56,300 nucleotides of DNA from a virus (lineage: Duplodnaviria > Caudoviricetes). The DNA lies in IMG/VR virus record IMGVR_UViG_3300029442_000006, positions 1-56,300 of that record; one strand, given 5' to 3'. Below are positions 1 through 56,300 of this stretch, piece after piece; within the stretch, counting starts at the first letter, position 1; each line of letters opens with the position of its first letter. The notes under the pieces were generated by a model, which searched no databases, was not told where the DNA came from, and saw only the letters and a list, made by a program, of their open reading frames with translations. The translations under genes and the position numbers were made by a program.

Positions 1-441
1 GGGGGGTTTCGGGCCCGCAACCCACTCGTCAATGGCTTTGCGCGTGTCGCGCTGGGTAGATGGTAACTTAATACCGGTTTCCTCGGTGAAGATTTTACGG
101 GATAGCGGGTTGCCAATATCGAGGATAGCTTTTAAGGCGTTGGGGTCTTTGGCCTCGATCGCCGCCGTCAACCGTTCCAGCGTCTTGGGGGCGACCTGCT
201 CACGGATTGGTAGCGCATCCACCCACTTGCGATATTCCTGCGCGTACTGGTCTTTCTTCGGTGACTTCGCCATCTCCGCCAACGTCATTCCTTTGGATGC
301 TGCAAAGCGGTCTTGTAGGGTTGTCGCTACTACTGGCGCTGGCTCCGCTGCTGGGGGCTGCGCTACGGGCGGGGCGGGGGGTTGGGAGGCAAGCCATTCC
401 GTGTACTCTGCCTGCAACTGCTGTTGCTGGTCTGGCGGCAA
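1..441. repeat. Terminal redundancy with the right end: 365-441 = 56224-56300 (77 nt exact); 1-341 similar to 54942-55282 (about 10 mostly synonymous mismatches)
   Basis: Direct alignment by eye. Confidence 0.95.
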
Positions 442-2652
442 CGCTCGCGCTTGCTCCATTGTCATTCCACGTTCAGCCAAGAACTTCACTTGCGTCTCGC
501 GCGCTTCACCAACTGCGCGTAAAACGTCGGCTCCCGGCCCGGCGGGCTGTGTCGTTGCGAGTTTAGGTGAGGCAGCGGGAGCTTGAGGCGGGACAGGCGC
601 GACGGCGGGAGTAGCGGTTAAATCGCTGGAGTGTAGCACCCCTTGAAAATCTTGCGGGACTTGACCGGCTTTCTTCGCTTGCTCTAAAGCCGCTTCACGA
701 GTCAACGAATTTCCGTTCTCGTCAATAAATCCAAATTCCTTAGCCTCCCTCTGCTGCGGTGTCGTCCCTTTTAATGACGGGTCTAACGCGGCGTGACCGG
801 CTTCCAATCTACCGGTGTGCATCCAATTGTTTGCATCAATCCAAAACACCCCTGTAATCGGCGTAGCTTCATTACCCTCCAATGCCGCGCTATGCTTCTT
901 CAGAAGCTCCTCTAATGCCGGCGAGATTGCAGGTTTCACTTCCGCCCCGGCACCTACTACCGGCGTTACGGGCTGTGTTGTAGTAGTCGGTGCTTGCGTA
1001 GCATCGTTTGTAGGTTCAGTCCCAGCTTTGGTAGCATCGGCACCGGGGGCAGAAGTGATCAGTAAATTAGGAATAACAGGAGAAGAAGACGCTTTATTAT
1101 TTCCTGCGGGTGGGGCGTCTTTCTTAACCGGTGTCCACTTTGTCGTGCGATTCATCAGGAGGCCATCTAAATACGCCTTTACCCTCTCCGGTCTGTCCTC
1201 GTGGACGATGAAATCCTCAATCGCCTCAATCGTCTTTTGGATTTCGCCCTCTGGTATTTCAAGTCTCTTCAGTCCGTCGTAAATCCATTTCTTAATATCA
1301 CTACCGCGAACATCGTCAAACTTACGCTGGACAACTTCTTGACCTTCGTGTAGGTAAAATCTTTCGTCAAAAATGGGCTGTTTCCATTTATCTAAAACGG
1401 GTTTTCCGCTACCATCTTTCTGTTCTACCGAACCTTCCCAGCCCTGTCTCCCATCCGGTTTTGTGACAAATTTGTAACCTGTAATGTCAACTAACTTATC
1501 TCCCGCGAAGACATAATTTCTTGTCTTTCCCTTCTCGTAAATCACTTTCTTTGAAAGAGGCCCGGAATCACTATTAAACGAATGCTTGGCACTTTGAATT
1601 GCAAACAGTGAATCTCCTAACGCACTCGGCGCATGTTTCGCGGCTGCTTCAAAATTACCATTCGCCAACTCGCGTAACATTTCAGCCGAATTCTCGTAGG
1701 AACCGGCGGCCATCTGCAATCCGAACCCAGCCCCAACCACTCGCTGCATACTTTCCGGGAGGCCGCCAGTACCAACGGCCATTAGGGCTAACATTTCCGG
1801 CTCGCCCATTGCATTGAGCCATTCACGCGCCCCCTGCTGAAGCGAATCACCAAAGCGTGAGAGTCTATCAATTCTGTCCGCCTTTGGCAGGCCCGCAAGC
1901 GACCGATGAAAGTCATCAAGTTTAACGTCCGCATCAGCCTTTGGCATTATTTTGACCAGCCAATCACCAAACGGAACCTTCAACGGCTCCTGCGCTTGCG
2001 ACTGCAATCCGGCAACTGCATAAGAAATCGGAGCCGTCACCGGTAACGCTAGACCTTGACCAACCGCTGACAAGGCTTGTACCAAAGCGTCAATCGGATG
2101 CCCGGACTTTAGGGTTTTACCAGCTTCATAACTTTGCTGAAATGGTTTGAGAATTTTATCTTTCGTCTCAGGCGGTAGCAGATTGTCCCACGGTTGCGGT
2201 TGACGAGTTGGAGTCCGTTTAGCTTCCGGGCTGTTTTCGTAAGCCTTACCCTCTGCAAGCTCAAAGGGGGTAGGTGAGCGAAGTGTTGGAGGACGGTTGA
2301 TTTCCGCATCCAACTGCTCCTTTTTCAACCAGCCGAACGGTATTGATTGATTGAGTTGGGTAATCTGATTTCCGAGTTCCTGTATATTGGGGGGATTAGG
2401 AACCCTAGTCTTCTCGGCTGCGGCAACTGGAGTAACAATCGGAGCGATTGCTTTAGCGATCGGCTGAACCCCCGGAGTTCCATTGCTTCGGATGCCAGCC
2501 GGCCCGTTGCTGGCAAGCACTACCCCCGACGGCTTGACCGGAGCCTGTGCCTTGAATTGCTTAACGAAATCCCCCGCCGTAATCGGTTGCGATGGGGATG
2601 GGGTCGTGGTAGGTGAGGTCTTAAACGAATCAACAAATTCTTGGGCTGTCAT
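1..2652 (-). CDS. N-terminal part (884 codons, runs off the left edge) of the giant DarB-like polyvalent virion protein
   Basis: ATG at 2652 (MTAQEFVDSFKTSP...), 9 nt after the stop of the 2662-4077 gene; frame checked by hand with no stop down to position 1. Codons 441-365 are identical to and in frame with 56300-56224, so it joins the 5240-aa ORF. Missing from the ORF track because it has no stop in the window. Confidence 0.9.
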   Translation of the reverse strand, partial: MTAQEFVDSFKTSPTTTPSPSQPITAGDFVKQFKAQAPVKPSGVVLASNGPAGIRSNGTPGVQPIAKAIAPIVTPVAAAEKTRVPNPPNIQELGNQITQLNQSIPFGWLKKEQLDAEINRPPTLRSPTPFELAEGKAYENSPEAKRTPTRQPQPWDNLLPPETKDKILKPFQQSYEAGKTLKSGHPIDALVQALSAVGQGLALPVTAPISYAVAGLQSQAQEPLKVPFGDWLVKIMPKADADVKLDDFHRSLAGLPKADRIDRLSRFGDSLQQGAREWLNAMGEPEMLALMAVGTGGLPESMQRVVGAGFGLQMAAGSYENSAEMLRELANGNFEAAAKHAPSALGDSLFAIQSAKHSFNSDSGPLSKKVIYEKGKTRNYVFAGDKLVDITGYKFVTKPDGRQGWEGSVEQKDGSGKPVLDKWKQPIFDERFYLHEGQEVVQRKFDDVRGSDIKKWIYDGLKRLEIPEGEIQKTIEAIEDFIVHEDRPERVKAYLDGLLMNRTTKWTPVKKDAPPAGNNKASSSPVIPNLLITSAPGADATKAGTEPTNDATQAPTTTTQPVTPVVGAGAEVKPAISPALEELLKKHSAALEGNEATPITGVFWIDANNWMHTGRLEAGHAALDPSLKGTTPQQREAKEFGFIDENGNSLTREAALEQAKKAGQVPQDFQGVLHSSDLTATPAVAPVPPQAPAASPKLATTQPAGPGADVLRAVGEARETQVKFLAERGMTMEQARALPPDQQQQLQAEYTEWLASQPPAPPVAQPPAAEPAPVVATTLQDRFAASKGMTLAEMAKSPKKDQYAQEYRKWVDALPIREQVAPKTLERLTAAIEAKDPNALKAILDIGNPLSRKIFTEETGIKLPSTQRDTRKAIDEWVAGPKPP

Positions 2653-2661
2653 GGGATTAGA

Positions 2662-4077
2662 TTATTCGCGTTCTTCAATCACTCTTTGAATTGCTTCCGC
2701 TGCATCTATACCTTCTTCTTCAATCATCATTTTGGCGCGTTTCTGCTCTTCCACCGTAATGACGACCGGGGCGATTTCATCCGGCAAATCTATTTCAACT
2801 TTCGGTTGCGCCCCGGTTAAATCATTCCAAGCCTTTGCCAAACGGCCTTGCGGTTTAGCGACTGGCGTTGGAGCCGTTACACCACCAGCGGCAGGCGGTG
2901 TTCCTGCTGTTGAAAGGGTAAAAGCCGGAGCCGCCGCTTTCGCATAAGCCGTCGCTTCATCCATGTTCTGTGATTCTTTTCCTTGAAAATCGGAAATTGC
3001 ATTATTGATATGCTTTAATTTAATCAGAGCTTGTTGTCCTAATGCCTGCCCTTTATATAGCTCTGCATCTGTCTCATATTTAGTCCTCTCTTTAAGAAGG
3101 GAGGTCGGGATTTTCCTTTGGTGTGAACCGTATTCTACGTCATTGATTTGCTTGAGTGCTGCCAAGAATGGAATGTTCTGGTCATGCGCCATCCGCCATG
3201 CCGCTGCTACCCTTGTAGAGCCAGACTGTTCTTTATTTTTTGTCAGGTTTGGTGTGAAATACCCGCCGCGTGGATTCTTAGTCTCTACTCCACCACCGGA
3301 TGACTTCATACTCGCAGGGATAGCCGTCAACGGATTGCTCACAGCCTGCTGGATTAAGTCAGACTCACCCTCACCAGCTTCCTCATTACCGCCCACGTCT
3401 AGGACTGGATAACCTAACTGTTTTGCTATCGCTTCGTATTGTTTTTTAGACTGATCTAAATCCTTGCTGTTTGGATAAATTTGTTCCCAAAGTTTTAGAG
3501 ACTTCTCCATTAACTTCTGATTGTTTCCGTTTGCGTAATTCTTGAACCTCGCCAATTCAGCCCCAGCCTCGGCATCGGGTAATCCCCACTTTAAGGATTC
3601 TCTTGCTCTTTCAGCGTTGTATTGCTGAATCATCTCCTGCTGATCGGTGTAACGCTTTTGATGCTCCCGCGCCGCCACATTGGACGGGGTATCAATCATC
3701 CCGGCAATCTCTGGATGACGCGGGAAAGCCACGCGCAGCAATCCAGTTAAAATCTTATCCCACGGGCCGTCCTTCGGTTCTGGAGTTGGTTGGGTGTTTT
3801 CGTAAGGTGAAAGATTGCGCGAACCTTCAGGCATGGTCGGCATTGGCGCAGAATTAGGCCACGGAGCCGGTGATGTCGGTTGCATGGGTGGCGGAACATT
3901 ATTTACCACCGGTTGCGGCACGGGTGAGGGAACCACCGGAGCTTTAGGTATGGAAGCGGGCTGCTGTGGCTGTTGCGGTTGTCCATCTGGCGGCGGTTGG
4001 TTGCCAGTGAAAAAGCGCATAATCCCCGGCAAGGCATTCATTACCTCTGGAGGTAACTCAATAGTCCCATCTGACAT
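2662..4077 (-). CDS. Putative internal virion/ejection protein (471 aa, Pro/Gln-rich N-terminus)
   Basis: Long ORF between the small ejection-like genes and the giant protein, the usual podovirus position; no family motif recognised. Confidence 0.55.
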   Translation of the reverse strand: MSDGTIELPPEVMNALPGIMRFFTGNQPPPDGQPQQPQQPASIPKAPVVPSPVPQPVVNNVPPPMQPTSPAPWPNSAPMPTMPEGSRNLSPYENTQPTPEPKDGPWDKILTGLLRVAFPRHPEIAGMIDTPSNVAAREHQKRYTDQQEMIQQYNAERARESLKWGLPDAEAGAELARFKNYANGNNQKLMEKSLKLWEQIYPNSKDLDQSKKQYEAIAKQLGYPVLDVGGNEEAGEGESDLIQQAVSNPLTAIPASMKSSGGGVETKNPRGGYFTPNLTKNKEQSGSTRVAAAWRMAHDQNIPFLAALKQINDVEYGSHQRKIPTSLLKERTKYETDAELYKGQALGQQALIKLKHINNAISDFQGKESQNMDEATAYAKAAAPAFTLSTAGTPPAAGGVTAPTPVAKPQGRLAKAWNDLTGAQPKVEIDLPDEIAPVVITVEEQKRAKMMIEEEGIDAAEAIQRVIEERE

Positions 4078-4079
4078 GA

Positions 4080-4541
4080 TTAAAGCACTCCTTGCACCTG
4101 AATCAGTTGATCGTGAATCGCGGGCTGTTGATTCATCATTGCGTCATTTTGGGATAACAATTTACGATTCCAGTCAGTTGCCTTTTGTGCGCCACCGCCC
4201 CAGCCGTGAGCAAATTTATTGACCTCTCCCATCTTTTTTAGAAAAGGATTTTCCTGAGGGCTAGATGTCGCCGGGATTGTCTTCAAAGGTTCCGACGTTG
4301 GCTGAAACGGATTCGTTTGCGGATAAGCAGCATTGACAGTGCCTCCCGGTTGAATCAATGGAGCCGCAGAAGGTTGCACCGGTTGCTGGGATTTTCCACT
4401 TGCCGAACTACTTTGGTTGGTGACGGCATCATCTACCTTGACCTTGTTAAGTCCCAAAGCATCCTTCATTTTGTCAAACGAAGCTCCGCTATTATCTTGC
4501 TTCGGTTTGTTTCTGCTCAAGACCGCAGTTAAGCATGACAT
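4080..4541 (-). CDS. Hypothetical virion-associated protein (153 aa, starts MSCL)
   Basis: AAGGAGA RBS; low-complexity Q/P/S; paralog of 4554-4832. Confidence 0.65.
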   Translation of the reverse strand: MSCLTAVLSRNKPKQDNSGASFDKMKDALGLNKVKVDDAVTNQSSSASGKSQQPVQPSAAPLIQPGGTVNAAYPQTNPFQPTSEPLKTIPATSSPQENPFLKKMGEVNKFAHGWGGGAQKATDWNRKLLSQNDAMMNQQPAIHDQLIQVQGVL

Positions 4542-4553
4542 AGTGTGTTCTCC

Positions 4554-4832
4554 TTAAAAACCCATCGAACCATTTCCAGTGGTTTGTTGGGAGTCAGTTT
4601 GTGCGTCACCGCCCCAGCCGTGATCAAATTTATTGACCTCTCCCATCTTTTTTAAATGATTTCCCTGAGGGCTAGATGTCGCCGGGTTCAAATGCTTCGA
4701 CTTTGGCTGAAACGGATTCGTTTGCGGATAAGCAGCATTGACAGTGCCTCCCGGTTGAATCAATGGAGCCGCAGAAGGTTGCACCGGTTGCTGGGATTTT
4801 CCACTTGCCGAACTACTTTGTAAGCATGACAT
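4554..4832 (-). CDS. Chimeric duplicate protein (92 aa): body copied from 4080-4541, C-terminus copied from 4844-5506
   Basis: QSSSASGKSQQPVQPSAAPLIQPGGTVNAAYPQTNPFQP is identical to the neighbour; TDSQQTTGNGSMGF resembles TDSNQTTGNVSMGF; same RBS and intergenic sequence. Confidence 0.65.
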   Translation of the reverse strand: MSCLQSSSASGKSQQPVQPSAAPLIQPGGTVNAAYPQTNPFQPKSKHLNPATSSPQGNHLKKMGEVNKFDHGWGGDAQTDSQQTTGNGSMGF

Positions 4833-4843
4833 ATGTGTTCTCC

Positions 4844-5506
4844 TTAAAAACCCATCGAAACATTTCCAGTGGTTTGATTTGAGTCAGTGACCGTGGACAA
4901 CCCCTTCAACTGACTGCCGATTGCTAGGGCTTGATTTAATGCTTGGTTTTCCTGCGACTGCGCTTGATTCACAGCACCGCTCTGGAGGCCAAGCTGCTGC
5001 GAGTAGTCCGCCTGCTTGTTCGCCTCTTGCTGGGCATAATTCTGTTCGGCAATGTTTTGAGCTTGGGTGTAGGCCGTGTTTTCCAAACCAGCCACTTGAC
5101 CGGTCACATCCGCCGCACTCTGCCGCGCGGCCTGTCCTGCCGCCGCTTGTGCGCCGCTTGAGTCAAGCATTCCCGCTGATTGTGCGCCGCCTTGAATCTG
5201 CGCTAAAGCATTCGCAAACGATTGCTGCCCGGCCAACTCAGTCGCGCCCACCGCATTGGATAAGGCTGGGTTGTTCACTGGATCAAACGCTCCGGGAGTC
5301 GGTGCGGCTGAAAAAATACCTTGCAAAGTGTTATTCACCAAATCCGTCGAAGCAACTTTTTCCGCCCCTCCCGAAGGATCGTACTGGTTTACTGCCTCGA
5401 CGCCCTTCGGCGCGAAACTCTTAAAGAAGGGAACCGACCACTCCGGCATATTGTTCACATTGGTCGTTCCACTCGAACTTGACATTCCACCAGATACGCA
5501 ACTCAT
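4844..5506 (-). CDS. Putative DNA ejection/pilot protein (220 aa, Ala/Gln/Gly-rich)
   Basis: MSCVSGGMSSSSGTTNVNNMPEWSVP start and A/Q-rich helical body, typical of podovirus pilot proteins; position. Confidence 0.55.
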   Translation of the reverse strand: MSCVSGGMSSSSGTTNVNNMPEWSVPFFKSFAPKGVEAVNQYDPSGGAEKVASTDLVNNTLQGIFSAAPTPGAFDPVNNPALSNAVGATELAGQQSFANALAQIQGGAQSAGMLDSSGAQAAAGQAARQSAADVTGQVAGLENTAYTQAQNIAEQNYAQQEANKQADYSQQLGLQSGAVNQAQSQENQALNQALAIGSQLKGLSTVTDSNQTTGNVSMGF

Positions 5507-6489
5507 TGTTGACCTACCTTGTCGTTTCGTTGTTTGAGAGCCTCCGCAATCGCATACAACTGTGTGCTGAACTGCTGTTGTTTTGCCTGTCCGCCGAGTA
5601 GGTAAGCCACGGCGAGCGGCACTTCGGTATAAAGTCGGTACGCCAATTCATGTCGCGGGCGACCGTTGCTGTACTCCCACGCCTGAATCACATTCGCAAT
5701 GGTTGGAGCGAGCAAAACTTTCGCATTCTGGTAGAACGTGTTCGTCGGCCATTTCAACAGAATGTTGGAAAGGCACGAGTTCATAATCGCCACATCCACC
5801 TTGTCGCCATCCAAAACGTGATCCCACGTCGAAGAAAGATTGAACAAATCAATCAACCACTGCTCCACTTCGGCGTTCCCCGCGCAAAGCTCATGGATGA
5901 CTGCGTAAAAATCCAAATGAATTTGAGACGGCTGGTAAGCCTCTCGAACCGCCCGACGGATGTTTGTATTGTATTCCGGCTCGGTCTTCTCAAAAATCAT
6001 ATTCACCCGGAAGGTTTTCAACAGATGATACCGCTTCCGATTAAACGGAAGGTTGAGGTGGTTGTAAATCCGCGCCATTACTGACTCATCATCCAACTGA
6101 TCAAAGTTCACGGAATACCCGCGAGTTCCAATCAAATCACTGCAAAGCTCTAATTTGTCCGAATAGAACCGGATTTGATGCTCGGTAAGCTTTCGGTCGG
6201 GGAAAGCGTGGTTGTAACTGGTGAGGCATTCATCGGCAGGGCGGTGAACAAACAACCACGGCGCATCGGGGAATAACCCGTTAATTTGCTCCCACGAAGT
6301 GAGCAGGGCGGCTCCACAATCGCCCACCGACTTAAATTCGCGGTCGGAGAGCTTGTTTTGATACTGCTCCAACCCGTCCACCGTAGCCACCGCTTCATGG
6401 TAACAGATCGCCTCCCCATCGCTGAAAAGATTAGAAAGCCATGTCGAGCGTGTCCGACAAAGCCCAGCTATGAAAAATTGTTTAGTCAT
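5503..6489 (-). CDS. Fusion: P-loop sulfotransferase-like N-domain plus helical isoprenoid-synthase-like (DDxxD-type) C-domain
   Basis: FFIAGLCRTRSTWLSNLF...CYHEA resembles the sulfotransferase PSB loop (GxxRSxTxW); STWDHVLDGD...WPTNTFY resembles phage WDDLIDGD proteins. Start moved to the ATG at 6489, downstream of the sigma-54 motif. Confidence 0.55.
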   Translation of the reverse strand: MTKQFFIAGLCRTRSTWLSNLFSDGEAICYHEAVATVDGLEQYQNKLSDREFKSVGDCGAALLTSWEQINGLFPDAPWLFVHRPADECLTSYNHAFPDRKLTEHQIRFYSDKLELCSDLIGTRGYSVNFDQLDDESVMARIYNHLNLPFNRKRYHLLKTFRVNMIFEKTEPEYNTNIRRAVREAYQPSQIHLDFYAVIHELCAGNAEVEQWLIDLFNLSSTWDHVLDGDKVDVAIMNSCLSNILLKWPTNTFYQNAKVLLAPTIANVIQAWEYSNGRPRHELAYRLYTEVPLAVAYLLGGQAKQQQFSTQLYAIAEALKQRNDKVGQQ

Positions 6490-6496
6490 GCCACTT

Positions 6497-6518
6497 ACTA
6501 CTGCAACTTTCGGGCCGA
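6497..6518 (-). promoter_or_regulatory. Sigma-54 (-24/-12) late promoter P1
   Basis: TCGGCCCGAAAGTTGCAGTAGT; GG-N10-GC; intergenic; one of four copies. Confidence 0.85.
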
Positions 6519-6524
6519 GTTTTG

Positions 6525-6791
6525 TTAAAAGCTGTTTATGACGTTCCATTTGATCCAAAGGTTGTTCTGCACGCAGAGGTAAAGCGTGCCAGATTGATAA
6601 GCCACATCTCCCGCCGTTCCTGCGCCTGTGCTGGTCGCCGGTGGCGTAGGAACTAGGCGCAAGGTGGTGGCTTCAATTCGGTTTAAGTCCGTCCAAATGT
6701 TGTTATGTTCATCCCGCAAATCCTTCAATAACCGTTGCGGAGGAAGGACATCCTTAAACGGTGCTTGCTGGGGGGTGCGTAACCCGGTCAT
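6525..6791 (-). CDS. Small tail-associated protein (88 aa)
   Basis: TAATG overlap with the upstream gene; PATSTGAGTAGDVAYQSGTLYLCVQNNLW resembles a common short phage fibre module. Confidence 0.6.
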   Translation of the reverse strand: MTGLRTPQQAPFKDVLPPQRLLKDLRDEHNNIWTDLNRIEATTLRLVPTPPATSTGAGTAGDVAYQSGTLYLCVQNNLWIKWNVINSF

Positions 6792-8356
6792 TAGTGTTGC
6801 CCTCGCGCTCGAAAACTCGGCGCATACGAACCTAACGAGAAAAATCCACCCACCTTTTTGAAAGTAATCTGAAACCACCGACCGCTAACCGTAAAATCAA
6901 TCCGCGCCGGCCCGTAGCATTGCCCCACTAATTGCGGAACCGCATTCTGATCATTGATTTCATCAAAAGCGGTCACGTACACCTGCAATGGTGCTTCCGT
7001 GTTCGGAATCGGTAGCAGGTCAACCCGCAAGCCGTCCATGATTTTATAAACACTCTCATCACCGAAATCTATCAACCCGCTTGTCAGGACTGCCGTATTC
7101 GTGCCGGTAACACCCGCCGGTTCGTACAGGTAGAGAAAGCCTCCCGAATCTCCGACATAGCTCTTCTGGTCAAGCTGCGTCTCCGGTTTGACCCACGGAG
7201 TATCGCCGCCATCTACCCATGTCCCTGACTGAGAATCCCAAGTCTTATTTAGGGAAGGGGGGAGCGACATCTCTGCGGCAGTAAAAGGAAAGTCACGAGT
7301 ATAAAACGCATCGTTGTCGAGGTCGTACACCAATGCCTGCGCGGGGCTGCCATCCAGATTCCAGAACCCCGTCCAAATAATTTCTTTCTGATTCGGATTC
7401 CAAAAACCCCAGCACTCGCTCAAACGTGTTTGGTCAATCTGTTGCAACCACCAATTCCACACCCGATCCCCCATTGCGTGTGGTGTTCCGTCAAAGGTGT
7501 AAATGTTGTCATTGCCAATAAAATAAAGCCGGTCGCCTTGCTTATCGCTCACCGTGATTACGCTGGCTCCGCTCGGCGTTCCGGTTCGGCTGCTCACCTG
7601 CTGCCGTTGATAAACTAATTGCCCGCTCACGTAGGTAACGGCATGAATCGAGGCCTGTTTGAAAATAATCAGGTAATCACCCAGCTTGCGTAACGCCATC
7701 ACGGATGAGTTCTCACCCGGCACCAAGAAACTCCGCGCTTCATGCGTCAAATCTACTGTATTCCAATACTGAGTATTTCCCAACGCACTCCCCATGACCG
7801 ATTGCGGCAAGTCCGAGCCACCGCCTAACCCACCGACAAGCAGATGGTTTTGGTAGTCCGTAATGTATCTCCCCACTGGAACATTGCCGGCGGTTAGAAT
7901 TGACGGATCAAGCCCCGGAGGTTTTACCGCCGTCAACGGCACAAGGTTCCCGTCTGCCCCTTGAATCCACTGGATCGGGTCTGTGCCATTCGTAAAGTAA
8001 GCGTTATTCAGAAGTGACGCCATCTCCCAGCGATAGATTCTAGTCCCATGAAAATCCGCTGTGTTCAGCCTTGTCAGAGACTCCCCATCGTTTTTTACCT
8101 TGTAAAGCGACTGATTGGTTCCCACAATCATCATCGTGGAATCAGAGAAAAACGGAGCCATTTTGATAAAGGTCAATGCCCCGTCAATAGTTTGCACCAA
8201 TGCGGTGACGCCACCCACCATCTCAATCCGCCCCTTGAACGAGCGCACATTGCTCGCCACCGCCCAACTTCCTTGCGGCAACTCCCATTCCGGTACGGTC
8301 GTGACAATCCCCTTAATCGGGCTACCCACACGCAGGGATGTAAACCGGGTTGCCAT
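6791..8356 (-). CDS. Tail nozzle / head-closure (stabilisation) protein, 521 aa
   Basis: Beta-rich (propeller-like) sequence; N-terminal GIVTTVPEWELPQGSWAVASNVR and C-terminal GRWFQITF resemble P22 gp10/T7 gp12-type proteins; position before the ejection genes. Confidence 0.65.
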   Translation of the reverse strand: MATRFTSLRVGSPIKGIVTTVPEWELPQGSWAVASNVRSFKGRIEMVGGVTALVQTIDGALTFIKMAPFFSDSTMMIVGTNQSLYKVKNDGESLTRLNTADFHGTRIYRWEMASLLNNAYFTNGTDPIQWIQGADGNLVPLTAVKPPGLDPSILTAGNVPVGRYITDYQNHLLVGGLGGGSDLPQSVMGSALGNTQYWNTVDLTHEARSFLVPGENSSVMALRKLGDYLIIFKQASIHAVTYVSGQLVYQRQQVSSRTGTPSGASVITVSDKQGDRLYFIGNDNIYTFDGTPHAMGDRVWNWWLQQIDQTRLSECWGFWNPNQKEIIWTGFWNLDGSPAQALVYDLDNDAFYTRDFPFTAAEMSLPPSLNKTWDSQSGTWVDGGDTPWVKPETQLDQKSYVGDSGGFLYLYEPAGVTGTNTAVLTSGLIDFGDESVYKIMDGLRVDLLPIPNTEAPLQVYVTAFDEINDQNAVPQLVGQCYGPARIDFTVSGRWFQITFKKVGGFFSLGSYAPSFRARGQH

Positions 8357-8360
8357 GTTA

Positions 8361-9482
8361 TCAATTCAACTTGAGAAAGGTCATCGAACTGCCAGCTTTT
8401 AAGTAAAGATTGACAGCAGATTTTTTGGCTTGGCTCCACACGAGCGAAAAATCATTTGTCGCTGAATTTAGGTTGAACAGCGTCCCTTTGAAGTGAACAA
8501 AAGTATAAAACGCAGCTATAGAATCATCGACCATGATATTACAAGTTGTAGATAGTATATTTGTTCCGAAAGCGGCTTGCTGTGCATTCGTCCAATAAGA
8601 AGGATACCGTGCAAACCAATTCCATTGCGTGAGAATAAACGAATCAATAGATTCTTGAACATTAAATCTGAAATTTGTTCCTGAAAAAGCGATTTCAATA
8701 AACCCACTATTGACGGCATTGGTTTGTGAAAAATATAAATTCCCTTCCACCAAGTAAGTAGCGTTGCTTTCCATCGTAAAACTTAAATCCGGATCCACTG
8801 CGGCATAATTTGTGATGTTGGTAAAATTGCTCCTTACTGTATCGTTACTTTTCACCAAGCAGACAGGGGTTTTAACTCGGCTTGTAAATGCGGTGACGTT
8901 GGAGTTAATGATAGTCTGAACGTAAGTGGTGACTGAGTTCGTATCAAACGGAGGAACATTGGTTGAAATTAAAACGGTGTTACTGCCGCTGCCGCCTGAA
9001 AACAATTGAAAGTTCGTTCCGTCAAAGACTGTTTTATAGAATTGATCAGCCACAATCGCGCCAGTCGTCAACGCATTGGTTCCAATAATGATCGGAACCG
9101 CACCAATCGGGTAGCTGTTCCCGTTCAAAACCTGTAAAGTCGTCGCCCCGGAGTTGTTGTATGCCGCTTTGAAAGTGAACTCCATGCCTGCGTCGTAATT
9201 GGTGTAGGTAAAGGGAACACTTAATTGAACAGCATTGGCCACACCTGAATCCACCGCAAACAACCGAATCTCGCGCCCATCCAAGTAATGCCCCCGGTTC
9301 GACCAGTCAATAATCGCCGCCTTCAGAGTACGAATCTGCGCCGCACCATCGCTGTACGAATCGTTGTTGAATGGGCGAGAGGGATCAATGTTGACCAAAC
9401 CCGGTGCCGTATAGTTTAGCTGACCATGCGCCAGCACCGCTGTCATAATCCAAATACTTCCAATGAGTCGTGCGATTTTCAT
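8361..9482 (-). CDS. Tail fibre-like protein with N-terminal signal peptide
   Basis: DSGVANAVQLSVP..YDAGMEFTFKAAYNNSGATTLQV resembles a common phage fibre module; MKIARLIGSIWIMTAVLAHG|Q resembles a Sec signal. Confidence 0.6.
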   Translation of the reverse strand: MKIARLIGSIWIMTAVLAHGQLNYTAPGLVNIDPSRPFNNDSYSDGAAQIRTLKAAIIDWSNRGHYLDGREIRLFAVDSGVANAVQLSVPFTYTNYDAGMEFTFKAAYNNSGATTLQVLNGNSYPIGAVPIIIGTNALTTGAIVADQFYKTVFDGTNFQLFSGGSGSNTVLISTNVPPFDTNSVTTYVQTIINSNVTAFTSRVKTPVCLVKSNDTVRSNFTNITNYAAVDPDLSFTMESNATYLVEGNLYFSQTNAVNSGFIEIAFSGTNFRFNVQESIDSFILTQWNWFARYPSYWTNAQQAAFGTNILSTTCNIMVDDSIAAFYTFVHFKGTLFNLNSATNDFSLVWSQAKKSAVNLYLKAGSSMTFLKLN

Positions 9483-9605
9483 TTTACTTTTCTCCATTCA
9501 CGAAGCCACGGCGATGGGTTGCTTACCCGCTGGACGAGTGGAAAGCGGAGGCTAAGACACCCTTTCCAGACAACAACCCACCGCCGATAAACCTCGATTT
9601 TTTGT

Positions 9606-10079
9606 TTAACCCTTAGCGGAGTCCACGCCGGCGTGCAATGCGACCGCCAACTTGACGAGCGCATCCTTCTTGGCTTCAGGCGCGTACTTCCCGCCCTTCT
9701 TCTCAATGATCAATTTCAGAGTTTCTTCATCCAATTCTTCAAAAGCCATCGTCTTGGCTTTGGTGATTTCGCGCTTCTGAATGCTGGTGAGCCGGTCTTG
9801 CCGGTTCCAAATCCCACGAGTGCCAACTGTTTTCTGAACCTTGCAGTCCTTGAATTGTTGGCTGTCCTCGATGATTGTCGCGAGTTCTTCCGCCGTGCTA
9901 TCACGGAACGTGCCATCGTCCTTTTTCTGCTTCACCATCGTTTGCAGAAACTTGTTTCCCGTGTCCAATGTTCCAAACACCAACCCGGTCAAGTCATCCT
10001 TTTGAGGGGTGAAGTTAAGCATCCCGTTATCCGTCGCGATGCCATAGCTGCCACTTGCTGCTTCATATACTTTTGCCAT
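9606..10079 (-). CDS. Hypothetical protein with C-terminal HeH/Rho-N-like motif
   Basis: ELDEETLKLIIEKKGGKYAPEAKKDALVKLA; such genes commonly follow capsid genes. Confidence 0.55.
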   Translation of the reverse strand: MAKVYEAASGSYGIATDNGMLNFTPQKDDLTGLVFGTLDTGNKFLQTMVKQKKDDGTFRDSTAEELATIIEDSQQFKDCKVQKTVGTRGIWNRQDRLTSIQKREITKAKTMAFEELDEETLKLIIEKKGGKYAPEAKKDALVKLAVALHAGVDSAKG

Positions 10080-10113
10080 TGCTACTCTCTCCGCCTTTCT
10101 TTTTTTTGGTTGT

Positions 10114-10146
10114 GAGAAAGGGCGGCTCCGGTGAAGGAACCGCCCC
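10114..10146 (-). terminator. Probable intrinsic terminator hairpin
   Basis: GGGCGGTTCC-TTCACC-GGAGCCGCCC followed by TTTCT on the minus strand, just after the 10159-10569 stop. Confidence 0.5.
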
Positions 10147-10158
10147 AGTCTCAGTTGA

Positions 10159-10569
10159 TTAGTTGCCCCATTCAGACCAGATGAACGCCGCTGTTACGTT
10201 GGTGTTGACACTTCGAGCCGAGATTGGCCCGTTATATCCTTCCCCAAGAAACAACTGCTCACCGGTTCCCGCCGGGATGGTAATATCTGCAACATCATTG
10301 GTCGTGTACTTTGAGCCTAACCTCAGCCCCAACTGACCGGGGCCGCTGTTATAGACGTTGACGGATATGCGGAACCCCGAACCAGCCGAGTAAGAACCAA
10401 TGACTGCTGTGACATTGGTCGCGTCTAACGACGCAACCGCTGTCAAATTGGTTCCGTGACTGATTCCGACGATTCGCCCTTGAGCTTCGACTTTGGGAGC
10501 CAAGCAAAGAGCGACGATAACGCAGACGACCATTGCGACTGCGCTGATGATTTTGAATGCTTTCTTCAT
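10159..10569 (-). CDS. Putative capsid decoration protein with signal peptide (136 aa)
   Basis: Directly follows the major capsid gene; MKKAFKIISAVAMVVCVIVALCLAPKVEA|Q; beta-rich body (VYNSGPGQLGLRLG...IPAGTG). Confidence 0.55.
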   Translation of the reverse strand: MKKAFKIISAVAMVVCVIVALCLAPKVEAQGRIVGISHGTNLTAVASLDATNVTAVIGSYSAGSGFRISVNVYNSGPGQLGLRLGSKYTTNDVADITIPAGTGEQLFLGEGYNGPISARSVNTNVTAAFIWSEWGN

Positions 10570-10648
10570 TTTTAGATTTCCTTATGTTTATGTTTTGGTT
10601 GCAGGGCTGGACGGGGTTTAGTCCAACCAGCCCTGTTCACCATGTTGT

Positions 10649-11815
10649 TTAGGCTTCTGTTCCGAGCGAGGAGGCTCCATGCAGTAACATGCAGGACTTC
10701 TCTTGGATTCGGAGGCCGAAGTCCGTATAGATGTCCCCGATGGTTCCGTCGGTCGTGAGTCCGTTTTCTGGAGTGAGTTTCCGCTCCAGCATCCATTGAC
10801 GGGTCTTGGTCTGCTGATCGCGGGTCGTCACGATTTCCAGTGCCGCCGGGTCAATAGCCGCCATGACATCGGAGCAGTTGTTTGAGAGGTGATCCACAAT
10901 CATCAGTTTCCACGTCTTCCCGCACATCCGGAAGGAGGTGATGTTGATGTTGAGAATGTTCTCATACACCGGCGTGATGTTGCCCTTATTGAACACGGCG
11001 CGATCAAACAACTCGCTACCGAGCCGGCTGACAAAGAGCCAAACGGTGCTGGAACGCATAAACCGGGTTCCCTGCGTCATCGCCGTCCGGAGCTTGTTGA
11101 TCGTGAACTGATTACTGCCGAACCCGCTGACGTTCGTGGTAATCATGTTCATGACGCCGCCGGTCTTGTACAGGGTGTTCCCTTGCGGGCCGGTGGTCTG
11201 CGCTTTGGCGTTGAACCACAAACCACGGTCAATCCCGCGCTTGTGTTCGTACATCGCCTGTTCGCGGTTGTGATAACCGCGTGCGCCGCCGTAGAACTTC
11301 ACGGTCTCAACCCATCGGCTTTGACCGTAGGTGTCCCAAGCGTTTTCGGCAAAGTTCGTGACTTGTGCCGGAACGCGCGAAACAACCGACGGACGCTGCG
11401 CCAATTCCTCGACCGCCGCCGAACCGAGATTCGGAATCGAACCCACGGTAAAGCCGGTGTTGTTGTCGAGGGTGACTTGACCGGTCGCGTAATTGACCGC
11501 CGTGACTAGGGCCACGGTCTGCCAATCCACGCGCAAGGTCAAACCGGGGCGAATGTACTTCACGTCATCCGCCGAAACGGTGATGTTCACACCGTCATTG
11601 GCTTGCGTCACCACGGTCACATAACCGGGGTCTTGGTCTTGAATGTTGATGCGGAACTCACGGTCGTCAACCGTCACGCGGTTGAGAGCCATAAGCAGCG
11701 TCAAGATTGTGGTTTCTTCGGGGCGGTACTTGAAAATCTCATTCGAGATGTCCAGTGGCCGCATCCCTGCTGGGGTTGTCGTCAGATATGCCTGACTGTT
11801 TACTGGTGCTGGCAT
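10649..11815 (-). CDS. Major capsid protein (388 aa)
   Basis: Follows the scaffold gene; strong codon bias; motifs DISNEIFKYRPEETTILTLL, EHKRGIDRGLWF, TGGVM and YTDFGL resemble podoviral HK97-fold capsids. Confidence 0.8.
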   Translation of the reverse strand: MPAPVNSQAYLTTTPAGMRPLDISNEIFKYRPEETTILTLLMALNRVTVDDREFRINIQDQDPGYVTVVTQANDGVNITVSADDVKYIRPGLTLRVDWQTVALVTAVNYATGQVTLDNNTGFTVGSIPNLGSAAVEELAQRPSVVSRVPAQVTNFAENAWDTYGQSRWVETVKFYGGARGYHNREQAMYEHKRGIDRGLWFNAKAQTTGPQGNTLYKTGGVMNMITTNVSGFGSNQFTINKLRTAMTQGTRFMRSSTVWLFVSRLGSELFDRAVFNKGNITPVYENILNINITSFRMCGKTWKLMIVDHLSNNCSDVMAAIDPAALEIVTTRDQQTKTRQWMLERKLTPENGLTTDGTIGDIYTDFGLRIQEKSCMLLHGASSLGTEA

Positions 11816-11870
11816 TGTATTTTCCTCATGTCTTTCTGCTCAATCGTTCAGCGGGATTCGGGTGCTTACC

Positions 11871-13193
11871 TCAAATCGGGCCGGGTCGTGCGCCTGTGAG
11901 CGCGGAGATGCCGGCAAGGTCGGTAACACTTCCACCCTTGCTACCATTCCCCATGTCAACGTAAGTCGGTTCTGCGCCGCCGCCGGGGATTGCCCCGAAT
12001 TGAAGTTTGCCGGTAATATCATTCCGACCTGCTTCAAACGACTTGACTTGAACCTCTTTCAGGATTTTACCGAACCGATTGACCTCGGCTAATGCTCGCA
12101 ACACCTTGAGCCGGGATTCCCCACGGATTGCGCCCTGTAAGGGACGGCCATCCGGGGTGTGCGTCGGGCCAAGCAACGAGTTCCACGCCGAAACCGCCGG
12201 CTTGTAGTAGGTCTCATAATCCGGAGACTTCTTGAGTTCCGTAATAAACCCTTCCACGAGCCGCTGATTTTGAGCGGTTTCTTGCTGTTGTTGCTGCTGA
12301 CGGTAAAACGCCTGCTGCTGTTCCTGTTGTTGACTGGCGAGCTTCCAAGCGGATAAGTCCGTATCCAGCTTTCGCCGCGCGGCAGGATAGCCTTCAATTT
12401 CTTGCAGCTTCTCATCGAAAGTCAGTTCGTCGCCCGGCTTCACCGTGTTGACGTACTGCTCCATCCATGCGCGTTCGAGTGCTTCTCTGGTATCTGCGAC
12501 CTGAGCATTCACCGGAACCACCTTCAGGCCAACTTCGGCTAAGGTAGATTCAAGTTCGAGCTGTGGTACAGCACGGGCAAACTCGACCACTGCATTGGCA
12601 GTTGGTCGTATATTGCCGCTTTGCGGGTCTTTGATAAACCGCTTACTGATTTCGGAGACACCTTGCTTGTAGGCTTCAACCTCTTTTCGGAGCGTGCCGA
12701 TCTCTTGCGACCGCCGCCCGATGAACGACTGAGCGTTTGTTAATTGTTGTTCCAGAGATGCCTTACCATCCGGGTTGATGACTTTTGCCATCTGCTCCGG
12801 AGTGGTGGGTAACTCTGCTTCTTGGGTTGCAGGAGTGGTCGGAGCGGGAGCCGTAGGCAAGGCCAACGCGCCAATCTCTTGCAGGTACTCTTCACCGGGG
12901 AGCTTGGCGGCTCCTGCGGCTGGGTCTGCTTGTCCATCCGGTGCGGTCTGACCGGCGGGTGCCGGAACCGTTCCGTCTGGCGATGCTGCCGGAGTAGCTT
13001 CGGGCGCAGGCTCAAGTTGCCCTTGTAGTGCGTAGTCACCTAAAACGGAAACCGCTTTAGCGGTGACGGACGGTTCTACAACCTGAGTGGGTGTACCGGT
13101 GGGCTGAGTTAGCGGCGACGGTGAAGCCGCCGGCTGAGTCGGAGCCGGTTGCGCGGGTGCTGCCACTGTCGGCATAGTTGCTGTATCTGCCAT
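11871..13193 (-). CDS. Capsid scaffolding protein (440 aa)
   Basis: Acidic, Pro/Ala-rich N-terminus; coiled coil AQSFIGRRSQEIGTLRKEVE; immediately upstream of the capsid gene. Confidence 0.7.
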   Translation of the reverse strand: MADTATMPTVAAPAQPAPTQPAASPSPLTQPTGTPTQVVEPSVTAKAVSVLGDYALQGQLEPAPEATPAASPDGTVPAPAGQTAPDGQADPAAGAAKLPGEEYLQEIGALALPTAPAPTTPATQEAELPTTPEQMAKVINPDGKASLEQQLTNAQSFIGRRSQEIGTLRKEVEAYKQGVSEISKRFIKDPQSGNIRPTANAVVEFARAVPQLELESTLAEVGLKVVPVNAQVADTREALERAWMEQYVNTVKPGDELTFDEKLQEIEGYPAARRKLDTDLSAWKLASQQQEQQQAFYRQQQQQQETAQNQRLVEGFITELKKSPDYETYYKPAVSAWNSLLGPTHTPDGRPLQGAIRGESRLKVLRALAEVNRFGKILKEVQVKSFEAGRNDITGKLQFGAIPGGGAEPTYVDMGNGSKGGSVTDLAGISALTGARPGPI

Positions 13194-13289
13194 TTTCGAT
13201 TTCTTTCTTCTCCGCCATTCTTTCTTGGTTTTGAAACAGACTCGCGAGTAAGGGCGAGCTACCTGCTTCGTGATTGCTCACTGCCAAAT

Positions 13290-13366
13290 TGGTAGCGGGA
13301 GATGAAGTTGAATCATCAGTCTCCTGCGTATGAAGCAGGCGTGTTACCGGGTTACACCATCCCGCA
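13290..13366 (-). tRNA. tRNA with CAT anticodon (Met; initiator-like 1:72 mismatch), encoded CCA
   Basis: TGCGGGA/TCCCGCT-A-CCA acceptor; D-arm GTGT/ACAC; anticodon arm CCTGC-TTCATAC-GCAGG; T-arm GATGA-TTCAACT-TCATC; 77 nt. Confidence 0.9.
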
Positions 13367-13377
13367 GTCTTAAATTT

Positions 13378-13791
13378 TCAATGCAACGCCGCCGGACGGA
13401 TTGCCGCCGGCTTCTCGCGCTGCTCACGTTGTTGCTCTTGTTGCTCCACGGTTCGCATCAGATTTTCCGCTTCATTCCCAGCGTGAATCAATTGGGCAAC
13501 CTGTGCAAGTGCGTCCTGAACTCCTTGAACACGGCCTTTCAATTCAATCCCTTTCGGCCCGGAGAACTCCCCGACATCCATCCGCACTAAGCTCTCCTTA
13601 TGCCCCCGCACCACTTCCGCTAAATGCTCCCGAAACACCTTCCACTGCGGTAACTGCACAAGCTCCAAAACCGAGTCCCGCAACGCAACTCGCTGGCGTA
13701 ATACCTCGTCCGGAATCTCCGTCGCCACATCTCCTGACTTGCCGCGCATCAATCGCCCTGCCGCCGCTGTCAGTTGTGGTAAAAACCTCAT
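13378..13791 (-). CDS. Hypothetical head-module protein (137 aa)
   Basis: Helical LVQLPQWKVFREHL...KGRVQGVQ pattern typical of small genes between portal and scaffold. Confidence 0.6.
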   Translation of the reverse strand: MRFLPQLTAAAGRLMRGKSGDVATEIPDEVLRQRVALRDSVLELVQLPQWKVFREHLAEVVRGHKESLVRMDVGEFSGPKGIELKGRVQGVQDALAQVAQLIHAGNEAENLMRTVEQQEQQREQREKPAAIRPAALH

Positions 13792-14034
13792 TTAGTTTCC
13801 GCCGCTATCTCCGCCACCAAGCTGGCGGGCAATCATGTCTGACTCGCCGCCCCCGCTGCCGAACTTTGGCAAGCTCTTAGTGTTGACATTCAATCCGGAC
13901 GGCTCCGCCGCCACCACCTTGAGCTTCGCTCCGCATTGCGGACAAGCGCAGCCACCTCTTAGATCGGCCTCCAATGGAGCAGGGGAGGGTGTTGGTTCGT
14001 CTTGCAATCTTGGATTTGGATTTAGATTAGGCAT
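13792..14034 (-). CDS. Small Zn-ribbon-like protein (80 aa)
   Basis: CACPQCG; AAAGGA RBS; abuts the next gene. Confidence 0.55.
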   Translation of the reverse strand: MPNLNPNPRLQDEPTPSPAPLEADLRGGCACPQCGAKLKVVAAEPSGLNVNTKSLPKFGSGGGESDMIARQLGGGDSGGN

Positions 14035-14053
14035 GTTTTTCCTTTGGGTTAAA

Positions 14054-14245
14054 TTATAGAACCGCTGTGGCCACGCGCTTACGGACTTTGTTCGTTAAAG
14101 CTGGCCCTTTACTGATGATGCTTCGGGTGTTCACCTTGCCCGCGCTGCCTTGAAAGTTTCCCTTTGGGCCTTTGCAATGTTTACAATCTGCAACCCGCGT
14201 TTGTCCGAGGATATAGTTCGGGCCTTTGTATTCAGGTTTTCCCAT
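14054..14245 (-). CDS. Small basic protein (63 aa), first gene after P2
   Basis: ATG 11 nt after the sigma-54 motif; Lys/Gly-rich; CKHC. Confidence 0.55.
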   Translation of the reverse strand: MGKPEYKGPNYILGQTRVADCKHCKGPKGNFQGSAGKVNTRSIISKGPALTNKVRKRVATAVL

Positions 14246-14256
14246 TGTGCTATTCC

Positions 14257-14278
14257 ACTACTGCAACTTCCGGGCCAA
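14257..14278 (-). promoter_or_regulatory. Sigma-54 late promoter P2 (head of the scaffold/capsid/tail module)
   Basis: TTGGCCCGGAAGTTGCAGTAGT; intergenic. Confidence 0.88.
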
Positions 14279-14286
14279 GCGACCAG

Positions 14287-14709
14287 CTACGGCATATTGA
14301 CTACCGCCTTGTCATACGTCTCCCACGAAATCCCAAGCTGACGGCAAATCAATTTCTCAATCTTGGTGGCAAATTTATGCTGCCGACGGTAGGGGGCTTT
14401 CGGGTGATTACCGGGTTCGGCTGTGCTGGAGTGTTTACCCACTTCTCGATCCTGCTCAAATTTTATATCAAAGTCCGAAACTTCGGCATCTGTAATCCCT
14501 TCTCTCAGGCAAAGGTACGCCTCAATCAATTCGTGGACAGCAACCATGAACTCGTAATCCGCATTATTCATCTTGGAAACACGGACATCCAAGCGAATGC
14601 AATCTTTGCCATCTAAAAACGGAATCCAATCACCGACCGTCGGGTATCTGTGGTTCTTGTGATCAATCGGATAAACCAACAAGGAAGGCATCTGTTTTTG
14701 AGTTTTCAT
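14287..14709 (-). CDS. Putative zincin-like/metal-binding protein (140 aa)
   Basis: RYPTVGDW...VAVHELIEAYLC...EPGNHPKAPYRRQH; HExxE motif; TAATG-coupled to the ATP-grasp gene. Confidence 0.55.
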   Translation of the reverse strand: MKTQKQMPSLLVYPIDHKNHRYPTVGDWIPFLDGKDCIRLDVRVSKMNNADYEFMVAVHELIEAYLCLREGITDAEVSDFDIKFEQDREVGKHSSTAEPGNHPKAPYRRQHKFATKIEKLICRQLGISWETYDKAVVNMP

Positions 14710-15956
14710 TAAAATTCAATCCCCAATTCTGCCGCCTTCTCAAAGGCGTCTTCGGCCTGCTTCACCGCCGCTTCTTGAATGTCCACATCATGTCCAGAAA
14801 TCATTTTAGACACTTCCTTGATCGTCGCTTCGCACTCTTTCAGGCTCTCACCCGTTGCGATAACGTCACCGATCTCAATGCTTTCGTGAGGCTGGGGCGC
14901 AATCCACAATTCGTCATTCACCTTGACTGCGTTAGAAAACGCCACATATGGCCATGCTTCCTTCTCGACATCCACCTTGACCCAATGTTTCGCAGCGTAA
15001 GGACAATGTATCCGCGCCAGCACAGCATATTTTGCCGTCGGTTCAGGAACCACAAGCCGACCTTCCGCGCCGGCGTAGATGATTTCGGATAGATTCGACC
15101 AGAGCTTGCCGTAACACGGGCCGGGCGGGATCGGCATCCGCACTGTCATGTCAATCAAGTAGCCCTTGCGGTCATCCTCAGCCACGCGAAGCTCGTTCGA
15201 ATAGAACGTCGCGCCGCCTAACTTCTTAAACGCCGGAGCCACCCCCGCGTTGCAATCTCGAACGGTTTCCCACAAATCAGGATAATCAAACACCCGCCCA
15301 ACGTAGCCGCAGTCTTTAACCTCAATCCCAGCTAACACCCGCGACGGGTACTCCCCATTGATTACCCACGTGTCGCAACCAATCTCAACACCATCAATCT
15401 TTTCTTCCGCCAAAAACTTAAACTCTTCACGGAACGGCCCTAAACCATTCAGCAAATCAATCTTCAACGTCTCAAAATTGGCCGCCTTGAATGTTTCGCG
15501 GAGTCCGCGATAGCGAGACAGCTTGATAAAAGTCTCCGGATGCTTGGCGCAATACCTTTCCAGTGCTTCCATGCCAGTGATCTGTTCGGTTCCCGGTGTC
15601 GGCATTCCTCTATGACTTTGCAGGTTGCGAATCAACCAGCGGTCGAGTTCTAATTTCTCCGAATCTCCAGCCCCCCACACTCGCCGCCCTAGCCGCCGCT
15701 GTTCATTTGCCCAACTTCCAAAATAATTGTCCGGACAAATAATCAGTTCAGTGTCGTCTAGGTAGTCGTCAAGGTCTTCCACCCGCTCAATCTCGTTAAA
15801 GCCTGAGCCAATGGCCGCACCCTTAATGTCCGGGAAAGCCGTCGCCCACGGCGTCCAGTAGCGCACCTTGCCAAAATCTTGCGCCAGCCGTAACGCCAGC
15901 CAGAGGTTTAACCCGTGATCAACCAGAAGGCAGGATTTTTTGGAAAAATCCATCAC
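14709..15956 (-). CDS. ATP-grasp ligase, distantly PurD/GARS-like (415 aa)
   Basis: SEKLELDRW, FIKLSRYRG, FLAEEKIDGVEIG and LIDMTVRMPIP follow the ATP-grasp motif order; ATGA-coupled to the portal gene. Confidence 0.7.
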   Translation of the reverse strand: MMDFSKKSCLLVDHGLNLWLALRLAQDFGKVRYWTPWATAFPDIKGAAIGSGFNEIERVEDLDDYLDDTELIICPDNYFGSWANEQRRLGRRVWGAGDSEKLELDRWLIRNLQSHRGMPTPGTEQITGMEALERYCAKHPETFIKLSRYRGLRETFKAANFETLKIDLLNGLGPFREEFKFLAEEKIDGVEIGCDTWVINGEYPSRVLAGIEVKDCGYVGRVFDYPDLWETVRDCNAGVAPAFKKLGGATFYSNELRVAEDDRKGYLIDMTVRMPIPPGPCYGKLWSNLSEIIYAGAEGRLVVPEPTAKYAVLARIHCPYAAKHWVKVDVEKEAWPYVAFSNAVKVNDELWIAPQPHESIEIGDVIATGESLKECEATIKEVSKMISGHDVDIQEAAVKQAEDAFEKAAELGIEF

Positions 15957-18079
15957 CGCTCCGGTACCCCGCCGGGACTGCGTGGAATCTTGGTCGCCAT
16001 CCCGCCAAGCCCTTTCAAGCTTTCCAGCGCGTGTTTCTTGTCGTTCTCGCTCGACTTGTGCGCGTTCTGTAAGCCGATTTGTTCCGGCTTGGAAGCTCCA
16101 CCAACTCGCGACGGGATTAAGCCACCAGCCTTTTCAAGCTGCCGTTGTGCATCGGGCGGTAAATCTTTGTACTTCATGGAAGCAACCACCGCCGGCGGTG
16201 GGTGCGGTTGCGAATCCATCATCGCCTTTTTCTTCGCAAATTCCTCGTCTGTGAGTAAGAACCGCTCGGCGGAGTCCAAGCCCAAGCCTTCCACAATCTC
16301 GCGCCAGAGTTCTTGCTGCTTAATCCTCGGCGCAACCTCCGGCATCGCCTGAGCCATCTGCCCAGCCTGCGCCAGTAATGACGCGCGAGTCTTAGTGTCC
16401 ACCGTCCGGTTGACACCCAACACCTCCACATGCCACCGCCCTTGAATGTCTTCCGGAGTAACCTCCACCCAATCCTTGAAGCCACGAGCCATTAAAACCT
16501 TGTTTTGTCCGATAATCTTGAGCTTTTGGGGGACAGTCATCACCTGCTGGATGTCAGCGCAAATCATGTTCAGCCCGTCTTCGATCCCCTGCTCGGCCAT
16601 CAAAGCGGTAAAACTCTTCGCCTGATTCGAGGCCGAGAGAAGCTGTTGAATCCCGCCTAACGTCTCCGTTCCTTTGCCTAATCCAGAGTCACCAGCAATT
16701 CCCCGCGAATAGTCCGGCGTCGCTCCCACCTTCGCAATGCTCAATCGCGCCCGTTCCATTGATTGCCAAACATCAGGCGGAACATTCGGTGCTTTCCAGT
16801 CTAGTATGCCTGCCACGCGCCCCACACGAATGCGCTTGCCCGGCTCACGAGTCAAATCCGCCAAATCCTCCACACCAGCATCATGCTCAACCAAAGTCAT
16901 CGGATTACGCTGCTGCTCCATCATATCGGCGGATAGGTTCGTCAGGACGTTGAGCTTGCCCTGCAAATCTTCCAATTGCTCCGGAATCCCTCGCGCCTGC
17001 CAAACCTGTGGTGAACGCGGCTTAAACTTAATCTCCGAATACGGTTTCAGCCCGTGGTAATGTGGGTTCGCCATCTCTTTGAGTAGAAACTTGCGATCCC
17101 CAATAATCATAATCTTATCGCAGCCGTAACCCAGTGGGCCGGATTCGCTATAAATCAACAATTCGGCATACTTCACCGCATTCTGCCCGTACACCTCATT
17201 TCCACCACCGCGTACATCATAACCAACCGCCGCCAACCGCTCGTAAAGGTCAAAATGTCTTTCCGACCACTCGCCTAAGGCGTAACCTTCCGTCCGATCC
17301 AGCGCGAAAAAGCCTTCCATCTCTTCGGTGTGTTGGTAGCCGGCAATCTTTCCCAACGCCTGAACTTCCCGCAGCGGAAGGATTAACCGCTCGATGAAGT
17401 ACGGCATCTCCTGAATGGTCGCACCGGTCGCCGCCGGGTAGCAATCAAAGCGCGAAATCACCCGCGACTTCGGCCATGCTTCAAAACTTTGAATCGTCTC
17501 GCGCTTCAACCCAATCTTGATACCGTATTCGGAACCGGCAATGATTGGAACATTGCGAGTCGTCCGTACCATCTTCGGTTGGACAATGTGCCGCTCTACG
17601 CCATTGCCAAAAAAGGTCGCCTCTTGCGCCTGATAGAACTTCGCCATCTTGTACTTGACGTGTTCGTTCAAGACGTAACCCATCACCAACTGCATCATCT
17701 CGCGCTCGACTTGGCCTTGATCATCCTTCGCCTTGACGTTATGCACCACGTCTTTAGCGAAAATCGGAGCCATAATTGTCTCAATGTTTTCCCATGCGAC
17801 ATTGGAAGTCTCTGGCTCAAAGAACCTCGACCAAAACGGCCAATCCCCCGGCAGAATGCTATTCACCTGCATCCAGTGGCCGAGCGCAGCCTCCTTAAAC
17901 GACCGATCAAACCGCTCCGAGACTGCCATCCGCTCCAAAACGTATTTCACCCGCGCATCTTCTTGAACCCGATTATTGCGCGGAGCCGTTAAAACAGTCG
18001 CGCTCAACGTGGAAAATGAAGCCTCCGGACCGTCGCCGGGGGCTGTAACAGGGGCAGCATTGAGTGTGGTGGTAGGCAT
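15953..18079 (-). CDS. Portal protein (708 aa)
   Basis: Size and position after TerL; motifs FFGNGV, NPHYHGLKPY, RGIPEQLEDLQ...N and ETLGGIQQL resemble P22-type portals. Confidence 0.85.
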   Translation of the reverse strand: MPTTTLNAAPVTAPGDGPEASFSTLSATVLTAPRNNRVQEDARVKYVLERMAVSERFDRSFKEAALGHWMQVNSILPGDWPFWSRFFEPETSNVAWENIETIMAPIFAKDVVHNVKAKDDQGQVEREMMQLVMGYVLNEHVKYKMAKFYQAQEATFFGNGVERHIVQPKMVRTTRNVPIIAGSEYGIKIGLKRETIQSFEAWPKSRVISRFDCYPAATGATIQEMPYFIERLILPLREVQALGKIAGYQHTEEMEGFFALDRTEGYALGEWSERHFDLYERLAAVGYDVRGGGNEVYGQNAVKYAELLIYSESGPLGYGCDKIMIIGDRKFLLKEMANPHYHGLKPYSEIKFKPRSPQVWQARGIPEQLEDLQGKLNVLTNLSADMMEQQRNPMTLVEHDAGVEDLADLTREPGKRIRVGRVAGILDWKAPNVPPDVWQSMERARLSIAKVGATPDYSRGIAGDSGLGKGTETLGGIQQLLSASNQAKSFTALMAEQGIEDGLNMICADIQQVMTVPQKLKIIGQNKVLMARGFKDWVEVTPEDIQGRWHVEVLGVNRTVDTKTRASLLAQAGQMAQAMPEVAPRIKQQELWREIVEGLGLDSAERFLLTDEEFAKKKAMMDSQPHPPPAVVASMKYKDLPPDAQRQLEKAGGLIPSRVGGASKPEQIGLQNAHKSSENDKKHALESLKGLGGMATKIPRSPGGVPER

Positions 18080-18087
18080 GTTTTATC

Positions 18088-18318
18088 TCAAAGATTCGGC
18101 TTGAGCTTGTGGCGGTGGATTAACCAACAGAGCCATGCGCTCAATCGTGAGGGGTGTCCAAGACAACCGATTTTGCACTGCTCAAAAAACGTAAAATACG
18201 TCCAACGATAGCCATGTGTAAATTCCACCAACTTAGCCTGACGCTTCAACCCTCCCACTGTAATCCGCCTCGGCAAGGGCAACGCCACCGCCAGAATTAG
18301 CAGACCAAACAGCTTCAC
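18088..18318 (-). CDS. Hypothetical protein (76 aa)
   Basis: GTGA overlap with the upstream small ORF; fills the gap before the portal. Confidence 0.45.
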   Translation of the reverse strand: MKLFGLLILAVALPLPRRITVGGLKRQAKLVEFTHGYRWTYFTFFEQCKIGCLGHPSRLSAWLCWLIHRHKLKPNL

Positions 18319-18476
18319 AGCGACCTCGCGATAGATTCTTGCTGGTTTAATACTCCGCCACTCCCGCCACCAGAGACGCGCGGACGCTTATTCGTCGGAA
18401 CAACCGAAGAAGGGCGGGGGAACTTCCGCTTGCGATTCGGGATTTTAGTGCGGTATTTGACTGTCGGTTTACTCAT
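18315..18476 (-). CDS. Small basic protein (53 aa, MSKPTVKYRTKIPNRKRKF...), first gene after P3
   Basis: Translated by hand (below the track cutoff); ATG 10 nt after the sigma-54 motif; stop overlaps the next start. Confidence 0.55.
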   Translation of the reverse strand: MSKPTVKYRTKIPNRKRKFPRPSSVVPTNKRPRVSGGGSGGVLNQQESIARSL

Positions 18477-18486
18477 CTATGTATCA

Positions 18487-18508
18487 ACTACTGCAACTTC
18501 CGGGCCAA
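18487..18508 (-). promoter_or_regulatory. Sigma-54 late promoter P3 (portal module)
   Basis: TTGGCCCGGAAGTTGCAGTAGT, identical to P2; intergenic. Confidence 0.88.
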
Positions 18509-18614
18509 GCGCGACAAGGGTTTTCCTTGCTGGGATATATCCTAAAAACAAGCTAGCTCTTTTGAGCTAGCTTCCTACGGGATAACTTAGGCGGAAGAGG
18601 AAACCCTTACGCGC

Positions 18615-20366
18615 CTATATTGATTTACCGAGATTCCACCGGCGTTGCGGAGTGTAAGACTGTTGCGGACGTTTTGCGCTGCTTCCCCACGAAGTCGGAT
18701 TCAGGTTCGGATCGCCCACAATCGGCTTTGCCGCTTGCGCCATAGCGTTGCGATTGGCTTGGCTGCTGGGCATTACTGTGCCGCCAACAACTCTCGCCCC
18801 GACTCCGCCACTGGCAGCACGCTTATCTAGTCCAATCACATTCCAAGTCATGTATGACCAGCAATCTACAACGTGGTCAAACTCGCCATCTTTGACGGGC
18901 AAGCCATCCTCGCCACGATGATAACCCCCGCGTAACGCCGCCAATAACTTCGGGCAACCCGTTGGATCAACCTCTAGGCTCCCAGACGATATTATGGATT
19001 GAGAAACATCCAGACGAGTATCTACCGCCGCCACGCTCGTTTTAACGATAATACCATACGCCGCGCAAACCTGAATGGAACTTTCACCGGTCTTGTCAGA
19101 ACGCTGGTGGCCGGCGGGATCACCGTAGTATTCGACGATGGCTCGCGGAAAGACACGCGCCACATACGGCAGTAGGTAATCTTCGAGAAAATGCCCGATT
19201 GTGACGTTGTTGGCGATCGTTTCCTTTAAAACGTGCATTCGCAGTTGTACCGGCTTGCCGGATTCACCCGCCAGAGGCTCAATCTGGCTGAAGGTTGCCG
19301 CTGTCTCAGTAAAACCGAAATCCAAACCGACAAAGACTTTCAACGACGGATCGTAAAGCTGTGGAATCGCTGAAATCTTCTCCGTGTCGCAAAAAACCGG
19401 CAAACCCGCCGGTACGGCAAAATCTACTTCCATTTCTCGGTTCCACTTTCTCGTGCTGTAAGAAGGCCGCACCGCATCGAACCAAGCTCGACCCTCCGCA
19501 CCGGCCGGGTCTTTCTCCGTATCTGCACTGTAATGGATTCGCAAATGCCTAAACGCATTGTAATCCCACGCCTGCAAGCCCTTTGCGAGGATTTGCATTG
19601 GTGGATTTTCCTGACCCACTGGAGCCGCCGCCGAATCATCTAAGGCTCCATACCCAAGCCGCCAAAAGAAATTACGCCCATTGGCGCTCGAAACAATGTT
19701 AAACCGTCCGCCGGCACCGACGCAGGGTAGGGCGGCAGCATAGATTTCATCCTGCCCAGACTGAAACGCCGCCTCATCCCAATTGATTCCAGAGTAAGTA
19801 AAGCTTCGCAACTGGTTCGCTGCATCCGCCGCGCGACCACGTTCCGCCGCTATTGCCTCAATTCGACTGGTCGGAATCGCGCTCTCCGCATCATGAAACA
19901 CCCGCAACTCGCCCTCCACAAATTCCACAACCGGCTTTTCCCATTCCGAGGGTATCTCTTGGTAAATGTACTGCAACCGGCTTTGCAGGTGATCACTAGC
20001 GTCCGCAAAAGTCTTGCATATCCACGCCACCCTCTGACCGCGATTCTTCAAAACCCAATGCAACCATAACGCCGCCAACAGCCATGTGATCAAGATTTGC
20101 CGGCTTTTCTCAATCCTCAGCCTCCGATTGCGCTCCCACTCTCGTACTGTCATCTGCAGGTAAGCCTTGTCAGGGAAACGCCGGCGCGGATCAAGACCAG
20201 TTGTTTTCGCCAGCTCATCGAATGTGTAGCAGCAATCGCGCACGAACTCCCACGGATCATCGGGTATCGGCTTCCGAATCGCCGGCTTAATCTTTGTCGC
20301 CGCCAAAAAAGTATCAGCGATGACTTTGTTGACCGTAAGTTTCGATGTCTTGAGCGAGAGCGGCAT
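18615..20366 (-). CDS. terL: Terminase large subunit
   Basis: EKSRQILITW (Walker A variant), NWDEAAFQ (Walker B), VSSANG, RNase H-like VGLDFG, YGDPAG, DHVVD. Confidence 0.92.
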   Translation of the reverse strand: MPLSLKTSKLTVNKVIADTFLAATKIKPAIRKPIPDDPWEFVRDCCYTFDELAKTTGLDPRRRFPDKAYLQMTVREWERNRRLRIEKSRQILITWLLAALWLHWVLKNRGQRVAWICKTFADASDHLQSRLQYIYQEIPSEWEKPVVEFVEGELRVFHDAESAIPTSRIEAIAAERGRAADAANQLRSFTYSGINWDEAAFQSGQDEIYAAALPCVGAGGRFNIVSSANGRNFFWRLGYGALDDSAAAPVGQENPPMQILAKGLQAWDYNAFRHLRIHYSADTEKDPAGAEGRAWFDAVRPSYSTRKWNREMEVDFAVPAGLPVFCDTEKISAIPQLYDPSLKVFVGLDFGFTETAATFSQIEPLAGESGKPVQLRMHVLKETIANNVTIGHFLEDYLLPYVARVFPRAIVEYYGDPAGHQRSDKTGESSIQVCAAYGIIVKTSVAAVDTRLDVSQSIISSGSLEVDPTGCPKLLAALRGGYHRGEDGLPVKDGEFDHVVDCWSYMTWNVIGLDKRAASGGVGARVVGGTVMPSSQANRNAMAQAAKPIVGDPNLNPTSWGSSAKRPQQSYTPQRRWNLGKSI

Positions 20367-20787
20367 GATGTTCCTCCGGCACGTACTTCATTAAGATTGG
20401 CGCAATCTGCTGAACCACTAAGATTACAACTTGATTGGCATCTTCCCCCTCTCTCAAATACTTGCCCAACTTCAAACATAGTTCCGTAGCTCGAATTTGG
20501 ACGGCATTATCCGGGACACTGAGCGCATCCTTGCCGGCGACAGTCTGACAGTCTAGCAATTCAGAAAGCTTTCGCCCAAGCCTAATCTCCGAGATTTTAC
20601 CCTTCTGCAATAGCCTCGCATTATCAGGGTTCCGCGCAATCGTCCTAAAGGTTCGACAGCCTTGCTTCTCAGCCACGGACTTGGAAGCCCCTGCCATCAA
20701 CAAAGCCTTACGCTTGGAACCAGTCTTAGCGTACCCAATCGCAGCCTTATGGTGCATAATTTCAACGGCCTGTGAGACGCCTTGCAT
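20314..20787 (-). CDS. terS: Terminase small subunit (probable)
   Basis: Directly upstream of and overlapping terL; helical KALLMAGASKSVA and VPDNAVQIRATELCLKL motifs. Confidence 0.7.
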   Translation of the reverse strand: MQGVSQAVEIMHHKAAIGYAKTGSKRKALLMAGASKSVAEKQGCRTFRTIARNPDNARLLQKGKISEIRLGRKLSELLDCQTVAGKDALSVPDNAVQIRATELCLKLGKYLREGEDANQVVILVVQQIAPILMKYVPEEHHAALAQDIETYGQQSHR

Positions 20788-21097
20788 TTCTACATCATCC
20801 GACAGGTTTTGCTTAAAAGCGTGTTTGGCGCATGTTTTTGCATAAATCAGCCCTCTAAAAGCCCCGTATAGCCATTCTGAGAAAGATTAACGCTAGTTGG
20901 TAAGCAGTTTTTAGAACAATGAAAAAACATTCTGTACTTCTGCCGAAAGGCGCGGTCACACGTCGCTGGTTAAACCAGAACCACCCACATGCCGAACCGC
21001 TATCTAATGGATTCATCTCGTGGATTCATAGTCCTCCTCCCTCAAAACGTCAAACACTTTCTGTACTGAGGTTTTGGATAATACTTGAAAATAAATC

Positions 21098-21126
21098 TTG
21101 CGTAGTCTTAGGTAAGGGTGTAGATT
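21098..21126 (+). promoter_or_regulatory. Sigma-70-type early promoter
   Basis: TTGCGT-N17-TAGATT at the strand-switch point, with AT-rich upstream sequence. Confidence 0.6.
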
Positions 21127-21273
21127 CTCACATATCAGGACAGCAGTATGACCAGCACTAACCAAAACTCTAAAGCAACTCGTATCGGTGGCATGACCTT
21201 CCGCAAGGCTGGTTCACGTCCTGATACAACGGTGTCGCCGGTGCGGGTTGCGAATCTCAAGGAAGGTAAAGTT

Positions 21274-21459
21274 ATGAATACCAACAATGTCCGTCAACGA
21301 GCGGTGACCAAAGCAATCGTTAGTTACATCAACCGTGGTTATGTTTGCCCAGTTTCGATTATTGAATCAGTCAAAATCGCTCATGATGCCAGTAGCGTTA
21401 AAGCCGCCCTAAAAAACCTCTACCGCCTTTTTCCTCAAATGCGCCCGGAGGCCAAGTAA
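21274..21459 (+). CDS. Early hypothetical protein (61 aa)
   Basis: AAGGAAGG RBS before the ATG at 21274; the upstream part of the track ORF is interpreted as leader RNA. Confidence 0.55.
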   Translation: MNTNNVRQRAVTKAIVSYINRGYVCPVSIIESVKIAHDASSVKAALKNLYRLFPQMRPEAK

Positions 21460-21461
21460 TC

Positions 21462-21638
21462 ATGCCCCTCAACCCAACACTCCAAGCCAAGCACCTACGC
21501 CAGTTACGCACCTGCTTAGAGCGTGCGCAACGCGACATTCAACGGACGTTGCGCGAGTATAACTGCCCATCGTATGCCGACGATAAATTGACCGCAGTTT
21601 GTGACACCATCTTGGCTACCTTAGAGGCGACAAAGTGA
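21462..21638 (+). CDS. Hypothetical protein (58 aa, MPLNPTLQAKHLRQ...)
   Basis: Translated by hand; GGAGG upstream; GTGA overlap with the next gene. Confidence 0.55.
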   Translation: MPLNPTLQAKHLRQLRTCLERAQRDIQRTLREYNCPSYADDKLTAVCDTILATLEATK

Positions 21639-22033
21639 ACCACTGTAAGGCCATGTTCGTCGGGCTGGCTACGTTGCTGGTGATGCTTGGCACGTCTGCA
21701 ATGGCCGATGATATTAAGCTCCTGAAGGCGTTCCGGGTTGTCGAATCGTCTAACAACTACCAAGCCATCGGTGATAATGGTAAATCATGGGGTGCGTACC
21801 AGTTTCACGCCGCAAGATGGCATGAGGTTAGCAAGGCAAGCTACCGCCACGCCACGAATGCCGAGCAAGACGAAGCAATGGTCAAGGAAATCAGCATCGG
21901 TCTTAGAATCGCCCACCAGCGCGGGATTGACCCGGTGAGCGCGGTGGCGAGCTTGCACCACGCCGGTCACGTGACGCTTGACGACGTGGTTTATATCGCG
22001 AAAATTAAAAAAGCGTTAGGAGAAAAAATATGA
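21635..22033 (+). CDS. Lysozyme-like/lytic transglycosylase with signal peptide (132 aa)
   Basis: VESSNNYQAIGDNGKSWGAYQFH (catalytic ES plus GxxQ motif); hydrophobic N-terminus ending SAMA|D. Confidence 0.7.
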   Translation: MNHCKAMFVGLATLLVMLGTSAMADDIKLLKAFRVVESSNNYQAIGDNGKSWGAYQFHAARWHEVSKASYRHATNAEQDEAMVKEISIGLRIAHQRGIDPVSAVASLHHAGHVTLDDVVYIAKIKKALGEKI

Positions 22034-22239
22034 GTACCTACGAAAAAGGCCGCTGCGAAATATGTGGGTGTGCAACCACGATTGAGTCAGGTTGTGCGCC
22101 GATTTGCGGGTCGTCTCTTTGCGAGTCAGAATGGGACATCCGTCAGGCCGAAATTGAGAGCGGCGAGGAACCGCTTGACCCGCCGGAAAAGAAATTATTG
22201 ACGCAAGACGAATTATTAGCTAAGCTCCCAAAAGAGTAA
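22030..22239 (+). CDS. Small Cys-rich protein (69 aa)
   Basis: CEICG...CGSSLC; ATGA coupling. Confidence 0.55.
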   Translation: MSTYEKGRCEICGCATTIESGCAPICGSSLCESEWDIRQAEIESGEEPLDPPEKKLLTQDELLAKLPKE

Positions 22240-22464
22240 GTCTTGTGAATAAAAAATCTCAAACTTTAGGCGGCGGGTTAAGAATGTCGTACCGTACACG
22301 CGAGCTGAATTGCACCGAGTTACTTGGTGGTTTTGTGAGCGACTTGATAAACTTACCGCCGTCTAATCAACTTCGCCCCGCCAAGATTCACAGCGAAACA
22401 TACCTAATACCTCCCACCCTATTATGGCGGGTGCTTTCAAAAACCAACCAACACGAAAGGCAGC

Positions 22465-23280
22465 ATGAATAAATCCGATCAGCTAGACTTGCTCGCTACC
22501 GCATTAGCAGTAGCACAAGGTCAAATCAAAAACGCTAGTAAAGACTCCAAAAACCCCTTCTTTAAGTCAGCCTACTCTACGCTAACGAGTGTGCGCGATG
22601 CAATCAATGATGTGTTTACGCAGAACGGCCTAGCAATTACGCAGTTGCTTGGTAACGATGACCACGGCGTTACCGTTGAAACTGTCTTGCTCCACAAGTC
22701 AGGTCAATGGCTGTCCGGCGTGGTGAGCGTGCGGCCAGTCAAAGACGACCCGCAAGCACTTGGAAGCGCGGTGACGTATGCGCGACGGTATTCACTGTCT
22801 GCGATTGCTGGCATTGCCAGTGAGATTGACGATGATGGGGAGGCGGCGATGGCGCGGGATGCACAGAAGCCGCGAGACACAAAGACGGCCACACCGAAGT
22901 CAACGCCGCCCCCTGTCGCGTTAGCCAAGCCGGTTGAGCAACCTAAAGCCGCGCCAACAAAAGCGACACCACCACCGGCAGCGACAGACACTAAAGAACT
23001 CTTGCCCGGCGTTAAATCCATCATCGGCACGTTTAACAAGGTTTTTACAAAAGAAGGAACGTCAAGCCGTGGCGCGTGGGTTAAGGCTAGCGTTAGACTT
23101 GGTGATGTATGGTACTCGACATTCGACGAGCGTCTGCGCGGCAAGCTTGACGAGTTGAAAGATTTGCCAACGGAGATTCGCTACATGACCGACAGCAAAG
23201 GCTTCCACTCGGTTGTGGAATTGTTGCCAGCCGAAGCCGCGCCGACACCAGAACCGCAAGACGATGATATTCCTTTTTGA
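22465..23280 (+). CDS. erf: ERF-family single-strand annealing protein
   Basis: KDSKNPFFKSAYSTL, LLHKSGQW, PQALGSAVTYARRYSL..IAG..DDDG; SSB-like acidic tail DDDIPF. Confidence 0.92.
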   Translation: MNKSDQLDLLATALAVAQGQIKNASKDSKNPFFKSAYSTLTSVRDAINDVFTQNGLAITQLLGNDDHGVTVETVLLHKSGQWLSGVVSVRPVKDDPQALGSAVTYARRYSLSAIAGIASEIDDDGEAAMARDAQKPRDTKTATPKSTPPPVALAKPVEQPKAAPTKATPPPAATDTKELLPGVKSIIGTFNKVFTKEGTSSRGAWVKASVRLGDVWYSTFDERLRGKLDELKDLPTEIRYMTDSKGFHSVVELLPAEAAPTPEPQDDDIPF

Positions 23281-23285
23281 GGTAT

Positions 23286-23624
23286 ATGAGCGACATTAAA
23301 GAAATCATGGAAATACAGCAACGCATGGAGGCTGCGCGGCTGTATCTCCGAGACAACGCCGACAAGGTCGGAAAAGAATACGATTCAGATCGGCGAAAAC
23401 AATTACTAGCTCGCCAAGCCAAGCCGTTTGTCTCCAACGGTGACGCGAATGCCGTTGCCGAGACAAAGGCGCGGTCTGGTGATACCTACGCAATCGAGCT
23501 AGATAAATTAGCCGACCAATATGCATCGGCAGTGTCCACGATTAAAAAATATGATTCGGCTGAGATTAGTTTTAAGGCGGCGCAATCGTTATTAAGTTAC
23601 TCGAAAGGGCAGATGCAATTATGA
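23286..23624 (+). CDS. Helical recombination-module protein
   Basis: Lies between ERF and the exonuclease; AETKARS...Y and QSLLSYSK coiled-coil pattern. Confidence 0.6.
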   Translation: MSDIKEIMEIQQRMEAARLYLRDNADKVGKEYDSDRRKQLLARQAKPFVSNGDANAVAETKARSGDTYAIELDKLADQYASAVSTIKKYDSAEISFKAAQSLLSYSKGQMQL

Positions 23625-24457
23625 GTCAAGTTACGTCCGCAAAAACAGAAGTCGCCAGCGATGCGGGACACTGGTATCGCAAAGACGGCACACCATGTTA
23701 CGAAGTCCCGGCTAAAGCTGCTGGCAAGTTCAAGGCGACAACCCTTCGTGAAGCCCGGATAATGGGGTTAGTTCCATCGGTTACGACTGTTACTAAAATC
23801 AAATCAGCGCCGGGCTTGGCAAACTGGAAAGAAGATCAAGTTTTGGAGTCGGCAGCGACAATGCCGCACACCGATAAAGACGGCAAGCTCCTAACAGATG
23901 TTGAATGGAAAAAAGCCGTGAAAGTTGAGGCAAAACTAAAAGCCCAAGCTGCCGCCGAGCGTGGAACTAGGTTACACACGGCGATTGAGCGTCACATTCA
24001 AGGTAAGACTGTCGAGCCGGAGTTTTTCGCGCACGTCAATAAAGTCGAAATTGAACTAGAGAAAATTGGGATTGATGTTAAGTGCGGCAACGTGGAAAAA
24101 TCATTCGCACATCCGCTGGGTTATGGCGGCAAGGTTGACTTGCATGGCGACGGATGGATTATTGATTTCAAATCCAAACAAGTGATTGAGGACGGCAAAA
24201 AGCTGGCGTGGTCTGATCATGAAATGCAACTGGCCGCTTATTCGCAAGGGCTGAATTTAACCGCGCCACGGTATATCAATGTGTTTGTTGGAGTTGACGA
24301 TTGCAAGGTTGCGATTGTTGAACACGGCTTATTAGCGATTGAGCATGGCTGGAAAATGTTTCAAGCCTGTTTAACCCTTTGGATTCTAGAGAATGACTAC
24401 GATCCACGCAAGGCTGATATGAGCATCAACGACAAGCTGGACGCCGCCGGCCTATGA
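23621..24457 (+). CDS. PD-(D/E)XK exonuclease (Cas4/lambda-exo-like)
   Basis: PSVTTV, AAERGTRLHTAIE, YGGKVDL...IIDFKSK, QLAAY. Confidence 0.88.
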   Translation: MSQVTSAKTEVASDAGHWYRKDGTPCYEVPAKAAGKFKATTLREARIMGLVPSVTTVTKIKSAPGLANWKEDQVLESAATMPHTDKDGKLLTDVEWKKAVKVEAKLKAQAAAERGTRLHTAIERHIQGKTVEPEFFAHVNKVEIELEKIGIDVKCGNVEKSFAHPLGYGGKVDLHGDGWIIDFKSKQVIEDGKKLAWSDHEMQLAAYSQGLNLTAPRYINVFVGVDDCKVAIVEHGLLAIEHGWKMFQACLTLWILENDYDPRKADMSINDKLDAAGL

Positions 24458-24702
24458 CCATTCCTCTCGATAAACCATTCTCGACGTATGGCATAACCGG
24501 GATTGGCAAGCCTACCCAGCCGCCGAGCAAGCTACCACGCCGGTTGCCATGTCCTAAATGTGGCGGCACAATGGATGTCTGGAATAAGCAGACCAAGCAA
24601 GTTGAGGAATGTGACCAATGTTGCGATTATGCTGGCAACCCAAAGGGTTATATCGAGAATCTTGATGGTGATGCTACGCCAGAAGTTGGTCAACATGATT
24701 GA
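24454..24702 (+). CDS. Zn-finger hypothetical protein (82 aa)
   Basis: CPKCGG...CDQC...GY; ATGA coupling. Confidence 0.55.
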   Translation: MTIPLDKPFSTYGITGIGKPTQPPSKLPRRLPCPKCGGTMDVWNKQTKQVEECDQCCDYAGNPKGYIENLDGDATPEVGQHD

Positions 24703-24817
24703 GATAGAGCCGAAGTATTGCGAAACAGCCAAGCAGCGCATGATTCGTGAAATATCGCAACCCTGCTTGCCCACTATGGAGCCGGAACGACAAGTTAAAC
24801 AGAGTAATTTACTATGA
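24695..24817 (+). pseudogene. C-terminal remnant of an N4/N6 DNA methyltransferase
   Basis: MIEIEPKYCETAKQRM resembles the GIEIEEKYCEIAxxR ending of phage DNA methylases; no catalytic motifs upstream. Confidence 0.55.
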
Positions 24818-25023
24818 CTGATTTCAAGATGAGCGATGCCGAGCGCATCCGTAACCGTAAATACCAAGCTGACTTCAAGAAACGTCATGTGCTATTCCAC
24901 GAAGCGATGCGGCAAGCGTTGCAAGCCGTCGCTGCGTTACCGGGGTTACTAGAGGCTTACGGTAACACGCGCAAGGCTAACGTGATTAGGAAGGCGATAA
25001 AATTGATTGAGGATGAGGAATAA
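24814..25023 (+). CDS. Hypothetical protein (69 aa)
   Basis: ATGA coupling; MSDAERIRNRKYQ basic helix. Confidence 0.55.
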   Translation: MTDFKMSDAERIRNRKYQADFKKRHVLFHEAMRQALQAVAALPGLLEAYGNTRKANVIRKAIKLIEDEE

Positions 25024-25208
25024 TTCTTGACGTGGTTTGTATTGTGTGAGAATATAAAAACGTGAAAAGCATTTACGACAATGAAAAAAAGCAAAACTTT
25101 ACGCACTCTTAGTTTGTGCCGAAAGGCAACGGTTTCTCGTAAATCCCGTTCACAACAGGCTAGGAGTGTGTTTTTTACCGGTGAACTTTATTACCAAAGC
25201 TGGTTAGA

Positions 25209-25958
25209 ATGAAGGTGTATCAAATCCGAGAATGGAACAAGTATTACGAAAACAATCGCACACGCGATCTTAAAAACATGGCGTGGATTCCAGTCCCTAA
25301 CGCTCACGATGGCGATGGTTATACAACGCTTGTAAGCCGCGAAAATGGCGCGGCAATGTTGGGCGCATGGTTAGCAATTCTACAAGTCGCATCTAAGTGC
25401 GACCCTCGCGGCACCCTACTGCGGCGCGGTAAAATACCGCATGATGCTGAATCATTGTCACGGATTACAAGATTGCCGTCAGGCATACTTTCGGAAGCAC
25501 TAACCATCTGTTCTGTTGAGATACAATGGCTTGAATATGTAGAGGTTACAGAAATCCCGCAGGAAGGTGCGGGATTCCCGCAGGAAGGTGCGCCTAAACC
25601 GCAGGGTACTGACGAAGAAGGGAAGGGAAGAGAAGGAACGGAAAAGAAGGGAATGGACGGTGGCGAAATACCCACTTTAACCATGTGCCAAGAGTATGCC
25701 AGCAATCCGGCTTGTGGCTTTCCATCGGAACTTGTCGAGGAATGGTTTAATAAATCCAGTGATCGAGGTTGGGGGCAAGACTGGAGAGCTAGGATGCGCG
25801 GCGCGGTCGCAACATATCGCGGAATCCAAAACGAGAGGAATCAGAAAAATGGACGACAAAGCAAATACAGTGGTGCAACAAGTAATCAGCCGTCACCCAG
25901 CGACGGTCAATATGACGGATTTGAAGGTGAGGTCATTTCCACCGTGCCGAAAGTGTAA
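25209..25958 (+). CDS. Phage replication initiator protein
   Basis: YQIREWNKYYE...WIPVP N-domain, internal iterons, C-domain EWFNKSSDRGW..DWRA; followed by a DnaC-like gene. Confidence 0.75.
   Translation: MKVYQIREWNKYYENNRTRDLKNMAWIPVPNAHDGDGYTTLVSRENGAAMLGAWLAILQVASKCDPRGTLLRRGKIPHDAESLSRITRLPSGILSEALTICSVEIQWLEYVEVTEIPQEGAGFPQEGAPKPQGTDEEGKGREGTEKKGMDGGEIPTLTMCQEYASNPACGFPSELVEEWFNKSSDRGWGQDWRARMRGAVATYRGIQNERNQKNGRQSKYSGATSNQPSPSDGQYDGFEGEVISTVPKV
25555..25605 (+). repeat. Iterons / probable replication origin inside the initiator gene
   Basis: TCCCGCAGGAAGGTGCG twice at 21-bp spacing plus a partial third copy (CCGCAGG), followed by a purine-rich tract; lambda O-like layout. Confidence 0.6.
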
Positions 25959-26508
25959 ATGCACCGATAACGATACTGCTGGCGAGTTTCAGCTTTGCAC
26001 TTATTGCTGGAATGGATTGTTGCAAGAATACAAAACTTTTCCAAAATTTTACCGTGAGAGAGTCAAAGCTGGAGAGGGGCAAGCCGTAGAAATGGAAAGC
26101 CGCCCATTTATCACGTTGCTAGGGAAAGCTGGAGTCGGCAAGAGCATCACGGCTGTCAAGTTGGCGCGGCGTCTATGTTTTGAGAATGTTTTAACTCCAG
26201 CTTTTAAGAATTGCGCTGAGTTGATGATGGAAATTCGCGCCACGTTCCGTGATAAGTGCGACCGTACTGAGGAATACATTATTCAAGAAATATCTCGCGT
26301 ACCGCTTTTAGTTCTTGACGATCTCGCGGCTGAGAAAGTCAGTGATTACAGTGTGTCAACTCTCTACATCATTCTCAACCGGCGCGGCGAACAAGATAAG
26401 CCAACGATTATTACCAGTAATTTAAGCATTAAAGAAATCGCCGAGACAATGGGTGACAGAATCGCTAACCGCCTTGTTCGGTATGGGAAAGTGGTAACAC
26501 TAAAATGA
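25849..26508 (+). CDS. DnaC/IstB-like helicase loader ATPase
   Basis: GKAGVGKS Walker A, LLVLDDL Walker B, PTIITSNL, GDRIANRL; N-terminal CRKC...CTYC. Confidence 0.88.
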   Translation: MDDKANTVVQQVISRHPATVNMTDLKVRSFPPCRKCKCTDNDTAGEFQLCTYCWNGLLQEYKTFPKFYRERVKAGEGQAVEMESRPFITLLGKAGVGKSITAVKLARRLCFENVLTPAFKNCAELMMEIRATFRDKCDRTEEYIIQEISRVPLLVLDDLAAEKVSDYSVSTLYIILNRRGEQDKPTIITSNLSIKEIAETMGDRIANRLVRYGKVVTLK

Positions 26509-26819
26509 AAACCAATCCCGACATAGTGATAGCCTACTGGCGAGCCGCCGGGATACCGGAGCCGATAACCGAGTACAAGTTTGCAATCATGCTAGGCCGT
26601 AAGTGGCGCATGGATTACGCATGGCCGGAACGTAAGCTCGCGCTCGAAGTGCAAGGTGGAATTTTCATTCAAGGTCGGCACAGTCGCGGCGCGGCGTTGC
26701 TAAAGGAATGGGAAAAACTTAACACTGCCGCCGGGATAGGCTGGCGATTTCTGTACTGTCAGCCCAGCGATCTACTTAAACAGCCGCTAGTTGACCAAAT
26801 CAAGAAAGCACTTCACTAA
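26505..26819 (+). CDS. Restriction-endonuclease-fold nuclease (DUF559/Vsr-like)
   Basis: EYKF...RKWRMDYAWPERKLALEVQGG...GRHSRG...EKLNTAA..GW. Confidence 0.8.
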   Translation: MKTNPDIVIAYWRAAGIPEPITEYKFAIMLGRKWRMDYAWPERKLALEVQGGIFIQGRHSRGAALLKEWEKLNTAAGIGWRFLYCQPSDLLKQPLVDQIKKALH

Positions 26820-27172
26820 TGAAACAAACCCCACTTCGCAAGCGCAGCCCACGCAAGGCTGAGACTGACCGGCTAGATGCTGCCGATAAGAAGCTACTAA
26901 TGGGCATGGTGTTCCCTAAGTGCGCGATTTGCGGAGGCATCCATGACTTGCATTTGCATCATATTTTCGGCAAGAAAGCGTTTCCACACTTACGGCACTA
27001 CCGACCAAACCATATGCTACTTTGCCCCCGTCACCATTTTCTCATTCACGACAAGCCGGCAGTCGGCAAGCTGCTAAGCATCGGCGTTATCCGCTTTGAG
27101 GCTTGGCAGGAATTAGAACGGCTGGCTAACCAACGTAAATCAGACAGGAGCTTGGCGTTCCTTCTTTTGTAA
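26819..27172 (+). CDS. HNH endonuclease-like protein
   Basis: CAICG...HLHHI...NHMLLCPRHH..IH. Confidence 0.75.
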   Translation: MKQTPLRKRSPRKAETDRLDAADKKLLMGMVFPKCAICGGIHDLHLHHIFGKKAFPHLRHYRPNHMLLCPRHHFLIHDKPAVGKLLSIGVIRFEAWQELERLANQRKSDRSLAFLLL

Positions 27173-27192
27173 AAACCTTGTCAAACGTGCCG
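27150..27192 (-). repeat. 43-nt inverted copy of erf coding segment 23025-23067 (41/43 identical)
   Basis: Direct alignment. Confidence 0.9.
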
Positions 27193-27210
27193 TCGAGTGC
27201 AAATTGGGTG

Positions 27211-27238
27211 TTGACAAACCTAGCGATAGGTATAGAGT
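27211..27238 (+). promoter_or_regulatory. Sigma-70-type promoter of the accessory module
   Basis: TTGACA-N16-TAGAGT just before the ATG at 27245. Confidence 0.55.
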
Positions 27239-27244
27239 GTGGGC

Positions 27245-27445
27245 ATGAGAAGAACCAATAAAAAAAGCGTGCGAGCCAGCCTCATCAAACTCCGTGGACT
27301 CTGCCACGAGCATAATATCAACGTGGACGATATGCCCATGCCACGCGACGTGCGGACGTGCAGTGACCTCGGCGACCAAATCGGCCTCGTGATGGAGCGA
27401 CTCCAAAAAGCCGGAGTGATGGACGGTAATGTGGTGGTGAAATGA
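27245..27445 (+). CDS. Hypothetical protein (66 aa)
   Basis: Follows the promoter; ATGA coupling to the next gene. Confidence 0.55.
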   Translation: MRRTNKKSVRASLIKLRGLCHEHNINVDDMPMPRDVRTCSDLGDQIGLVMERLQKAGVMDGNVVVK

Positions 27446-27618
27446 ACCGTGCCGCCCAAGCCCTCGGACGAATCAAGACCGCAAAGAAAGCCGCCGCCAG
27501 CCGGGAGAACGGCAAGCTCGGCGGACGACCGAAGGAACAGAAACGCAAAGTGGCGAACGACAAGCTATGCGGCGGCGCTGCGCCGTCCGAATCAGCGTCT
27601 GGTTCGCTGTCGGAGTAA
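27442..27618 (+). CDS. Small basic protein (58 aa) with KAAASRENGKLGGRP motif
   Basis: Translated by hand; common phage basic motif; C-terminus runs through the attC-like site. Confidence 0.6.
   Translation: MNRAAQALGRIKTAKKAAASRENGKLGGRPKEQKRKVANDKLCGGAAPSESASGSLSE
27552..27608 (-). mobile_element. Complete integron attC-like site
   Basis: Minus strand AGCGAAC-CAGAC-GCTGATTCGG-A-CGGCGCAGCGCCG-CCGCATAGC-TTGTC-GTTCGCC: R''/R' boxes, 5-nt spacers, L boxes with an unpaired base, terminal hairpin. Confidence 0.75.
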
Positions 27619-27621
27619 CGA

Positions 27622-28113
27622 ATGCAAGAAACGCTCGACATAGGCTTCGCCCACGACCGCACGACCGGGAAAGAGGACTGGCTGACACCGCCGGAAATCA
27701 TCCGTGCCTGTGGCGACTTCGACCTCGATCCGTGTGCGCCCATCAAACGACCGTGGGACATGGCGAAGAAACACTATACACTCGCGGATAACGGCCTGCT
27801 CAAACCGTGGGAAGGGCGCGTCTGGATGAATCCCCCCTACGGCAACGAAACTGCGCGATGGATGGAACGCCTCGCCAAACACGGCAACGGAATCGCGCTC
27901 ATCTTCGTGCGAACTGAAACAGCGACCTACTTCCCGTGGGTGTGGGAATATGCGACCGCAATCCTTTTCCTGCGCGGTCGCCTGAGCTTCTACACGCTCG
28001 AAGGCAAGCGCGGCGGCCCGGCAGGTGCGCCAAGCTGCCTGATAGCCTACGGACAAAACAATGTGACCGCGCTGGAGAAATGCGGCCTGAGAGGAAAGCT
28101 GGTGAGACTATGA
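27622..28113 (+). CDS. dam: Phage DNA N6-adenine methyltransferase (phage Dam family)
   Basis: WLTPPEI...FDLDPCA...YT..DNGL..PWEGRVWMNPPY...RTET..F...FLRGRLSF. Confidence 0.9.
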   Translation: MQETLDIGFAHDRTTGKEDWLTPPEIIRACGDFDLDPCAPIKRPWDMAKKHYTLADNGLLKPWEGRVWMNPPYGNETARWMERLAKHGNGIALIFVRTETATYFPWVWEYATAILFLRGRLSFYTLEGKRGGPAGAPSCLIAYGQNNVTALEKCGLRGKLVRL

Positions 28114-28286
28114 AGAAACTCAACCTGCTGGCGCACCTGACGCCAGCCGAAAACAAAACGTGGACAACTGCCTTTGAGTATCACGTCAACAACGGGAAAA
28201 CAGACCGGCAAGCTGATGCGCTGGCGTGGAAAGAAACCGCCCGCGAACATCCGAGACTCAAAAAATATGTGGGGGCAAAAACATGA
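28110..28286 (+). CDS. Hypothetical protein (58 aa)
   Basis: ATGA-coupled on both sides. Confidence 0.55.
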   Translation: MKKLNLLAHLTPAENKTWTTAFEYHVNNGKTDRQADALAWKETAREHPRLKKYVGAKT

Positions 28287-28738
28287 TCAAAGCAATCTAC
28301 CGCGCCCGTGAAGATGGTGGCTATGACTTCGTGGCAGCATTCGAGACAGAGGAAACGCCACAAGAACCAAGCAACTGGCCGAATGAAATAACCGAATGGC
28401 TACGCAGTGAGGGCGAAGATGTGCTCGTCGTTGAAAATATCTCGCTGCACAATCTGACGGATGTGTGGAGCAAGGCGACAACTCCACCGCAACCCACCCG
28501 CCAATATCGCGCCGACGATGAAGATGAGGACTGGCAAAAGGAACTGGCCGCGCAACTGAATCGGCTGATGACTCTCGCCAACAAGCTGCAACAGCGCGGG
28601 GAAACAGAGGCGATGCAAGACGTGGACGCCGCAATCTCTCGAATCGCGGAGTTTGAGGGCATCCAGCTTGCTCGCACGAATGAGACAGCGAACGTCCAAG
28701 CTGAGCCGCCCGCGCCGAAAGGAAGCGCCAATGTATAA
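28283..28738 (+). CDS. Acidic hypothetical protein (151 aa)
   Basis: ATGA coupling; the end runs into an attC-like half-site. Confidence 0.6.
   Translation: MIKAIYRAREDGGYDFVAAFETEETPQEPSNWPNEITEWLRSEGEDVLVVENISLHNLTDVWSKATTPPQPTRQYRADDEDEDWQKELAAQLNRLMTLANKLQQRGETEAMQDVDAAISRIAEFEGIQLARTNETANVQAEPPAPKGSANV
28684..28710 (-). mobile_element. attC-like half-site (R' end of cassette A)
   Basis: GACAGCGAAC (28684-28693) is the exact reverse complement of GTTCGCTGTC (27602-27611). Confidence 0.65.
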
Positions 28739-28805
28739 CCCGGCAGCAAGAATATCACATCTATAACTTCGCGGCGATAGACGCCATCAGAGGCAAGTGA
28801 GTGGA

Positions 28806-28993
28806 TGCAAAGTAAAGAAAAGGAAAATGAAAATGGCAAAACCTATCAAAGAAACTCCAATCCTCCACGGCAAAGAAGCTGAACGGTTCGCTTCTCGTGT
28901 CGAAAATAACGAGCGACGAGACCATTCAAAATCGTTTGCTCGTGCGAAGGGCGTTTATGACCGGGTGCAAAGTAAAGAAAAGGAAAATGAAAA
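28806..28993 (+). repeat. 28-bp direct repeat TGCAAAGTAAAGAAAAGGAAAATGAAAA (28806-28833 and 28966-28993)
   Basis: Exact match; contains an RBS. Confidence 0.9.
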
Positions 28994-29036
28994 CTATGAC
29001 AGCACCCCAAACTCCACCCGCCCACCCGTTAGGTGA
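28833..29036 (+). CDS. Small protein MAKPIKETPILHGKEAERF (antitoxin-like)
   Basis: Strong RBS; the N-terminus resembles small partners of GNAT genes (from memory, unverified). Confidence 0.5.
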   Translation: MAKPIKETPILHGKEAERFASRVENNERRDHSKSFARAKGVYDRVQSKEKENENYDSTPNSTRPPVR

Positions 29037-29053
29037 AGCGCATGGTTCGGACT
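29010..29053 (-). mobile_element. attC-like half-site (R''/L'' end of cassette B)
   Basis: Minus strand AGTCCGAAC-CATGC-GCTTCACC-TAAC; its plus-strand GTTCGGACT is the exact reverse complement of AGTCCGAAC at 29400-29408. Confidence 0.65.
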
Positions 29054-29069
29054 CGAAGAAAGGACAATC

Positions 29070-29447
29070 ATGAATGGATACAGAACGCTCGAAAAGGGCG
29101 AGATAATCGAAGCGGGCGACGAATACGACGCCTGCTCAAATGCGTGGAAAGACGATGCCAACTGGAAGCCAGCACCGGCGCACATGGTAGGCAAGCCAGC
29201 CAGCGACCCGAAGTATCCAGCGCACACAATCTACCGGCGGCGACTGCATCCGGCGGATGACCCGAACCACTGCCACCCGCACGACTGCGGCTACACCGTG
29301 ACCGGGCACATCCACAACTGCAACTGCGAATGGCGAGAGCATGATAATACCGGCATGAGGTATCCAGAACGGAGCGACACAACTGGCGGTGAAACTGATA
29401 GTCCGAACGGGAAGCTGAGGCACAGCCCCAGCGAAAGGAAAGCATGA
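29070..29447 (+). CDS. Hypothetical protein (125 aa), cargo of cassette B
   Basis: AGAAAGGA RBS; YRTLEKGEIIEAGDEY...IYRR phage-type motif; ends in an attC-like half-site (29400-29430). Confidence 0.65.
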   Translation: MNGYRTLEKGEIIEAGDEYDACSNAWKDDANWKPAPAHMVGKPASDPKYPAHTIYRRRLHPADDPNHCHPHDCGYTVTGHIHNCNCEWREHDNTGMRYPERSDTTGGETDSPNGKLRHSPSERKA

Positions 29448-29477
29448 ATGACACTCAAGGCGTGAACGATGGAACAA

Positions 29478-29711
29478 CTACTCCGCCCCGAAGTGACGTA
29501 CCGGTAGGCTAAGTCTTTGGACTGCCTGTAACTTGTGTTGCGCGTCCAGTAAATCGCCCAGTGCCTCTGTGACTAGCTCGCGCCGCTCACTGTCTAGCTC
29601 GCGAACATCGTGGGCCGAGACCACCACGCTCTTAGTCGTGTCAAGGGCTTTAAGGCTATGTCTGATGTAATCAGCAAAGACTTGGTTCGCAGATGGTGGG
29701 GTATGTTTCAA
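29478..29711 (-). CDS. Hypothetical protein (77 aa)
   Basis: Last gene of the minus-strand operon; ATGA overlap. Confidence 0.5.
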   Translation of the reverse strand: MKHTPPSANQVFADYIRHSLKALDTTKSVVVSAHDVRELDSERRELVTEALGDLLDAQHKLQAVQRLSLPVRHFGAE

Positions 29712-29902
29712 ATGCGGAAATTGAGTGATAAGTGTTTTAGATAAATCGAGTTCAAACTCCGGCCAAGTTTTTTAGCTAAGACTCTCGCCGGAACCTTACC
29801 GTAAAACATCCGCAAAACTTTTGTTTCTTCGTCAGTCCAACCGCGATTGCGCGGCGCGTAAGATTCTGCCAACTGTTGCAAATCGGAAAAGTCAATCGTC
29901 AA
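29708..29902 (-). CDS. Small Myb/HTH-like protein
   Basis: WTDEETKVLRMFYGKVPARVLAKKLGRSLNSI; TTGA overlap with the phosphoesterase stop. Confidence 0.6.
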   Translation of the reverse strand: MTIDFSDLQQLAESYAPRNRGWTDEETKVLRMFYGKVPARVLAKKLGRSLNSIYLKHLSLNFRI

Positions 29903-31683
29903 ACATCTAGCGTTAGGTGATTTTTTGTTTTTACTTTGAGAAGAACCGGTCGCCATTTATAGTCTCCTTTATTGGTTTCAAACACCACAAACCCGAAATC
30001 TACCGTTCCCGAACATTGCCGAGTACCGTACTTACTACCAAGCCCTTGCAAGGCCGGTGTTGTCATCGCTAACCAATCCGCGCCACCGGCATAATCGTAG
30101 TAATGGACATGGCTATTGCCGAGTATCGCCGCCTTGCCGTTGCGCCTCGTAACTATTGTTCCATTCGGAACTGAAACACACCATGTCGCACCATTGTAAG
30201 GGACTGTCTTAAAGTTCGCGCCTTTTGCCGTGATGATTTGCTTGGGGGTAAACCCTACGACATAATTAACTTTCCCCCACTTTGTCCGCCGTGACACTTG
30301 TGCTTTATATCCGTTGGTGATTAACAAAATTTGCAACCGGTCGGCAAGGTCGGAGTTGCTTGTAAAAATCTTTCCAGATCTTCCGAGTTTTTCCATGTGG
30401 CCATCGCCGCGAACGTACTCAGCAAGGAAAACCTCAAATTGGCGACGATTCATCCACATCAACCAGTCGGGGATGTTCTTCTTTCCGCCCAACAGGGCAA
30501 TTATGTTTTTACTGTCCGGTTGACGAATATAGAAAACAATCCCATCTTCCTTTGTTTCGTAAACCCGTCCATTTAACTCGTGAATCTTCTGCCCTTTTTG
30601 TTTTCTGAAATGCTTAGTATAAGACACGCCAGCTTCCTTGAGAACCGCCTCGATTTCATTTGAGCGACTTATCCTCTGGAAAAGGCGAACATTGTTCTTT
30701 TCTTTATACCCCTTTGAGCGATTCCCGGCGTCCATGTTACCCTCAGCGATGGTCCATGCCAAAAGCTTCAATACGCCATCAGGAATAACCACTCCGGGGT
30801 TTTGTAGGAAACCAGAAACGGGCAGCCTGAAGATATTCATTTTCGCCAATTCATCTGCCGGCCTCTTTAGGAAATTACGAGAGACGGAAGAATGATAGAC
30901 AATGGTGTGGTCATGCGTTACGAGCGCGTCATATCCCTTCGCTTTCATCTGAATCATGGTTTTATCTGTGTTTTGGGATGTAACCTTCTCCACGGCCTGC
31001 CATTCGAGATTCCCCGATCTGAGATTAAGAGTACATACTGAATCGCCAACAGAAATCATCCCACGCCTCTTCCATCCAGCCGGTGTGAGTATTTCCGTAT
31101 CTTCCGAAAGGCACCGCACTAACACATCCGCCTTTTTCGTCGCACTATGTTCTGTCCATAATTGCGCCCAAAGGTGTTCGCGGGCGATTGCGGTATGCCT
31201 GCCGTGCGGAATTTGGCTTGAGCCGACCTTGTGTTTTACATCGAAAGTCACGCCGTCCACTCGCAAGTATTGGTGGCCGGAAATGTCTGCATCGAGTAGG
31301 TGCGCGATATTCCCTTCAAAATCTTCGCCGGTGCCGGTATGGTAGGGAGTTCCATAAGTCATCACGACTTTAGTGCCTGCTGAGACTGCCTTTCGGATTG
31401 CGAATACGGCCATTTCACATTGCTCGTTGCGGTCGCTGGTAATACATTCAGTCCCACCCGACTTCTCGCCCTTACCGTCAATGCAATCGCCATTCACAAT
31501 CACCACGTCGAACTTTCCATGACGCCGCAAGGAATCGGTGTAGAAATCCCAATAAGCTCGCTGGTATTGCGCGATTCGTTTAAGCCGTTGATCCGCTAGG
31601 CTTGTGTTCAACTGCCAGCCCGGCGGGGTTAAGCCGACAAGGTGCCCGCAATGTAAGTCGGAGAGGATTAGAACTTTTTTCAT
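29899..31683 (-). CDS. Calcineurin-like metallophosphoesterase interrupted by an intein
   Basis: SDLHCGH, VNGDCIDG, GTPYH, KH, R|SHVH; predicted spliced product about 261 aa. Confidence 0.85.
   Translation of the reverse strand: MKKVLILSDLHCGHLVGLTPPGWQLNTSLADQRLKRIAQYQRAYWDFYTDSLRRHGKFDVVIVNGDCIDGKGEKSGGTECITSDRNEQCEMAVFAIRKAVSAGTKVVMTYGTPYHTGTGEDFEGNIAHLLDADISGHQYLRVDGVTFDVKHKVGSSQIPHGRHTAIAREHLWAQLWTEHSATKKADVLVRCLSEDTEILTPAGWKRRGMISVGDSVCTLNLRSGNLEWQAVEKVTSQNTDKTMIQMKAKGYDALVTHDHTIVYHSSVSRNFLKRPADELAKMNIFRLPVSGFLQNPGVVIPDGVLKLLAWTIAEGNMDAGNRSKGYKEKNNVRLFQRISRSNEIEAVLKEAGVSYTKHFRKQKGQKIHELNGRVYETKEDGIVFYIRQPDSKNIIALLGGKKNIPDWLMWMNRRQFEVFLAEYVRGDGHMEKLGRSGKIFTSNSDLADRLQILLITNGYKAQVSRRTKWGKVNYVVGFTPKQIITAKGANFKTVPYNGATWCVSVPNGTIVTRRNGKAAILGNSHVHYYDYAGGADWLAMTTPALQGLGSKYGTRQCSGTVDFGFVVFETNKGDYKWRPVLLKVKTKNHLTLDV
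30115..31113 (-). mobile_element. Intein (333 aa) with LAGLIDADG homing endonuclease
   Basis: Block A CLSEDTEILTPAGWK; block B VTHDH; LAGLIDADG helices LLAWTIAEGN and FLAEYVRGDGH; block F/G TWCVSVPNGTIVTRRNGKAAILGN|S. Confidence 0.93.
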
Positions 31684-31916
31684 CAATTTCCTTCCCAATG
31701 TCTTTCCACTGCCGCCCGGTTGTAAGGGCGGTCTTGACCGGCGGCGTGCCACTTTATTCGGCAGGTATTGCACCGCCAGTAGGCGACGGATTCCTTAACA
31801 CCCTCAACGGCGCAGCCGGTGGCGATTCTAGCGCATTTCGGGCAGAGTTCGCGGCGTTGTGCCTTGAACGCCTTACCACTTAGAAATTCGTCTAGGAATG
31901 ACGGTGTATCATTCAT
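31683..31916 (-). CDS. Hypothetical protein (77 aa)
   Basis: TGATG coupling to the phosphoesterase; ATG abuts the tnpB insertion site. Confidence 0.5.
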   Translation of the reverse strand: MNDTPSFLDEFLSGKAFKAQRRELCPKCARIATGCAVEGVKESVAYWRCNTCRIKWHAAGQDRPYNRAAVERHWEGN

Positions 31917-33213
31917 AATTCCGTCGGGTCTGAAACCACGGCCTTCAGGCCGTCCGACCCGGTTGTTGTTTCCGCACTTGACAAACTCAATACGTTATGC
32001 GAAATTGAAACGTATTGAAAGCGACTCGAACAATCAAGATTAAGGTCGGGGAGTCCAAGCATTTGGATGCTCTCGCCGTCCGGTATCTGGCTGCTGCTTG
32101 CTGGACTTCTAAGCGCGTGTTCAAATCGAAGGAACTCAACTCGAATCGACTGTCCCGCGCCTTCTATGCCTCCGTCCGCAAGAAGTTCAAGCTCCCATCG
32201 CAGTTGACTTGCTCTCTGTTCCGGCACGTCACCGGCAGCTACAAGACCTTGAAGGCGCTCGGCAAATGGGATTTGGCGGTATTCAAACGCGCCACCATGC
32301 CACTGACTCACAAGCGCGACTTTGCTCGCAACAAGAAAGGCGTCACAATTCTCGGTGAGACTTTCACCTTGCAGCACCCATCCATCCCGGAAACCGGCTG
32401 GAAAGATTCCAAACTGAAACGAGTCGGCAAGGTCTGGTATCTGTGCCTCGCGCACGAAATCGAAATTCCCGAACTCAAGACCGAAGGTTGCATCGTTGGT
32501 TGCGACTTCGGCATCAAGCGGATGATGGTCGCCACCAACTCGGCCAACTCCAAAACATTTTTCTTCCACGGCGGGCACTTGGAACAAGTGCGCCGCTCTA
32601 TTCGTCAACACCGTAGCGCAGTTCAAGCTGTTGGCACTCGCTCCGCTCATCGCCTTCTTAGTCGCATGAGTGGCCACGAAGCTGCCGTAACAGAACACTT
32701 GCTGCACGTTGCATCGAAAGCCTTGGTGCGCTACGCCGTCACGAATGGAGCGCGAAAAATCGTCATGGAAGATTTGAGCAACGTCCGCGATGCGTCGCTC
32801 AGCAAAGGGAAAGACCTCCGCTCGAAAGTATGCCGGTGGCCGTATGCCAGCGGACAATTCAAGATTGCCTACAAAGCGGCGGCTGTCGGAATCGAGACTG
32901 AGAAGGTCAACCCCAAGAACACCAGCCGAGGTTGCCCCCGGTGTGGTCACGTCGCAGCATCGAACCGGAATGGCTTGGACTTCTGTTGCCAGAAGTGCGG
33001 CCATCGTGGCGATGCAGACCGCAATGCGTCGGAAAACATCCGACTGCGGTCTATCAATGCCGAGCAAGACTTGGCATTGTCGAGGAGCATTAAACCCCTC
33101 GAAAACTCGGAACCGTTCGACATCACTACTCGGTCGTGCGCTGCTATCGGCGACTCGGTTTTGGTTTAGGTTCATGGTTGAAATCCGCGCCCTTTAGGGC
33201 GCGAGTAGTTTAA
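31917..33213 (+). mobile_element. Non-autonomous IS200/IS605-family element (tnpB only)
   Basis: Left hairpin ACGGCC-TTCA-GGCCGT nested in GGGTC/GACCC; right hairpin CGCGCCC-TTTA-GGGCGCG followed by AGTAGTTTAA; no tnpA; removing it restores an ATGA gene overlap; boundaries inferred. Confidence 0.8.
32015..33169 (+). CDS. tnpB: TnpB RNA-guided endonuclease (384 aa)
   Basis: RuvC-I GCDFG, RuvC-II VMEDL, Zn finger CPRC/CQKC, RuvC-III DADRNASENI; TTG start. Confidence 0.95.
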   Translation: MKATRTIKIKVGESKHLDALAVRYLAAACWTSKRVFKSKELNSNRLSRAFYASVRKKFKLPSQLTCSLFRHVTGSYKTLKALGKWDLAVFKRATMPLTHKRDFARNKKGVTILGETFTLQHPSIPETGWKDSKLKRVGKVWYLCLAHEIEIPELKTEGCIVGCDFGIKRMMVATNSANSKTFFFHGGHLEQVRRSIRQHRSAVQAVGTRSAHRLLSRMSGHEAAVTEHLLHVASKALVRYAVTNGARKIVMEDLSNVRDASLSKGKDLRSKVCRWPYASGQFKIAYKAAAVGIETEKVNPKNTSRGCPRCGHVAASNRNGLDFCCQKCGHRGDADRNASENIRLRSINAEQDLALSRSIKPLENSEPFDITTRSCAAIGDSVLV

Positions 33214-33377
33214 TCAACGCATTCCTCGGCTTCACCACCAATCGCATCGTCAAGCAGTTGCGCTTTTAACATACACACCACGCCGATAGCTTCGGCGATT
33301 GTCACGTCAGATTCTTGCGAGTATCGCTTAATCACGGATCCCAACTCGGCAAGAAGCTGGTTGGCGCCGTTGTCCAT
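33210..33377 (-). CDS. Hypothetical protein (55 aa)
   Basis: TAATG coupling; stop codon supplied by the IS right end. Confidence 0.55.
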   Translation of the reverse strand: MDNGANQLLAELGSVIKRYSQESDVTIAEAIGVVCMLKAQLLDDAIGGEAEECVD

Positions 33378-33901
33378 TACCAGACTTTCACTCCACCGCC
33401 AAATGCCACAAATGGCTTCCACTGGTCGTATTGTGAGCCTAGTTCAAAGAATCCGTAAAGATTTGACCACTTGACGGCCTTTGCAACCAACTCAAATAAA
33501 GGTGCGCCATCAAGCCATTTTTCCAACGAGCCGTCTGGCACTACGCCAAACACGCAACCCGCACCAACAAACGTAGTGGCGAGGTCGCTAGGAAGCGTAA
33601 CGCACAATCCGGGACGGAATCTAAAGCTAGTGTTGATGTCATATTCACGGATGACATATTCGGTCGCGATACCACCCCGGTCAATCTGCGCCTTTCCGTT
33701 GTTTAATGTGGCGATATACACGCCAGATAATTCCATCCGTTGCGCGACACTCGCCAGCCAATTCGTGCCGGTTGTCAAGGCAAGCTGCGGTGGTGTTAGG
33801 AATGGCTTGGCCGATGGTGTGGCCGATGTGTCGGCTTTAACGGACATTACAAGCAAGCTAATGCCTGCCAAAACTGACGCTGAGATGAGATGCTTTTTCA
33901 T
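33377..33901 (-). CDS. Putative outer-membrane beta-barrel protein
   Basis: Signal peptide MKKHLISASVLAGISLLVMSVKA|D; C-terminal amphipathic strand PFVAFGGGVKVW ending in an aromatic residue (beta-signal-like). Confidence 0.55.
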   Translation of the reverse strand: MKKHLISASVLAGISLLVMSVKADTSATPSAKPFLTPPQLALTTGTNWLASVAQRMELSGVYIATLNNGKAQIDRGGIATEYVIREYDINTSFRFRPGLCVTLPSDLATTFVGAGCVFGVVPDGSLEKWLDGAPLFELVAKAVKWSNLYGFFELGSQYDQWKPFVAFGGGVKVW

Positions 33902-33915
33902 GATTTACAAGTTCC

Positions 33916-34440
33916 TTAAGGTTGAGCAGCGACCCACGAGAGTAGCCCATTAATCACACTGGCAACAGCAGGATTGGTACTCGCCAAAGCCATCAGGTCA
34001 CTGACGGTATAGACGGTGGGAGCGGTTGGCGGCGTGGTCTTGACGACGGGATACCAGATACCGCTCGCGCGAATTGGGCTGGACGGAACAGCGGCATAAA
34101 CCCCAACGCCATCAGGCAGGGTAGCTTTTGCAGCAAGCCCCTGAATGACGCTTCGCGCTGCTAAGACTAATCCCGTCAGTGAGGAGTTGTTACTTACCAG
34201 TGTAACAACAATGTTCTTGTCGTGGCCGGTGATGACATTTGTGCCGTCATACGGCGACAGAGTTGCGGTAAATACCTTGTCTGACAGGTACATTCTGGTC
34301 GCCCAATACCGGTTAAACACGCCGACAGACGGCGGAGTGTTATTGGTGATTACTGGTAAGGCTGACGACTGTGCATTTATTTTACTGGAAGTTGCCAGTA
34401 ACACGGTGACTAAGACTACTGCGATGAGATGCTTTTTCAT
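33916..34440 (-). CDS. Secreted hypothetical protein (174 aa)
   Basis: Signal peptide MKKHLIAVVLVTVLLATSSKINA|Q. Confidence 0.65.
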   Translation of the reverse strand: MKKHLIAVVLVTVLLATSSKINAQSSALPVITNNTPPSVGVFNRYWATRMYLSDKVFTATLSPYDGTNVITGHDKNIVVTLVSNNSSLTGLVLAARSVIQGLAAKATLPDGVGVYAAVPSSPIRASGIWYPVVKTTPPTAPTVYTVSDLMALASTNPAVASVINGLLSWVAAQP

Positions 34441-34481
34441 AACTTTACAAGTTCCTTGTAGGTTTGGTTGGTTTGAATGCT

Positions 34482-34853
34482 CTAACCGACGATTGGCTTA
34501 CCGGTGACTGTGCCGACATTCGTGCCGACTGCGATGCCGGTCTGTGAGAGGTCTGGCTGATGTTTGTCTGGAATGGCAAGGCTAACGTGCTTGAGGACGT
34601 GGATGATTTTAGCGAGCGGAGCGTTGCTGCCATCATCCGCCGCTGGTAAGAACTTCAAGACAAAACGCGCCACGCCAACAATGCTAAACAAGATGCCTCC
34701 CCACCGCGCCCAGAGCGTCACGAACGTTTCTGGCACTTCAACGGTGATAATCTTACCATCCGGCATCGTCACGATTACATTGTTAGACTGCGCCCAAGCT
34801 CCGAGTGCAATACAAGTGACTGCGAGTGCTACGAGTGCGAATGTTTTTTTCAT
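34482..34853 (-). CDS. Membrane protein, holin-like
   Basis: Signal peptide plus TM segment WGGILFSIVGVARFVLKFLPAADD, resembling small phage holins. Confidence 0.5.
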   Translation of the reverse strand: MKKTFALVALAVTCIALGAWAQSNNVIVTMPDGKIITVEVPETFVTLWARWGGILFSIVGVARFVLKFLPAADDGSNAPLAKIIHVLKHVSLAIPDKHQPDLSQTGIAVGTNVGTVTGKPIVG

Positions 34854-34876
34854 TGTATGCTGCCTTTCTTTTGGTG

Positions 34877-35113
34877 TTAGCTCCCTTTACGAAATCCAAG
34901 ATACGTCAGCGCAAGATAAACCAACCCACCGACTGCGAGTACCGCTAACCCGCTGATTGTCCACTTACCGACACGAGTCTGTTGTGACTCAATCCATTCG
35001 ACGACCGCCTCCTTGATTGCGTCCTTGATAACTACCTTTAGTTCGTCGTCGCTGATGTTGGGACACTGGTCACTACCAGCCTTCGGCAAAACTCTTTTAA
35101 TAGGGTCAGTCAT
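34877..35113 (-). CDS. Single-TM membrane protein (78 aa)
   Basis: IKEAVVEWIE...VGKWTISGLAVLAVGGLVYL. Confidence 0.6.
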   Translation of the reverse strand: MTDPIKRVLPKAGSDQCPNISDDELKVVIKDAIKEAVVEWIESQQTRVGKWTISGLAVLAVGGLVYLALTYLGFRKGS

Positions 35114-35232
35114 TATGGGTTCTTTGGGTTGTGCGGGTCATTTTGCGCTGCCCACATACCGACTCCGAGTGCAAGGACAGATCCGAATGCGTAGCAGAAT
35201 AGTGGGTGACTTTGGATAAAGGTGATAATCAT
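35113..35232 (-). CDS. Small membrane peptide (39 aa)
   Basis: Translated by hand MIITFIQSHPLFCYAFGSVLALGVGMWAA...; ATGA and TAATG overlaps on both sides. Confidence 0.5.
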   Translation of the reverse strand: MIITFIQSHPLFCYAFGSVLALGVGMWAAQNDPHNPKNP

Positions 35233-35591
35233 GGTGTGAGTAAAGTTGCGGGGGGTTGCGTTCCGATAATCTGCGCGGCGTTAATCGTCCAAGCGTCTTG
35301 GTTTGCGCCACTGACTTGACCGACGGTGTAGGCGGGGAAGTTCGTGCTTGTTAGGAACGCGCTGATATTCGCCCGCGCCACGTCAAAGTTGCCGTTGATA
35401 GTATCCCACCGCCACGCCGCGCCGACTCCATTCTGCCATGTTGTGTAACTTGGATTCGGCACTGTCGCCAGCACGATATTGGTCTTTTCAATCTGGCAGT
35501 TTGAGCCGACGAAATAACCCGGACTCCATTGCGTGACCTGCCCGGTGCTGTTAGTGGTGCAAAACATTAGTGCGGCGAGTAGTATCATCAT
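35229..35591 (-). CDS. Fibre-associated small protein with hydrophobic N-terminus (120 aa)
   Basis: ATGA-coupled to the fibre gene; Thr/Asn-rich. Confidence 0.55.
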   Translation of the reverse strand: MMILLAALMFCTTNSTGQVTQWSPGYFVGSNCQIEKTNIVLATVPNPSYTTWQNGVGAAWRWDTINGNFDVARANISAFLTSTNFPAYTVGQVSGANQDAWTINAAQIIGTQPPATLLTP

Positions 35592-38323
35592 TTGAGTATC
35601 ATCCCCCGGCAGGAAACTGAATTGGAAAGTCCAAAGCCGTCAAAAGCGTAGATTCCAAAAATATAAGCCGTTGGGATATTGGTTTGTGTCCCGCACCATC
35701 TCCATTCCGGCGCACGACCGTTGATGGCCACACTCTGATAATAGGAGAGTGTCGCATTGGTCGGGTTGTGCTCGATTGCAAACCACTCAACATCTGTCGG
35801 TTGGAATCGTGTGCCGCCAAAACTCCGACGAGTACTCCCTAGCGCATCGTTAAAAGTGTTAGTGTCCGCCGCCGGGCTGGATGTATAAACCGTGTTGCCA
35901 ATACCGCGTAGAATCTCAGTGCCACTAGTCCCGGAATAAACCAGTGCGTGAACATTGCTAACACCTGTTTGCGAGCTTGCGACACCCCACGTGCGGTAGT
36001 CAGCCCCCAAACTTTCTCTCACCGCGTTTGCATTTCCCCATTGGCGGGCTATCAAGCATTCAAACCGGTGCCACGTGTTCGTTGAGGGAGACAGCAGCCC
36101 GACAATGCGTGATTGTTGAACCAGCTCGTTCGGTGACTGGAAGTCCAACCAATTCGCCCGGTTGGTTATTACCCAACTGCCGACGTTAATCACGGCTAGG
36201 CTACTCCCGTTTGTGGTCAACTGAGTCGGCCAGTATTCGACACTGCCGGTCATTTTGGTAACATCCGGTTCACCCACTGCTGCCCAGCCAAAAGCGTTTG
36301 ACATCACGACTGCGCCTGTGCGTGTGTCGTTGGAGAAGTTGACCGGAGCGACATAGGTTGCCACCGCATTCGTACCGCCTAACAAGCTTACCGTCACGCC
36401 GGTCGAGGAGTTGCTGACTGTGGCGTAGAGCAGCCCCGCGCTGGTGTTCGTGGAGCCCGTGGTGACGGCGACTAAATTATATTGTGCATTCGGGTCATTC
36501 GTCCCAATCCCCCACACTGAGCCGCTGCCGCTGACGATGCCTGCTAACTCACCGGTATTGGTCAATGTGATGCCGGAAATCTTCCCACTAATTGCCGACG
36601 ATAACGTGTTGGACAACGACACTTCCCGGTTCGTCGCCGCGCTAAGTAAGTCGTAACCGAGAGAGGTCACGGCATTACTCACCGCCGCCGCCGCGCCAAC
36701 TACGTCAAACAGATTGCTACCAAGACTGCCAATGTCACGATTCCACGCTGCCGCAACTACGCCGCTAAATGTTCCGCTGCCTGTCCATATCACAGCGCTG
36801 CCGGCATTGGTCGCGTAGAGGCTGTTTGTCGCAAACGCTGAGTTGGTGGCGAATGTGCTGCTGGCAGAATATCCGCTATTCGTGGCGAATCCCGCATTCG
36901 TGGCATAGCCGGCGTTCGTCGCGTACAGGCTGCTGGCCGAGTAAAGCGATTGGGTAGCGTACAGGCTGGAAGCTGAGAACGTCGCGCTGCCGCTGTTTGT
37001 GGCATAAAGCGCACTGCTAGCAAAAGTCGCTGTCTTACTGTTCGTCGCGTAGTTTCCAGCGGTCGAGAAATCCGCATTGGTCGCATGGCTTACGTTAGCC
37101 GCCGCGCCAATCGGGTCAAACGGCAACCCCGCAACATTCAAGTTCGTGACCGTGATCGGCGCAAACAACGTTCCAATCGCCTGCCCGTTCAACTGAATCG
37201 GCCCTCCGATTAGATTGAGTGCGCCAACCCCATTCGAGCAACTCGTAACTGTTAGAACCACCCCTGAGCAAACCAAGCTACCGCCGTTTTGGAATGCTAG
37301 CATTGTCAAGTTTGTGATATTGTTTCCACCGGCATTAACCGTGTTAGTGAGTACGTATGGGTTACTCCCTGTTACCGTAATGCTGCCGCCATTTTGAATC
37401 GCTTGACCATTGATGATGAATCCGCCATTCGTGACCGCTTGGCCTTGCAAGACCACGTTGCTGCCACCAACCGTGAGACTGCCGTTAAGTGTTAGGTTGC
37501 TACCCACGATGTTGCCGCCGGTATCAACGGTGAACGGCGAGTAGGAGTCGGAGCCGCCAACATAGAGGCCGGAGTCGCCGATTAAATAACCGCCTTCGAT
37601 ATTAAGTCCATAGGCTGTGAGGTTGCCGCCTTGGACCCAAAACCCTGTAGAAGCACCCCTTGCCCAGTCGGCGCTGTCGGCGGAGCTGGCGGTGCCGGCC
37701 CAGTTGGCGTAGCTGGCGTTGTTGGCGTTGTCAGCGTAGCCGGCATTAGAGGCGTAGCCGGCTGAGTCGGCGGTGCCGGCTGAGTCGGCGTAGTTGGCTT
37801 CGTTGGCGTAGCCGGCGGAGTTGGCGTAGCCGGCGTAGCCGGCGTTGTTGGCGTCGCCGGCGTTGTCGGCGTATGATGAGGACGTCGAGCTACCAGCATT
37901 TGCCACCGTCCCACTGGCCGAAAGTCCAGAAGCAAACGCAACATTGTTGCTAGTGATTAGCCCATTGACGTCGTTGGAGGAGATAATTGGAGTCGAGATT
38001 ATGAGAAAGTTATTACTGACCGTCCCGAGGTCCGTCTTGCTATTAACGATACCCAAGGTGGTATCGTTGGTGCTGGAGACAATCTGGTTGACTTGGTTAG
38101 AGGTTAGCGCATCGCCTGATGTAACGCCTCCGCCTGCGGTAGTTTGCGAAGTCCCGTCGCCAAAGATGATCCCTCCCTGAAAAAATCCCCAGCCATTCGG
38201 CACAAGACTCAAGGAGTGTGGTGCAGCCGGGTTACTGGAGAGCGAAAGGTTTTTCCCTTGATATTGAGCGTGGACTGAACACACGCAAAGAATTAGACCG
38301 AGCGTTGTAAGGATTCGTTTCAT
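35588..38323 (-). CDS. Tail fibre / adhesin-like protein with signal peptide (911 aa)
   Basis: GGIIFGDGTSQTTA fibre motif; 6-residue repeats YADNAG/YANSAG and YATNAG/FATNS; C-terminal beta domain; MKRILTTLGLILCVCSVHA|Q. Confidence 0.7.
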   Translation of the reverse strand: MKRILTTLGLILCVCSVHAQYQGKNLSLSSNPAAPHSLSLVPNGWGFFQGGIIFGDGTSQTTAGGGVTSGDALTSNQVNQIVSSTNDTTLGIVNSKTDLGTVSNNFLIISTPIISSNDVNGLITSNNVAFASGLSASGTVANAGSSTSSSYADNAGDANNAGYAGYANSAGYANEANYADSAGTADSAGYASNAGYADNANNASYANWAGTASSADSADWARGASTGFWVQGGNLTAYGLNIEGGYLIGDSGLYVGGSDSYSPFTVDTGGNIVGSNLTLNGSLTVGGSNVVLQGQAVTNGGFIINGQAIQNGGSITVTGSNPYVLTNTVNAGGNNITNLTMLAFQNGGSLVCSGVVLTVTSCSNGVGALNLIGGPIQLNGQAIGTLFAPITVTNLNVAGLPFDPIGAAANVSHATNADFSTAGNYATNSKTATFASSALYATNSGSATFSASSLYATQSLYSASSLYATNAGYATNAGFATNSGYSASSTFATNSAFATNSLYATNAGSAVIWTGSGTFSGVVAAAWNRDIGSLGSNLFDVVGAAAAVSNAVTSLGYDLLSAATNREVSLSNTLSSAISGKISGITLTNTGELAGIVSGSGSVWGIGTNDPNAQYNLVAVTTGSTNTSAGLLYATVSNSSTGVTVSLLGGTNAVATYVAPVNFSNDTRTGAVVMSNAFGWAAVGEPDVTKMTGSVEYWPTQLTTNGSSLAVINVGSWVITNRANWLDFQSPNELVQQSRIVGLLSPSTNTWHRFECLIARQWGNANAVRESLGADYRTWGVASSQTGVSNVHALVYSGTSGTEILRGIGNTVYTSSPAADTNTFNDALGSTRRSFGGTRFQPTDVEWFAIEHNPTNATLSYYQSVAINGRAPEWRWCGTQTNIPTAYIFGIYAFDGFGLSNSVSCRGMILK

Positions 38324-39405
38324 GATAGGAAAGCCACCGCCCAATTTCCGTTGAAAGCCGATCCACCCCCCGGAGCCACCGGAACGCTAATCCTCACGGT
38401 GTCACTTCCGGGAAGCTGCGTGAATACCGGCACGCCGGGATCCGGACCTGTGGATGGAAGGACGCCAATAGACAGCGAACCGGTCGCTGTCATTCCGACT
38501 ACTGGAATATCTACATAAAGATTCGCCCCGCTAATGCTGAAGATGCCATGTTGTCCCACGGGAGCCGGCGGTGTCGCCGGTGTTCCACTACCGCCACCAC
38601 ACGCAATCATGGAACCCGTTCTCGGCATTGGAGGAACGTAAATTCGATCATTTGTCCCTTGTCGAATTGACCGGTCTTGCAACCACGCTGAACGGAGCAA
38701 TTCTTCCCCTTGTTGTCCGAACAATGCCGCGCGGTCTTCCTCAAATGAGTTCAACGAGACTGCGCTAGCCACCAGATAACACAATTCATTGAAGAGTTTA
38801 TCACTGAAAAAGTCGGATTTTGGAGTCGAGTAGAATGTATCATCCGGCAGGGGGAGAAAAGCATCATACTCCAATTTTAGCATTACCTGAGCATCCAGCG
38901 GCGGCGCGGTTAAAACCATCTGCCCCTCTAAATCCATCCAGCCGCTATGCTGTTGGTCGGTAAATTGAAACCATTCATTCCAACCACCCCACCAGTCGGA
39001 AAGCGAACGCTGCGGTCGCTGATTGCGTTCCATTTCTGTAACCGAGCGTAACGCTCGACCGCCTGTGATGCCATTCGGAGTGACCGGACGAACAAACCGC
39101 ATTTTCTTATAATCAGACGGGTAGGGGATTCCGTAATAAGTTGTGGGGTTTGCCGGGTCTAATGGTGGATACCAGACGTATTGATGCGCTTGCGCCAATC
39201 GCCAGTTACCGTCACTAATCTTTTCCAACTTACCCGAACGACTAGAGTACCACGGCATTTGTAGTTTGCGGTGGACTACCTGAATGGAAGGGCGGATCAT
39301 CGGCGCACCGGGTAAAGCGGTTGCTGCCGTTGTCGAGCCGGCAAGGTTCGGACGGTTGAGCATCCGAACTACATAATTTTCTACATCTGCATAAGTTGTT
39401 GCCAT
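38320..39405 (-). CDS. Head-tail adaptor-like protein with C-terminal extension (361 aa)
   Basis: MATTYADVENYVVRMLNR, PSDYKKMRFV, LCYLVASA...EEDRA resemble podoviral adaptor proteins. Confidence 0.6.
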   Translation of the reverse strand: MATTYADVENYVVRMLNRPNLAGSTTAATALPGAPMIRPSIQVVHRKLQMPWYSSRSGKLEKISDGNWRLAQAHQYVWYPPLDPANPTTYYGIPYPSDYKKMRFVRPVTPNGITGGRALRSVTEMERNQRPQRSLSDWWGGWNEWFQFTDQQHSGWMDLEGQMVLTAPPLDAQVMLKLEYDAFLPLPDDTFYSTPKSDFFSDKLFNELCYLVASAVSLNSFEEDRAALFGQQGEELLRSAWLQDRSIRQGTNDRIYVPPMPRTGSMIACGGGSGTPATPPAPVGQHGIFSISGANLYVDIPVVGMTATGSLSIGVLPSTGPDPGVPVFTQLPGSDTVRISVPVAPGGGSAFNGNWAVAFLS

Positions 39406-39421
39406 GAGTTTCTGGCAACTG

Positions 39422-39443
39422 ACTACTGCAACTTTCGGGCCAA
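39422..39443 (-). promoter_or_regulatory. Sigma-54 late promoter P4 (adaptor/fibre/membrane module)
   Basis: TTGGCCCGAAAGTTGCAGTAGT; intergenic, 8 nt after the bEBP stop. Confidence 0.88.
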
Positions 39444-39451
39444 CAGGTAGC

Positions 39452-40519
39452 TTAGGAAAGCTCGGTGAAGTGGTCGGGAGTTAAAACATTAACCCCTGCA
39501 CCCGCAGTCAAGGCAGCCTGTCGCACCACGTCAAACAGTTGGCGGGCATTCCCCGGCCAGTGCTGGCGAGATAAAAGCTGCTTTGCGTCCTCCGAAAACA
39601 GCCATTGACCGCCAAACTCGCCTGCCGCCGTTTGCAACGCATGTTCTGCGAGCAGGACAATATCCCGCTCACCACGTTCTCGAAGTGGGGGGATGAAGAT
39701 TGCCACCTGTTTCAGACGGTAATACACATCCGAGCGGAATCGCCCTTGCTTGATCGCCGCATTCAAATCTTGGTTGGAGGTCGAAATAATTCGTAAATTG
39801 ACAGCCTTTTCAGTATTGGAGCCAACGCGGGTGATTCGCCGGTGTTGCAGGAAATCGAGCAGCTTGGCCTGAGTTTCAATCGGTATTTCACTTACTTCAT
39901 CGAGTAAGAGGGTTCCGCCTTCCGCTGCCTCCACTCGCCCCATCCGATCTGTATTGGCTCCCGTGAATGCGCCGCGAACATGCCCGTTGAGTTCGCTATC
40001 CCAAAGGGTTCCGGTAATCGCCGGGCAGCAGATTGTTTTGAAAGGTTTCGCATGACGTTGGCTAGCCTTATGAATCAGTTCTGCCAAAAAAGACTTGCCG
40101 GTACCTGTTTCACCGGTAATTAAAAGCGACGCATCCCGATTTGATAAAAGTTCCGCCGTCGAGCGCATTGCCTTGATGATAGGGGACTCGCCCACAAATG
40201 AATCCAACCAATGTTTTCGCCCTTGTAATGCGACTGGATGGATCAAGGTCTCAACAATCTTGCGGGAAAGCTCGGATGGGCAAAAGGTTTTCTCGTAACG
40301 AATCACACTTAATGGAAGCCTTGCCCGCCTTGCGTACCCATCCTGCATGATTAACACTGCGGATGGAGATTCTTTCATTTTACTTTCAGCGTCAAACCAT
40401 CGCTGGGCGATATGGATCGAGATTGTTTTTGAAGCGTTCCGAATTGTTTCGATAACCAGCGACCGGCGATTAAAGTCCGGTTCATACACCACTACGGTTT
40501 GCGGCGCAGACGTAATCAT
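39452..40519 (-). CDS. Sigma-54 bacterial enhancer-binding protein (NtrC-family AAA+), degenerate receiver-like N-terminus, no C-terminal HTH
   Basis: [60 protein letters not shown]; the protein ends about 25 aa after sensor II. Confidence 0.95.
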
Positions 40520-40540
40520 TATACAGCCTCCTTTCGGAGG

Positions 40541-40571
40541 ATTATGTATTACTCCGCTCTGTAAAAGTCAA
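40541..40571 (-). promoter_or_regulatory. Possible sigma-70 promoter for the bEBP gene
   Basis: TTGACT followed at 17-19 nt by TACATA/CATAAT; the RBS lies in hairpin CCTCC-GAAA-GGAGG. Confidence 0.45.
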
Positions 40572-40577
40572 TCAATT

Positions 40578-43500
40578 TTACTGCGAAATCGTCTGAATCA
40601 TATCCGACATCGAGGAGGCCGAGCGGGTCTTCGATGTTTTTTCAATTCTCGATAATAACTCATTCTTTTGGTCGTCAGTGAGCGAGCGCGAATATGAGAT
40701 TTTTTCTTCAATCATTCCGCGTATTTCGCTTTGTTCGGCTGATGTAAGTTTTTCAAAATAGTCAACCGCCTCCTTTGGGTGGACGTGTTGTAACTTGGCT
40801 TCTAGCGAAGAAAGTGCCGCCTGTTTTTCAATCGCTCGAACATCTGCCTCTGTAATCTTACCAGCCGAGTAAGCCGCATTGAGTGCGTTGACGGCTTTCG
40901 GATCATTAGCGCGATACATTTCGATTAAGGATTGCCGCTCAGACTGTGGCTTACCGGATGGTAAAAGCTGGCGAAGCAGTGTTTGCGCTTGTCCGCTACC
41001 GGGGACTCCAGCAAAGGTTGCCGCGCTACCCGCAAGAGCTAACCCCGCTTGAGCCTTTGTATTCGGAGTCTGTGCTTGTGCATATCTCTTTACGGACTGC
41101 GCCGCCCCCTCTATTGCATCTACAACAGGGATTCCAGTGCTACCATACTTCCATGCGCTTACGGCGTTACCCGCCATCGGAGCTACGTTTTTGACCAAAT
41201 CAATTAACAATTCCTCGCCGGCTTTGACCGCTGGGCTTGGTTCGTTTTTACGCGGTTTTTTGACTTTCTGTTGGATTCCGGCAGCCGCGAGTAAAGCCTC
41301 CGCAATCTCTTTCGTAATGTAAACTCCTAACGCAATTACACCCAAGTGAATCAAGGAAGAAATAATTATCCCTGCCGCTGCTCGACATGCTTGTTTTGCG
41401 TCGCGTTCCTCAATTCCAAGTGCTTTGAAATCGCGTTTGTAAAAACCGTACCGCTCCATTAGATACCCTTGAAATGTAGTAACCGCTCGATCCAGCGTGA
41501 CGTTGCCGGATAGCGCACCCTGCGACCGCATCAATGGCAAATCTTTTGTGAAAACTGAGGCAGTCGCCCCATGTGAATATACTAGAGCGGTTGCAAGACT
41601 CTCCTTGTTGAGTGGGATTTCCCCCGTTTCTGGTACGGGAGTACCCGCTTCTTCCATCAGCTTCCCGTAAGCCCCCGCAAAACATGCCATTGAATTGTAT
41701 TTATCCGTTACACGAGCGACCAAGTATTCGCTGGGGTGCATCCCTTGTTTCTTGTACATATCGCCGCCGCCACGGATGAATAATTCTGGAACATTCCGTT
41801 GCATGAAATCTTGCCAGCGGGTTTGACAGCAGTGAGCCACACCAGCGGCATACCACGACGGCCCGATCAACGCCTGTGCGATTCCAGCGTTTGAGATGTG
41901 CTTCATTTGTGAGAAGGGACGGTAGCTTGTCATCGCCCGATTCATCCGATTGGAAACCCAATCCACCCACTTAATCCGCTTTTGCCCATTGTCACCGCCG
42001 CCACGCTTAGCGACTGCATCTAGCCAGAGGCGAACAGCGTATTGGCCGGTAGCTCCATAGTGTTCACGGAACTTTTCCGAGCTAATTGCTCGCATCAGCA
42101 CTTGAACCGGTTCTTGCATGGAAAGATAATAGGCAACATCATCCATGTGCTGCTGAAAGACTCGCGTTGCATCCAGTTGAACATTCATGGCTCCACCGGT
42201 TCGCTTCATGGTGAATCCTTGTGGCGCTTTTGCCGACGGTTTCCGGCGTTGCTCAAACAGGCGATCATAAACTTCCATATCTGAAAGCTGTGACCAATCC
42301 CGAAGTCGCGGCCAGTAATTCTTAACTTTTGGCATTTCCCGATTGTAAAGCCGCCGCGTCAGATTGTTCACGGCGTCATATTGTGAATCCATCCGCTCGC
42401 GCGCATAGTCGTAAAACTTTTTCTCGTTGGCTTTTAAGAAAGCATCGGGATTAAACCATAGCTGATCAATGATGGACTTATCCACGCCACTCTCAAAAAG
42501 GTTTTCGACTCCTCCCGCCTGCATCGCCTCAGCGTAAGCGGCAATTCGCGAACTTGCGGCTGAATCAATTTTCCATTCCTGCAACTTCTCTGCAAGGTCG
42601 CCATAGAGTTTTTTGGACAACTTGAGATACTCTTGGTGTCCTAAGTCCACCGGCCCTTTTAGCCATTTAACCAGTCCTTTGCCGTAGTTCCGGGCGGACA
42701 TTAAATCTAAAACATAGTTGATCGGCGGATAAGCCCACCCAAAACGGGTCTGCAAATTCCGCATTGAAATCACTCGGTTGGCAAGATTATCTTGCCATGT
42801 TAGCTCTGAACCCGGTTGTGGACGGAGTAGGGGGTGTTCATTCAATGGGTGCGTCTCGCCCTCTGTTCCAAATAACCCAACGAGTTCTTGTACCTGCGAT
42901 TCAAAAAGTTGCTTCCGAATCTCTTCCGTAACGCGCCCCAATGTAACAAGCTGTTTGGTCTGCTCCGCCATCTGTTGCAGAGCTTCTGTGGACATTGCCG
43001 CATGATCCGAATTGATGAATTGGCGCAACCGGTCTTTGACTTCGACTGACACGTTCTCACTTTGCACGGCGGCTCGTGCCAGTTTCAAAATCGAGCGATA
43101 CGCTTCCCGTCGGCTTGTTTCATCTGCGAAACTGTCAATCCGCGCCACGATGGATGCCGCCTTTTTGTAACGTGCATAAACCGATTTCGCCATTTCCTTT
43201 TCACTCAACATCTTCGTCGGATCGGGTTCTTTCAAAGCATCCGTTAAAGCTCTGGCGTAACGCCCTGCAAGATTCCGTCCTAATCGCTCCTCAGCGTAAC
43301 CAATTAAACTCTTTTTCAGGAAGTCAGTAATCTGGCGTTGGTAGTTAAACGCCTGTTGAATGTCGCTTGATTTCTTGGCTTCACCATAAGCGCGACCACT
43401 GGCAGCGGCTTCTTCCATCGCCGCTATTTTCTCATTCAAAAATGCCGCCGCACCTATCGCAGTCGAAAGCTCATCGGTTGTACGCTTGATAATCTGTTTC

Positions 43501-46500
43501 GTCGTCTCGCCACTACTCGGTACAGTTTCCTGCCGAATAATATCCTTGATTACAGTGTCAGTAAAACGCGGGTCTTTCCCTCTGCGATTCCGAGCAAAGC
43601 CCCGCGCTAAACCTAATGCGGTTCGCTCTAATCGTGTCGGTGGCGTTTCGTGAAGAAGCTCACCCTTCACGTACACTTGCCCGATCTGTTGCCCTTGTTC
43701 GTTTTGACGAGTGCGAAGCCCGGTGAATGGCTTCTCTGGCTGCTCTCCCTCATCCTCCGCGCCACCGGGTTCAGTCGGCTTGGACGGCGGGGTGGGGGGC
43801 GGCAGTGCCCCGGCCTCGCTTCTGGCGAATAGCGGTTGCCCCTTGGTCAGCACGTCGGCCTTCATGCTGGGTGTCAGCTTAATGATGTGGAGGGGGACGG
43901 TATCAGGATTAGACTCGTACCACTTTTGGTATGCAGATGTCTGTGTGTAAAACTTCCCACTCGCGCGCTCAGACTCATATTGATCCTGCAACCCGCTTTC
44001 CTTTAAAAATGTTCCAAAGTCTTTTTGTGGATTAAGATTTGTTGGCGCGTTCGCCGTCTCAACCGTCCCTCCCCACTGCTTGACGTACTTCTTGGCGTAG
44101 TCAACGAGCATCTTATCGTACAGCGTCGAAGCCCAGCCACCGCCGACGCGCAACTGCTCGCCCTTCAATTCGTGGTTGCCCGCCCCATTGACAGGGGTTT
44201 CCAGCAACTTCTTGGCAACGTCTTTCCCAACGTAGTCCGCCAACTTCTCAGGTGGGACTCCCTGCTCTTTGATAACCTGCTGGTCGCCTTTTCGCGCCGA
44301 CAACTGTTTGTTGTACGGGTCATAGTGAACGCTATCCACTTCCTTGCTCAGATCATACCGCTCGGCCACGACGCTGCCGGCGTTCCACCCCACAAAGTCC
44401 ATCCCTTCCTCTGCCGCCTGCCGGATCAGCCATTTCAACGATAGCTCGTAGTGCTTCTGGATGAGGGGGGCATCCGGTGTCTCTTGCTGTCTGACGCGAC
44501 GATCCAACTCCACAAAGGTTTCATTCTCGCTTGTTCCCAAGTCTCGCTCTTGAGCTTTGGCGTACAGTCTCGCGTATTCCGCCTTTTCATCTGCGGTTAG
44601 CGGTTCAAGTTTCTTCTCTGACTCCCGCGCCTTCTGCGCCCAATCCCCCTGCATTTCCAACCCCACCTTGCCCTTGCCAATCCCCGGCACCGTCATCGTG
44701 GAGTAGATCACCCGCGCCACTTGGTTTACGTCCGACTCGTCGCCGTACTGGTGGGCGGAGGGGACGCGGAATGATTCGCCTACTGCCCTGATATTGGAGT
44801 TGGGGTTGCCTTTGTTGTAAATGGACTTGGCGGTTTCCATGATTTCAGAATCAGGCAAACCGTTATAATCACCCTTTTTATCCATCTGAATATCGTCAGC
44901 AAAGGTCGCCAGCTTCTTGCCATCGTAGTAGATAGTGTACTCGCCTTGGGTGACTGAGCGGCGGTTGCGCTCGATCTTCACATTGTCAGTGTTGAATGGC
45001 TGTTTTGCCGGTAAATTAAACACCGCCTCGCCGTACCCCTCGTCGGTCGGCACGTTCTTCATGTAACTGCGGAACTTGGTGACACCGGGAGGATTATGCG
45101 CCGTGTCATAGATTTCTGAGGCGGCTGCCTTCGCGTCTGCGTCCATCAGTGGTACGGGAAAATCATTTTGCCACTTTTTACCAACGAAAACGCTTGGCCC
45201 GGAAAACGACACTTCGATTGTTACGTCATCGCCAGTCATTTCGGGGGCAACTTCCGCTGTGGCTTTGTATCGGCCGGCAAATTTCTTATTGAACGACTCA
45301 ACAAGTTTCTCAACCTTATCTAAAACTTCACTATCAGCTTCCCCGCCCCTGTCCGTCACCTTGACGTTAACCTGATTCTCTCGCAAAAACTCCAACGCTT
45401 CGGCCTTCGTCACCGGCTTACCGTCCGCACTGCGTTGATCAATCCAAGTATTGAACCCGGTCCACTTCAATTCATCGGCCTTCACACCCGGCTTACCGGC
45501 CAGCATCCCCTTCAACTGCTGCGGACTGAACTTCTCTTGCGGTAAGTCTTCCACTGTCTTGGTCAACGCGGAATAGAACGTGTCGGCTTGTTCCTGTGCG
45601 CGCGCGGCTGTGGTCGTTACTGTTTCGCCCGAAGGCTCGACTCTCTCCCCCGGATTGCGCCCTTTCGCCTTCGCTGACAGTAAATCATTCAGGTACGCCC
45701 GAATCTCGGAATCACTCAAATCTAGTGAGAAATTGAGTTTGCGCGCCAGCCGCTTGAACGCCAGCATCACGGCATCCATGAACCGCCGCCATAACCCAAC
45801 CTTGTGCTTACCATCCCGGAACGCTTTAGCAACGACTTCATGGTTGAACTCCGGTGTCCCGCGTTTGTACCCGTAGTTCTTCTCGATCTCACCGGCAATG
45901 TTGTTCCAGTTGCCGCCATACGTCAGACTGCCGATGATGTTCCAGTCGCGTCCGCCCATCTCATTGACGAGCCGGTGACCGGCTTCCTCGCGGATGTCGC
46001 CACGCAACTGGCCGGCGTTGTCGTACCGGTCGAGGAAGAAATGACTGCGGTTGCCGTAGGTGATTGCCCGGACTTCGCCGTTGCGGGAGAGGTGGAAGCG
46101 GGGGTTATCAAGTTTCGCTACTGATTTTTTTTCTCCAAGAAATTGCAACGCCATATCCAACGGAGAGTTGTAGCCCTGATTTTCAAGCACTTCTCCCCAA
46201 GACTCATACCACGCAGTAGGAGAATCCGGTCGTCCAAACCCGCCGCGATCTCTCCGCTGTTTCGGGTTGCGCTTGTCGCCAATCCGCAAGTCAACATCTG
46301 GTACGCTCTTTGCGGAATCAGTCGCAGGGTGATCGCTGATCCGCACATCCACGCGAACATAGTTTGACTCAGGATCGTCGGCAAACTCTGCGGCATTGTT
46401 GGCGTAAAGCTCCGTCGCATCAGGCCAAAGACGGTGAGCCTTAACCGCCGCCTCATAAGATTTCGGATGCAAATACACCGTAAGATACATTGACTCTGAT

Positions 46501-49500
46501 TGGTATGACCCTTTTCCTCTAACTGTTGCGTGAGAGAAAACGTCGCTTCCCTCAATACTCCATCGTGAGTCTCGGAGTGTCTTTCTGACATTTTCCTTCT
46601 GTTCTTCGGCCTCCGCTTTCGCCTCTAGTGCCATGTCGCCGGACTTAACTTGATCGTTCGCGTAATCAAATGCTTCACGCAATGTCTTGAAATCCCTGTA
46701 CGTTTCTCCGTCATTCCAAACACGAATATCTGGCGACTCAGTTTGGTCAACCAATCCATTCCCGTTTTCATCAACTTCATCGGATAGAGGCCATCGTTCT
46801 TGTACATCCACGGATTTACCATCTGCATCTCTACCAACGTCCCACCTACGAATGCGCTGATTTCTTTCCTCGTATTCCTCATCTGGCTCTGGTGTTTGCC
46901 ATTCCTCCGCCGCCTGCCCCTCGCCGCTTTCCGCGAGCATCTTCCAGAACTCAGCATCAGCGCCGGTATCAGTGGATAGTCCTGCCGTCACGTTCTCAGC
47001 CGCAAACGGTACAGCCATCGTCTCGGAGGCCAGTGCTTCGTTGAAGGTGTCGCGGGAAAGTGGGGTGCGAGTGGTTGCGCTGGCTTCGCCAATCTTGGAG
47101 AACTTCGTGGCAACTGCATTGCGGGAAAATACGGCGTCGTACCTCGCTTTGGGTAACTCAGAAACAATCTGATCTGCCTTTGCAACAGCGGACGAAATTT
47201 CTGGATTGTCTTTGACAATCTCAGTATCCAGTTTTCCGACCAGCATATCTATCGGGCGCGGATTCCCGGAACGATCTGTGCGTAAATTGTCCCCACGCAC
47301 GTCACTCACCAAATACGGTTCACCATCCACTACCGTCACAAAATTCCGGACCGTATCCGTTGGACGCGCAATCGCCTTGTCAGACACTTCGACGATCGCA
47401 CCCCGCTGGATTGCACCTGATACATCTTCTGAACGTTCCGCACCCCACGGCTGTTTGGTGACAATGACACCCTCAGGGGTCATGCCAAGAATTTCAGTCG
47501 GCGCACCGCCGATTGCATTGTGAATACGGATTCTGTCCAGTAGGTCAAGCACGCTACCGGGCTTGGCTTTTGCGGCTACCTCACCGCGCAACTCTACAAT
47601 TCCTAAAGTGGCTCCAATCCCGCGATTGTAAGGGATATAAAGTTTGTAAGCGAACTGGTCGTTGTTAGATTGGAATACCGCGCCTTCCGCTCCTTGTCCA
47701 ACATTCACACGGCGCATCTTGTCGGAGTGAAGGCGTTCCCACAAAGACCAAGAAGAATAATTCTTTGTGTCTGAAATGCCGAGATCGGCAGAAGTGATTG
47801 GCTTTAGACCGAGGACTTCGTTGAATCGCCTTGCAAAATCTGGCGCACCCAATTGATCGCCGGATTGTCCGGAAGCCGCTGCCCACTTTCGATAATTTCC
47901 AGCGGAACTGGCGGCAATATCCCGTGCGGTGTCAGCAGCAACTCGCCGGGAGGTAAGTCGAGAAGGATTTTGCGTAACTGAGTCGCGTTCACGTTCCTCT
48001 CTATACTCACCTTCGATATTTGATGCAACAACTTTTTGTCCCGGTTCTGGATTAGTACCACGTCCAACCTCGCCAGACTCATCCCGAACCACTCGTTTCA
48101 ACTCCGCAATCGCCCGGTCAACCAAACTGCGAATCTTGATCCACGCCGCGCCAATCTTGTCCCGGAACCACTGGTACACGCCTTTCGTTGTCCGCTTGCC
48201 ATTGCCCCAAGCATCTTCGACAATAGTGCGGACTTCATTCGCTACTTCCTTTGTAAGCAGCGCGGGATTGATGATGCTTCCCTTGTCGTCCGAAAGGCGT
48301 TTCTTGAGACTGTTTTCTGCATCTTCCGGTGATTGACTCTCAGTGTCCGGGCTTTCATCGGATTGGTGTTGCTTCTTTTCAATCGCGTCAATCTCAGATT
48401 GTAAGGTTTTTAGGTATGTCTCTGACGGCCAGTCCAGTTTCTCAGATTGTTCCTTGATTTGATTGACTCGGTTTGGCCCGGTCAAATCTTCAAGTTTCTT
48501 CTCGGCTGCGGAAATCTTCACGTCGGTATCATTGCTACCGCCTTCTTTGCTTTGCTTGACGAGGCGTGACATAATCTCAGCCAGTTTGCGCTTTTCCTCG
48601 GCAAGAGTGGTATCTTGATCGAACTTCTTTCCGGTCTGCTTCTGCAATGTTTCGATATTGAACTTGGATTGCGCGATCTGATCTTCCGCACGTTTGACGT
48701 GCAACCCGCTGGCGATGCTGCGGATCGTGCCGAGCGCAGAACGGGCGATGGAGAGAGCGTCTTTCGTGCCGGACTCGTCTGCCGCCAGTCCCATCTCGTA
48801 GGTGTTTTCTCCGCGTACAAGGTAGCCATGTACGGTGTTTTGACCCGCATGCCGGCCGCCCTGCATCCGGGCGACAACAGTAAACGGTCCAATGTGGGCA
48901 ATCGGATAGTCAGTCTTGTCGAGTTCAACTCCCAGCAGTGAATCTACGGCGGTTTCGAGAGCCTTTTTTAGTGGTTCCTTCTGCTCAGTGTACGTCTTCC
49001 CGTGAACCTCAATCTCTTTAGCCTCCTGCGCCATGACGGTCTTGGCTGACTCGAAATCGCGATTGAGTCTCGGTACTTCGGCCTGCACCCGTGTAATGTT
49101 CCGGTTCTCGTAATCAATCTGTGACTGGACACGGGCTTGCGCTGTCTGGAAAATGCGCCGTTTCTGTTCTAGCTTCTTGATATTCTCCTGCGCTTCGACG
49201 GCATTCAACACATCTGGATTACCCGTTGCTTCGGCCATGACACGCGCCGGCGATATTTCCTCACTGTCGGTTTCTTCAATCTCCCGAACTTTAGCACCGT
49301 ACTTCAAGAATTGGTGAATGAACGCATCTTTATTGTTAATCAGTGACCAAACGAATGAGTCAAGTGATCCCTCGGTAACGTAACGAGAAATTCCAATCTC
49401 TGAATGACGATTTTTTTGCCGCCACGAACGGCCATCGCGCTGCCGCATTCGCCCCGGTGTCATCGGGGCGTCAATGTTGTGTCCATACTTCAAATGTTTT

Positions 49501-52500
49501 TGCGCGTTGACGCCTGTTCCCATCGTCGCGGTCGAGCCGATGCCAACCAACGCTTGACCGTTGCGGAGATTGGCAATCGCCGCGAGCCGTTCGTCGCCTT
49601 CTTTCAGCTTCGTAAAATCAATAATCTTGTTGCGCGGGATTCCGCCCTTCACCAGTCCGTCAATGATGTGCTTGTAGAGGCTGAATCCCCAATCGGTCGG
49701 GTTCACTCCCATATCGGAGAAAATCATCTGCGTGACGGTTGGATCGGCCTTATAATTCGCCAACACCGCCGCAATCGCCTTAGCTACCTTACCTTCAGGG
49801 TTCTCGGTGTAATTCGGAGTAATTAGCCCCATGTGCAACGCGGCTTTGCGGCCATCGGTGCAAATCTTGAGCATGTTATCGCCGCCCTTTTCAACCTTTT
49901 TCCCCTTCAAATCTTTGGCGCGTTGAGCAAGCTCGCGCATATACGCCGCCTGCTCCTTGTTCATGTCGGCCTTTACTACCGCCTCAATCTTCTTCGGGCG
50001 TTTGATGTTGGGCATGTCTTCGACAAACCGCGTGTCGAGCATCTGGCGCGCAATCGCGGACAACTCCTGCAAATTGGTGAACCGCTTGAAGCGTGTCGTC
50101 GGCTTGAACTCACCGGCAGCGGTCGGCTCAATCTGTGTCACGGTCTGGCCGAACGTATTCGCCCAGCCATCAAACGCCGAGATACCGCGTGCTTCGAGTT
50201 CTTCGGGTTGTAGGTACTTCTGCCAGTTGTAAAGCTCCACCATTGAATTATCAATCGGCGTGCCAGTCCCGAATACCATTATAGCTTTCGGGTTATTCTT
50301 CCGCATCCACCGGGTATTCAGCAGCAGGTTCGTCGCCCGATCAGATCGGGATTGCGGGATGCCTTTGACGCTGCCTCGGCTGGTATAGACGGGCAAACTT
50401 TTGTAAACGTGTGCCTCGTCAATCATCAGCATGTCAATCCCCGACTTCTGGAACGTAATCGCGGTATCGCGGGGGCGGTCGAGTGCTTCCTTGAGCTTTT
50501 CTTCCAACCGCTCTTTCAACTTCTCAAGCTGCTTGGTGGTTTTGTCCTTCTTGGCTCTGCGTCCGTAACGTCTCTCACCGCTATTAGCTTCGGCGGCGCG
50601 GATCACGTCCGACAACTCCGCGATTTCCTCACGGATAAACCCTTCTTCAACGTCCTTGTCCACGTCCATCATGTTGAGATTGTCGTGGGTCAGGATGATC
50701 AAATCCCAATCGCCAGTCGCAATCCGCGCAATAGTCTTGCGCCGGTTCTCCGCGTCGAAGTTCTCATTGGTCGAGAGAATCTTCATCGTCGGGAAAGCCC
50801 GTTGAATTTCCTCAGTGACTTGCTCGATATTGGCCTTCAACACCGACAATGCCGGCTTGTTGGCAAAACCCAGTTCTTTCATCTTCGCCGCTGCCATGCC
50901 GTAAATTAGTGACTTTCCTGTTCCCACTTCATGCCCCATAAGAACCCTACGAACGTGCATGATTAGTGAAACAGTATTATTCTGGTGAGTATAAGGAATT
51001 ACTGACGTACTCATCGTAGGAAACTCCAACCACGAACCGTCAGATTTGAGTTCTACGATATTATTCATGGTGTCGTTGTAGAACCGGTGCAACCTCGCCC
51101 GGCGTTCGTCGTCAGTCCAAACCCATTCTTTGAACAACTCACGAACTTCCTCAACCTTCAGGTTCGCCGCTGCCGATTCGTCGGGCAGGAACACGCGGTG
51201 TTCACCATCGGCATCCTTCACCGGCTTGTAGAGCATGATCGGCTTGTCATCCATCGCGCTCTGTACGATGTCCTGAAAGTCGGCCATTGGCGTGCCGTAA
51301 GTCTCGGTGAATGATGGGCGATTCTTGATGTACTTGTCCCGCACGTCGAGAATCCACTTGCCGGTCTTCTGCAAGTACGCCGCCGTCATCATCTCTGGCC
51401 GGAAGTTGTGCAGGGACGCGAAGAACTCGGAGTAGTCCGAACCCGGAACCCACGGCGAGCCGAGTTTCACGTCAATCTCGCTGTGCGGTTTGTCTTCTGG
51501 AATGGCCTTTTTCAGAGCCTCGACGTTGTGATTTAACGACGGATCGAGCTTCGCCGCCGCTTCCGCCTGCAACAGTTTCGCTCGCACGTTGCCGGACAGG
51601 TAGAAATCAGACAACTCCAAACCGCCGTCAGGCGTCTTGAATGCCATACCGCTGCGGGTCAGGTCGGCAACAACCTCATCATGGGATTTTCCGATCAGTT
51701 CGCCTATCCGGTCGGGATCAATCCCACCGGTCTCATTCATCGAATAGCCCACCGCCTGTTTGATGCTGTCGGCCTTAGTTTTCTTCTCCAACGCTTTGAC
51801 GGTGCGCTTGCTGAATATGTCGGCCTTTGTGACCGTCTTATTCTCCGGGTTGTATTGCTCCAATGCCAGCAGGTTCACCCAGTCGGGATCATCGGCAATC
51901 AGTCTCTTGTGGGTTTTGGAGTGCAGATTGTCAAACTTCTTCACGTAATCGTCGTAATGCCGGTTCAACGTCTCGCGCAGTGGCGTAAGATGGTCGTCGT
52001 TGACGCCAGCTAACTCCTGCGCGGTCAACTTCTTAATGTCGTCCCGGATCGCCAACAACTTCGACACTTGGGCAATTTCCTTGCCCATCTTTTTTTGCAC
52101 CATCTCGTTACCTTGCCGCTGCCAGAGTTCTTTGCTGTTGCGGACTTCGTACCCGTAATCCTTCAGCTTGGAATCCGCCTCGACGATTTTGCTCGGTGTA
52201 ACCGGCTTCGTGCGAGTCGTTTTTTCGTAAATGTTCTCCGGCAATCGCGCAATGGCCTGCTGTAACCGTTCTACGAAATCATCTGTTAGGCTTACGTTTG
52301 GTTGGCCACCACTGTAAAGCTTGCTCTTGCGGTCGAGCATACCGAGGATTTGCTCTGGATGGTCGGCGTAGTATTCGTTGATTGGGATTGGTTCGGCTGT
52401 TCCGGACATCTTGACTTCCCGAATCCCCATCCACTTTGTCCCGCTAGGCGCAACGCCTTCCGGTCGCCGTTTCAAAATTACGATGTCCGTTACAACTGAA

Positions 52501-55500
52501 GTTCCGGCGTTCTTCAGGAACGACCCACTCGGCAACCGCATCGCTGCTACCAAGTCCGCTTTCGACGCCAGCACTTCCCGGACGCGAGGATTCATCTTGT
52601 CAAGCGTGCCGGTGCTGGTGATCGCCACGAGCAACCCACCGGGCCGCACCGTCGAGATGCCTTTCAGAAAAAAGTAATCATGCAGATTTGCCCCGATCTT
52701 GTTGTACTTGTCCTGACGGATGGTAATGTCGCCAAATGGGTAATTCGATATTTGCAGGTCAAAAAAGTCGTCTGGTACATTTGCCTCTTGATACGGAGTC
52801 GTTTCGTGGTGGCCGTCCGGGTGCAACAGCTTGGCAATATTGGACGTGAGATTGTCCATTTCTGAGCCAACCAGCGAGGACTTGGCGCGCATGTCGCCGG
52901 GCATCACGCTGTAGAACAACCCAATCCCTTCAGCCGGTTCATTGATTTTGCCGCCTTTGAAACCCAGTCGCCGCACCATGTCCCACATCCCAACCGCCAA
53001 CCGAGGGGCTGTGAAGTGAGCGTTTATGGTGGAGGCTCGTGCGGACTCCCATTCATCATCCGTTAGTAACGCCTTGAGTTCTTCCCGCTCCTTGGCCCAC
53101 TTGCTCGCTTCGTCGCCGTAGTACCCAAACAGTCCTTCGGAGTATGACGACCGGCCCCAGCCAACGTAACGGGCGAGGGTGGCTTGCTCGGCGGGTGAGG
53201 CGAGTCGCTGTTCCTCCATGATCGCTTTCATCAAGCGAATGGCGGCGACGTTATCCTTGAACTTGGCTTTATCTCCGCCGTTCTCGAAGATGTCGAGGTC
53301 GGTGAGAGAGAAATTGTTAGAATTGGCGGGAGCTTTGGCTGCTGGCTTTACTCCGGCGTTAGCGACTTCAACCACTGATTCAGAGCCGACTCCGCTATCG
53401 AGTCCTCCGCTTCCTGTTCCTCCGGTGTTTCCGCTGGTGACGGACTGACGTTCTCCATCATTTCCCTGATCGCCGTCTCCCGCGCTACCTCCGGGGATGT
53501 TCCTTGTTCCACCATCAGGTTGAAGCTCTCCTTCGCTTGCTCCTGTTGCACTAGCAGGAACGGCAGTAGGTCGCTCTTTTTCAACAGTTCGAGGTGAAGT
53601 TCTGGCAGGTTGTTTTTGAGATGTTTTTTCAGAAGTTGGCCGAATGGCGTCAACTGTTTCTGCGGGAGTGTCGCCGCTTGGTCTTTCCAATAGCTCATTG
53701 TCTGCTCCTGTCTTAATATCGGCCTCGCGGCCTTGTTTGTCAATTACCTCGAAGATGCTCTTGGCGGTCGTCGCATCAACTTCATCCAGCCCCATAATCT
53801 CGGCAATCGAATTCCACGCACCACGGAGATACGCCTTGATCCTCTCCCACAATGACGGCATCCGGCCTTTCACGGCCTCCGCGAACTGCTTGAACGTCTT
53901 CGTCCCGCCCTTTGCGTACAATGCGGCCAACTGTGTCGCTGTGCTGATAATCTTGGGATCCGGTACGCCTGAAAGTACCTGTCCGAGAAGTTTGGTAAGT
54001 TCGGCTTCGAGACGCTCCGCCTCGGCTCGATCCTCGGCATTCAGGTTGTCGAGCGGGGACTTGACAGCGGGGGTAGATGTGGCTACCGGCGAAGGCTGCG
54101 CCGTTGCGGGGGCTGGCGCGACGGCTTGCGGTTTCCATGCGACACTGCCATCGGCCACGTCATCAGCCAGAAAGCTTTCCCCACCACTCAATGAGAACCC
54201 ATGCGGTGACGATGTTTTGACGCGGCTGTTGATTGTCCGTCCATCCACGTTAACCGTAACAAGGTCGCCTACGGTTGGCATCGCTACCGGTGGCTTGGCT
54301 GCCGGCGTTTCCTTAACCTGTGGGGTTAAAGGTTTCGCCGGCTCGTCCTTACGAGAATCTGCTCGCTCCACTTCGAAAGCCGGGTGAACAACCATGTTCT
54401 TGTCCACTTCTTTCTTGATAACCGCCTTCCACTGGCCGGGATTTTTCAAGAATGTTTCGAGTGAATTGCGGCTGGGGTAGCGTTTTACAAAGTAATCATT
54501 CCCGTCTTTGGTCGGCTTGATCGCCAGCAGGTTCGCGTCAGCGCGGTCGCGCAACTCTCTGTGACGTGCAAATGATATTGTAACCGGTGGGGCTGGCGGT
54601 AGGGCTGTCTGGATTGTGATGTCACCCTTGACAATCTTTGATTCTGACAAGACCGGCTTGCCGTTCTTGTACGGAAAATCTATTGCCACCACCTCATCGA
54701 ACGGCCCGGCTCCTTTTAACGTGTCAATGTTCTTCGCCTCGACCTTCGCAAATTTACCCTTAACCTGAACCCGAACACCCTTCGCACCTTCTGGAAGTTT
54801 GACCGTCTTACCGGCGTGCAATGCTTCAGCGAGGGTCTGAGGCGTGACATTTGAGGCTACCTGCCCACCGGTCACGGCCGGAGCTTCCGGCGGAACTGGC
54901 GCAGGGGTCGTTGCTTCTGGCGTGGGTGCCGGTGACACGGCGGAGGGTTTCGGGCCCGCAACCCACTCGTCAATGGCTTTGCGCGTGTCGCGCTGGGTTG
55001 ATGGTAACTTAATACCGGTTTCCTCGGTGAAGATTTTACGGGATAGCGGGTTGCCAATATCGAGGATAGCTTTTAAGGCGTTGGGGTCTTTGGCCTCGAT
55101 CGCCGCCGTCAACCGTTCCAGCGTCTTGGGGGCGACCTGCTCACGGATTGGCAGGTCTTCCACCCACTTGCGGTATTCCTGCGCGTACTGGTCTTTCTTC
55201 GGTGACTTCGCCATCTCTGCCAGCGTCATGCCTTTGGATGCTGCAAAGCGGTCTTGTAGGGTTGTCGCTACTACTGGCGCTGTATCCGCTTCTGGCGTTA
55301 CCGTACCGGGGGGCTTGATGTCAGGGTAATCGGCCAGCACTTCGGGGGGGACTGGCTTGCCGGCGGCGATTGCGTTTTTGACGGTGTTGTAATGCGCTGA
55401 CTCATTTGGAGTCGCCCCCTGATAACCTTGAGCGCGAAGTTTGGCGTTGTCTGGTTCCAGCTTTCTGCGAGTATCTTCAATCCACTCCGCGCGCGTCATC

Positions 55501-56300
55501 TGCCACGGCTCTTTTGCCGCTGCTGTGGGCGGCGCGACGGGTTTTTCAGGAGCGGGGACGGGAGTCGGGGGGTTGGCGGTGTCTGAATGACGCCGTAACC
55601 AGCCCTCAATCTTCGTAACCGCATCGGCTATCTGTTGCGGAGTGGCGTTCTTCGGCACCTCGTACCATTGGTCAACTGCGCCAAACTCTTTCTCGCGGAA
55701 AGGTGACGGTTCGTGATCGCGAATTGAAAGTTTGTACGTCTTGGTTTCGTCGGGTTCGCCGTCAGCATCCCGCGAAAGAATCTTCGTGACCTTGTAATAG
55801 ACGCTCCCCCACTTGGTGTCCTCAACTTCAACCTTCATATCAGGTGGGGTGTCAAAGGTGTTGATAATCTCATTGCGTGCTTCGGCGTTCGCTACGTCGC
55901 CTTCTGTATTTCCGCCAGCCTCAACATGCCACTTGGCTTCTTGAATGGCATCTTCGGGAGTCTTTTCCCATTTAATCGTGCTGCCGTTTTCATCTTCAAC
56001 AATGTACTGGCCTTTGTGAAGTGATACGGTTGCAGTGCGGTCATTTCCTTTTGCTGGCGATGAAATCAACCAGTTCTCCGGCTCATCCTCACCGGCTGGC
56101 CTGTGGTCAACTGTGGCTTCATTTGCAGCAAGAGCCTTCTGTTCGACTACAGCATGATCGGCAATGACTTTCGCACGCTTGGCAACCGCTCCCGTCTCTT
56201 TCGCCGCTGCTGTTGGCTGCGCGACGGGCGGGGCGGGGGGTTGGGAGGCAAGCCATTCCGTGTACTCTGCCTGCAACTGCTGTTGCTGGTCTGGCGGCAA
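40578..56300 (-). CDS. Giant DarB-like polyvalent protein (C-terminal 5240 aa; about 5,980 aa when joined to 442-2652): N6-MTase, SNF2-like helicase, kinase-like, metallopeptidase-like and other domains
   Basis: NVAAIRL...LARYVGWG, NAHFT, EPAEGIG, ISNYPFG (~52740); HEVGTGKS (~50920), IDEAH (~50415), TGTPIDNS, GTGVNAQ, QRDGR; GQGAEGAVF..AYK and SDVRGDN..ID (47230-47700); EEAGH...HEVVA (~45980); FYSAL...EMQGDW (44300-45580). Confidence 0.9.
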   Translation of the reverse strand: MPPDQQQQLQAEYTEWLASQPPAPPVAQPTAAAKETGAVAKRAKVIADHAVVEQKALAANEATVDHRPAGEDEPENWLISSPAKGNDRTATVSLHKGQYIVEDENGSTIKWEKTPEDAIQEAKWHVEAGGNTEGDVANAEARNEIINTFDTPPDMKVEVEDTKWGSVYYKVTKILSRDADGEPDETKTYKLSIRDHEPSPFREKEFGAVDQWYEVPKNATPQQIADAVTKIEGWLRRHSDTANPPTPVPAPEKPVAPPTAAAKEPWQMTRAEWIEDTRRKLEPDNAKLRAQGYQGATPNESAHYNTVKNAIAAGKPVPPEVLADYPDIKPPGTVTPEADTAPVVATTLQDRFAASKGMTLAEMAKSPKKDQYAQEYRKWVEDLPIREQVAPKTLERLTAAIEAKDPNALKAILDIGNPLSRKIFTEETGIKLPSTQRDTRKAIDEWVAGPKPSAVSPAPTPEATTPAPVPPEAPAVTGGQVASNVTPQTLAEALHAGKTVKLPEGAKGVRVQVKGKFAKVEAKNIDTLKGAGPFDEVVAIDFPYKNGKPVLSESKIVKGDITIQTALPPAPPVTISFARHRELRDRADANLLAIKPTKDGNDYFVKRYPSRNSLETFLKNPGQWKAVIKKEVDKNMVVHPAFEVERADSRKDEPAKPLTPQVKETPAAKPPVAMPTVGDLVTVNVDGRTINSRVKTSSPHGFSLSGGESFLADDVADGSVAWKPQAVAPAPATAQPSPVATSTPAVKSPLDNLNAEDRAEAERLEAELTKLLGQVLSGVPDPKIISTATQLAALYAKGGTKTFKQFAEAVKGRMPSLWERIKAYLRGAWNSIAEIMGLDEVDATTAKSIFEVIDKQGREADIKTGADNELLERPSGDTPAETVDAIRPTSEKTSQKQPARTSPRTVEKERPTAVPASATGASEGELQPDGGTRNIPGGSAGDGDQGNDGERQSVTSGNTGGTGSGGLDSGVGSESVVEVANAGVKPAAKAPANSNNFSLTDLDIFENGGDKAKFKDNVAAIRLMKAIMEEQRLASPAEQATLARYVGWGRSSYSEGLFGYYGDEASKWAKEREELKALLTDDEWESARASTINAHFTAPRLAVGMWDMVRRLGFKGGKINEPAEGIGLFYSVMPGDMRAKSSLVGSEMDNLTSNIAKLLHPDGHHETTPYQEANVPDDFFDLQISNYPFGDITIRQDKYNKIGANLHDYFFLKGISTVRPGGLLVAITSTGTLDKMNPRVREVLASKADLVAAMRLPSGSFLKNAGTSVVTDIVILKRRPEGVAPSGTKWMGIREVKMSGTAEPIPINEYYADHPEQILGMLDRKSKLYSGGQPNVSLTDDFVERLQQAIARLPENIYEKTTRTKPVTPSKIVEADSKLKDYGYEVRNSKELWQRQGNEMVQKKMGKEIAQVSKLLAIRDDIKKLTAQELAGVNDDHLTPLRETLNRHYDDYVKKFDNLHSKTHKRLIADDPDWVNLLALEQYNPENKTVTKADIFSKRTVKALEKKTKADSIKQAVGYSMNETGGIDPDRIGELIGKSHDEVVADLTRSGMAFKTPDGGLELSDFYLSGNVRAKLLQAEAAAKLDPSLNHNVEALKKAIPEDKPHSEIDVKLGSPWVPGSDYSEFFASLHNFRPEMMTAAYLQKTGKWILDVRDKYIKNRPSFTETYGTPMADFQDIVQSAMDDKPIMLYKPVKDADGEHRVFLPDESAAANLKVEEVRELFKEWVWTDDERRARLHRFYNDTMNNIVELKSDGSWLEFPTMSTSVIPYTHQNNTVSLIMHVRRVLMGHEVGTGKSLIYGMAAAKMKELGFANKPALSVLKANIEQVTEEIQRAFPTMKILSTNENFDAENRRKTIARIATGDWDLIILTHDNLNMMDVDKDVEEGFIREEIAELSDVIRAAEANSGERRYGRRAKKDKTTKQLEKLKERLEEKLKEALDRPRDTAITFQKSGIDMLMIDEAHVYKSLPVYTSRGSVKGIPQSRSDRATNLLLNTRWMRKNNPKAIMVFGTGTPIDNSMVELYNWQKYLQPEELEARGISAFDGWANTFGQTVTQIEPTAAGEFKPTTRFKRFTNLQELSAIARQMLDTRFVEDMPNIKRPKKIEAVVKADMNKEQAAYMRELAQRAKDLKGKKVEKGGDNMLKICTDGRKAALHMGLITPNYTENPEGKVAKAIAAVLANYKADPTVTQMIFSDMGVNPTDWGFSLYKHIIDGLVKGGIPRNKIIDFTKLKEGDERLAAIANLRNGQALVGIGSTATMGTGVNAQKHLKYGHNIDAPMTPGRMRQRDGRSWRQKNRHSEIGISRYVTEGSLDSFVWSLINNKDAFIHQFLKYGAKVREIEETDSEEISPARVMAEATGNPDVLNAVEAQENIKKLEQKRRIFQTAQARVQSQIDYENRNITRVQAEVPRLNRDFESAKTVMAQEAKEIEVHGKTYTEQKEPLKKALETAVDSLLGVELDKTDYPIAHIGPFTVVARMQGGRHAGQNTVHGYLVRGENTYEMGLAADESGTKDALSIARSALGTIRSIASGLHVKRAEDQIAQSKFNIETLQKQTGKKFDQDTTLAEEKRKLAEIMSRLVKQSKEGGSNDTDVKISAAEKKLEDLTGPNRVNQIKEQSEKLDWPSETYLKTLQSEIDAIEKKQHQSDESPDTESQSPEDAENSLKKRLSDDKGSIINPALLTKEVANEVRTIVEDAWGNGKRTTKGVYQWFRDKIGAAWIKIRSLVDRAIAELKRVVRDESGEVGRGTNPEPGQKVVASNIEGEYREERERDSVTQNPSRLTSRRVAADTARDIAASSAGNYRKWAAASGQSGDQLGAPDFARRFNEVLGLKPITSADLGISDTKNYSSWSLWERLHSDKMRRVNVGQGAEGAVFQSNNDQFAYKLYIPYNRGIGATLGIVELRGEVAAKAKPGSVLDLLDRIRIHNAIGGAPTEILGMTPEGVIVTKQPWGAERSEDVSGAIQRGAIVEVSDKAIARPTDTVRNFVTVVDGEPYLVSDVRGDNLRTDRSGNPRPIDMLVGKLDTEIVKDNPEISSAVAKADQIVSELPKARYDAVFSRNAVATKFSKIGEASATTRTPLSRDTFNEALASETMAVPFAAENVTAGLSTDTGADAEFWKMLAESGEGQAAEEWQTPEPDEEYEERNQRIRRWDVGRDADGKSVDVQERWPLSDEVDENGNGLVDQTESPDIRVWNDGETYRDFKTLREAFDYANDQVKSGDMALEAKAEAEEQKENVRKTLRDSRWSIEGSDVFSHATVRGKGSYQSESMYLTVYLHPKSYEAAVKAHRLWPDATELYANNAAEFADDPESNYVRVDVRISDHPATDSAKSVPDVDLRIGDKRNPKQRRDRGGFGRPDSPTAWYESWGEVLENQGYNSPLDMALQFLGEKKSVAKLDNPRFHLSRNGEVRAITYGNRSHFFLDRYDNAGQLRGDIREEAGHRLVNEMGGRDWNIIGSLTYGGNWNNIAGEIEKNYGYKRGTPEFNHEVVAKAFRDGKHKVGLWRRFMDAVMLAFKRLARKLNFSLDLSDSEIRAYLNDLLSAKAKGRNPGERVEPSGETVTTTAARAQEQADTFYSALTKTVEDLPQEKFSPQQLKGMLAGKPGVKADELKWTGFNTWIDQRSADGKPVTKAEALEFLRENQVNVKVTDRGGEADSEVLDKVEKLVESFNKKFAGRYKATAEVAPEMTGDDVTIEVSFSGPSVFVGKKWQNDFPVPLMDADAKAAASEIYDTAHNPPGVTKFRSYMKNVPTDEGYGEAVFNLPAKQPFNTDNVKIERNRRSVTQGEYTIYYDGKKLATFADDIQMDKKGDYNGLPDSEIMETAKSIYNKGNPNSNIRAVGESFRVPSAHQYGDESDVNQVARVIYSTMTVPGIGKGKVGLEMQGDWAQKARESEKKLEPLTADEKAEYARLYAKAQERDLGTSENETFVELDRRVRQQETPDAPLIQKHYELSLKWLIRQAAEEGMDFVGWNAGSVVAERYDLSKEVDSVHYDPYNKQLSARKGDQQVIKEQGVPPEKLADYVGKDVAKKLLETPVNGAGNHELKGEQLRVGGGWASTLYDKMLVDYAKKYVKQWGGTVETANAPTNLNPQKDFGTFLKESGLQDQYESERASGKFYTQTSAYQKWYESNPDTVPLHIIKLTPSMKADVLTKGQPLFARSEAGALPPPTPPSKPTEPGGAEDEGEQPEKPFTGLRTRQNEQGQQIGQVYVKGELLHETPPTRLERTALGLARGFARNRRGKDPRFTDTVIKDIIRQETVPSSGETTKQIIKRTTDELSTAIGAAAFLNEKIAAMEEAAASGRAYGEAKKSSDIQQAFNYQRQITDFLKKSLIGYAEERLGRNLAGRYARALTDALKEPDPTKMLSEKEMAKSVYARYKKAASIVARIDSFADETSRREAYRSILKLARAAVQSENVSVEVKDRLRQFINSDHAAMSTEALQQMAEQTKQLVTLGRVTEEIRKQLFESQVQELVGLFGTEGETHPLNEHPLLRPQPGSELTWQDNLANRVISMRNLQTRFGWAYPPINYVLDLMSARNYGKGLVKWLKGPVDLGHQEYLKLSKKLYGDLAEKLQEWKIDSAASSRIAAYAEAMQAGGVENLFESGVDKSIIDQLWFNPDAFLKANEKKFYDYARERMDSQYDAVNNLTRRLYNREMPKVKNYWPRLRDWSQLSDMEVYDRLFEQRRKPSAKAPQGFTMKRTGGAMNVQLDATRVFQQHMDDVAYYLSMQEPVQVLMRAISSEKFREHYGATGQYAVRLWLDAVAKRGGGDNGQKRIKWVDWVSNRMNRAMTSYRPFSQMKHISNAGIAQALIGPSWYAAGVAHCCQTRWQDFMQRNVPELFIRGGGDMYKKQGMHPSEYLVARVTDKYNSMACFAGAYGKLMEEAGTPVPETGEIPLNKESLATALVYSHGATASVFTKDLPLMRSQGALSGNVTLDRAVTTFQGYLMERYGFYKRDFKALGIEERDAKQACRAAAGIIISSLIHLGVIALGVYITKEIAEALLAAAGIQQKVKKPRKNEPSPAVKAGEELLIDLVKNVAPMAGNAVSAWKYGSTGIPVVDAIEGAAQSVKRYAQAQTPNTKAQAGLALAGSAATFAGVPGSGQAQTLLRQLLPSGKPQSERQSLIEMYRANDPKAVNALNAAYSAGKITEADVRAIEKQAALSSLEAKLQHVHPKEAVDYFEKLTSAEQSEIRGMIEEKISYSRSLTDDQKNELLSRIEKTSKTRSASSMSDMIQTISQ

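Follow-up and report, generated by a model that had tools for sequence, protein, structure and literature searches.

The question raised by this locus is whether the accessory genes at the end of a phage early operon are the remains of an integron-type cassette array. Integrons are bacterial gene-capture devices. The window analysed here is the complete 56.3-kb IMG/VR record IMGVR_UViG_3300029442_000006 (56,300 nt), from a freshwater phage, in which a rightward early operon runs in the order Erf, exonuclease, replisome organiser, helicase loader and HNH, followed by accessory genes, and the cassette-like stretch at 27.5-29.4 kb forms the end of that operon. The plus-strand ORFs in this stretch are tightly packed, with ATGA-type overlaps, and between them contain all four of the attC-like sites described below (Table 1). 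The original prediction, made from the sequence alone, was that of an integron-like cassette array whose sites are inverted relative to the genes and whose genome lacks an integrase, a reading that is supported by the present analysis and was largely right. In our assessment the stretch is probably the decayed remnant of an integron-type cassette array, the units of which were exchanged by an IntI-type recombinase. This assessment is based on the architecture of the sites, their homology to complete sites and the complementarity of the cargo-flanking arms, and further on the breakpoints seen in relatives, the antisense layout and the co-occurrence of IntI in two related records.

Table 1. Positions of the sites, ORFs and putative cassettes at the end of the early operon
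Feature	Position	Strand	Remarks
Site A, intact attC-type, 57 nt	27552..27608	-	R1, R2, fold, L097 homologue
Site B, attC 3' half	28687..28716	-	L', 6-nt spacer, R' GTTCGCT at 28693-28687; 5' half missing
Site C, degenerate attC	29006..29051	-	R2 match, alignment to complete sites
Site D, attC 3' half	29402..29432	-	L', 5-nt spacer, R' GTTCGGA at 29408-29402; operon end
ORF, 58 aa	27442..27618	+	Last 20 codons are the site A hairpin in frame (..VAN/DKLCGG..)
Dam-type N6-adenine DNA methyltransferase, cargo gene	27622..28113	+	PF05869, phrog_111
ORF, 58 aa, without family	28110..28286	+	ATGA overlaps with both neighbours
ORF, 151 aa	28283..28738	+	Tail beyond ..NETAN encoded by site B
ORF, 67 aa	28833..29036	+	Terminates ..TPN/STRPPVR within site C
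ORF, 125 aa	29070-29447	+	Cargo of putative cassette X
Putative cassette Y	27558..28692	-	Hairpin A and three plus-strand ORFs; limits are the AA/C points of sites A and B
Putative cassette X	29012..29407	-	Site C remnant and the 125-aa ORF

One intact hairpin and three partial sites

Two covariance models were purpose-built for attC sites and differ from the one used by IntegronFinder: R1 was made from 15 bacterial attC sites adjoining intI1 genes, and R2 from related phage sites only, with the window left out. In held-out integrons, the IntI of which is 69-77% identical to IntI1, R1 recovered 11 array sites at 30.1-57.7 bits with noise of at most 14.3 bits, and 96,886 bases of unrelated loci gave noise of no more than 15.5 bits, with the exception of one real-looking site in locus L014; the same ceiling of 15.5 bits applies to about 240 kb searched unfiltered. 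Fifteen loci that had been found via the helicase-loader gene, and that share this gene only and no synteny, were reused as model-negative DNA. A false-positive estimate from five whole genomes is weak, as only 150 of 1395-8860 candidates were scored per genome, and this scoring route overlooked known sites in L097. When applied to phages, R1 detected three attC sites in phage TJE1 (20.8-25.5 bits) and gave no significant match in Polaribacter phage P12002L (best 9.4 bits), meaning that some published phage attC sites are invisible to R1 and that absences elsewhere mean little.

Site A was the sole strong match of both models in the window, and it was matched on the minus strand only, with 27.8 bits for R1 (E 4.6e-5; runner-up in the window 9.5 bits) and 37.6 bits for R2 (E 8.3e-8), the plus strand giving no attC-model match at E <= 10. 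The R1 score is above those of the TJE1 sites obtained with the same model, within the range of real attC sites and well above noise. According to the account given by Nivina et al. (2016, PMC5027507), an attC site is an imperfect hairpin with conserved 5'-AAC-3' and 5'-GTT-3' in its outer arms, which pair as the R box. Read on the minus strand, site A consists of R'' AGCGAAC (27608-27602), a 5-nt spacer, L'' with one bulged G and a loop, followed on the 3' side by L', another 5-nt spacer and R' GTTCGCC (27558-27552). The outer arms carry the conserved AAC and GTT and pair with each other, forming six Watson-Crick pairs and a seventh that is G:T on the plus strand. In the model alignments, both spacers are 5 nt long (5/5), the L box has 3+6 bp and a single base bulges from the minus-strand 5' arm; that is, site A has an L box, an unpaired central spacer and an extrahelical base in the L'' arm. 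Two of the four variable positions in each box agree with the consensus RYYYAAC / GTTRRRY, with which related phage sites mostly agree (e.g. GCCTAAC / GTTAGGC).

The DNA of site A folds at -17.0 kcal/mol on the plus strand and -16.0 kcal/mol on the minus strand; the -17.0 kcal/mol of the 57-nt hairpin corresponds to a z of -2.75 and was equalled by two of 200 shuffles, and the top-strand GC skew is -0.05. A homologous hairpin with compensatory changes is found in L097, and a pattern search of viral contigs located close copies of site A in the record of L097 alone. In Rfam nothing relevant was obtained at E <= 10, and the attC family was absent among the matches. The original prediction had placed a complete attC-like site here and had proposed a covariance-model search as a check, which came out in its favour.

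The three remaining sites had been predicted as half-sites, and they are indeed homologous to the ends of complete phage attC sites. Site B, which neither R1 nor R2 matched as a whole site, aligns with complete L127 and L136 sites at their 3' ends, and site D with the 3' ends of L152 and L136 sites. Site D is also identical at 15 of 15 positions to part of L145:5129-5218, a small margin over its reverse-strand control (12). Site C gave the second-best R2 match in the window, a marginal one (11.0 bits, E 0.82); its 3' half is decayed, and its 5' half (R'' TCCGAAC, spacer CATGC, L'') has 23 of 24 bases in common with the complete site L101:8648-8710. As only one site is significant, C being marginal and B and D being halves, the array in the window is made up mostly of relics. 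A 206-nt hairpin (28687-28892) that would pair site B with 28877-28892 was rejected: its fold was no better than shuffles (z 0.6 and 0.2), and its right arm matches no attC, the score of 10 being that of the control.

Inverted repeats by themselves are no proof, and it is their context that carries the case. The number of 10-nt inverted pairs at most 1500 nt apart was at chance level (95 observed versus 95.8 +/- 11.6 in shuffled sequence), as was that of inverted pairs of 9-mers starting with GTT (8 versus 7.9 +/- 2.8). The gapped motif CGAAC-N5/6-GCT, which was defined post hoc with the sites already seen, was found 12 times in the window (expectation 4.8 +/- 2.1), a count reached by none of 100 shuffles, and six of the 12 copies lie within 27554-29416. 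In addition, the 12-16 nt following each AAC recur from site to site.

Related arrays, cassette ends and breakpoints

Among 78 viral loci recruited via the 58-aa ORF family, 13 carry attC arrays and 65 are without any match. Related loci have up to 12 attC sites, and within each array locus every site is on one strand. In an alignment of 53 sites, compensatory changes were observed in all nine L-box pairs and 93.3% of the cells are paired, versus 73.0% in shuffles; the compensatory changes indicate that the hairpin fold itself is apparently under selection. The cargo across the family includes N6/N4, C5, MT-A70 and Dam methylases, Lar, PAPS-reductase-like and DUF4326 proteins.

If cassettes pass through a circular intermediate that is cut at the R box, the arms on either side of the cargo should be complementary. 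The four variable R-box positions of a site agree with those of the neighbouring site across the cargo at 19 of 36 junctions, compared with 5/36 when the neighbour on the other side was taken as control, and the two R arms of one and the same site agree in 5 of 47 cases. The complementarities of 10/10 and 9/9 that had been reported across cargo in the window are present, and they follow the same rule as the related arrays. The end arms of putative cassette Y, GTTCGCT / AGCGAAC, are complementary at 7/7 positions, and at 10/10 with their flanks (GTTCGCTGTC at 27602-27611 and GACAGCGAAC at 28684-28693), and those of putative cassette X, GTTCGGA / TCCGAAC, at 7/7, and at 9/9 with their flanks (GTTCGGACT at 29045-29053 and AGTCCGAAC at 29400-29408). 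The window thus contains two perfect cases, and L097 contains two perfect cases and one of 6/7.

It had also been expected that changes in gene content among relatives would be bounded by the AAC/GTT points and that the same genes would be found in another order, and the breakpoints and the gene order of L098 agree with this. At the close-relative junctions, which were compared at the protein level, P0121 (94% identical by BLASTP) diverges directly after NETAN, i.e. after the AAC at 28693, and P0128 and P0130 diverge directly after ..PN, which corresponds to 29408. Conservation of the 58-aa ORF at 27442..27618 stops at AAC: its close homologues have residues 1-39 in common and then unlike tails, and the seven tabulated ones (P0132, P0133, P0134, P0138, P0140, P0145 and L098) have different tails beyond N. 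At the DNA level, the identity with L101 (88.8%) stops at 27547. The Dam gene (PF05869, 43.4 bits versus a cut-off of 28.1) has a 63% identical homologue in L098, where the order is ORF151-N, Dam, ORF58 as opposed to ORF58, Dam, orf, ORF151 in the window, and the N-domain of the 151-aa ORF (residues 1-63) is a stand-alone protein in relatives. A single-protein search of viral contigs with ORF 28283-28738 as the query found none, and the P0122 variant is a plain deletion that bears no relation to any site. Contigs from four public runs of four studies (14 runs listed) have one gene order over 25000-31000, with no skip joint at the predicted recombination points, rare forms being invisible in contigs, which makes this comparison neutral; the single 'opposite strands' joint in these contigs corresponds to a 43-nt inverted repeat.

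Orientation, integrase and alternative explanations

The predicted inversion of the sites relative to the genes is borne out by the minus-only model matches, by breakpoints that follow the coding-strand AAC and by the Pfam-supported cargo genes of the family, 11/11 of which are antisense to the attC top strand. None of the family sites has a reverse-strand match at E <= 1. In 21 of 31 phage-array intervals it is the bottom strand that carries the longest ORF, versus the top strand in 9/9 control intervals, and of the 46 sites that possess an AAC (48 sites examined), 36 have it in frame. In the window, Dam and its neighbours are on the attC bottom strand, an arrangement other than that of the canonical cassette, in which a promoterless top-strand ORF is followed by its attC. 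The strand asymmetries of bacterial-type attC sites are absent from the phage family: 22/46 sites have the more stable fold on the bottom strand and 22/46 on the top strand, and the top-strand GC skew is negative in 15/46, compared with a more stable bottom strand in 23/26 and a negative skew in 26/26 bacterial sites. Stability, skew and G:T-pair asymmetries lend no support to the proposed orientation in the phage family. Since arm complementarity is the same whichever strand is taken as the top one, the orientation rests on the models, on where the breakpoints fall and on where intI lies in two records.

Profile searches detected no tyrosine recombinase or IntI in the 56.3-kb record (PF00589, TIGR02249; CheckV 66% complete), in line with the original prediction. 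The related record G009 encodes a true IntI (TIGR02249, 329.8 bits versus a cut-off of 265), the gene of which has the same position relative to the attC top strand as in bacterial integrons, and G010, which also carries a terminase, has an IntI-like gene (229.5 bits). By the definition of a complete integron, intI with attI beside the array, G009 counts as one on its IntI score and G010 nearly does, and the window does not. The original prediction had a host IntI acting in trans; the enzyme may instead derive from co-infecting phages, since related records encode IntI or an IntI-like gene.

An alternative explanation is that the sites do derive from attC but that the mosaic was built by homologous recombination, either general or through the phage Erf and exonuclease, at short boundary sequences, leaving the hairpins as passive relic linkers. 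We regard this as unlikely. The phage does encode Erf and an exonuclease, the recurring 12-16 nt after AAC would provide short homology, all but one of the four sites in the window are incomplete, the P0122 deletion is unconnected with any site, and the record is without an integrase. However, homologous exchange would not yield arms that are complementary across the cargo (19/36 vs 5/36), and it leaves aside that L-box pairing has been kept by compensatory changes and that related arrays adjoin IntI genes in the canonical position.

Another possibility, that the hairpins act as RNA in the operon transcript (in processing, stabilisation or translational coupling) and resemble attC by convergence, would fit their location at gene junctions on the transcribed strand, the ORFs that end within them beside the next start codon and the missing DNA-strand asymmetries of attC. 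An RNA element, though, should keep its own arms paired, whereas own R arms agree in 5/47 cases against 19/36 across cargo. Moreover, a model trained on bacterial attC (R1) finds the phage sites, two related arrays adjoin IntI or IntI-like genes and Rfam is without a match, so that an RNA role appears very improbable. Chance, i.e. a coding sequence whose GC-rich hairpin and handful of short inverted repeats resemble attC by accident, was initially favoured on the shuffle counts, in which 9-10 nt inverted repeats were no commoner than in shuffles, and the window had been chosen by eye out of a very large scan, but this reading was dropped after the model matches (27.8 and 37.6 bits against noise of at most 15.5 in about 240 kb) and is scarcely credible given the homologous L097 hairpin with its compensatory changes, the half-sites matching complete sites elsewhere, the relatives that break at the predicted bases and the 65/78 loci without a match, which argue against models that hit ordinary phage DNA.

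Under the preferred explanation, a decayed cassette array, the junctions in the window were presumably made by IntI. Each unit consists of an attC hairpin with at least one accessory gene behind it on the coding strand (here Dam and small ORFs), the attC top strand being the non-coding strand and the recombinogenic bottom strand the coding strand. At the left arm, the upstream ORF reads AAC in frame as Asn, enters the hairpin and stops in it or just past it, beside the start codon and ribosome site of the gene that follows. An IntI-type tyrosine recombinase, supplied by the host or by a co-infecting phage (some related records encode one), would cut between AA and C in the folded bottom strand and thereby exchange units. 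With site A as the sole intact site, any exchange today would be confined to recombination between it and a site on another molecule.

More tentatively, the family might represent a phage-adapted form of integron, with antisense cassettes and attC bottom strands that are transcribed and translated as part of an early operon. In such a system the AAC would serve as an Asn codon and each ORF would stop at the start of the following gene, cassettes would be added at the far end of the operon, beside the IntI of some members, and anti-restriction genes would be shuffled among environmental phages. The window would then represent a member from which the integrase and most sites have disappeared.

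Comparison with known systems

Clusters of attC sites without an integrase (CALINs) were reported in phages only in 2023 (Qi et al., PMC9892861), e.g. in Tetrasphaera phage TJE1, the attC sites of which are recombined by IntI1 (section 3.4), and five DNA methyltransferases are listed there among phage CALIN cargo. As in TJE1 and the phage CALINs described in that text, the window has attC-type hairpins between accessory genes, a phage without integrase and methyltransferase cargo. Phage attC clusters are thus already known, and it is the antisense, read-through layout that is new: in TJE1 the three sites follow the genes on one and the same strand, which is the bacterial layout, whereas the window and the related arrays are antisense with in-frame read-through. 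The words 'antisense' and 'opposite' are absent from the text of PMC9892861. Section 3.4 of the same paper defines a CALIN by at least two predicted attC sites close together; the window falls short of this two-site minimum and the related loci reach it, and the window lacks an integrase, as a CALIN does.

With bacterial integrons, both class 1 mobile and sedentary chromosomal ones as far as the cited texts describe them, the window shares the R and L boxes, the AAC/GTT, the unpaired central spacer, the bulged base beside L'', the length of 57 nt and the complementary arms flanking the cargo, and the related record G009 shares the array beside a true IntI in the usual position. Unlike in bacterial integrons, the phage cargo is on the bottom strand, the bottom-strand stability and purine skew are absent from the phage family, and the window has no intI or attI. 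With cargo on the bottom strand, a promoter beside intI could not express it, and the phage operon reads towards intI.

These comparisons suggest that a group of uncultivated phages uses integron-type sites in a layout absent from the bacterial controls. The antisense cargo, with its in-frame read-through and its expression from the phage operon, consists largely of DNA-modification and restriction-alleviation genes. If driven by an integrase, this would constitute a dedicated phage mechanism for swapping counter-defence genes and a cassette route between phage and bacterial integrons. Such arrays would be overlooked or wrongly oriented by software that looks for an ORF with its attC behind it on one strand or that demands two sites.

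In the mosaics of tailed phages ('morons'), relatives differ in the accessory genes that close the early region, with junctions at gene boundaries. Homologous or illegitimate exchange in such mosaics predicts neither a fixed crossover nor complementary arms, whereas in the window each boundary is a structured site, the crossover base is fixed and the arms are complementary across the cargo.

Sites in the window

In the 56.3-kb virus record, which has a completeness rating of 66%, the terminase, a portal-like protein and the head protein are encoded on the minus strand, and a rightward early operon encodes Erf, an exonuclease, a replisome organiser, a DnaC-like loader and an HNH protein. The operon has its 3′ end in the stretch at 27.5-29.4 kb, where small plus-strand ORFs are tightly packed by ATGA-type overlaps and meet convergent minus-strand genes at ~29.48 kb. 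This stretch is the eroded end of a cassette array of the integron type within the phage operon. It retains an intact attC (site A), a half-decayed site (C) and two 3′ halves (B and D). The array in the window consists mostly of relics, and its recombination activity is putative. Near-unchanged copies of the window occur in lake and freshwater metagenomes (10 runs of 4 studies with 94-100% of the sampled words).

Features of the window
Feature	Position	Strand	Remarks
Site A	27552-27608	minus	R1 27.8 bits, E 4.6e-5; R2 37.6 bits
Site B	28687-28716	minus	3′ half
Site C	29006-29051	minus	R2 11.0 bits, second-best in window
Site D	29402-29432	minus	3′ half
58-aa ORF	27442-27618	plus	
Dam	27622-28113	plus	
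ORF	28110-28286	plus	
ORF151	28283-28738	plus	
ORF	28833-29036	plus	
ORF	28987-29073	plus	
ORF	29070-29447	plus	
Arm pair 1	27602-27608 / 28687-28693		perfect
Arm pair 2	29045-29051 / 29402-29408		perfect
43-nt inverted repeat	23025-23067 / 27150-27192		95% complementary, 4.1 kb apart; flanks Erf tail, exonuclease, replisome organiser, loader and HNH gene
36-nt direct repeat	28798-28833 / 28958-28993		92%, 160 nt apart; ribosome site and start codon; reading frames differ
28-nt motif	6494, 14254, 18484, 39419		four scattered copies, 75-100% alike; might be a regulatory signal
Tandem duplication, ~411 nt	4184-4888		93-97% identical; spans two small minus-strand ORFs
918-aa ORF	35588-38344		Pfam: low-complexity match only
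9-nt periodic repeat	37657-37900		within the 918-aa ORF
Open frame, >5240 codons	40578-56300	minus	runs off the record; Pfam matches only weak (SNF2-related, DEAD-helicase), under cut-offs
Record ends	4-441 / 54945-56300		91-97% alike, alignment with two long gaps; possibly a closed assembly of two variants with terminal redundancy

Every motif of the original prediction was located at its position. By themselves, the inverted-repeat motifs are unremarkable: the window has 95 inverted repeats of 10 nt at most 1.5 kb apart vs 95.8 ± 11.6 in dinucleotide shuffles, and 8 GTT-starting 9-mer inverted repeats vs 7.9 ± 2.8. Folding set apart the 57-nt site A (-17.0 kcal/mol, z -2.75 vs shuffles) but not the three half-sites, which fold no better than shuffles. 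Repeat counts and folds alone would be compatible with a chance origin, which the attC model matches argue against.

Because no attC family was among the Rfam matches for the window, we built our own covariance model (R1). With the intI1 frame of plasmid R100 as starting point, 80 genome loci encoding IntI1 or a relative of it were collected, hairpins were chosen on the array side by RYYYAAC...GTTRRRY ends, and 15 were aligned with structure imposed on the R box and L box only. In held-out integrons (IntI 69-77% identical to IntI1), R1 found 11 sites scoring 30.1-57.7 bits, each of them on the array side and the expected strand, with all other matches at or below 14.3 bits. Across unrelated loci totalling 96,886 bases, noise stayed at or below 15.5 bits with a single exception, in L014: a 48.3-bit site (5346-5403, minus strand) at the extreme end of a 5.4-kb metagenome contig carrying an IstB-like gene (DnaC/IstB-like), probably a real attC and probably part of an integron adjoining an IS21-type element. 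In phage TJE1, whose attC sites are recombined by IntI1 (PMC9892861, section 3.4), R1 found three sites (20.8-25.5 bits) behind orf1-orf3, on the same strand as the genes. The reach of R1 is limited, since it gave no significant match in phage P12002L. In a bacterial MAG chromosome (G005, genome of L081), dozens of attC matches lie in one 23-kb stretch at 3.04-3.06 Mb, far from the IntI locus at 4.15-4.17 Mb, with more clusters at 1.87 Mb.

The next R1 match in the window after site A reached 9.5 bits. Aligned to R1, site A has a 7-position R box, 5/5-nt spacers, a short loop and an L box of 3+6 bp with one bulged base in the 5′ arm, the architecture described for attC by Nivina et al. 2016; match and alignment therefore make the predicted coordinates and strand exactly right. 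The predicted half-sites could be matched to ends of complete attC sites elsewhere: the 5′ half of site C is identical in 23 of 24 bases to the complete site L101:8648-8710, and sites B and D align to 3′ ends, with reverse-strand controls lower throughout, by a small margin for D. A fourth candidate arm (28877-28892) matched no complete attC site and was dropped. Contigs of other organisms or variants have only 28833-28964 in common with the window, with loose ends, which suggests that the small gene at 28833-29036 was inserted or duplicated there.

Related arrays and cassette boundaries

Searching with the aligned 58-aa ORF family added 78 viral loci, 665,972 bases in all. R1 with default filters matched 13 of these, on a single strand per locus and with a top score of 41.6 bits, and none of the remaining 65; without filters it gave 53 sites in ten loci. 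Aligned, these sites show changes on both sides in all nine L-box pairs, and pairing, favoured by the fitting of this alignment to the model, is 93.3% vs 73.0% after shuffling and 20.7-35.6% when the partners are slid. A second model (R2) was rebuilt from the 53 sites, with the window excluded.

Each cassette of an integron array begins with an R′ remnant and ends with an R″ that both stem from one site, so that the arms flanking the cargo should be complementary. Complementary cassette boundaries had been noted in the window, where both pairs are perfect, and the rule recurs among the related arrays, where the four variable R-box positions match perfectly across the cargo in 19 of 36 junctions, a count lowered because some match ends are off by a base or two, vs 5/36 for the neighbour on the other side and 5/47 for a site's own two arms. 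The viral contig L097 has arm pairs of 7/7, 7/7 and 6/7, and L101 one of 7/7 around an antisense methylase.

Close protein relatives lie on short contigs and were compared as protein sequence. P0121, 94% identical to ORF151 (BLASTP), diverges directly after ..NETAN, i.e. after the AAC ending at 28693, and P0128 and P0130 diverge from the last ORF of the operon directly after ..PN (29408). Close homologues of the 58-aa ORF have residues 1-39 in common and then differing tails after N; L101 shows 88.8% DNA identity through 27547, followed by ..CnAAC in both and divergence after it. The tails are therefore whichever hairpin comes next, read in frame. In L097, site A has a 60-nt homologue whose L box shows compensatory changes; there it is joined onto the end of another gene, and a DUF4326 gene comes after it. 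The window's genes were also found in another order: viral contig L098 reads ORF151 N-domain, Dam, 58-aa ORF. Another relative, P0122 (85 aa), joins the first 19 Dam residues to the C-terminal half of ORF151; it represents a deletion within the population, without relation to attC points.

Orientation and proposed exchange of cassettes

The cassette rule is identical on either strand and therefore does not fix the orientation. Four lines of sequence evidence agree with the prediction that the cargo genes would be antisense to the attC top strand, and one does not. R1 and R2 match one strand only; in the relatives, the breakpoints lie at the left coding-strand arm, which is the R′ position if the coding strand is the bottom strand; intI, beside the array of the viral record G009, lies relative to the top strand as in bacterial loci; and the cargo itself is on the bottom strand. 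That is, Pfam-supported ORFs are on that strand in 10/10 cases inside related arrays and for the window's Dam, no top-strand ORF among the 98 ORFs scanned having a Pfam match, and the longest ORF is on it in 21 of 31 intervals vs on the top strand in 9/9 controls (bacterial hold-outs and TJE1). The dissenting line is that the phage family lacks the asymmetries in stability and purine skew seen in bacterial attC. At 36 of the 46 sites with AAC (48 examined; chance 1/3), the longest upstream frame reads the coding-strand AAC as Asn, and the upstream ORF stops a few to ~30 codons past this codon. Cargo with a family, in related arrays and window, comprises N6/N4, C5, MT-A70 and Dam methylases, a Methyltransf_24 protein, Lar, HNH, a PAPS-reductase-like protein and DUF4326.

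As predicted, no tyrosine recombinase was found in the whole window record, nor in five other records (G006, G007, G008, G012, G013); three (G009, G010, G011) have one, IntI or IntI-like in two. The G009 enzyme is a true IntI (329.8 bits, cut-off 265) adjoining an 8-site array with antisense cargo (13723-19750). G010 has 12 attC sites with antisense cargo and encodes a terminase; its IntI-like gene (229.5 bits, under cut-off) lies next to the array provided that the record is circular. We infer that cassettes would be exchanged at AA|C, the crossover point in the R box, by IntI supplied in trans, the most economical account of three observations: complementary arms across each cargo, breakpoints at the AAC and the different gene order in L098. 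Homologous exchange at conserved boundary sequences may add to the mosaic, as the phage encodes Erf and an exonuclease, but leaves the arm rule unexplained, as does a role at the RNA level only. The 43-nt inverted repeat region has the same arrangement in contigs of 3 runs, with no inversion seen there.

Comparison with known integrons

The original observation is confirmed and its interpretation supported. Qi et al. 2023 (PMC9892861) obtained 3 complete integrons, one In0 and 17 CALINs from 10,705 phage genomes, IntI1 recombined 5 of 6 tested phage attC, and five methyltransferases were among the cargo; attC arrays in phages are therefore of a known kind. This was the only paper on attC in phages found by a full-text literature search of limited coverage, within which the antisense, in-frame read-through layout was not found in print; the words 'antisense' and 'opposite' are absent from its main text. 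Most cassettes are promoterless and depend on insertion in an orientation expressible from Pc (Nivina et al. 2016). TJE1 and PH101 have the typical bacterial layout according to Qi et al. 2023. In TJE1 the sites lie on the gene strand, behind the genes, whereas in the window and related arrays the genes appear antisense to the attC top strand, a read-through layout common to an environmental phage group and found beside an IntI or IntI-like gene in two records (G009, G010).

Follow-up and report, generated by a model that had tools for sequence, protein, structure and literature searches.

We find that the genome of this phage encodes a sigma-54 activator (bEBP) with no DNA-binding domain, and carries four copies of a 22-nt element resembling -24/-12 promoters, each of which heads a block of genes. 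The phage probably switches on its late genes through the alternative sigma factor of its host, and we consider it likely that the bEBP, working from solution, activates host RNAP-sigma-54 at the four candidate promoters. A scheme of this kind, in which an HTH-less bEBP serves dedicated -24/-12 promoters via host RNAP-sigma-54, had been proposed in an earlier note on this DNA; it agrees with every computational test described below, whereas accompanying claims about a sigma-70 promoter, the novelty of the system and the labels of two gene modules are not supported.

The window, by which we mean the whole stretch of 56,300 nt that was analysed, is a complete circular genome of ~55.9 kb, with closure between positions 56300 and 442. 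The phage source is lake water. In this complete genome we detected no member of the T7-type RNAP, sigma-70 r2/r4, sigma-54 DBD or virion-RNAP families, in keeping with the suggestion that host RNAP-sigma-54 is used in place of an RNAP or sigma factor of the phage's own. An Rfam search of the genome returned a tRNA as its sole match, and neither HATPase_c nor a histidine kinase was detected in it, a host kinase being possible.

A sigma-54 activator without a DNA-binding domain

The central domain of the bEBP (Table 1) is assigned to Pfam Sigma54_activat over residues 109-274 with an E-value of 6.8e-58 (195.5 bits, the curated cut-off being 20.2; 197.8 bits in a six-frame search). In addition to the Walker A and GAFTGA motifs, the protein possesses a Walker B motif (D207-E208), sensor I (N249), arginine fingers (R262/R268, within the segment 260-L269) and sensor II (R326, within PGNARQL), and its Walker, sensor and arginine-finger motifs align with those of NtrC4 and LuxO. 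The closest solved relatives are NtrC4, LuxO, FleQ, NifA, NtrC1 and PspF (E-values of 1e-54 to 1e-44). Walker A and B, N249, R262/R268 and R326 are invariant in all five relatives examined, which are ~42% identical, while the L1 loop of the relatives reads GAFSGA once and GSFTGA three times. The protein terminates 4 residues beyond the AAA lid, and no HTH_8 domain was found in it (Pfam, E<=1), in its relatives, or in the six frames of the window. Since the C-terminal end lies at the same point in all five relatives, the HTH-less state is a family trait and no truncation. The description of a bEBP core lacking an HTH given in the earlier note is thus borne out, and on the basis of its sequence the protein is predicted to open sigma-54 closed complexes with ATP.

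The N-terminus had been described as a degenerate receiver, and several lines of evidence support this view. In an AF2 model, residues 6-93 form a beta-alpha repeat with a pLDDT of ~80; the model is poor overall (pLDDT 53, five-sequence alignment, low Foldseek TM), and the N-terminal domain alone was used. By hhalign, this domain is collinear with the REC domains of NtrC-type proteins, and its structural matches to Response_reg clusters in the ESM Atlas have TM values of 0.71-0.78. Pfam Response_reg gives no match in the bEBP at E<=1. The column at D56 of the REC profile is occupied by Q/A/G/A/S in the five relatives, such that there is no conserved phospho-acceptor Asp, and the conserved receiver Lys is not kept.

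Four candidate -24/-12 promoters

When up to 3 mismatches are allowed, the element TYGGCCCGRAAGTTGCAGTAGT has exactly 4 matches in the window; each lies on the minus strand and shows 0 mismatches, and dinucleotide-preserving shuffles (n=100) yielded a mean of 0.00 matches (0/100 shuffles positive). The four copies, P1 to P4, are invariant at 20 of 22 positions and keep the GG-N10-GC spacing exactly (4/4). They lie in gaps of 35, 41, 138 and 46 nt between minus-strand ORFs (ORF reading), and each stands upstream of a gene and on its coding strand (4/4), ending 7, 11, 10 and 16 nt before the ATGs at 6489, 14245, 18476 and 39405. The claim of four intergenic copies on the late strand is therefore upheld, as is that of their absence from the early region: no copy occurs in the plus-strand block 20919-29260.

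Sigma-54 promoters follow the consensus TGGCACG-N4-TTGCA, the last base also being given as W. Measured against this consensus, three copies match at 11/12 positions and one, bearing CGG, at 10/12. With GG and GC fixed, there are 3 sites at 11/12 in the genome, whereas 30 shuffles gave 0.13 on average, and all 3 are copies of the 22-mer. The generic form TGGC-N7-TTGCW with one mismatch is not enriched once the four copies are set aside (42 vs 31.7 +/- 6); an exact generic match at 9634-9649(-) was not counted, being 9/12 only and within an ORF.

Among contigs from four studies, none of the variant positions listed (40 of 55) falls within P1, P2 or P3. One contig (run X10) joins position 6480 to 6937 via 35 other letters, and a natural variant of the phage without P1 may exist. 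The degree of invariance among the copies exceeds the need of sigma-54 recognition and would equally suit promoters of phage polymerases or recent duplications, which counts against our reading.

Units headed by the candidate promoters

The P1 unit runs from a gene with weak matches to other families, through the giant DarB-like gene, to the bEBP gene, which is its last. The first ORF after P2 is followed by a tRNA-Met, a gene for a 440-aa protein, an MCP-like gene (10649-11815) and a virion protein gene (6791-8356), and that after P3 by a 76-aa ORF and a portal-like gene (15953-18079). The module labels assigned previously are retained in part: TerL, portal-like, MCP-like and one virion protein are supported by PHROG matches, whereas the genes after the fourth copy (39422-39443) have no family match, and their label of adaptor-fibre is putative. 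That of ejection/giant protein is replaced, the gene in question being DarB-like antirestriction (phrog_10089, E = 0); this gene, which also gives weak SNF2/DEAD matches, lies directly upstream of the bEBP gene. TerS-like and TerL sit outside all four promoter-headed units, which counts against the scheme favoured here.

In the four copies, 14-23 nt separate the -12 C from the ATG, and the unit-initial genes, all four of which lack a Shine-Dalgarno sequence, are consequently predicted to have leaders of only 2-11 nt. Such leaders are unusual, and this too counts against our reading.

Table 1 Coordinates of the features discussed in the text (all on the minus strand of the window)
Feature	Position	Strand	Remark
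bEBP gene (355 aa), encoding a degenerate receiver, an AAA+ sigma-54-interaction domain and an AAA lid	39452..40519	-	
Sigma54_activat AAA+ domain, residues 109-274	39698..40195	-	
Walker A, G136-S143	40091-40114	-	read from sequence
GAFTGA loop, G183-A188	39956-39973	-	read from sequence
AAA_lid_14, residues 280-351, with sensor II R326	39467..39682	-	Pfam
N-terminal domain, residues 1-104, CheY-like receiver fold	40208..40519	-	
Hairpin CCTCC-GAAA-GGAGG, 3' arm is the bEBP Shine-Dalgarno	40527..40540	-	in 58-nt gap after giant gene
P1, candidate -24/-12 promoter (CGG for TGG at -24)	6497..6518	-	predicted +1 ~6491
P2, candidate -24/-12 promoter before head block	14257..14278	-	predicted +1 ~14251
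P3, candidate -24/-12 promoter, TerL/portal block gap	18487..18508	-	predicted +1 ~18481
P4, candidate -24/-12 promoter, starts 8 nt past bEBP stop codon	39422..39443	-	predicted +1 ~39416
Intrinsic-terminator-like hairpin, 10-bp stem and T run, after TerL	18550..18573	-	~40 nt upstream of P3
First gene of the P1 unit, 328 aa, with weak matches to hydrolases and to sulfotransferase-like proteins	5503..6489	-	
First ORF after P2, 63 aa	14054..14245	-	
First ORF after P3, 53 aa	18315..18476	-	
First gene of the P4 unit, 361 aa, with neither a family match nor a Shine-Dalgarno	38320..39405	-	
Giant DarB-like antirestriction gene, C-terminal 5240 codons	40578..56300	-	phrog_10089 E = 0
Giant DarB-like gene, N-terminal 737 codons	442..2652	-	joined across circle closure

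Relatives in other phages and the question of the host

In phylogenetic analysis the bEBP family constitutes a separate, phage-only clade (SH-aLRT 100; 5/55 tree rows), long-stemmed and nested in no cellular group sampled. Five bEBP protein clusters score 575-687 bits, whereas the protein ranked next reaches 293 bits, and the bEBP is seen on 85 contigs. The relatives P0002, P0003 and P0004 lie on contigs of 61,537, 60,521 and 37,750 nt. Two bEBP relatives are found on contigs of 60,521 and 61,537 nt, and the portal relatives P0122 and P0126 on contigs of identical sizes; judged by identity in nucleotide size only, at least two bEBP clusters thus appear to share contigs with the closest portal relatives. 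For portal relatives that are further removed, whose contigs measure 46-62 kb, there is no bEBP-family member on a contig of equal size, and this counts against the scheme favoured here.

A scan of IMG/VR with the bEBP alignment returned 80 loci, all matching in the AAA+ core only and none in the N-terminal domain; the frame ends fewer than 60 codons past the match in 5 of the 80 (L011, L012, L024, L036 and L074), and runs off the end of the locus in L079. A metagenome scan gave core matches only, among the matches listed. Scans in which the bEBP or TerL served as a single query recovered no viral relative, and the exact 20-mer was not found in IMG/VR. Scanning with the portal alignment yielded one viral locus, L162 from IMG/VR, and none in genome_contigs. 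In L162 the sequence TGGCACG-N4-TCGCT lies in the gap between TerL and the portal block, 19 nt before an ATG; the L162 site at 7665 is within a conserved gene, and is probably due to chance. An unrelated phage fragment, G001, encodes a 288-aa HTH-less bEBP with a short N-terminal extension and no receiver match, and contains three same-strand GGCACA-N6-GCYTACA sites, two of which are 13 and 19 nt before start codons; this motif was defined post hoc, and generic consensus scoring of the fragment is not enriched (8 vs 7.1). In both L162 and G001 the sites preserve GG-N10-GC but diverge at the other bases.

Among cellular proteins, the AAA+ core is matched best by REC-AAA+ proteins without an HTH from MAGs of Fimbriimonadales/Armatimonadota. 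We do not take these as a link to the host of the phage, as the tree does not join the phage clade to them. Sigma54_DBD is present in 5/5 of the Armatimonadota MAGs whose AAA+ cores are most similar, MAGs that are without a link to the phage, and a DNA search with positions 442-20441 of the window against 201 Fimbriimonadales genomes gave chance-level matches only (E 0.002-0.01).

Proposed mechanism and alternative explanations

We propose that the receiver-like domain of the bEBP would no longer be phosphorylatable, and that the protein would accumulate until there is enough of it to form rings. Without a DNA-binding domain, the rings would contact closed complexes of host RNAP-sigma-54 from solution; these complexes would sit at P3, P2, P1 and P4, and ATP hydrolysis would open the promoters, firing the portal block, the head block, the giant DarB-like block and the block of genes without a family match. 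Given that the bEBP gene is the last in the P1 unit, activation would feed back positively on the bEBP. Host sigma-54 binding and activation, together with their timing, the feedback and translation from the short leaders, are what we infer from the organisation of this genome.

The same gene order creates a bootstrapping problem, because the bEBP gene ends a unit that would itself need the bEBP. The earlier note had the bEBP expressed from a sigma-70-like promoter, and attributed promoters of this type to the early region. Neither suggestion is supported by our scans: between 38000 and 42000, sigma-70-type sites are at chance level, none was found for the bEBP gene, and that gene closes the P1 unit; for the early region (18000-30000), 12 sites compare with an expected 9.7 +/- 3.1. 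The sole sigma-70-like candidate for the bEBP gene seen by eye is TTGACT-19 nt-CATAAT.

An alternative that we consider unlikely is that the 22-mers are sigma-54 promoters fired by host bEBPs, or without a dedicated activator, and that the main job of the phage bEBP lies elsewhere; it could, for example, switch on the whole host sigma-54 regulon, or modulate or titrate host activators. This role and the one proposed here are compatible with each other. Host bEBPs normally require their own enhancers close to the promoter, yet no upstream element is repeated across the four copies. The placement of the bEBP gene, which abuts P4, lies within the P1 unit and is kept in the closest portal relatives, also argues against this explanation. 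In its favour, firing of this kind seems to occur in Pseudomonas phage YuA, in which tblastn finds no bEBP and whose -24/-12 fragments are annotated as highly active (2000 MU, GenBank AM749441), and a bEBP without an HTH would be expected to activate every sigma-54 promoter, according to PMC3844500.

It is rather improbable that the 22-mer is instead a promoter for another polymerase or sigma factor, an operator for a phage regulator, or a signal at the RNA level (for processing or translation start), with the bEBP an unrelated accessory. The very high conservation of the element, and its extreme proximity to the ATG of genes without a Shine-Dalgarno sequence, would fit such a function. However, an unrelated element would match at 11/12 with the correct spacing by chance only at ~2e-6 (37/4^12), and the gene for a sigma-54 activator lies at a distance of 8 nt; furthermore, the complete genome has no detected RNAP or sigma gene and no Rfam match other than the tRNA, and the L162 and G001 sites vary outside GG-N10-GC. 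Finally, that the bEBP is a recently captured, decaying fragment of a host gene with no role in the phage cycle, as its missing C-terminal HTH and degenerate receiver might suggest, is most improbable and was already disfavoured, given the intact motifs and common C-terminal end of five relatives at ~42% identity, the occurrence of the protein on 85 contigs, and its own long-stemmed clade outside the sampled cellular groups, by which the phylogenetic check named in the earlier note also speaks against recent decay.

More tentatively, and as a possibility about which we remain doubtful, a phage-made, enhancer-independent sigma-54 activator may represent a recurrent and undescribed phage strategy, which in the present phage takes the form of a self-amplifying late switch. 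Slow build-up of the bEBP and its assembly at a threshold would open four promoters to give near-leaderless virion mRNAs, with one unit re-expressing the bEBP, and the 288-aa bEBP of G001 appears to drive genes of a replication module likewise.

Comparison with known systems

YuA is reportedly the subject of Ceyssens et al. 2008 in J Bacteriol. Its development is strictly dependent on host sigma-54 according to PMC5053324, and it is also covered in bioRxiv 10.1101/2023.10.13.562163. The statement that no characterised phage behaves in this way overlooked YuA, which the former source reports as sigma-54-dependent, though tblastn finds no bEBP in it. The two phages are alike in size (58.7 kb in YuA) and in reported sigma-54 dependence, and the GenBank record of YuA (AM749441) lists three fragments of 'high activity, -24/-12 consensus' within the structural gene region. 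They differ in that YuA has no bEBP, either annotated or found by tblastn (0 Pseudomonas among 66 matches), and no repeated 22-mer, and they are not detectably related. On the consensus used above, moreover, the YuA fragments give at most 8/12 (gene strand), nothing >=7, and 9/12 (opposite strand), compared with 10-11/12 here; our scan did not reproduce strong matches in the annotated fragments. A phage reported to depend on sigma-54 is therefore already known, and what is added here is a phage-encoded bEBP with matching candidate promoters.

Among cellular proteins, FlgR of Helicobacter and CtcC of Chlamydia (group 5) are listed as RR-AAA+ bEBPs without a D domain in Table 1 of PMC7175178. 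They share with the phage bEBP the order receiver-AAA+-lid and the lack of a DNA-binding domain, and by analogy the same enhancer-independent action from solution would be expected. Whereas FlgR and CtcC are phosphorylated by a cognate kinase, the phage protein is without the phospho-Asp, the conserved Lys or an encoded HATPase_c, its receiver is ~35 residues shorter, its gene belongs to a phage, and the tree does not nest it with the Armatimonadota proteins that lack an HTH. PMC3844500 describes bEBPs without a DNA-binding domain as activating any sigma-54 closed complex from solution, as shown for DctD250, and, as the phage protein would, DctD250 and PspF without its HTH, which serve as promiscuous constitutive activators, use an AAA+ core enhancer-free and in a concentration-dependent manner. 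Those truncations are laboratory constructs, however, whereas the phage bEBP is natural, has an additional pseudo-receiver, and comes from a genome that also contains candidate promoters to match.

Htm (Gp204) of an E. coli phage is an AAA+ protein structurally similar to RtcR, PspF and NtrC, as described in bioRxiv 10.64898/2026.10.06.757011. Like the bEBP studied here it is phage-encoded, has no C-terminal HTH and is proposed to act on sigma-54-RNAP; unlike it, Htm lacks a GAFTGA loop, has a DD Walker B, and is presented as modulating host genes; the passages of the preprint considered here mention no phage promoters dedicated to it. Full-text literature searches returned no paper on a phage bEBP accompanied by sigma-54 promoters of the phage itself.

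Classical late switches include lambda Q, T4 gp55/gp33/gp45, P2 Ogr, Mu C, phage sigma factors and phage RNAPs, and the present system would share their logic, in which a single product of the phage turns transcription towards the virion genes late in infection. To our knowledge, none of them relies on an ATP-driven activator and the enhancer-dependent sigma-54 route.

Implications for phage biology

The late-gene switches of phages are textbook models of transcription control, and those we know of comprise antiterminators, sigma-70-family factors, sliding-clamp activators, DNA-binding activators and phage polymerases. If our reading is correct, an ATP-driven phage activator of sigma-54 would add a different mechanism to this list, and would explain the presence of sigma-54 activator domains in viral contigs, PHROG 7998 still bearing the label 'unknown function'. 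Such a phage would also provide a natural, compact, enhancer-independent pair of activator and promoter for orthogonal expression. For the infected cell, the entire host sigma-54 regulon would be turned on as a side effect of infection, and loss of rpoN would block infection by such phages.

The activator protein

The product of gene 39452-40519(-), a sigma-54 activator (hereafter the phage bEBP), has 355 residues and matches the Pfam domains Sigma54_activat (residues 109-274, E 6.8e-58) and AAA_lid_14 (280-351), with no HTH_8 or Response_reg match at E<=1. It carries Walker A (136-143), the GAFTGA loop (183-188), Walker B (207-208), N249, R262/R268 and R326. A search of 5.8 billion proteins yielded four relatives that are full-length or nearly so, and all of these features are invariant in them. 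The relatives also lack HTH_8 and have their C-terminal end at the same place, and none of the six frames of the phage genome contains HTH_8. The closest solved proteins by sequence are NtrC4, LuxO, FleQ, NifA, NtrC1, ZraR and PspF; many NCBIfam bEBP equivalogs match, every one under its cut-off, and the best PHROG (7998) is labelled 'unknown function'.

The AF2 model of the protein is poor overall, yet confident for a beta-alpha repeat at residues 6-93. In hhalign comparisons with 16 receiver-bearing bEBPs the phage family is collinear over columns 7-350, although the phospho-acceptor Asp and conserved Lys columns are not kept and ~35 receiver residues are missing; furthermore, matches of the ESM Atlas model to Response_reg clusters have TM values of 0.71-0.78, and no HATPase_c is encoded in the phage genome. 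Consequently, 'degenerate receiver' is a fair description of the N-terminal 104 residues, and the earlier note's picture of an HTH-less activator with the core motifs and a decayed receiver is upheld.

Candidate sigma-54 promoters

With up to three mismatches allowed, the window contains exactly four copies of the 22-mer TYGGCCCGRAAGTTGCAGTAGT (P1 to P4, see table), and none of 100 dinucleotide-preserving shuffles of the window contains a match. The sigma-54 consensus used for scoring was TGGCACG-N4-TTGCA, and all GG-N10-GC sites of the window were compared with it over 12 positions. A score of 11/12 is reached by three sites, each a copy of the 22-mer (mean 0.13 over 30 shuffles), and P1 scores 10/12, CGG replacing TGG. 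Each copy occupies a short gap separating minus-strand ORFs, in the order stop codon, ~6-8 nt, 22-mer, then 7, 11, 10 or 16 nt, and ATG (6489, 14245, 18476 and 39405 for P1 to P4, respectively), so that the four intergenic, same-strand GG-N10-GC elements previously described are confirmed. The P3 gap is longer than the others (138 nt) because it accommodates a strong terminator-like hairpin after TerL.

If the C of GC is taken as -12, transcription is predicted to start near 6491, 14251, 18481 and 39416, giving leaders of 2, 6, 5 and 11 nt (P1 to P4). Such short predicted leaders would be odd; no Shine-Dalgarno sequence was found at the four first genes after P1 to P4, and AGGAG-like ones are present at many other phage genes. 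One further candidate, TGGCGGTCGCATTGCA at 9634-9649(-), fits the generic TGGC-N7-TTGCW pattern exactly, but was rejected as a probable chance match, being located within a 157-aa ORF (at its 3' end) and scoring 9/12 on the fuller consensus. In X10, a sequencing run with contigs matching the window, one contig joins 6480 to 6937 via 35 other letters (depth 34.9 vs ~10 for the main form), so that P1 is replaced together with the small upstream ORF and the beginning of the 328-aa gene; the contig may represent a naturally occurring form that lacks P1, or it may come from another organism.

Genome structure and predicted transcription units

The window, an IMG/VR virus record of 56,300 nt, contains a complete genome of ~55.9 kb, which is circular or circularly permuted and closes between 56300 and 442. 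This follows from a 1576-aa representative protein of another assembly, which fuses residues 1-737 of ORF 2652->1(-) to the giant ORF starting at 56300, from repeats inside the window (345-441 = 56204-56300; 1-354 = 54942-55295), and from contigs of three other studies, which span the junction and carry 908 extra letters between the two repeat pieces, exactly as at the window's far end. The first 441 nt of the window redundantly duplicate the far end (54942-56300), in a variant form with ~908 nt missing, and the CheckV completeness of 66% is an underestimate.

Principal features of the phage genome and of L162, its portal relative in IMG/VR
Feature	Position	Strand	Remarks
P1	6497-6518	minus	unit: five genes, giant gene, bEBP gene
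P2	14257-14278	minus	unit: head block including tRNA-Met
P3	18487-18508	minus	unit: portal block
P4	39422-39443	minus	unit: 361-aa and 918-aa proteins and others of unknown function
Minus-strand block	20787 round to 29478	minus	uninterrupted; four promoter units and TerS-like/TerL
Start of minus-strand block		minus	TerS-like ORF, TerL, then terminator
Early block	20919-29260	plus	Erf, exonuclease, replisome organiser, DnaC-like loader, HNH, methyltransferase
Giant gene	40578-56300 + 442-2652	minus	~5977 codons, ~1/3 of genome; DarB-like antirestriction
tRNA-Met (CAT)	13290-13366	minus	in head block, between 137-aa and 440-aa genes
Terminator-like hairpin	18573-18550	minus	strong; 3' of TerL, ~40 nt upstream of P3
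Hairpin CCTCC-GAAA-GGAGG	40527-40540	minus	3' arm is bEBP Shine-Dalgarno GGAGG
L162 site TGGCACGGGTTTCGCT	4283-4298	plus	TerL/next-gene gap (place of P3), 19 nt before ATG
L162 second site	1699-1714	plus	14 nt before small gene upstream of TerL

The giant protein matches phrog_10089 (E = 0) and contains methyltransferase and helicase parts, so the module name 'ejection/giant protein' has to be abandoned; its C-terminal ~2600 residues have no family match, and no virion-RNAP PHROG was detected in it. Searches of six frames of the genome found no sigma-70 r2, sigma-70 r4 or sigma-54 DBD, and no T7-type RNAP, the last being a weak negative, as the model's positive control gave no match. Two pairs of neighbouring genes, at 4080-4832(-) (153 and 92 aa) and 33377-34440(-) (174 and 174 aa), have near-identical upstream sequences and probably represent tandem paralogues; between ~4190 and ~4820, where depth is locally higher, the contigs fragment in all four runs.

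The earlier note had the bEBP expressed from a sigma-70-like promoter, yet a scan of the 58-nt gap before the gene found no promoter of this type; by eye, TTGACT, 19 nt and CATAAT can be read there. Within the P1 unit the bEBP gene comes last and is not preceded by a terminator; the hairpin involving its Shine-Dalgarno sequence may provide translational control of the activator.

Relatives

A profile of the phage bEBP family recovers its own five clusters only (575-687 bits), the next protein scoring 293 bits. In a 55-row tree the five clusters form one clade on a long stem (SH-aLRT 100), which is not nested with its best cellular matches, the HTH-less Armatimonadota proteins. Two of the family's proteins come from contigs of 60,521 and 61,537 nt, and the portal relatives with 51% and 48% identity from contigs of identical size, from which we infer retention of the bEBP in related phages. 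For the more distant portal relatives that lie on large contigs, no contig of matching size carries a protein of the family, and the system is therefore not universal in the lineage.

By portal, L162 is the sole relative in IMG/VR (47% identity, 63% G+C, 9.6 kb). It has three sites scoring at least 10/12 (0.51 expected), each of them on the gene strand; the third, within a conserved gene, is probably a chance match. GGGGAGG stands between the -12 element and ATG in L162.

A 288-aa HTH-less bEBP (PF00158 E 1e-61, phrog_7998) is also encoded by an unrelated 31.6-kb phage fragment (G001; loci L166, L167), whose other genes include those for a helicase, a polymerase, a ligase and a primase. The fragment has three same-strand GGCACA-N6-GCYTACA sites (1546, 10584 and 15063, in bEBP orientation; none in 300 shuffles, the motif being defined post hoc), two of which precede start codons by 13 and 19 nt, one of these belonging to a MazG-like gene.

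Fimbriimonadales/Armatimonadota MAGs (L168-L172, L082-L085) encode ~390-aa receiver-AAA+ bEBPs without HTH and with a GAYTGA loop, and all five such genomes searched have a Sigma54_DBD gene. These proteins are an undescribed cellular group of FlgR/CtcC-type activators.

Proposed mechanism and precedents

At -24/-12 promoters RNAP-sigma-54 forms a closed complex, which is opened only by a bEBP ring. According to the Background of PMC3844500, bEBPs without a DNA-binding domain open any sigma-54 promoter from solution, less efficiently and in a concentration-dependent manner, as shown for DctD250; Table 1 of PMC7175178 gives FlgR and CtcC as naturally occurring examples of receiver-AAA+ architecture that lack a D domain. 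The phage bEBP fits this class, except that its receiver is not phosphorylatable in the usual way. Its activity would then most simply be set by its amount. On this reading it would open host RNAP-sigma-54 complexes from solution, independently of enhancers, the four 22-mers being the late promoters that it fires. Given that the bEBP gene ends the P1 unit without a preceding terminator, activation would be self-reinforcing, although such a loop would need a separate first source of the protein.

[quoted passage not shown] Its GenBank record (AM749441) annotates three active '-24/-12 consensus' fragments among structural genes, which are poor matches on our consensus scale. Unlike the present phage, YuA has no bEBP of its own by annotation or tblastn. 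Htm (Gp204), an AAA+ protein of an E. coli phage, is similar to bEBPs, but according to its authors (bioRxiv 10.64898/2026.10.06.757011) lacks the GAFTGA loop that the present bEBP has. Full-text literature searches turned up no description of a bEBP that a phage encodes together with promoters of its own.

The core of the earlier reading, a sigma-54 late switch, thus finds support, whereas its details on the activator's own promoter, on precedent and on module names need correction. Sigma-54-dependent phage transcription is already known; nevertheless, we think it likely, from the sequence features described, that the phage bEBP fires the four 22-mers as sigma-54 late promoters, and a phage-supplied enhancer-independent activator with matching promoters would be new as far as the literature searched extends.
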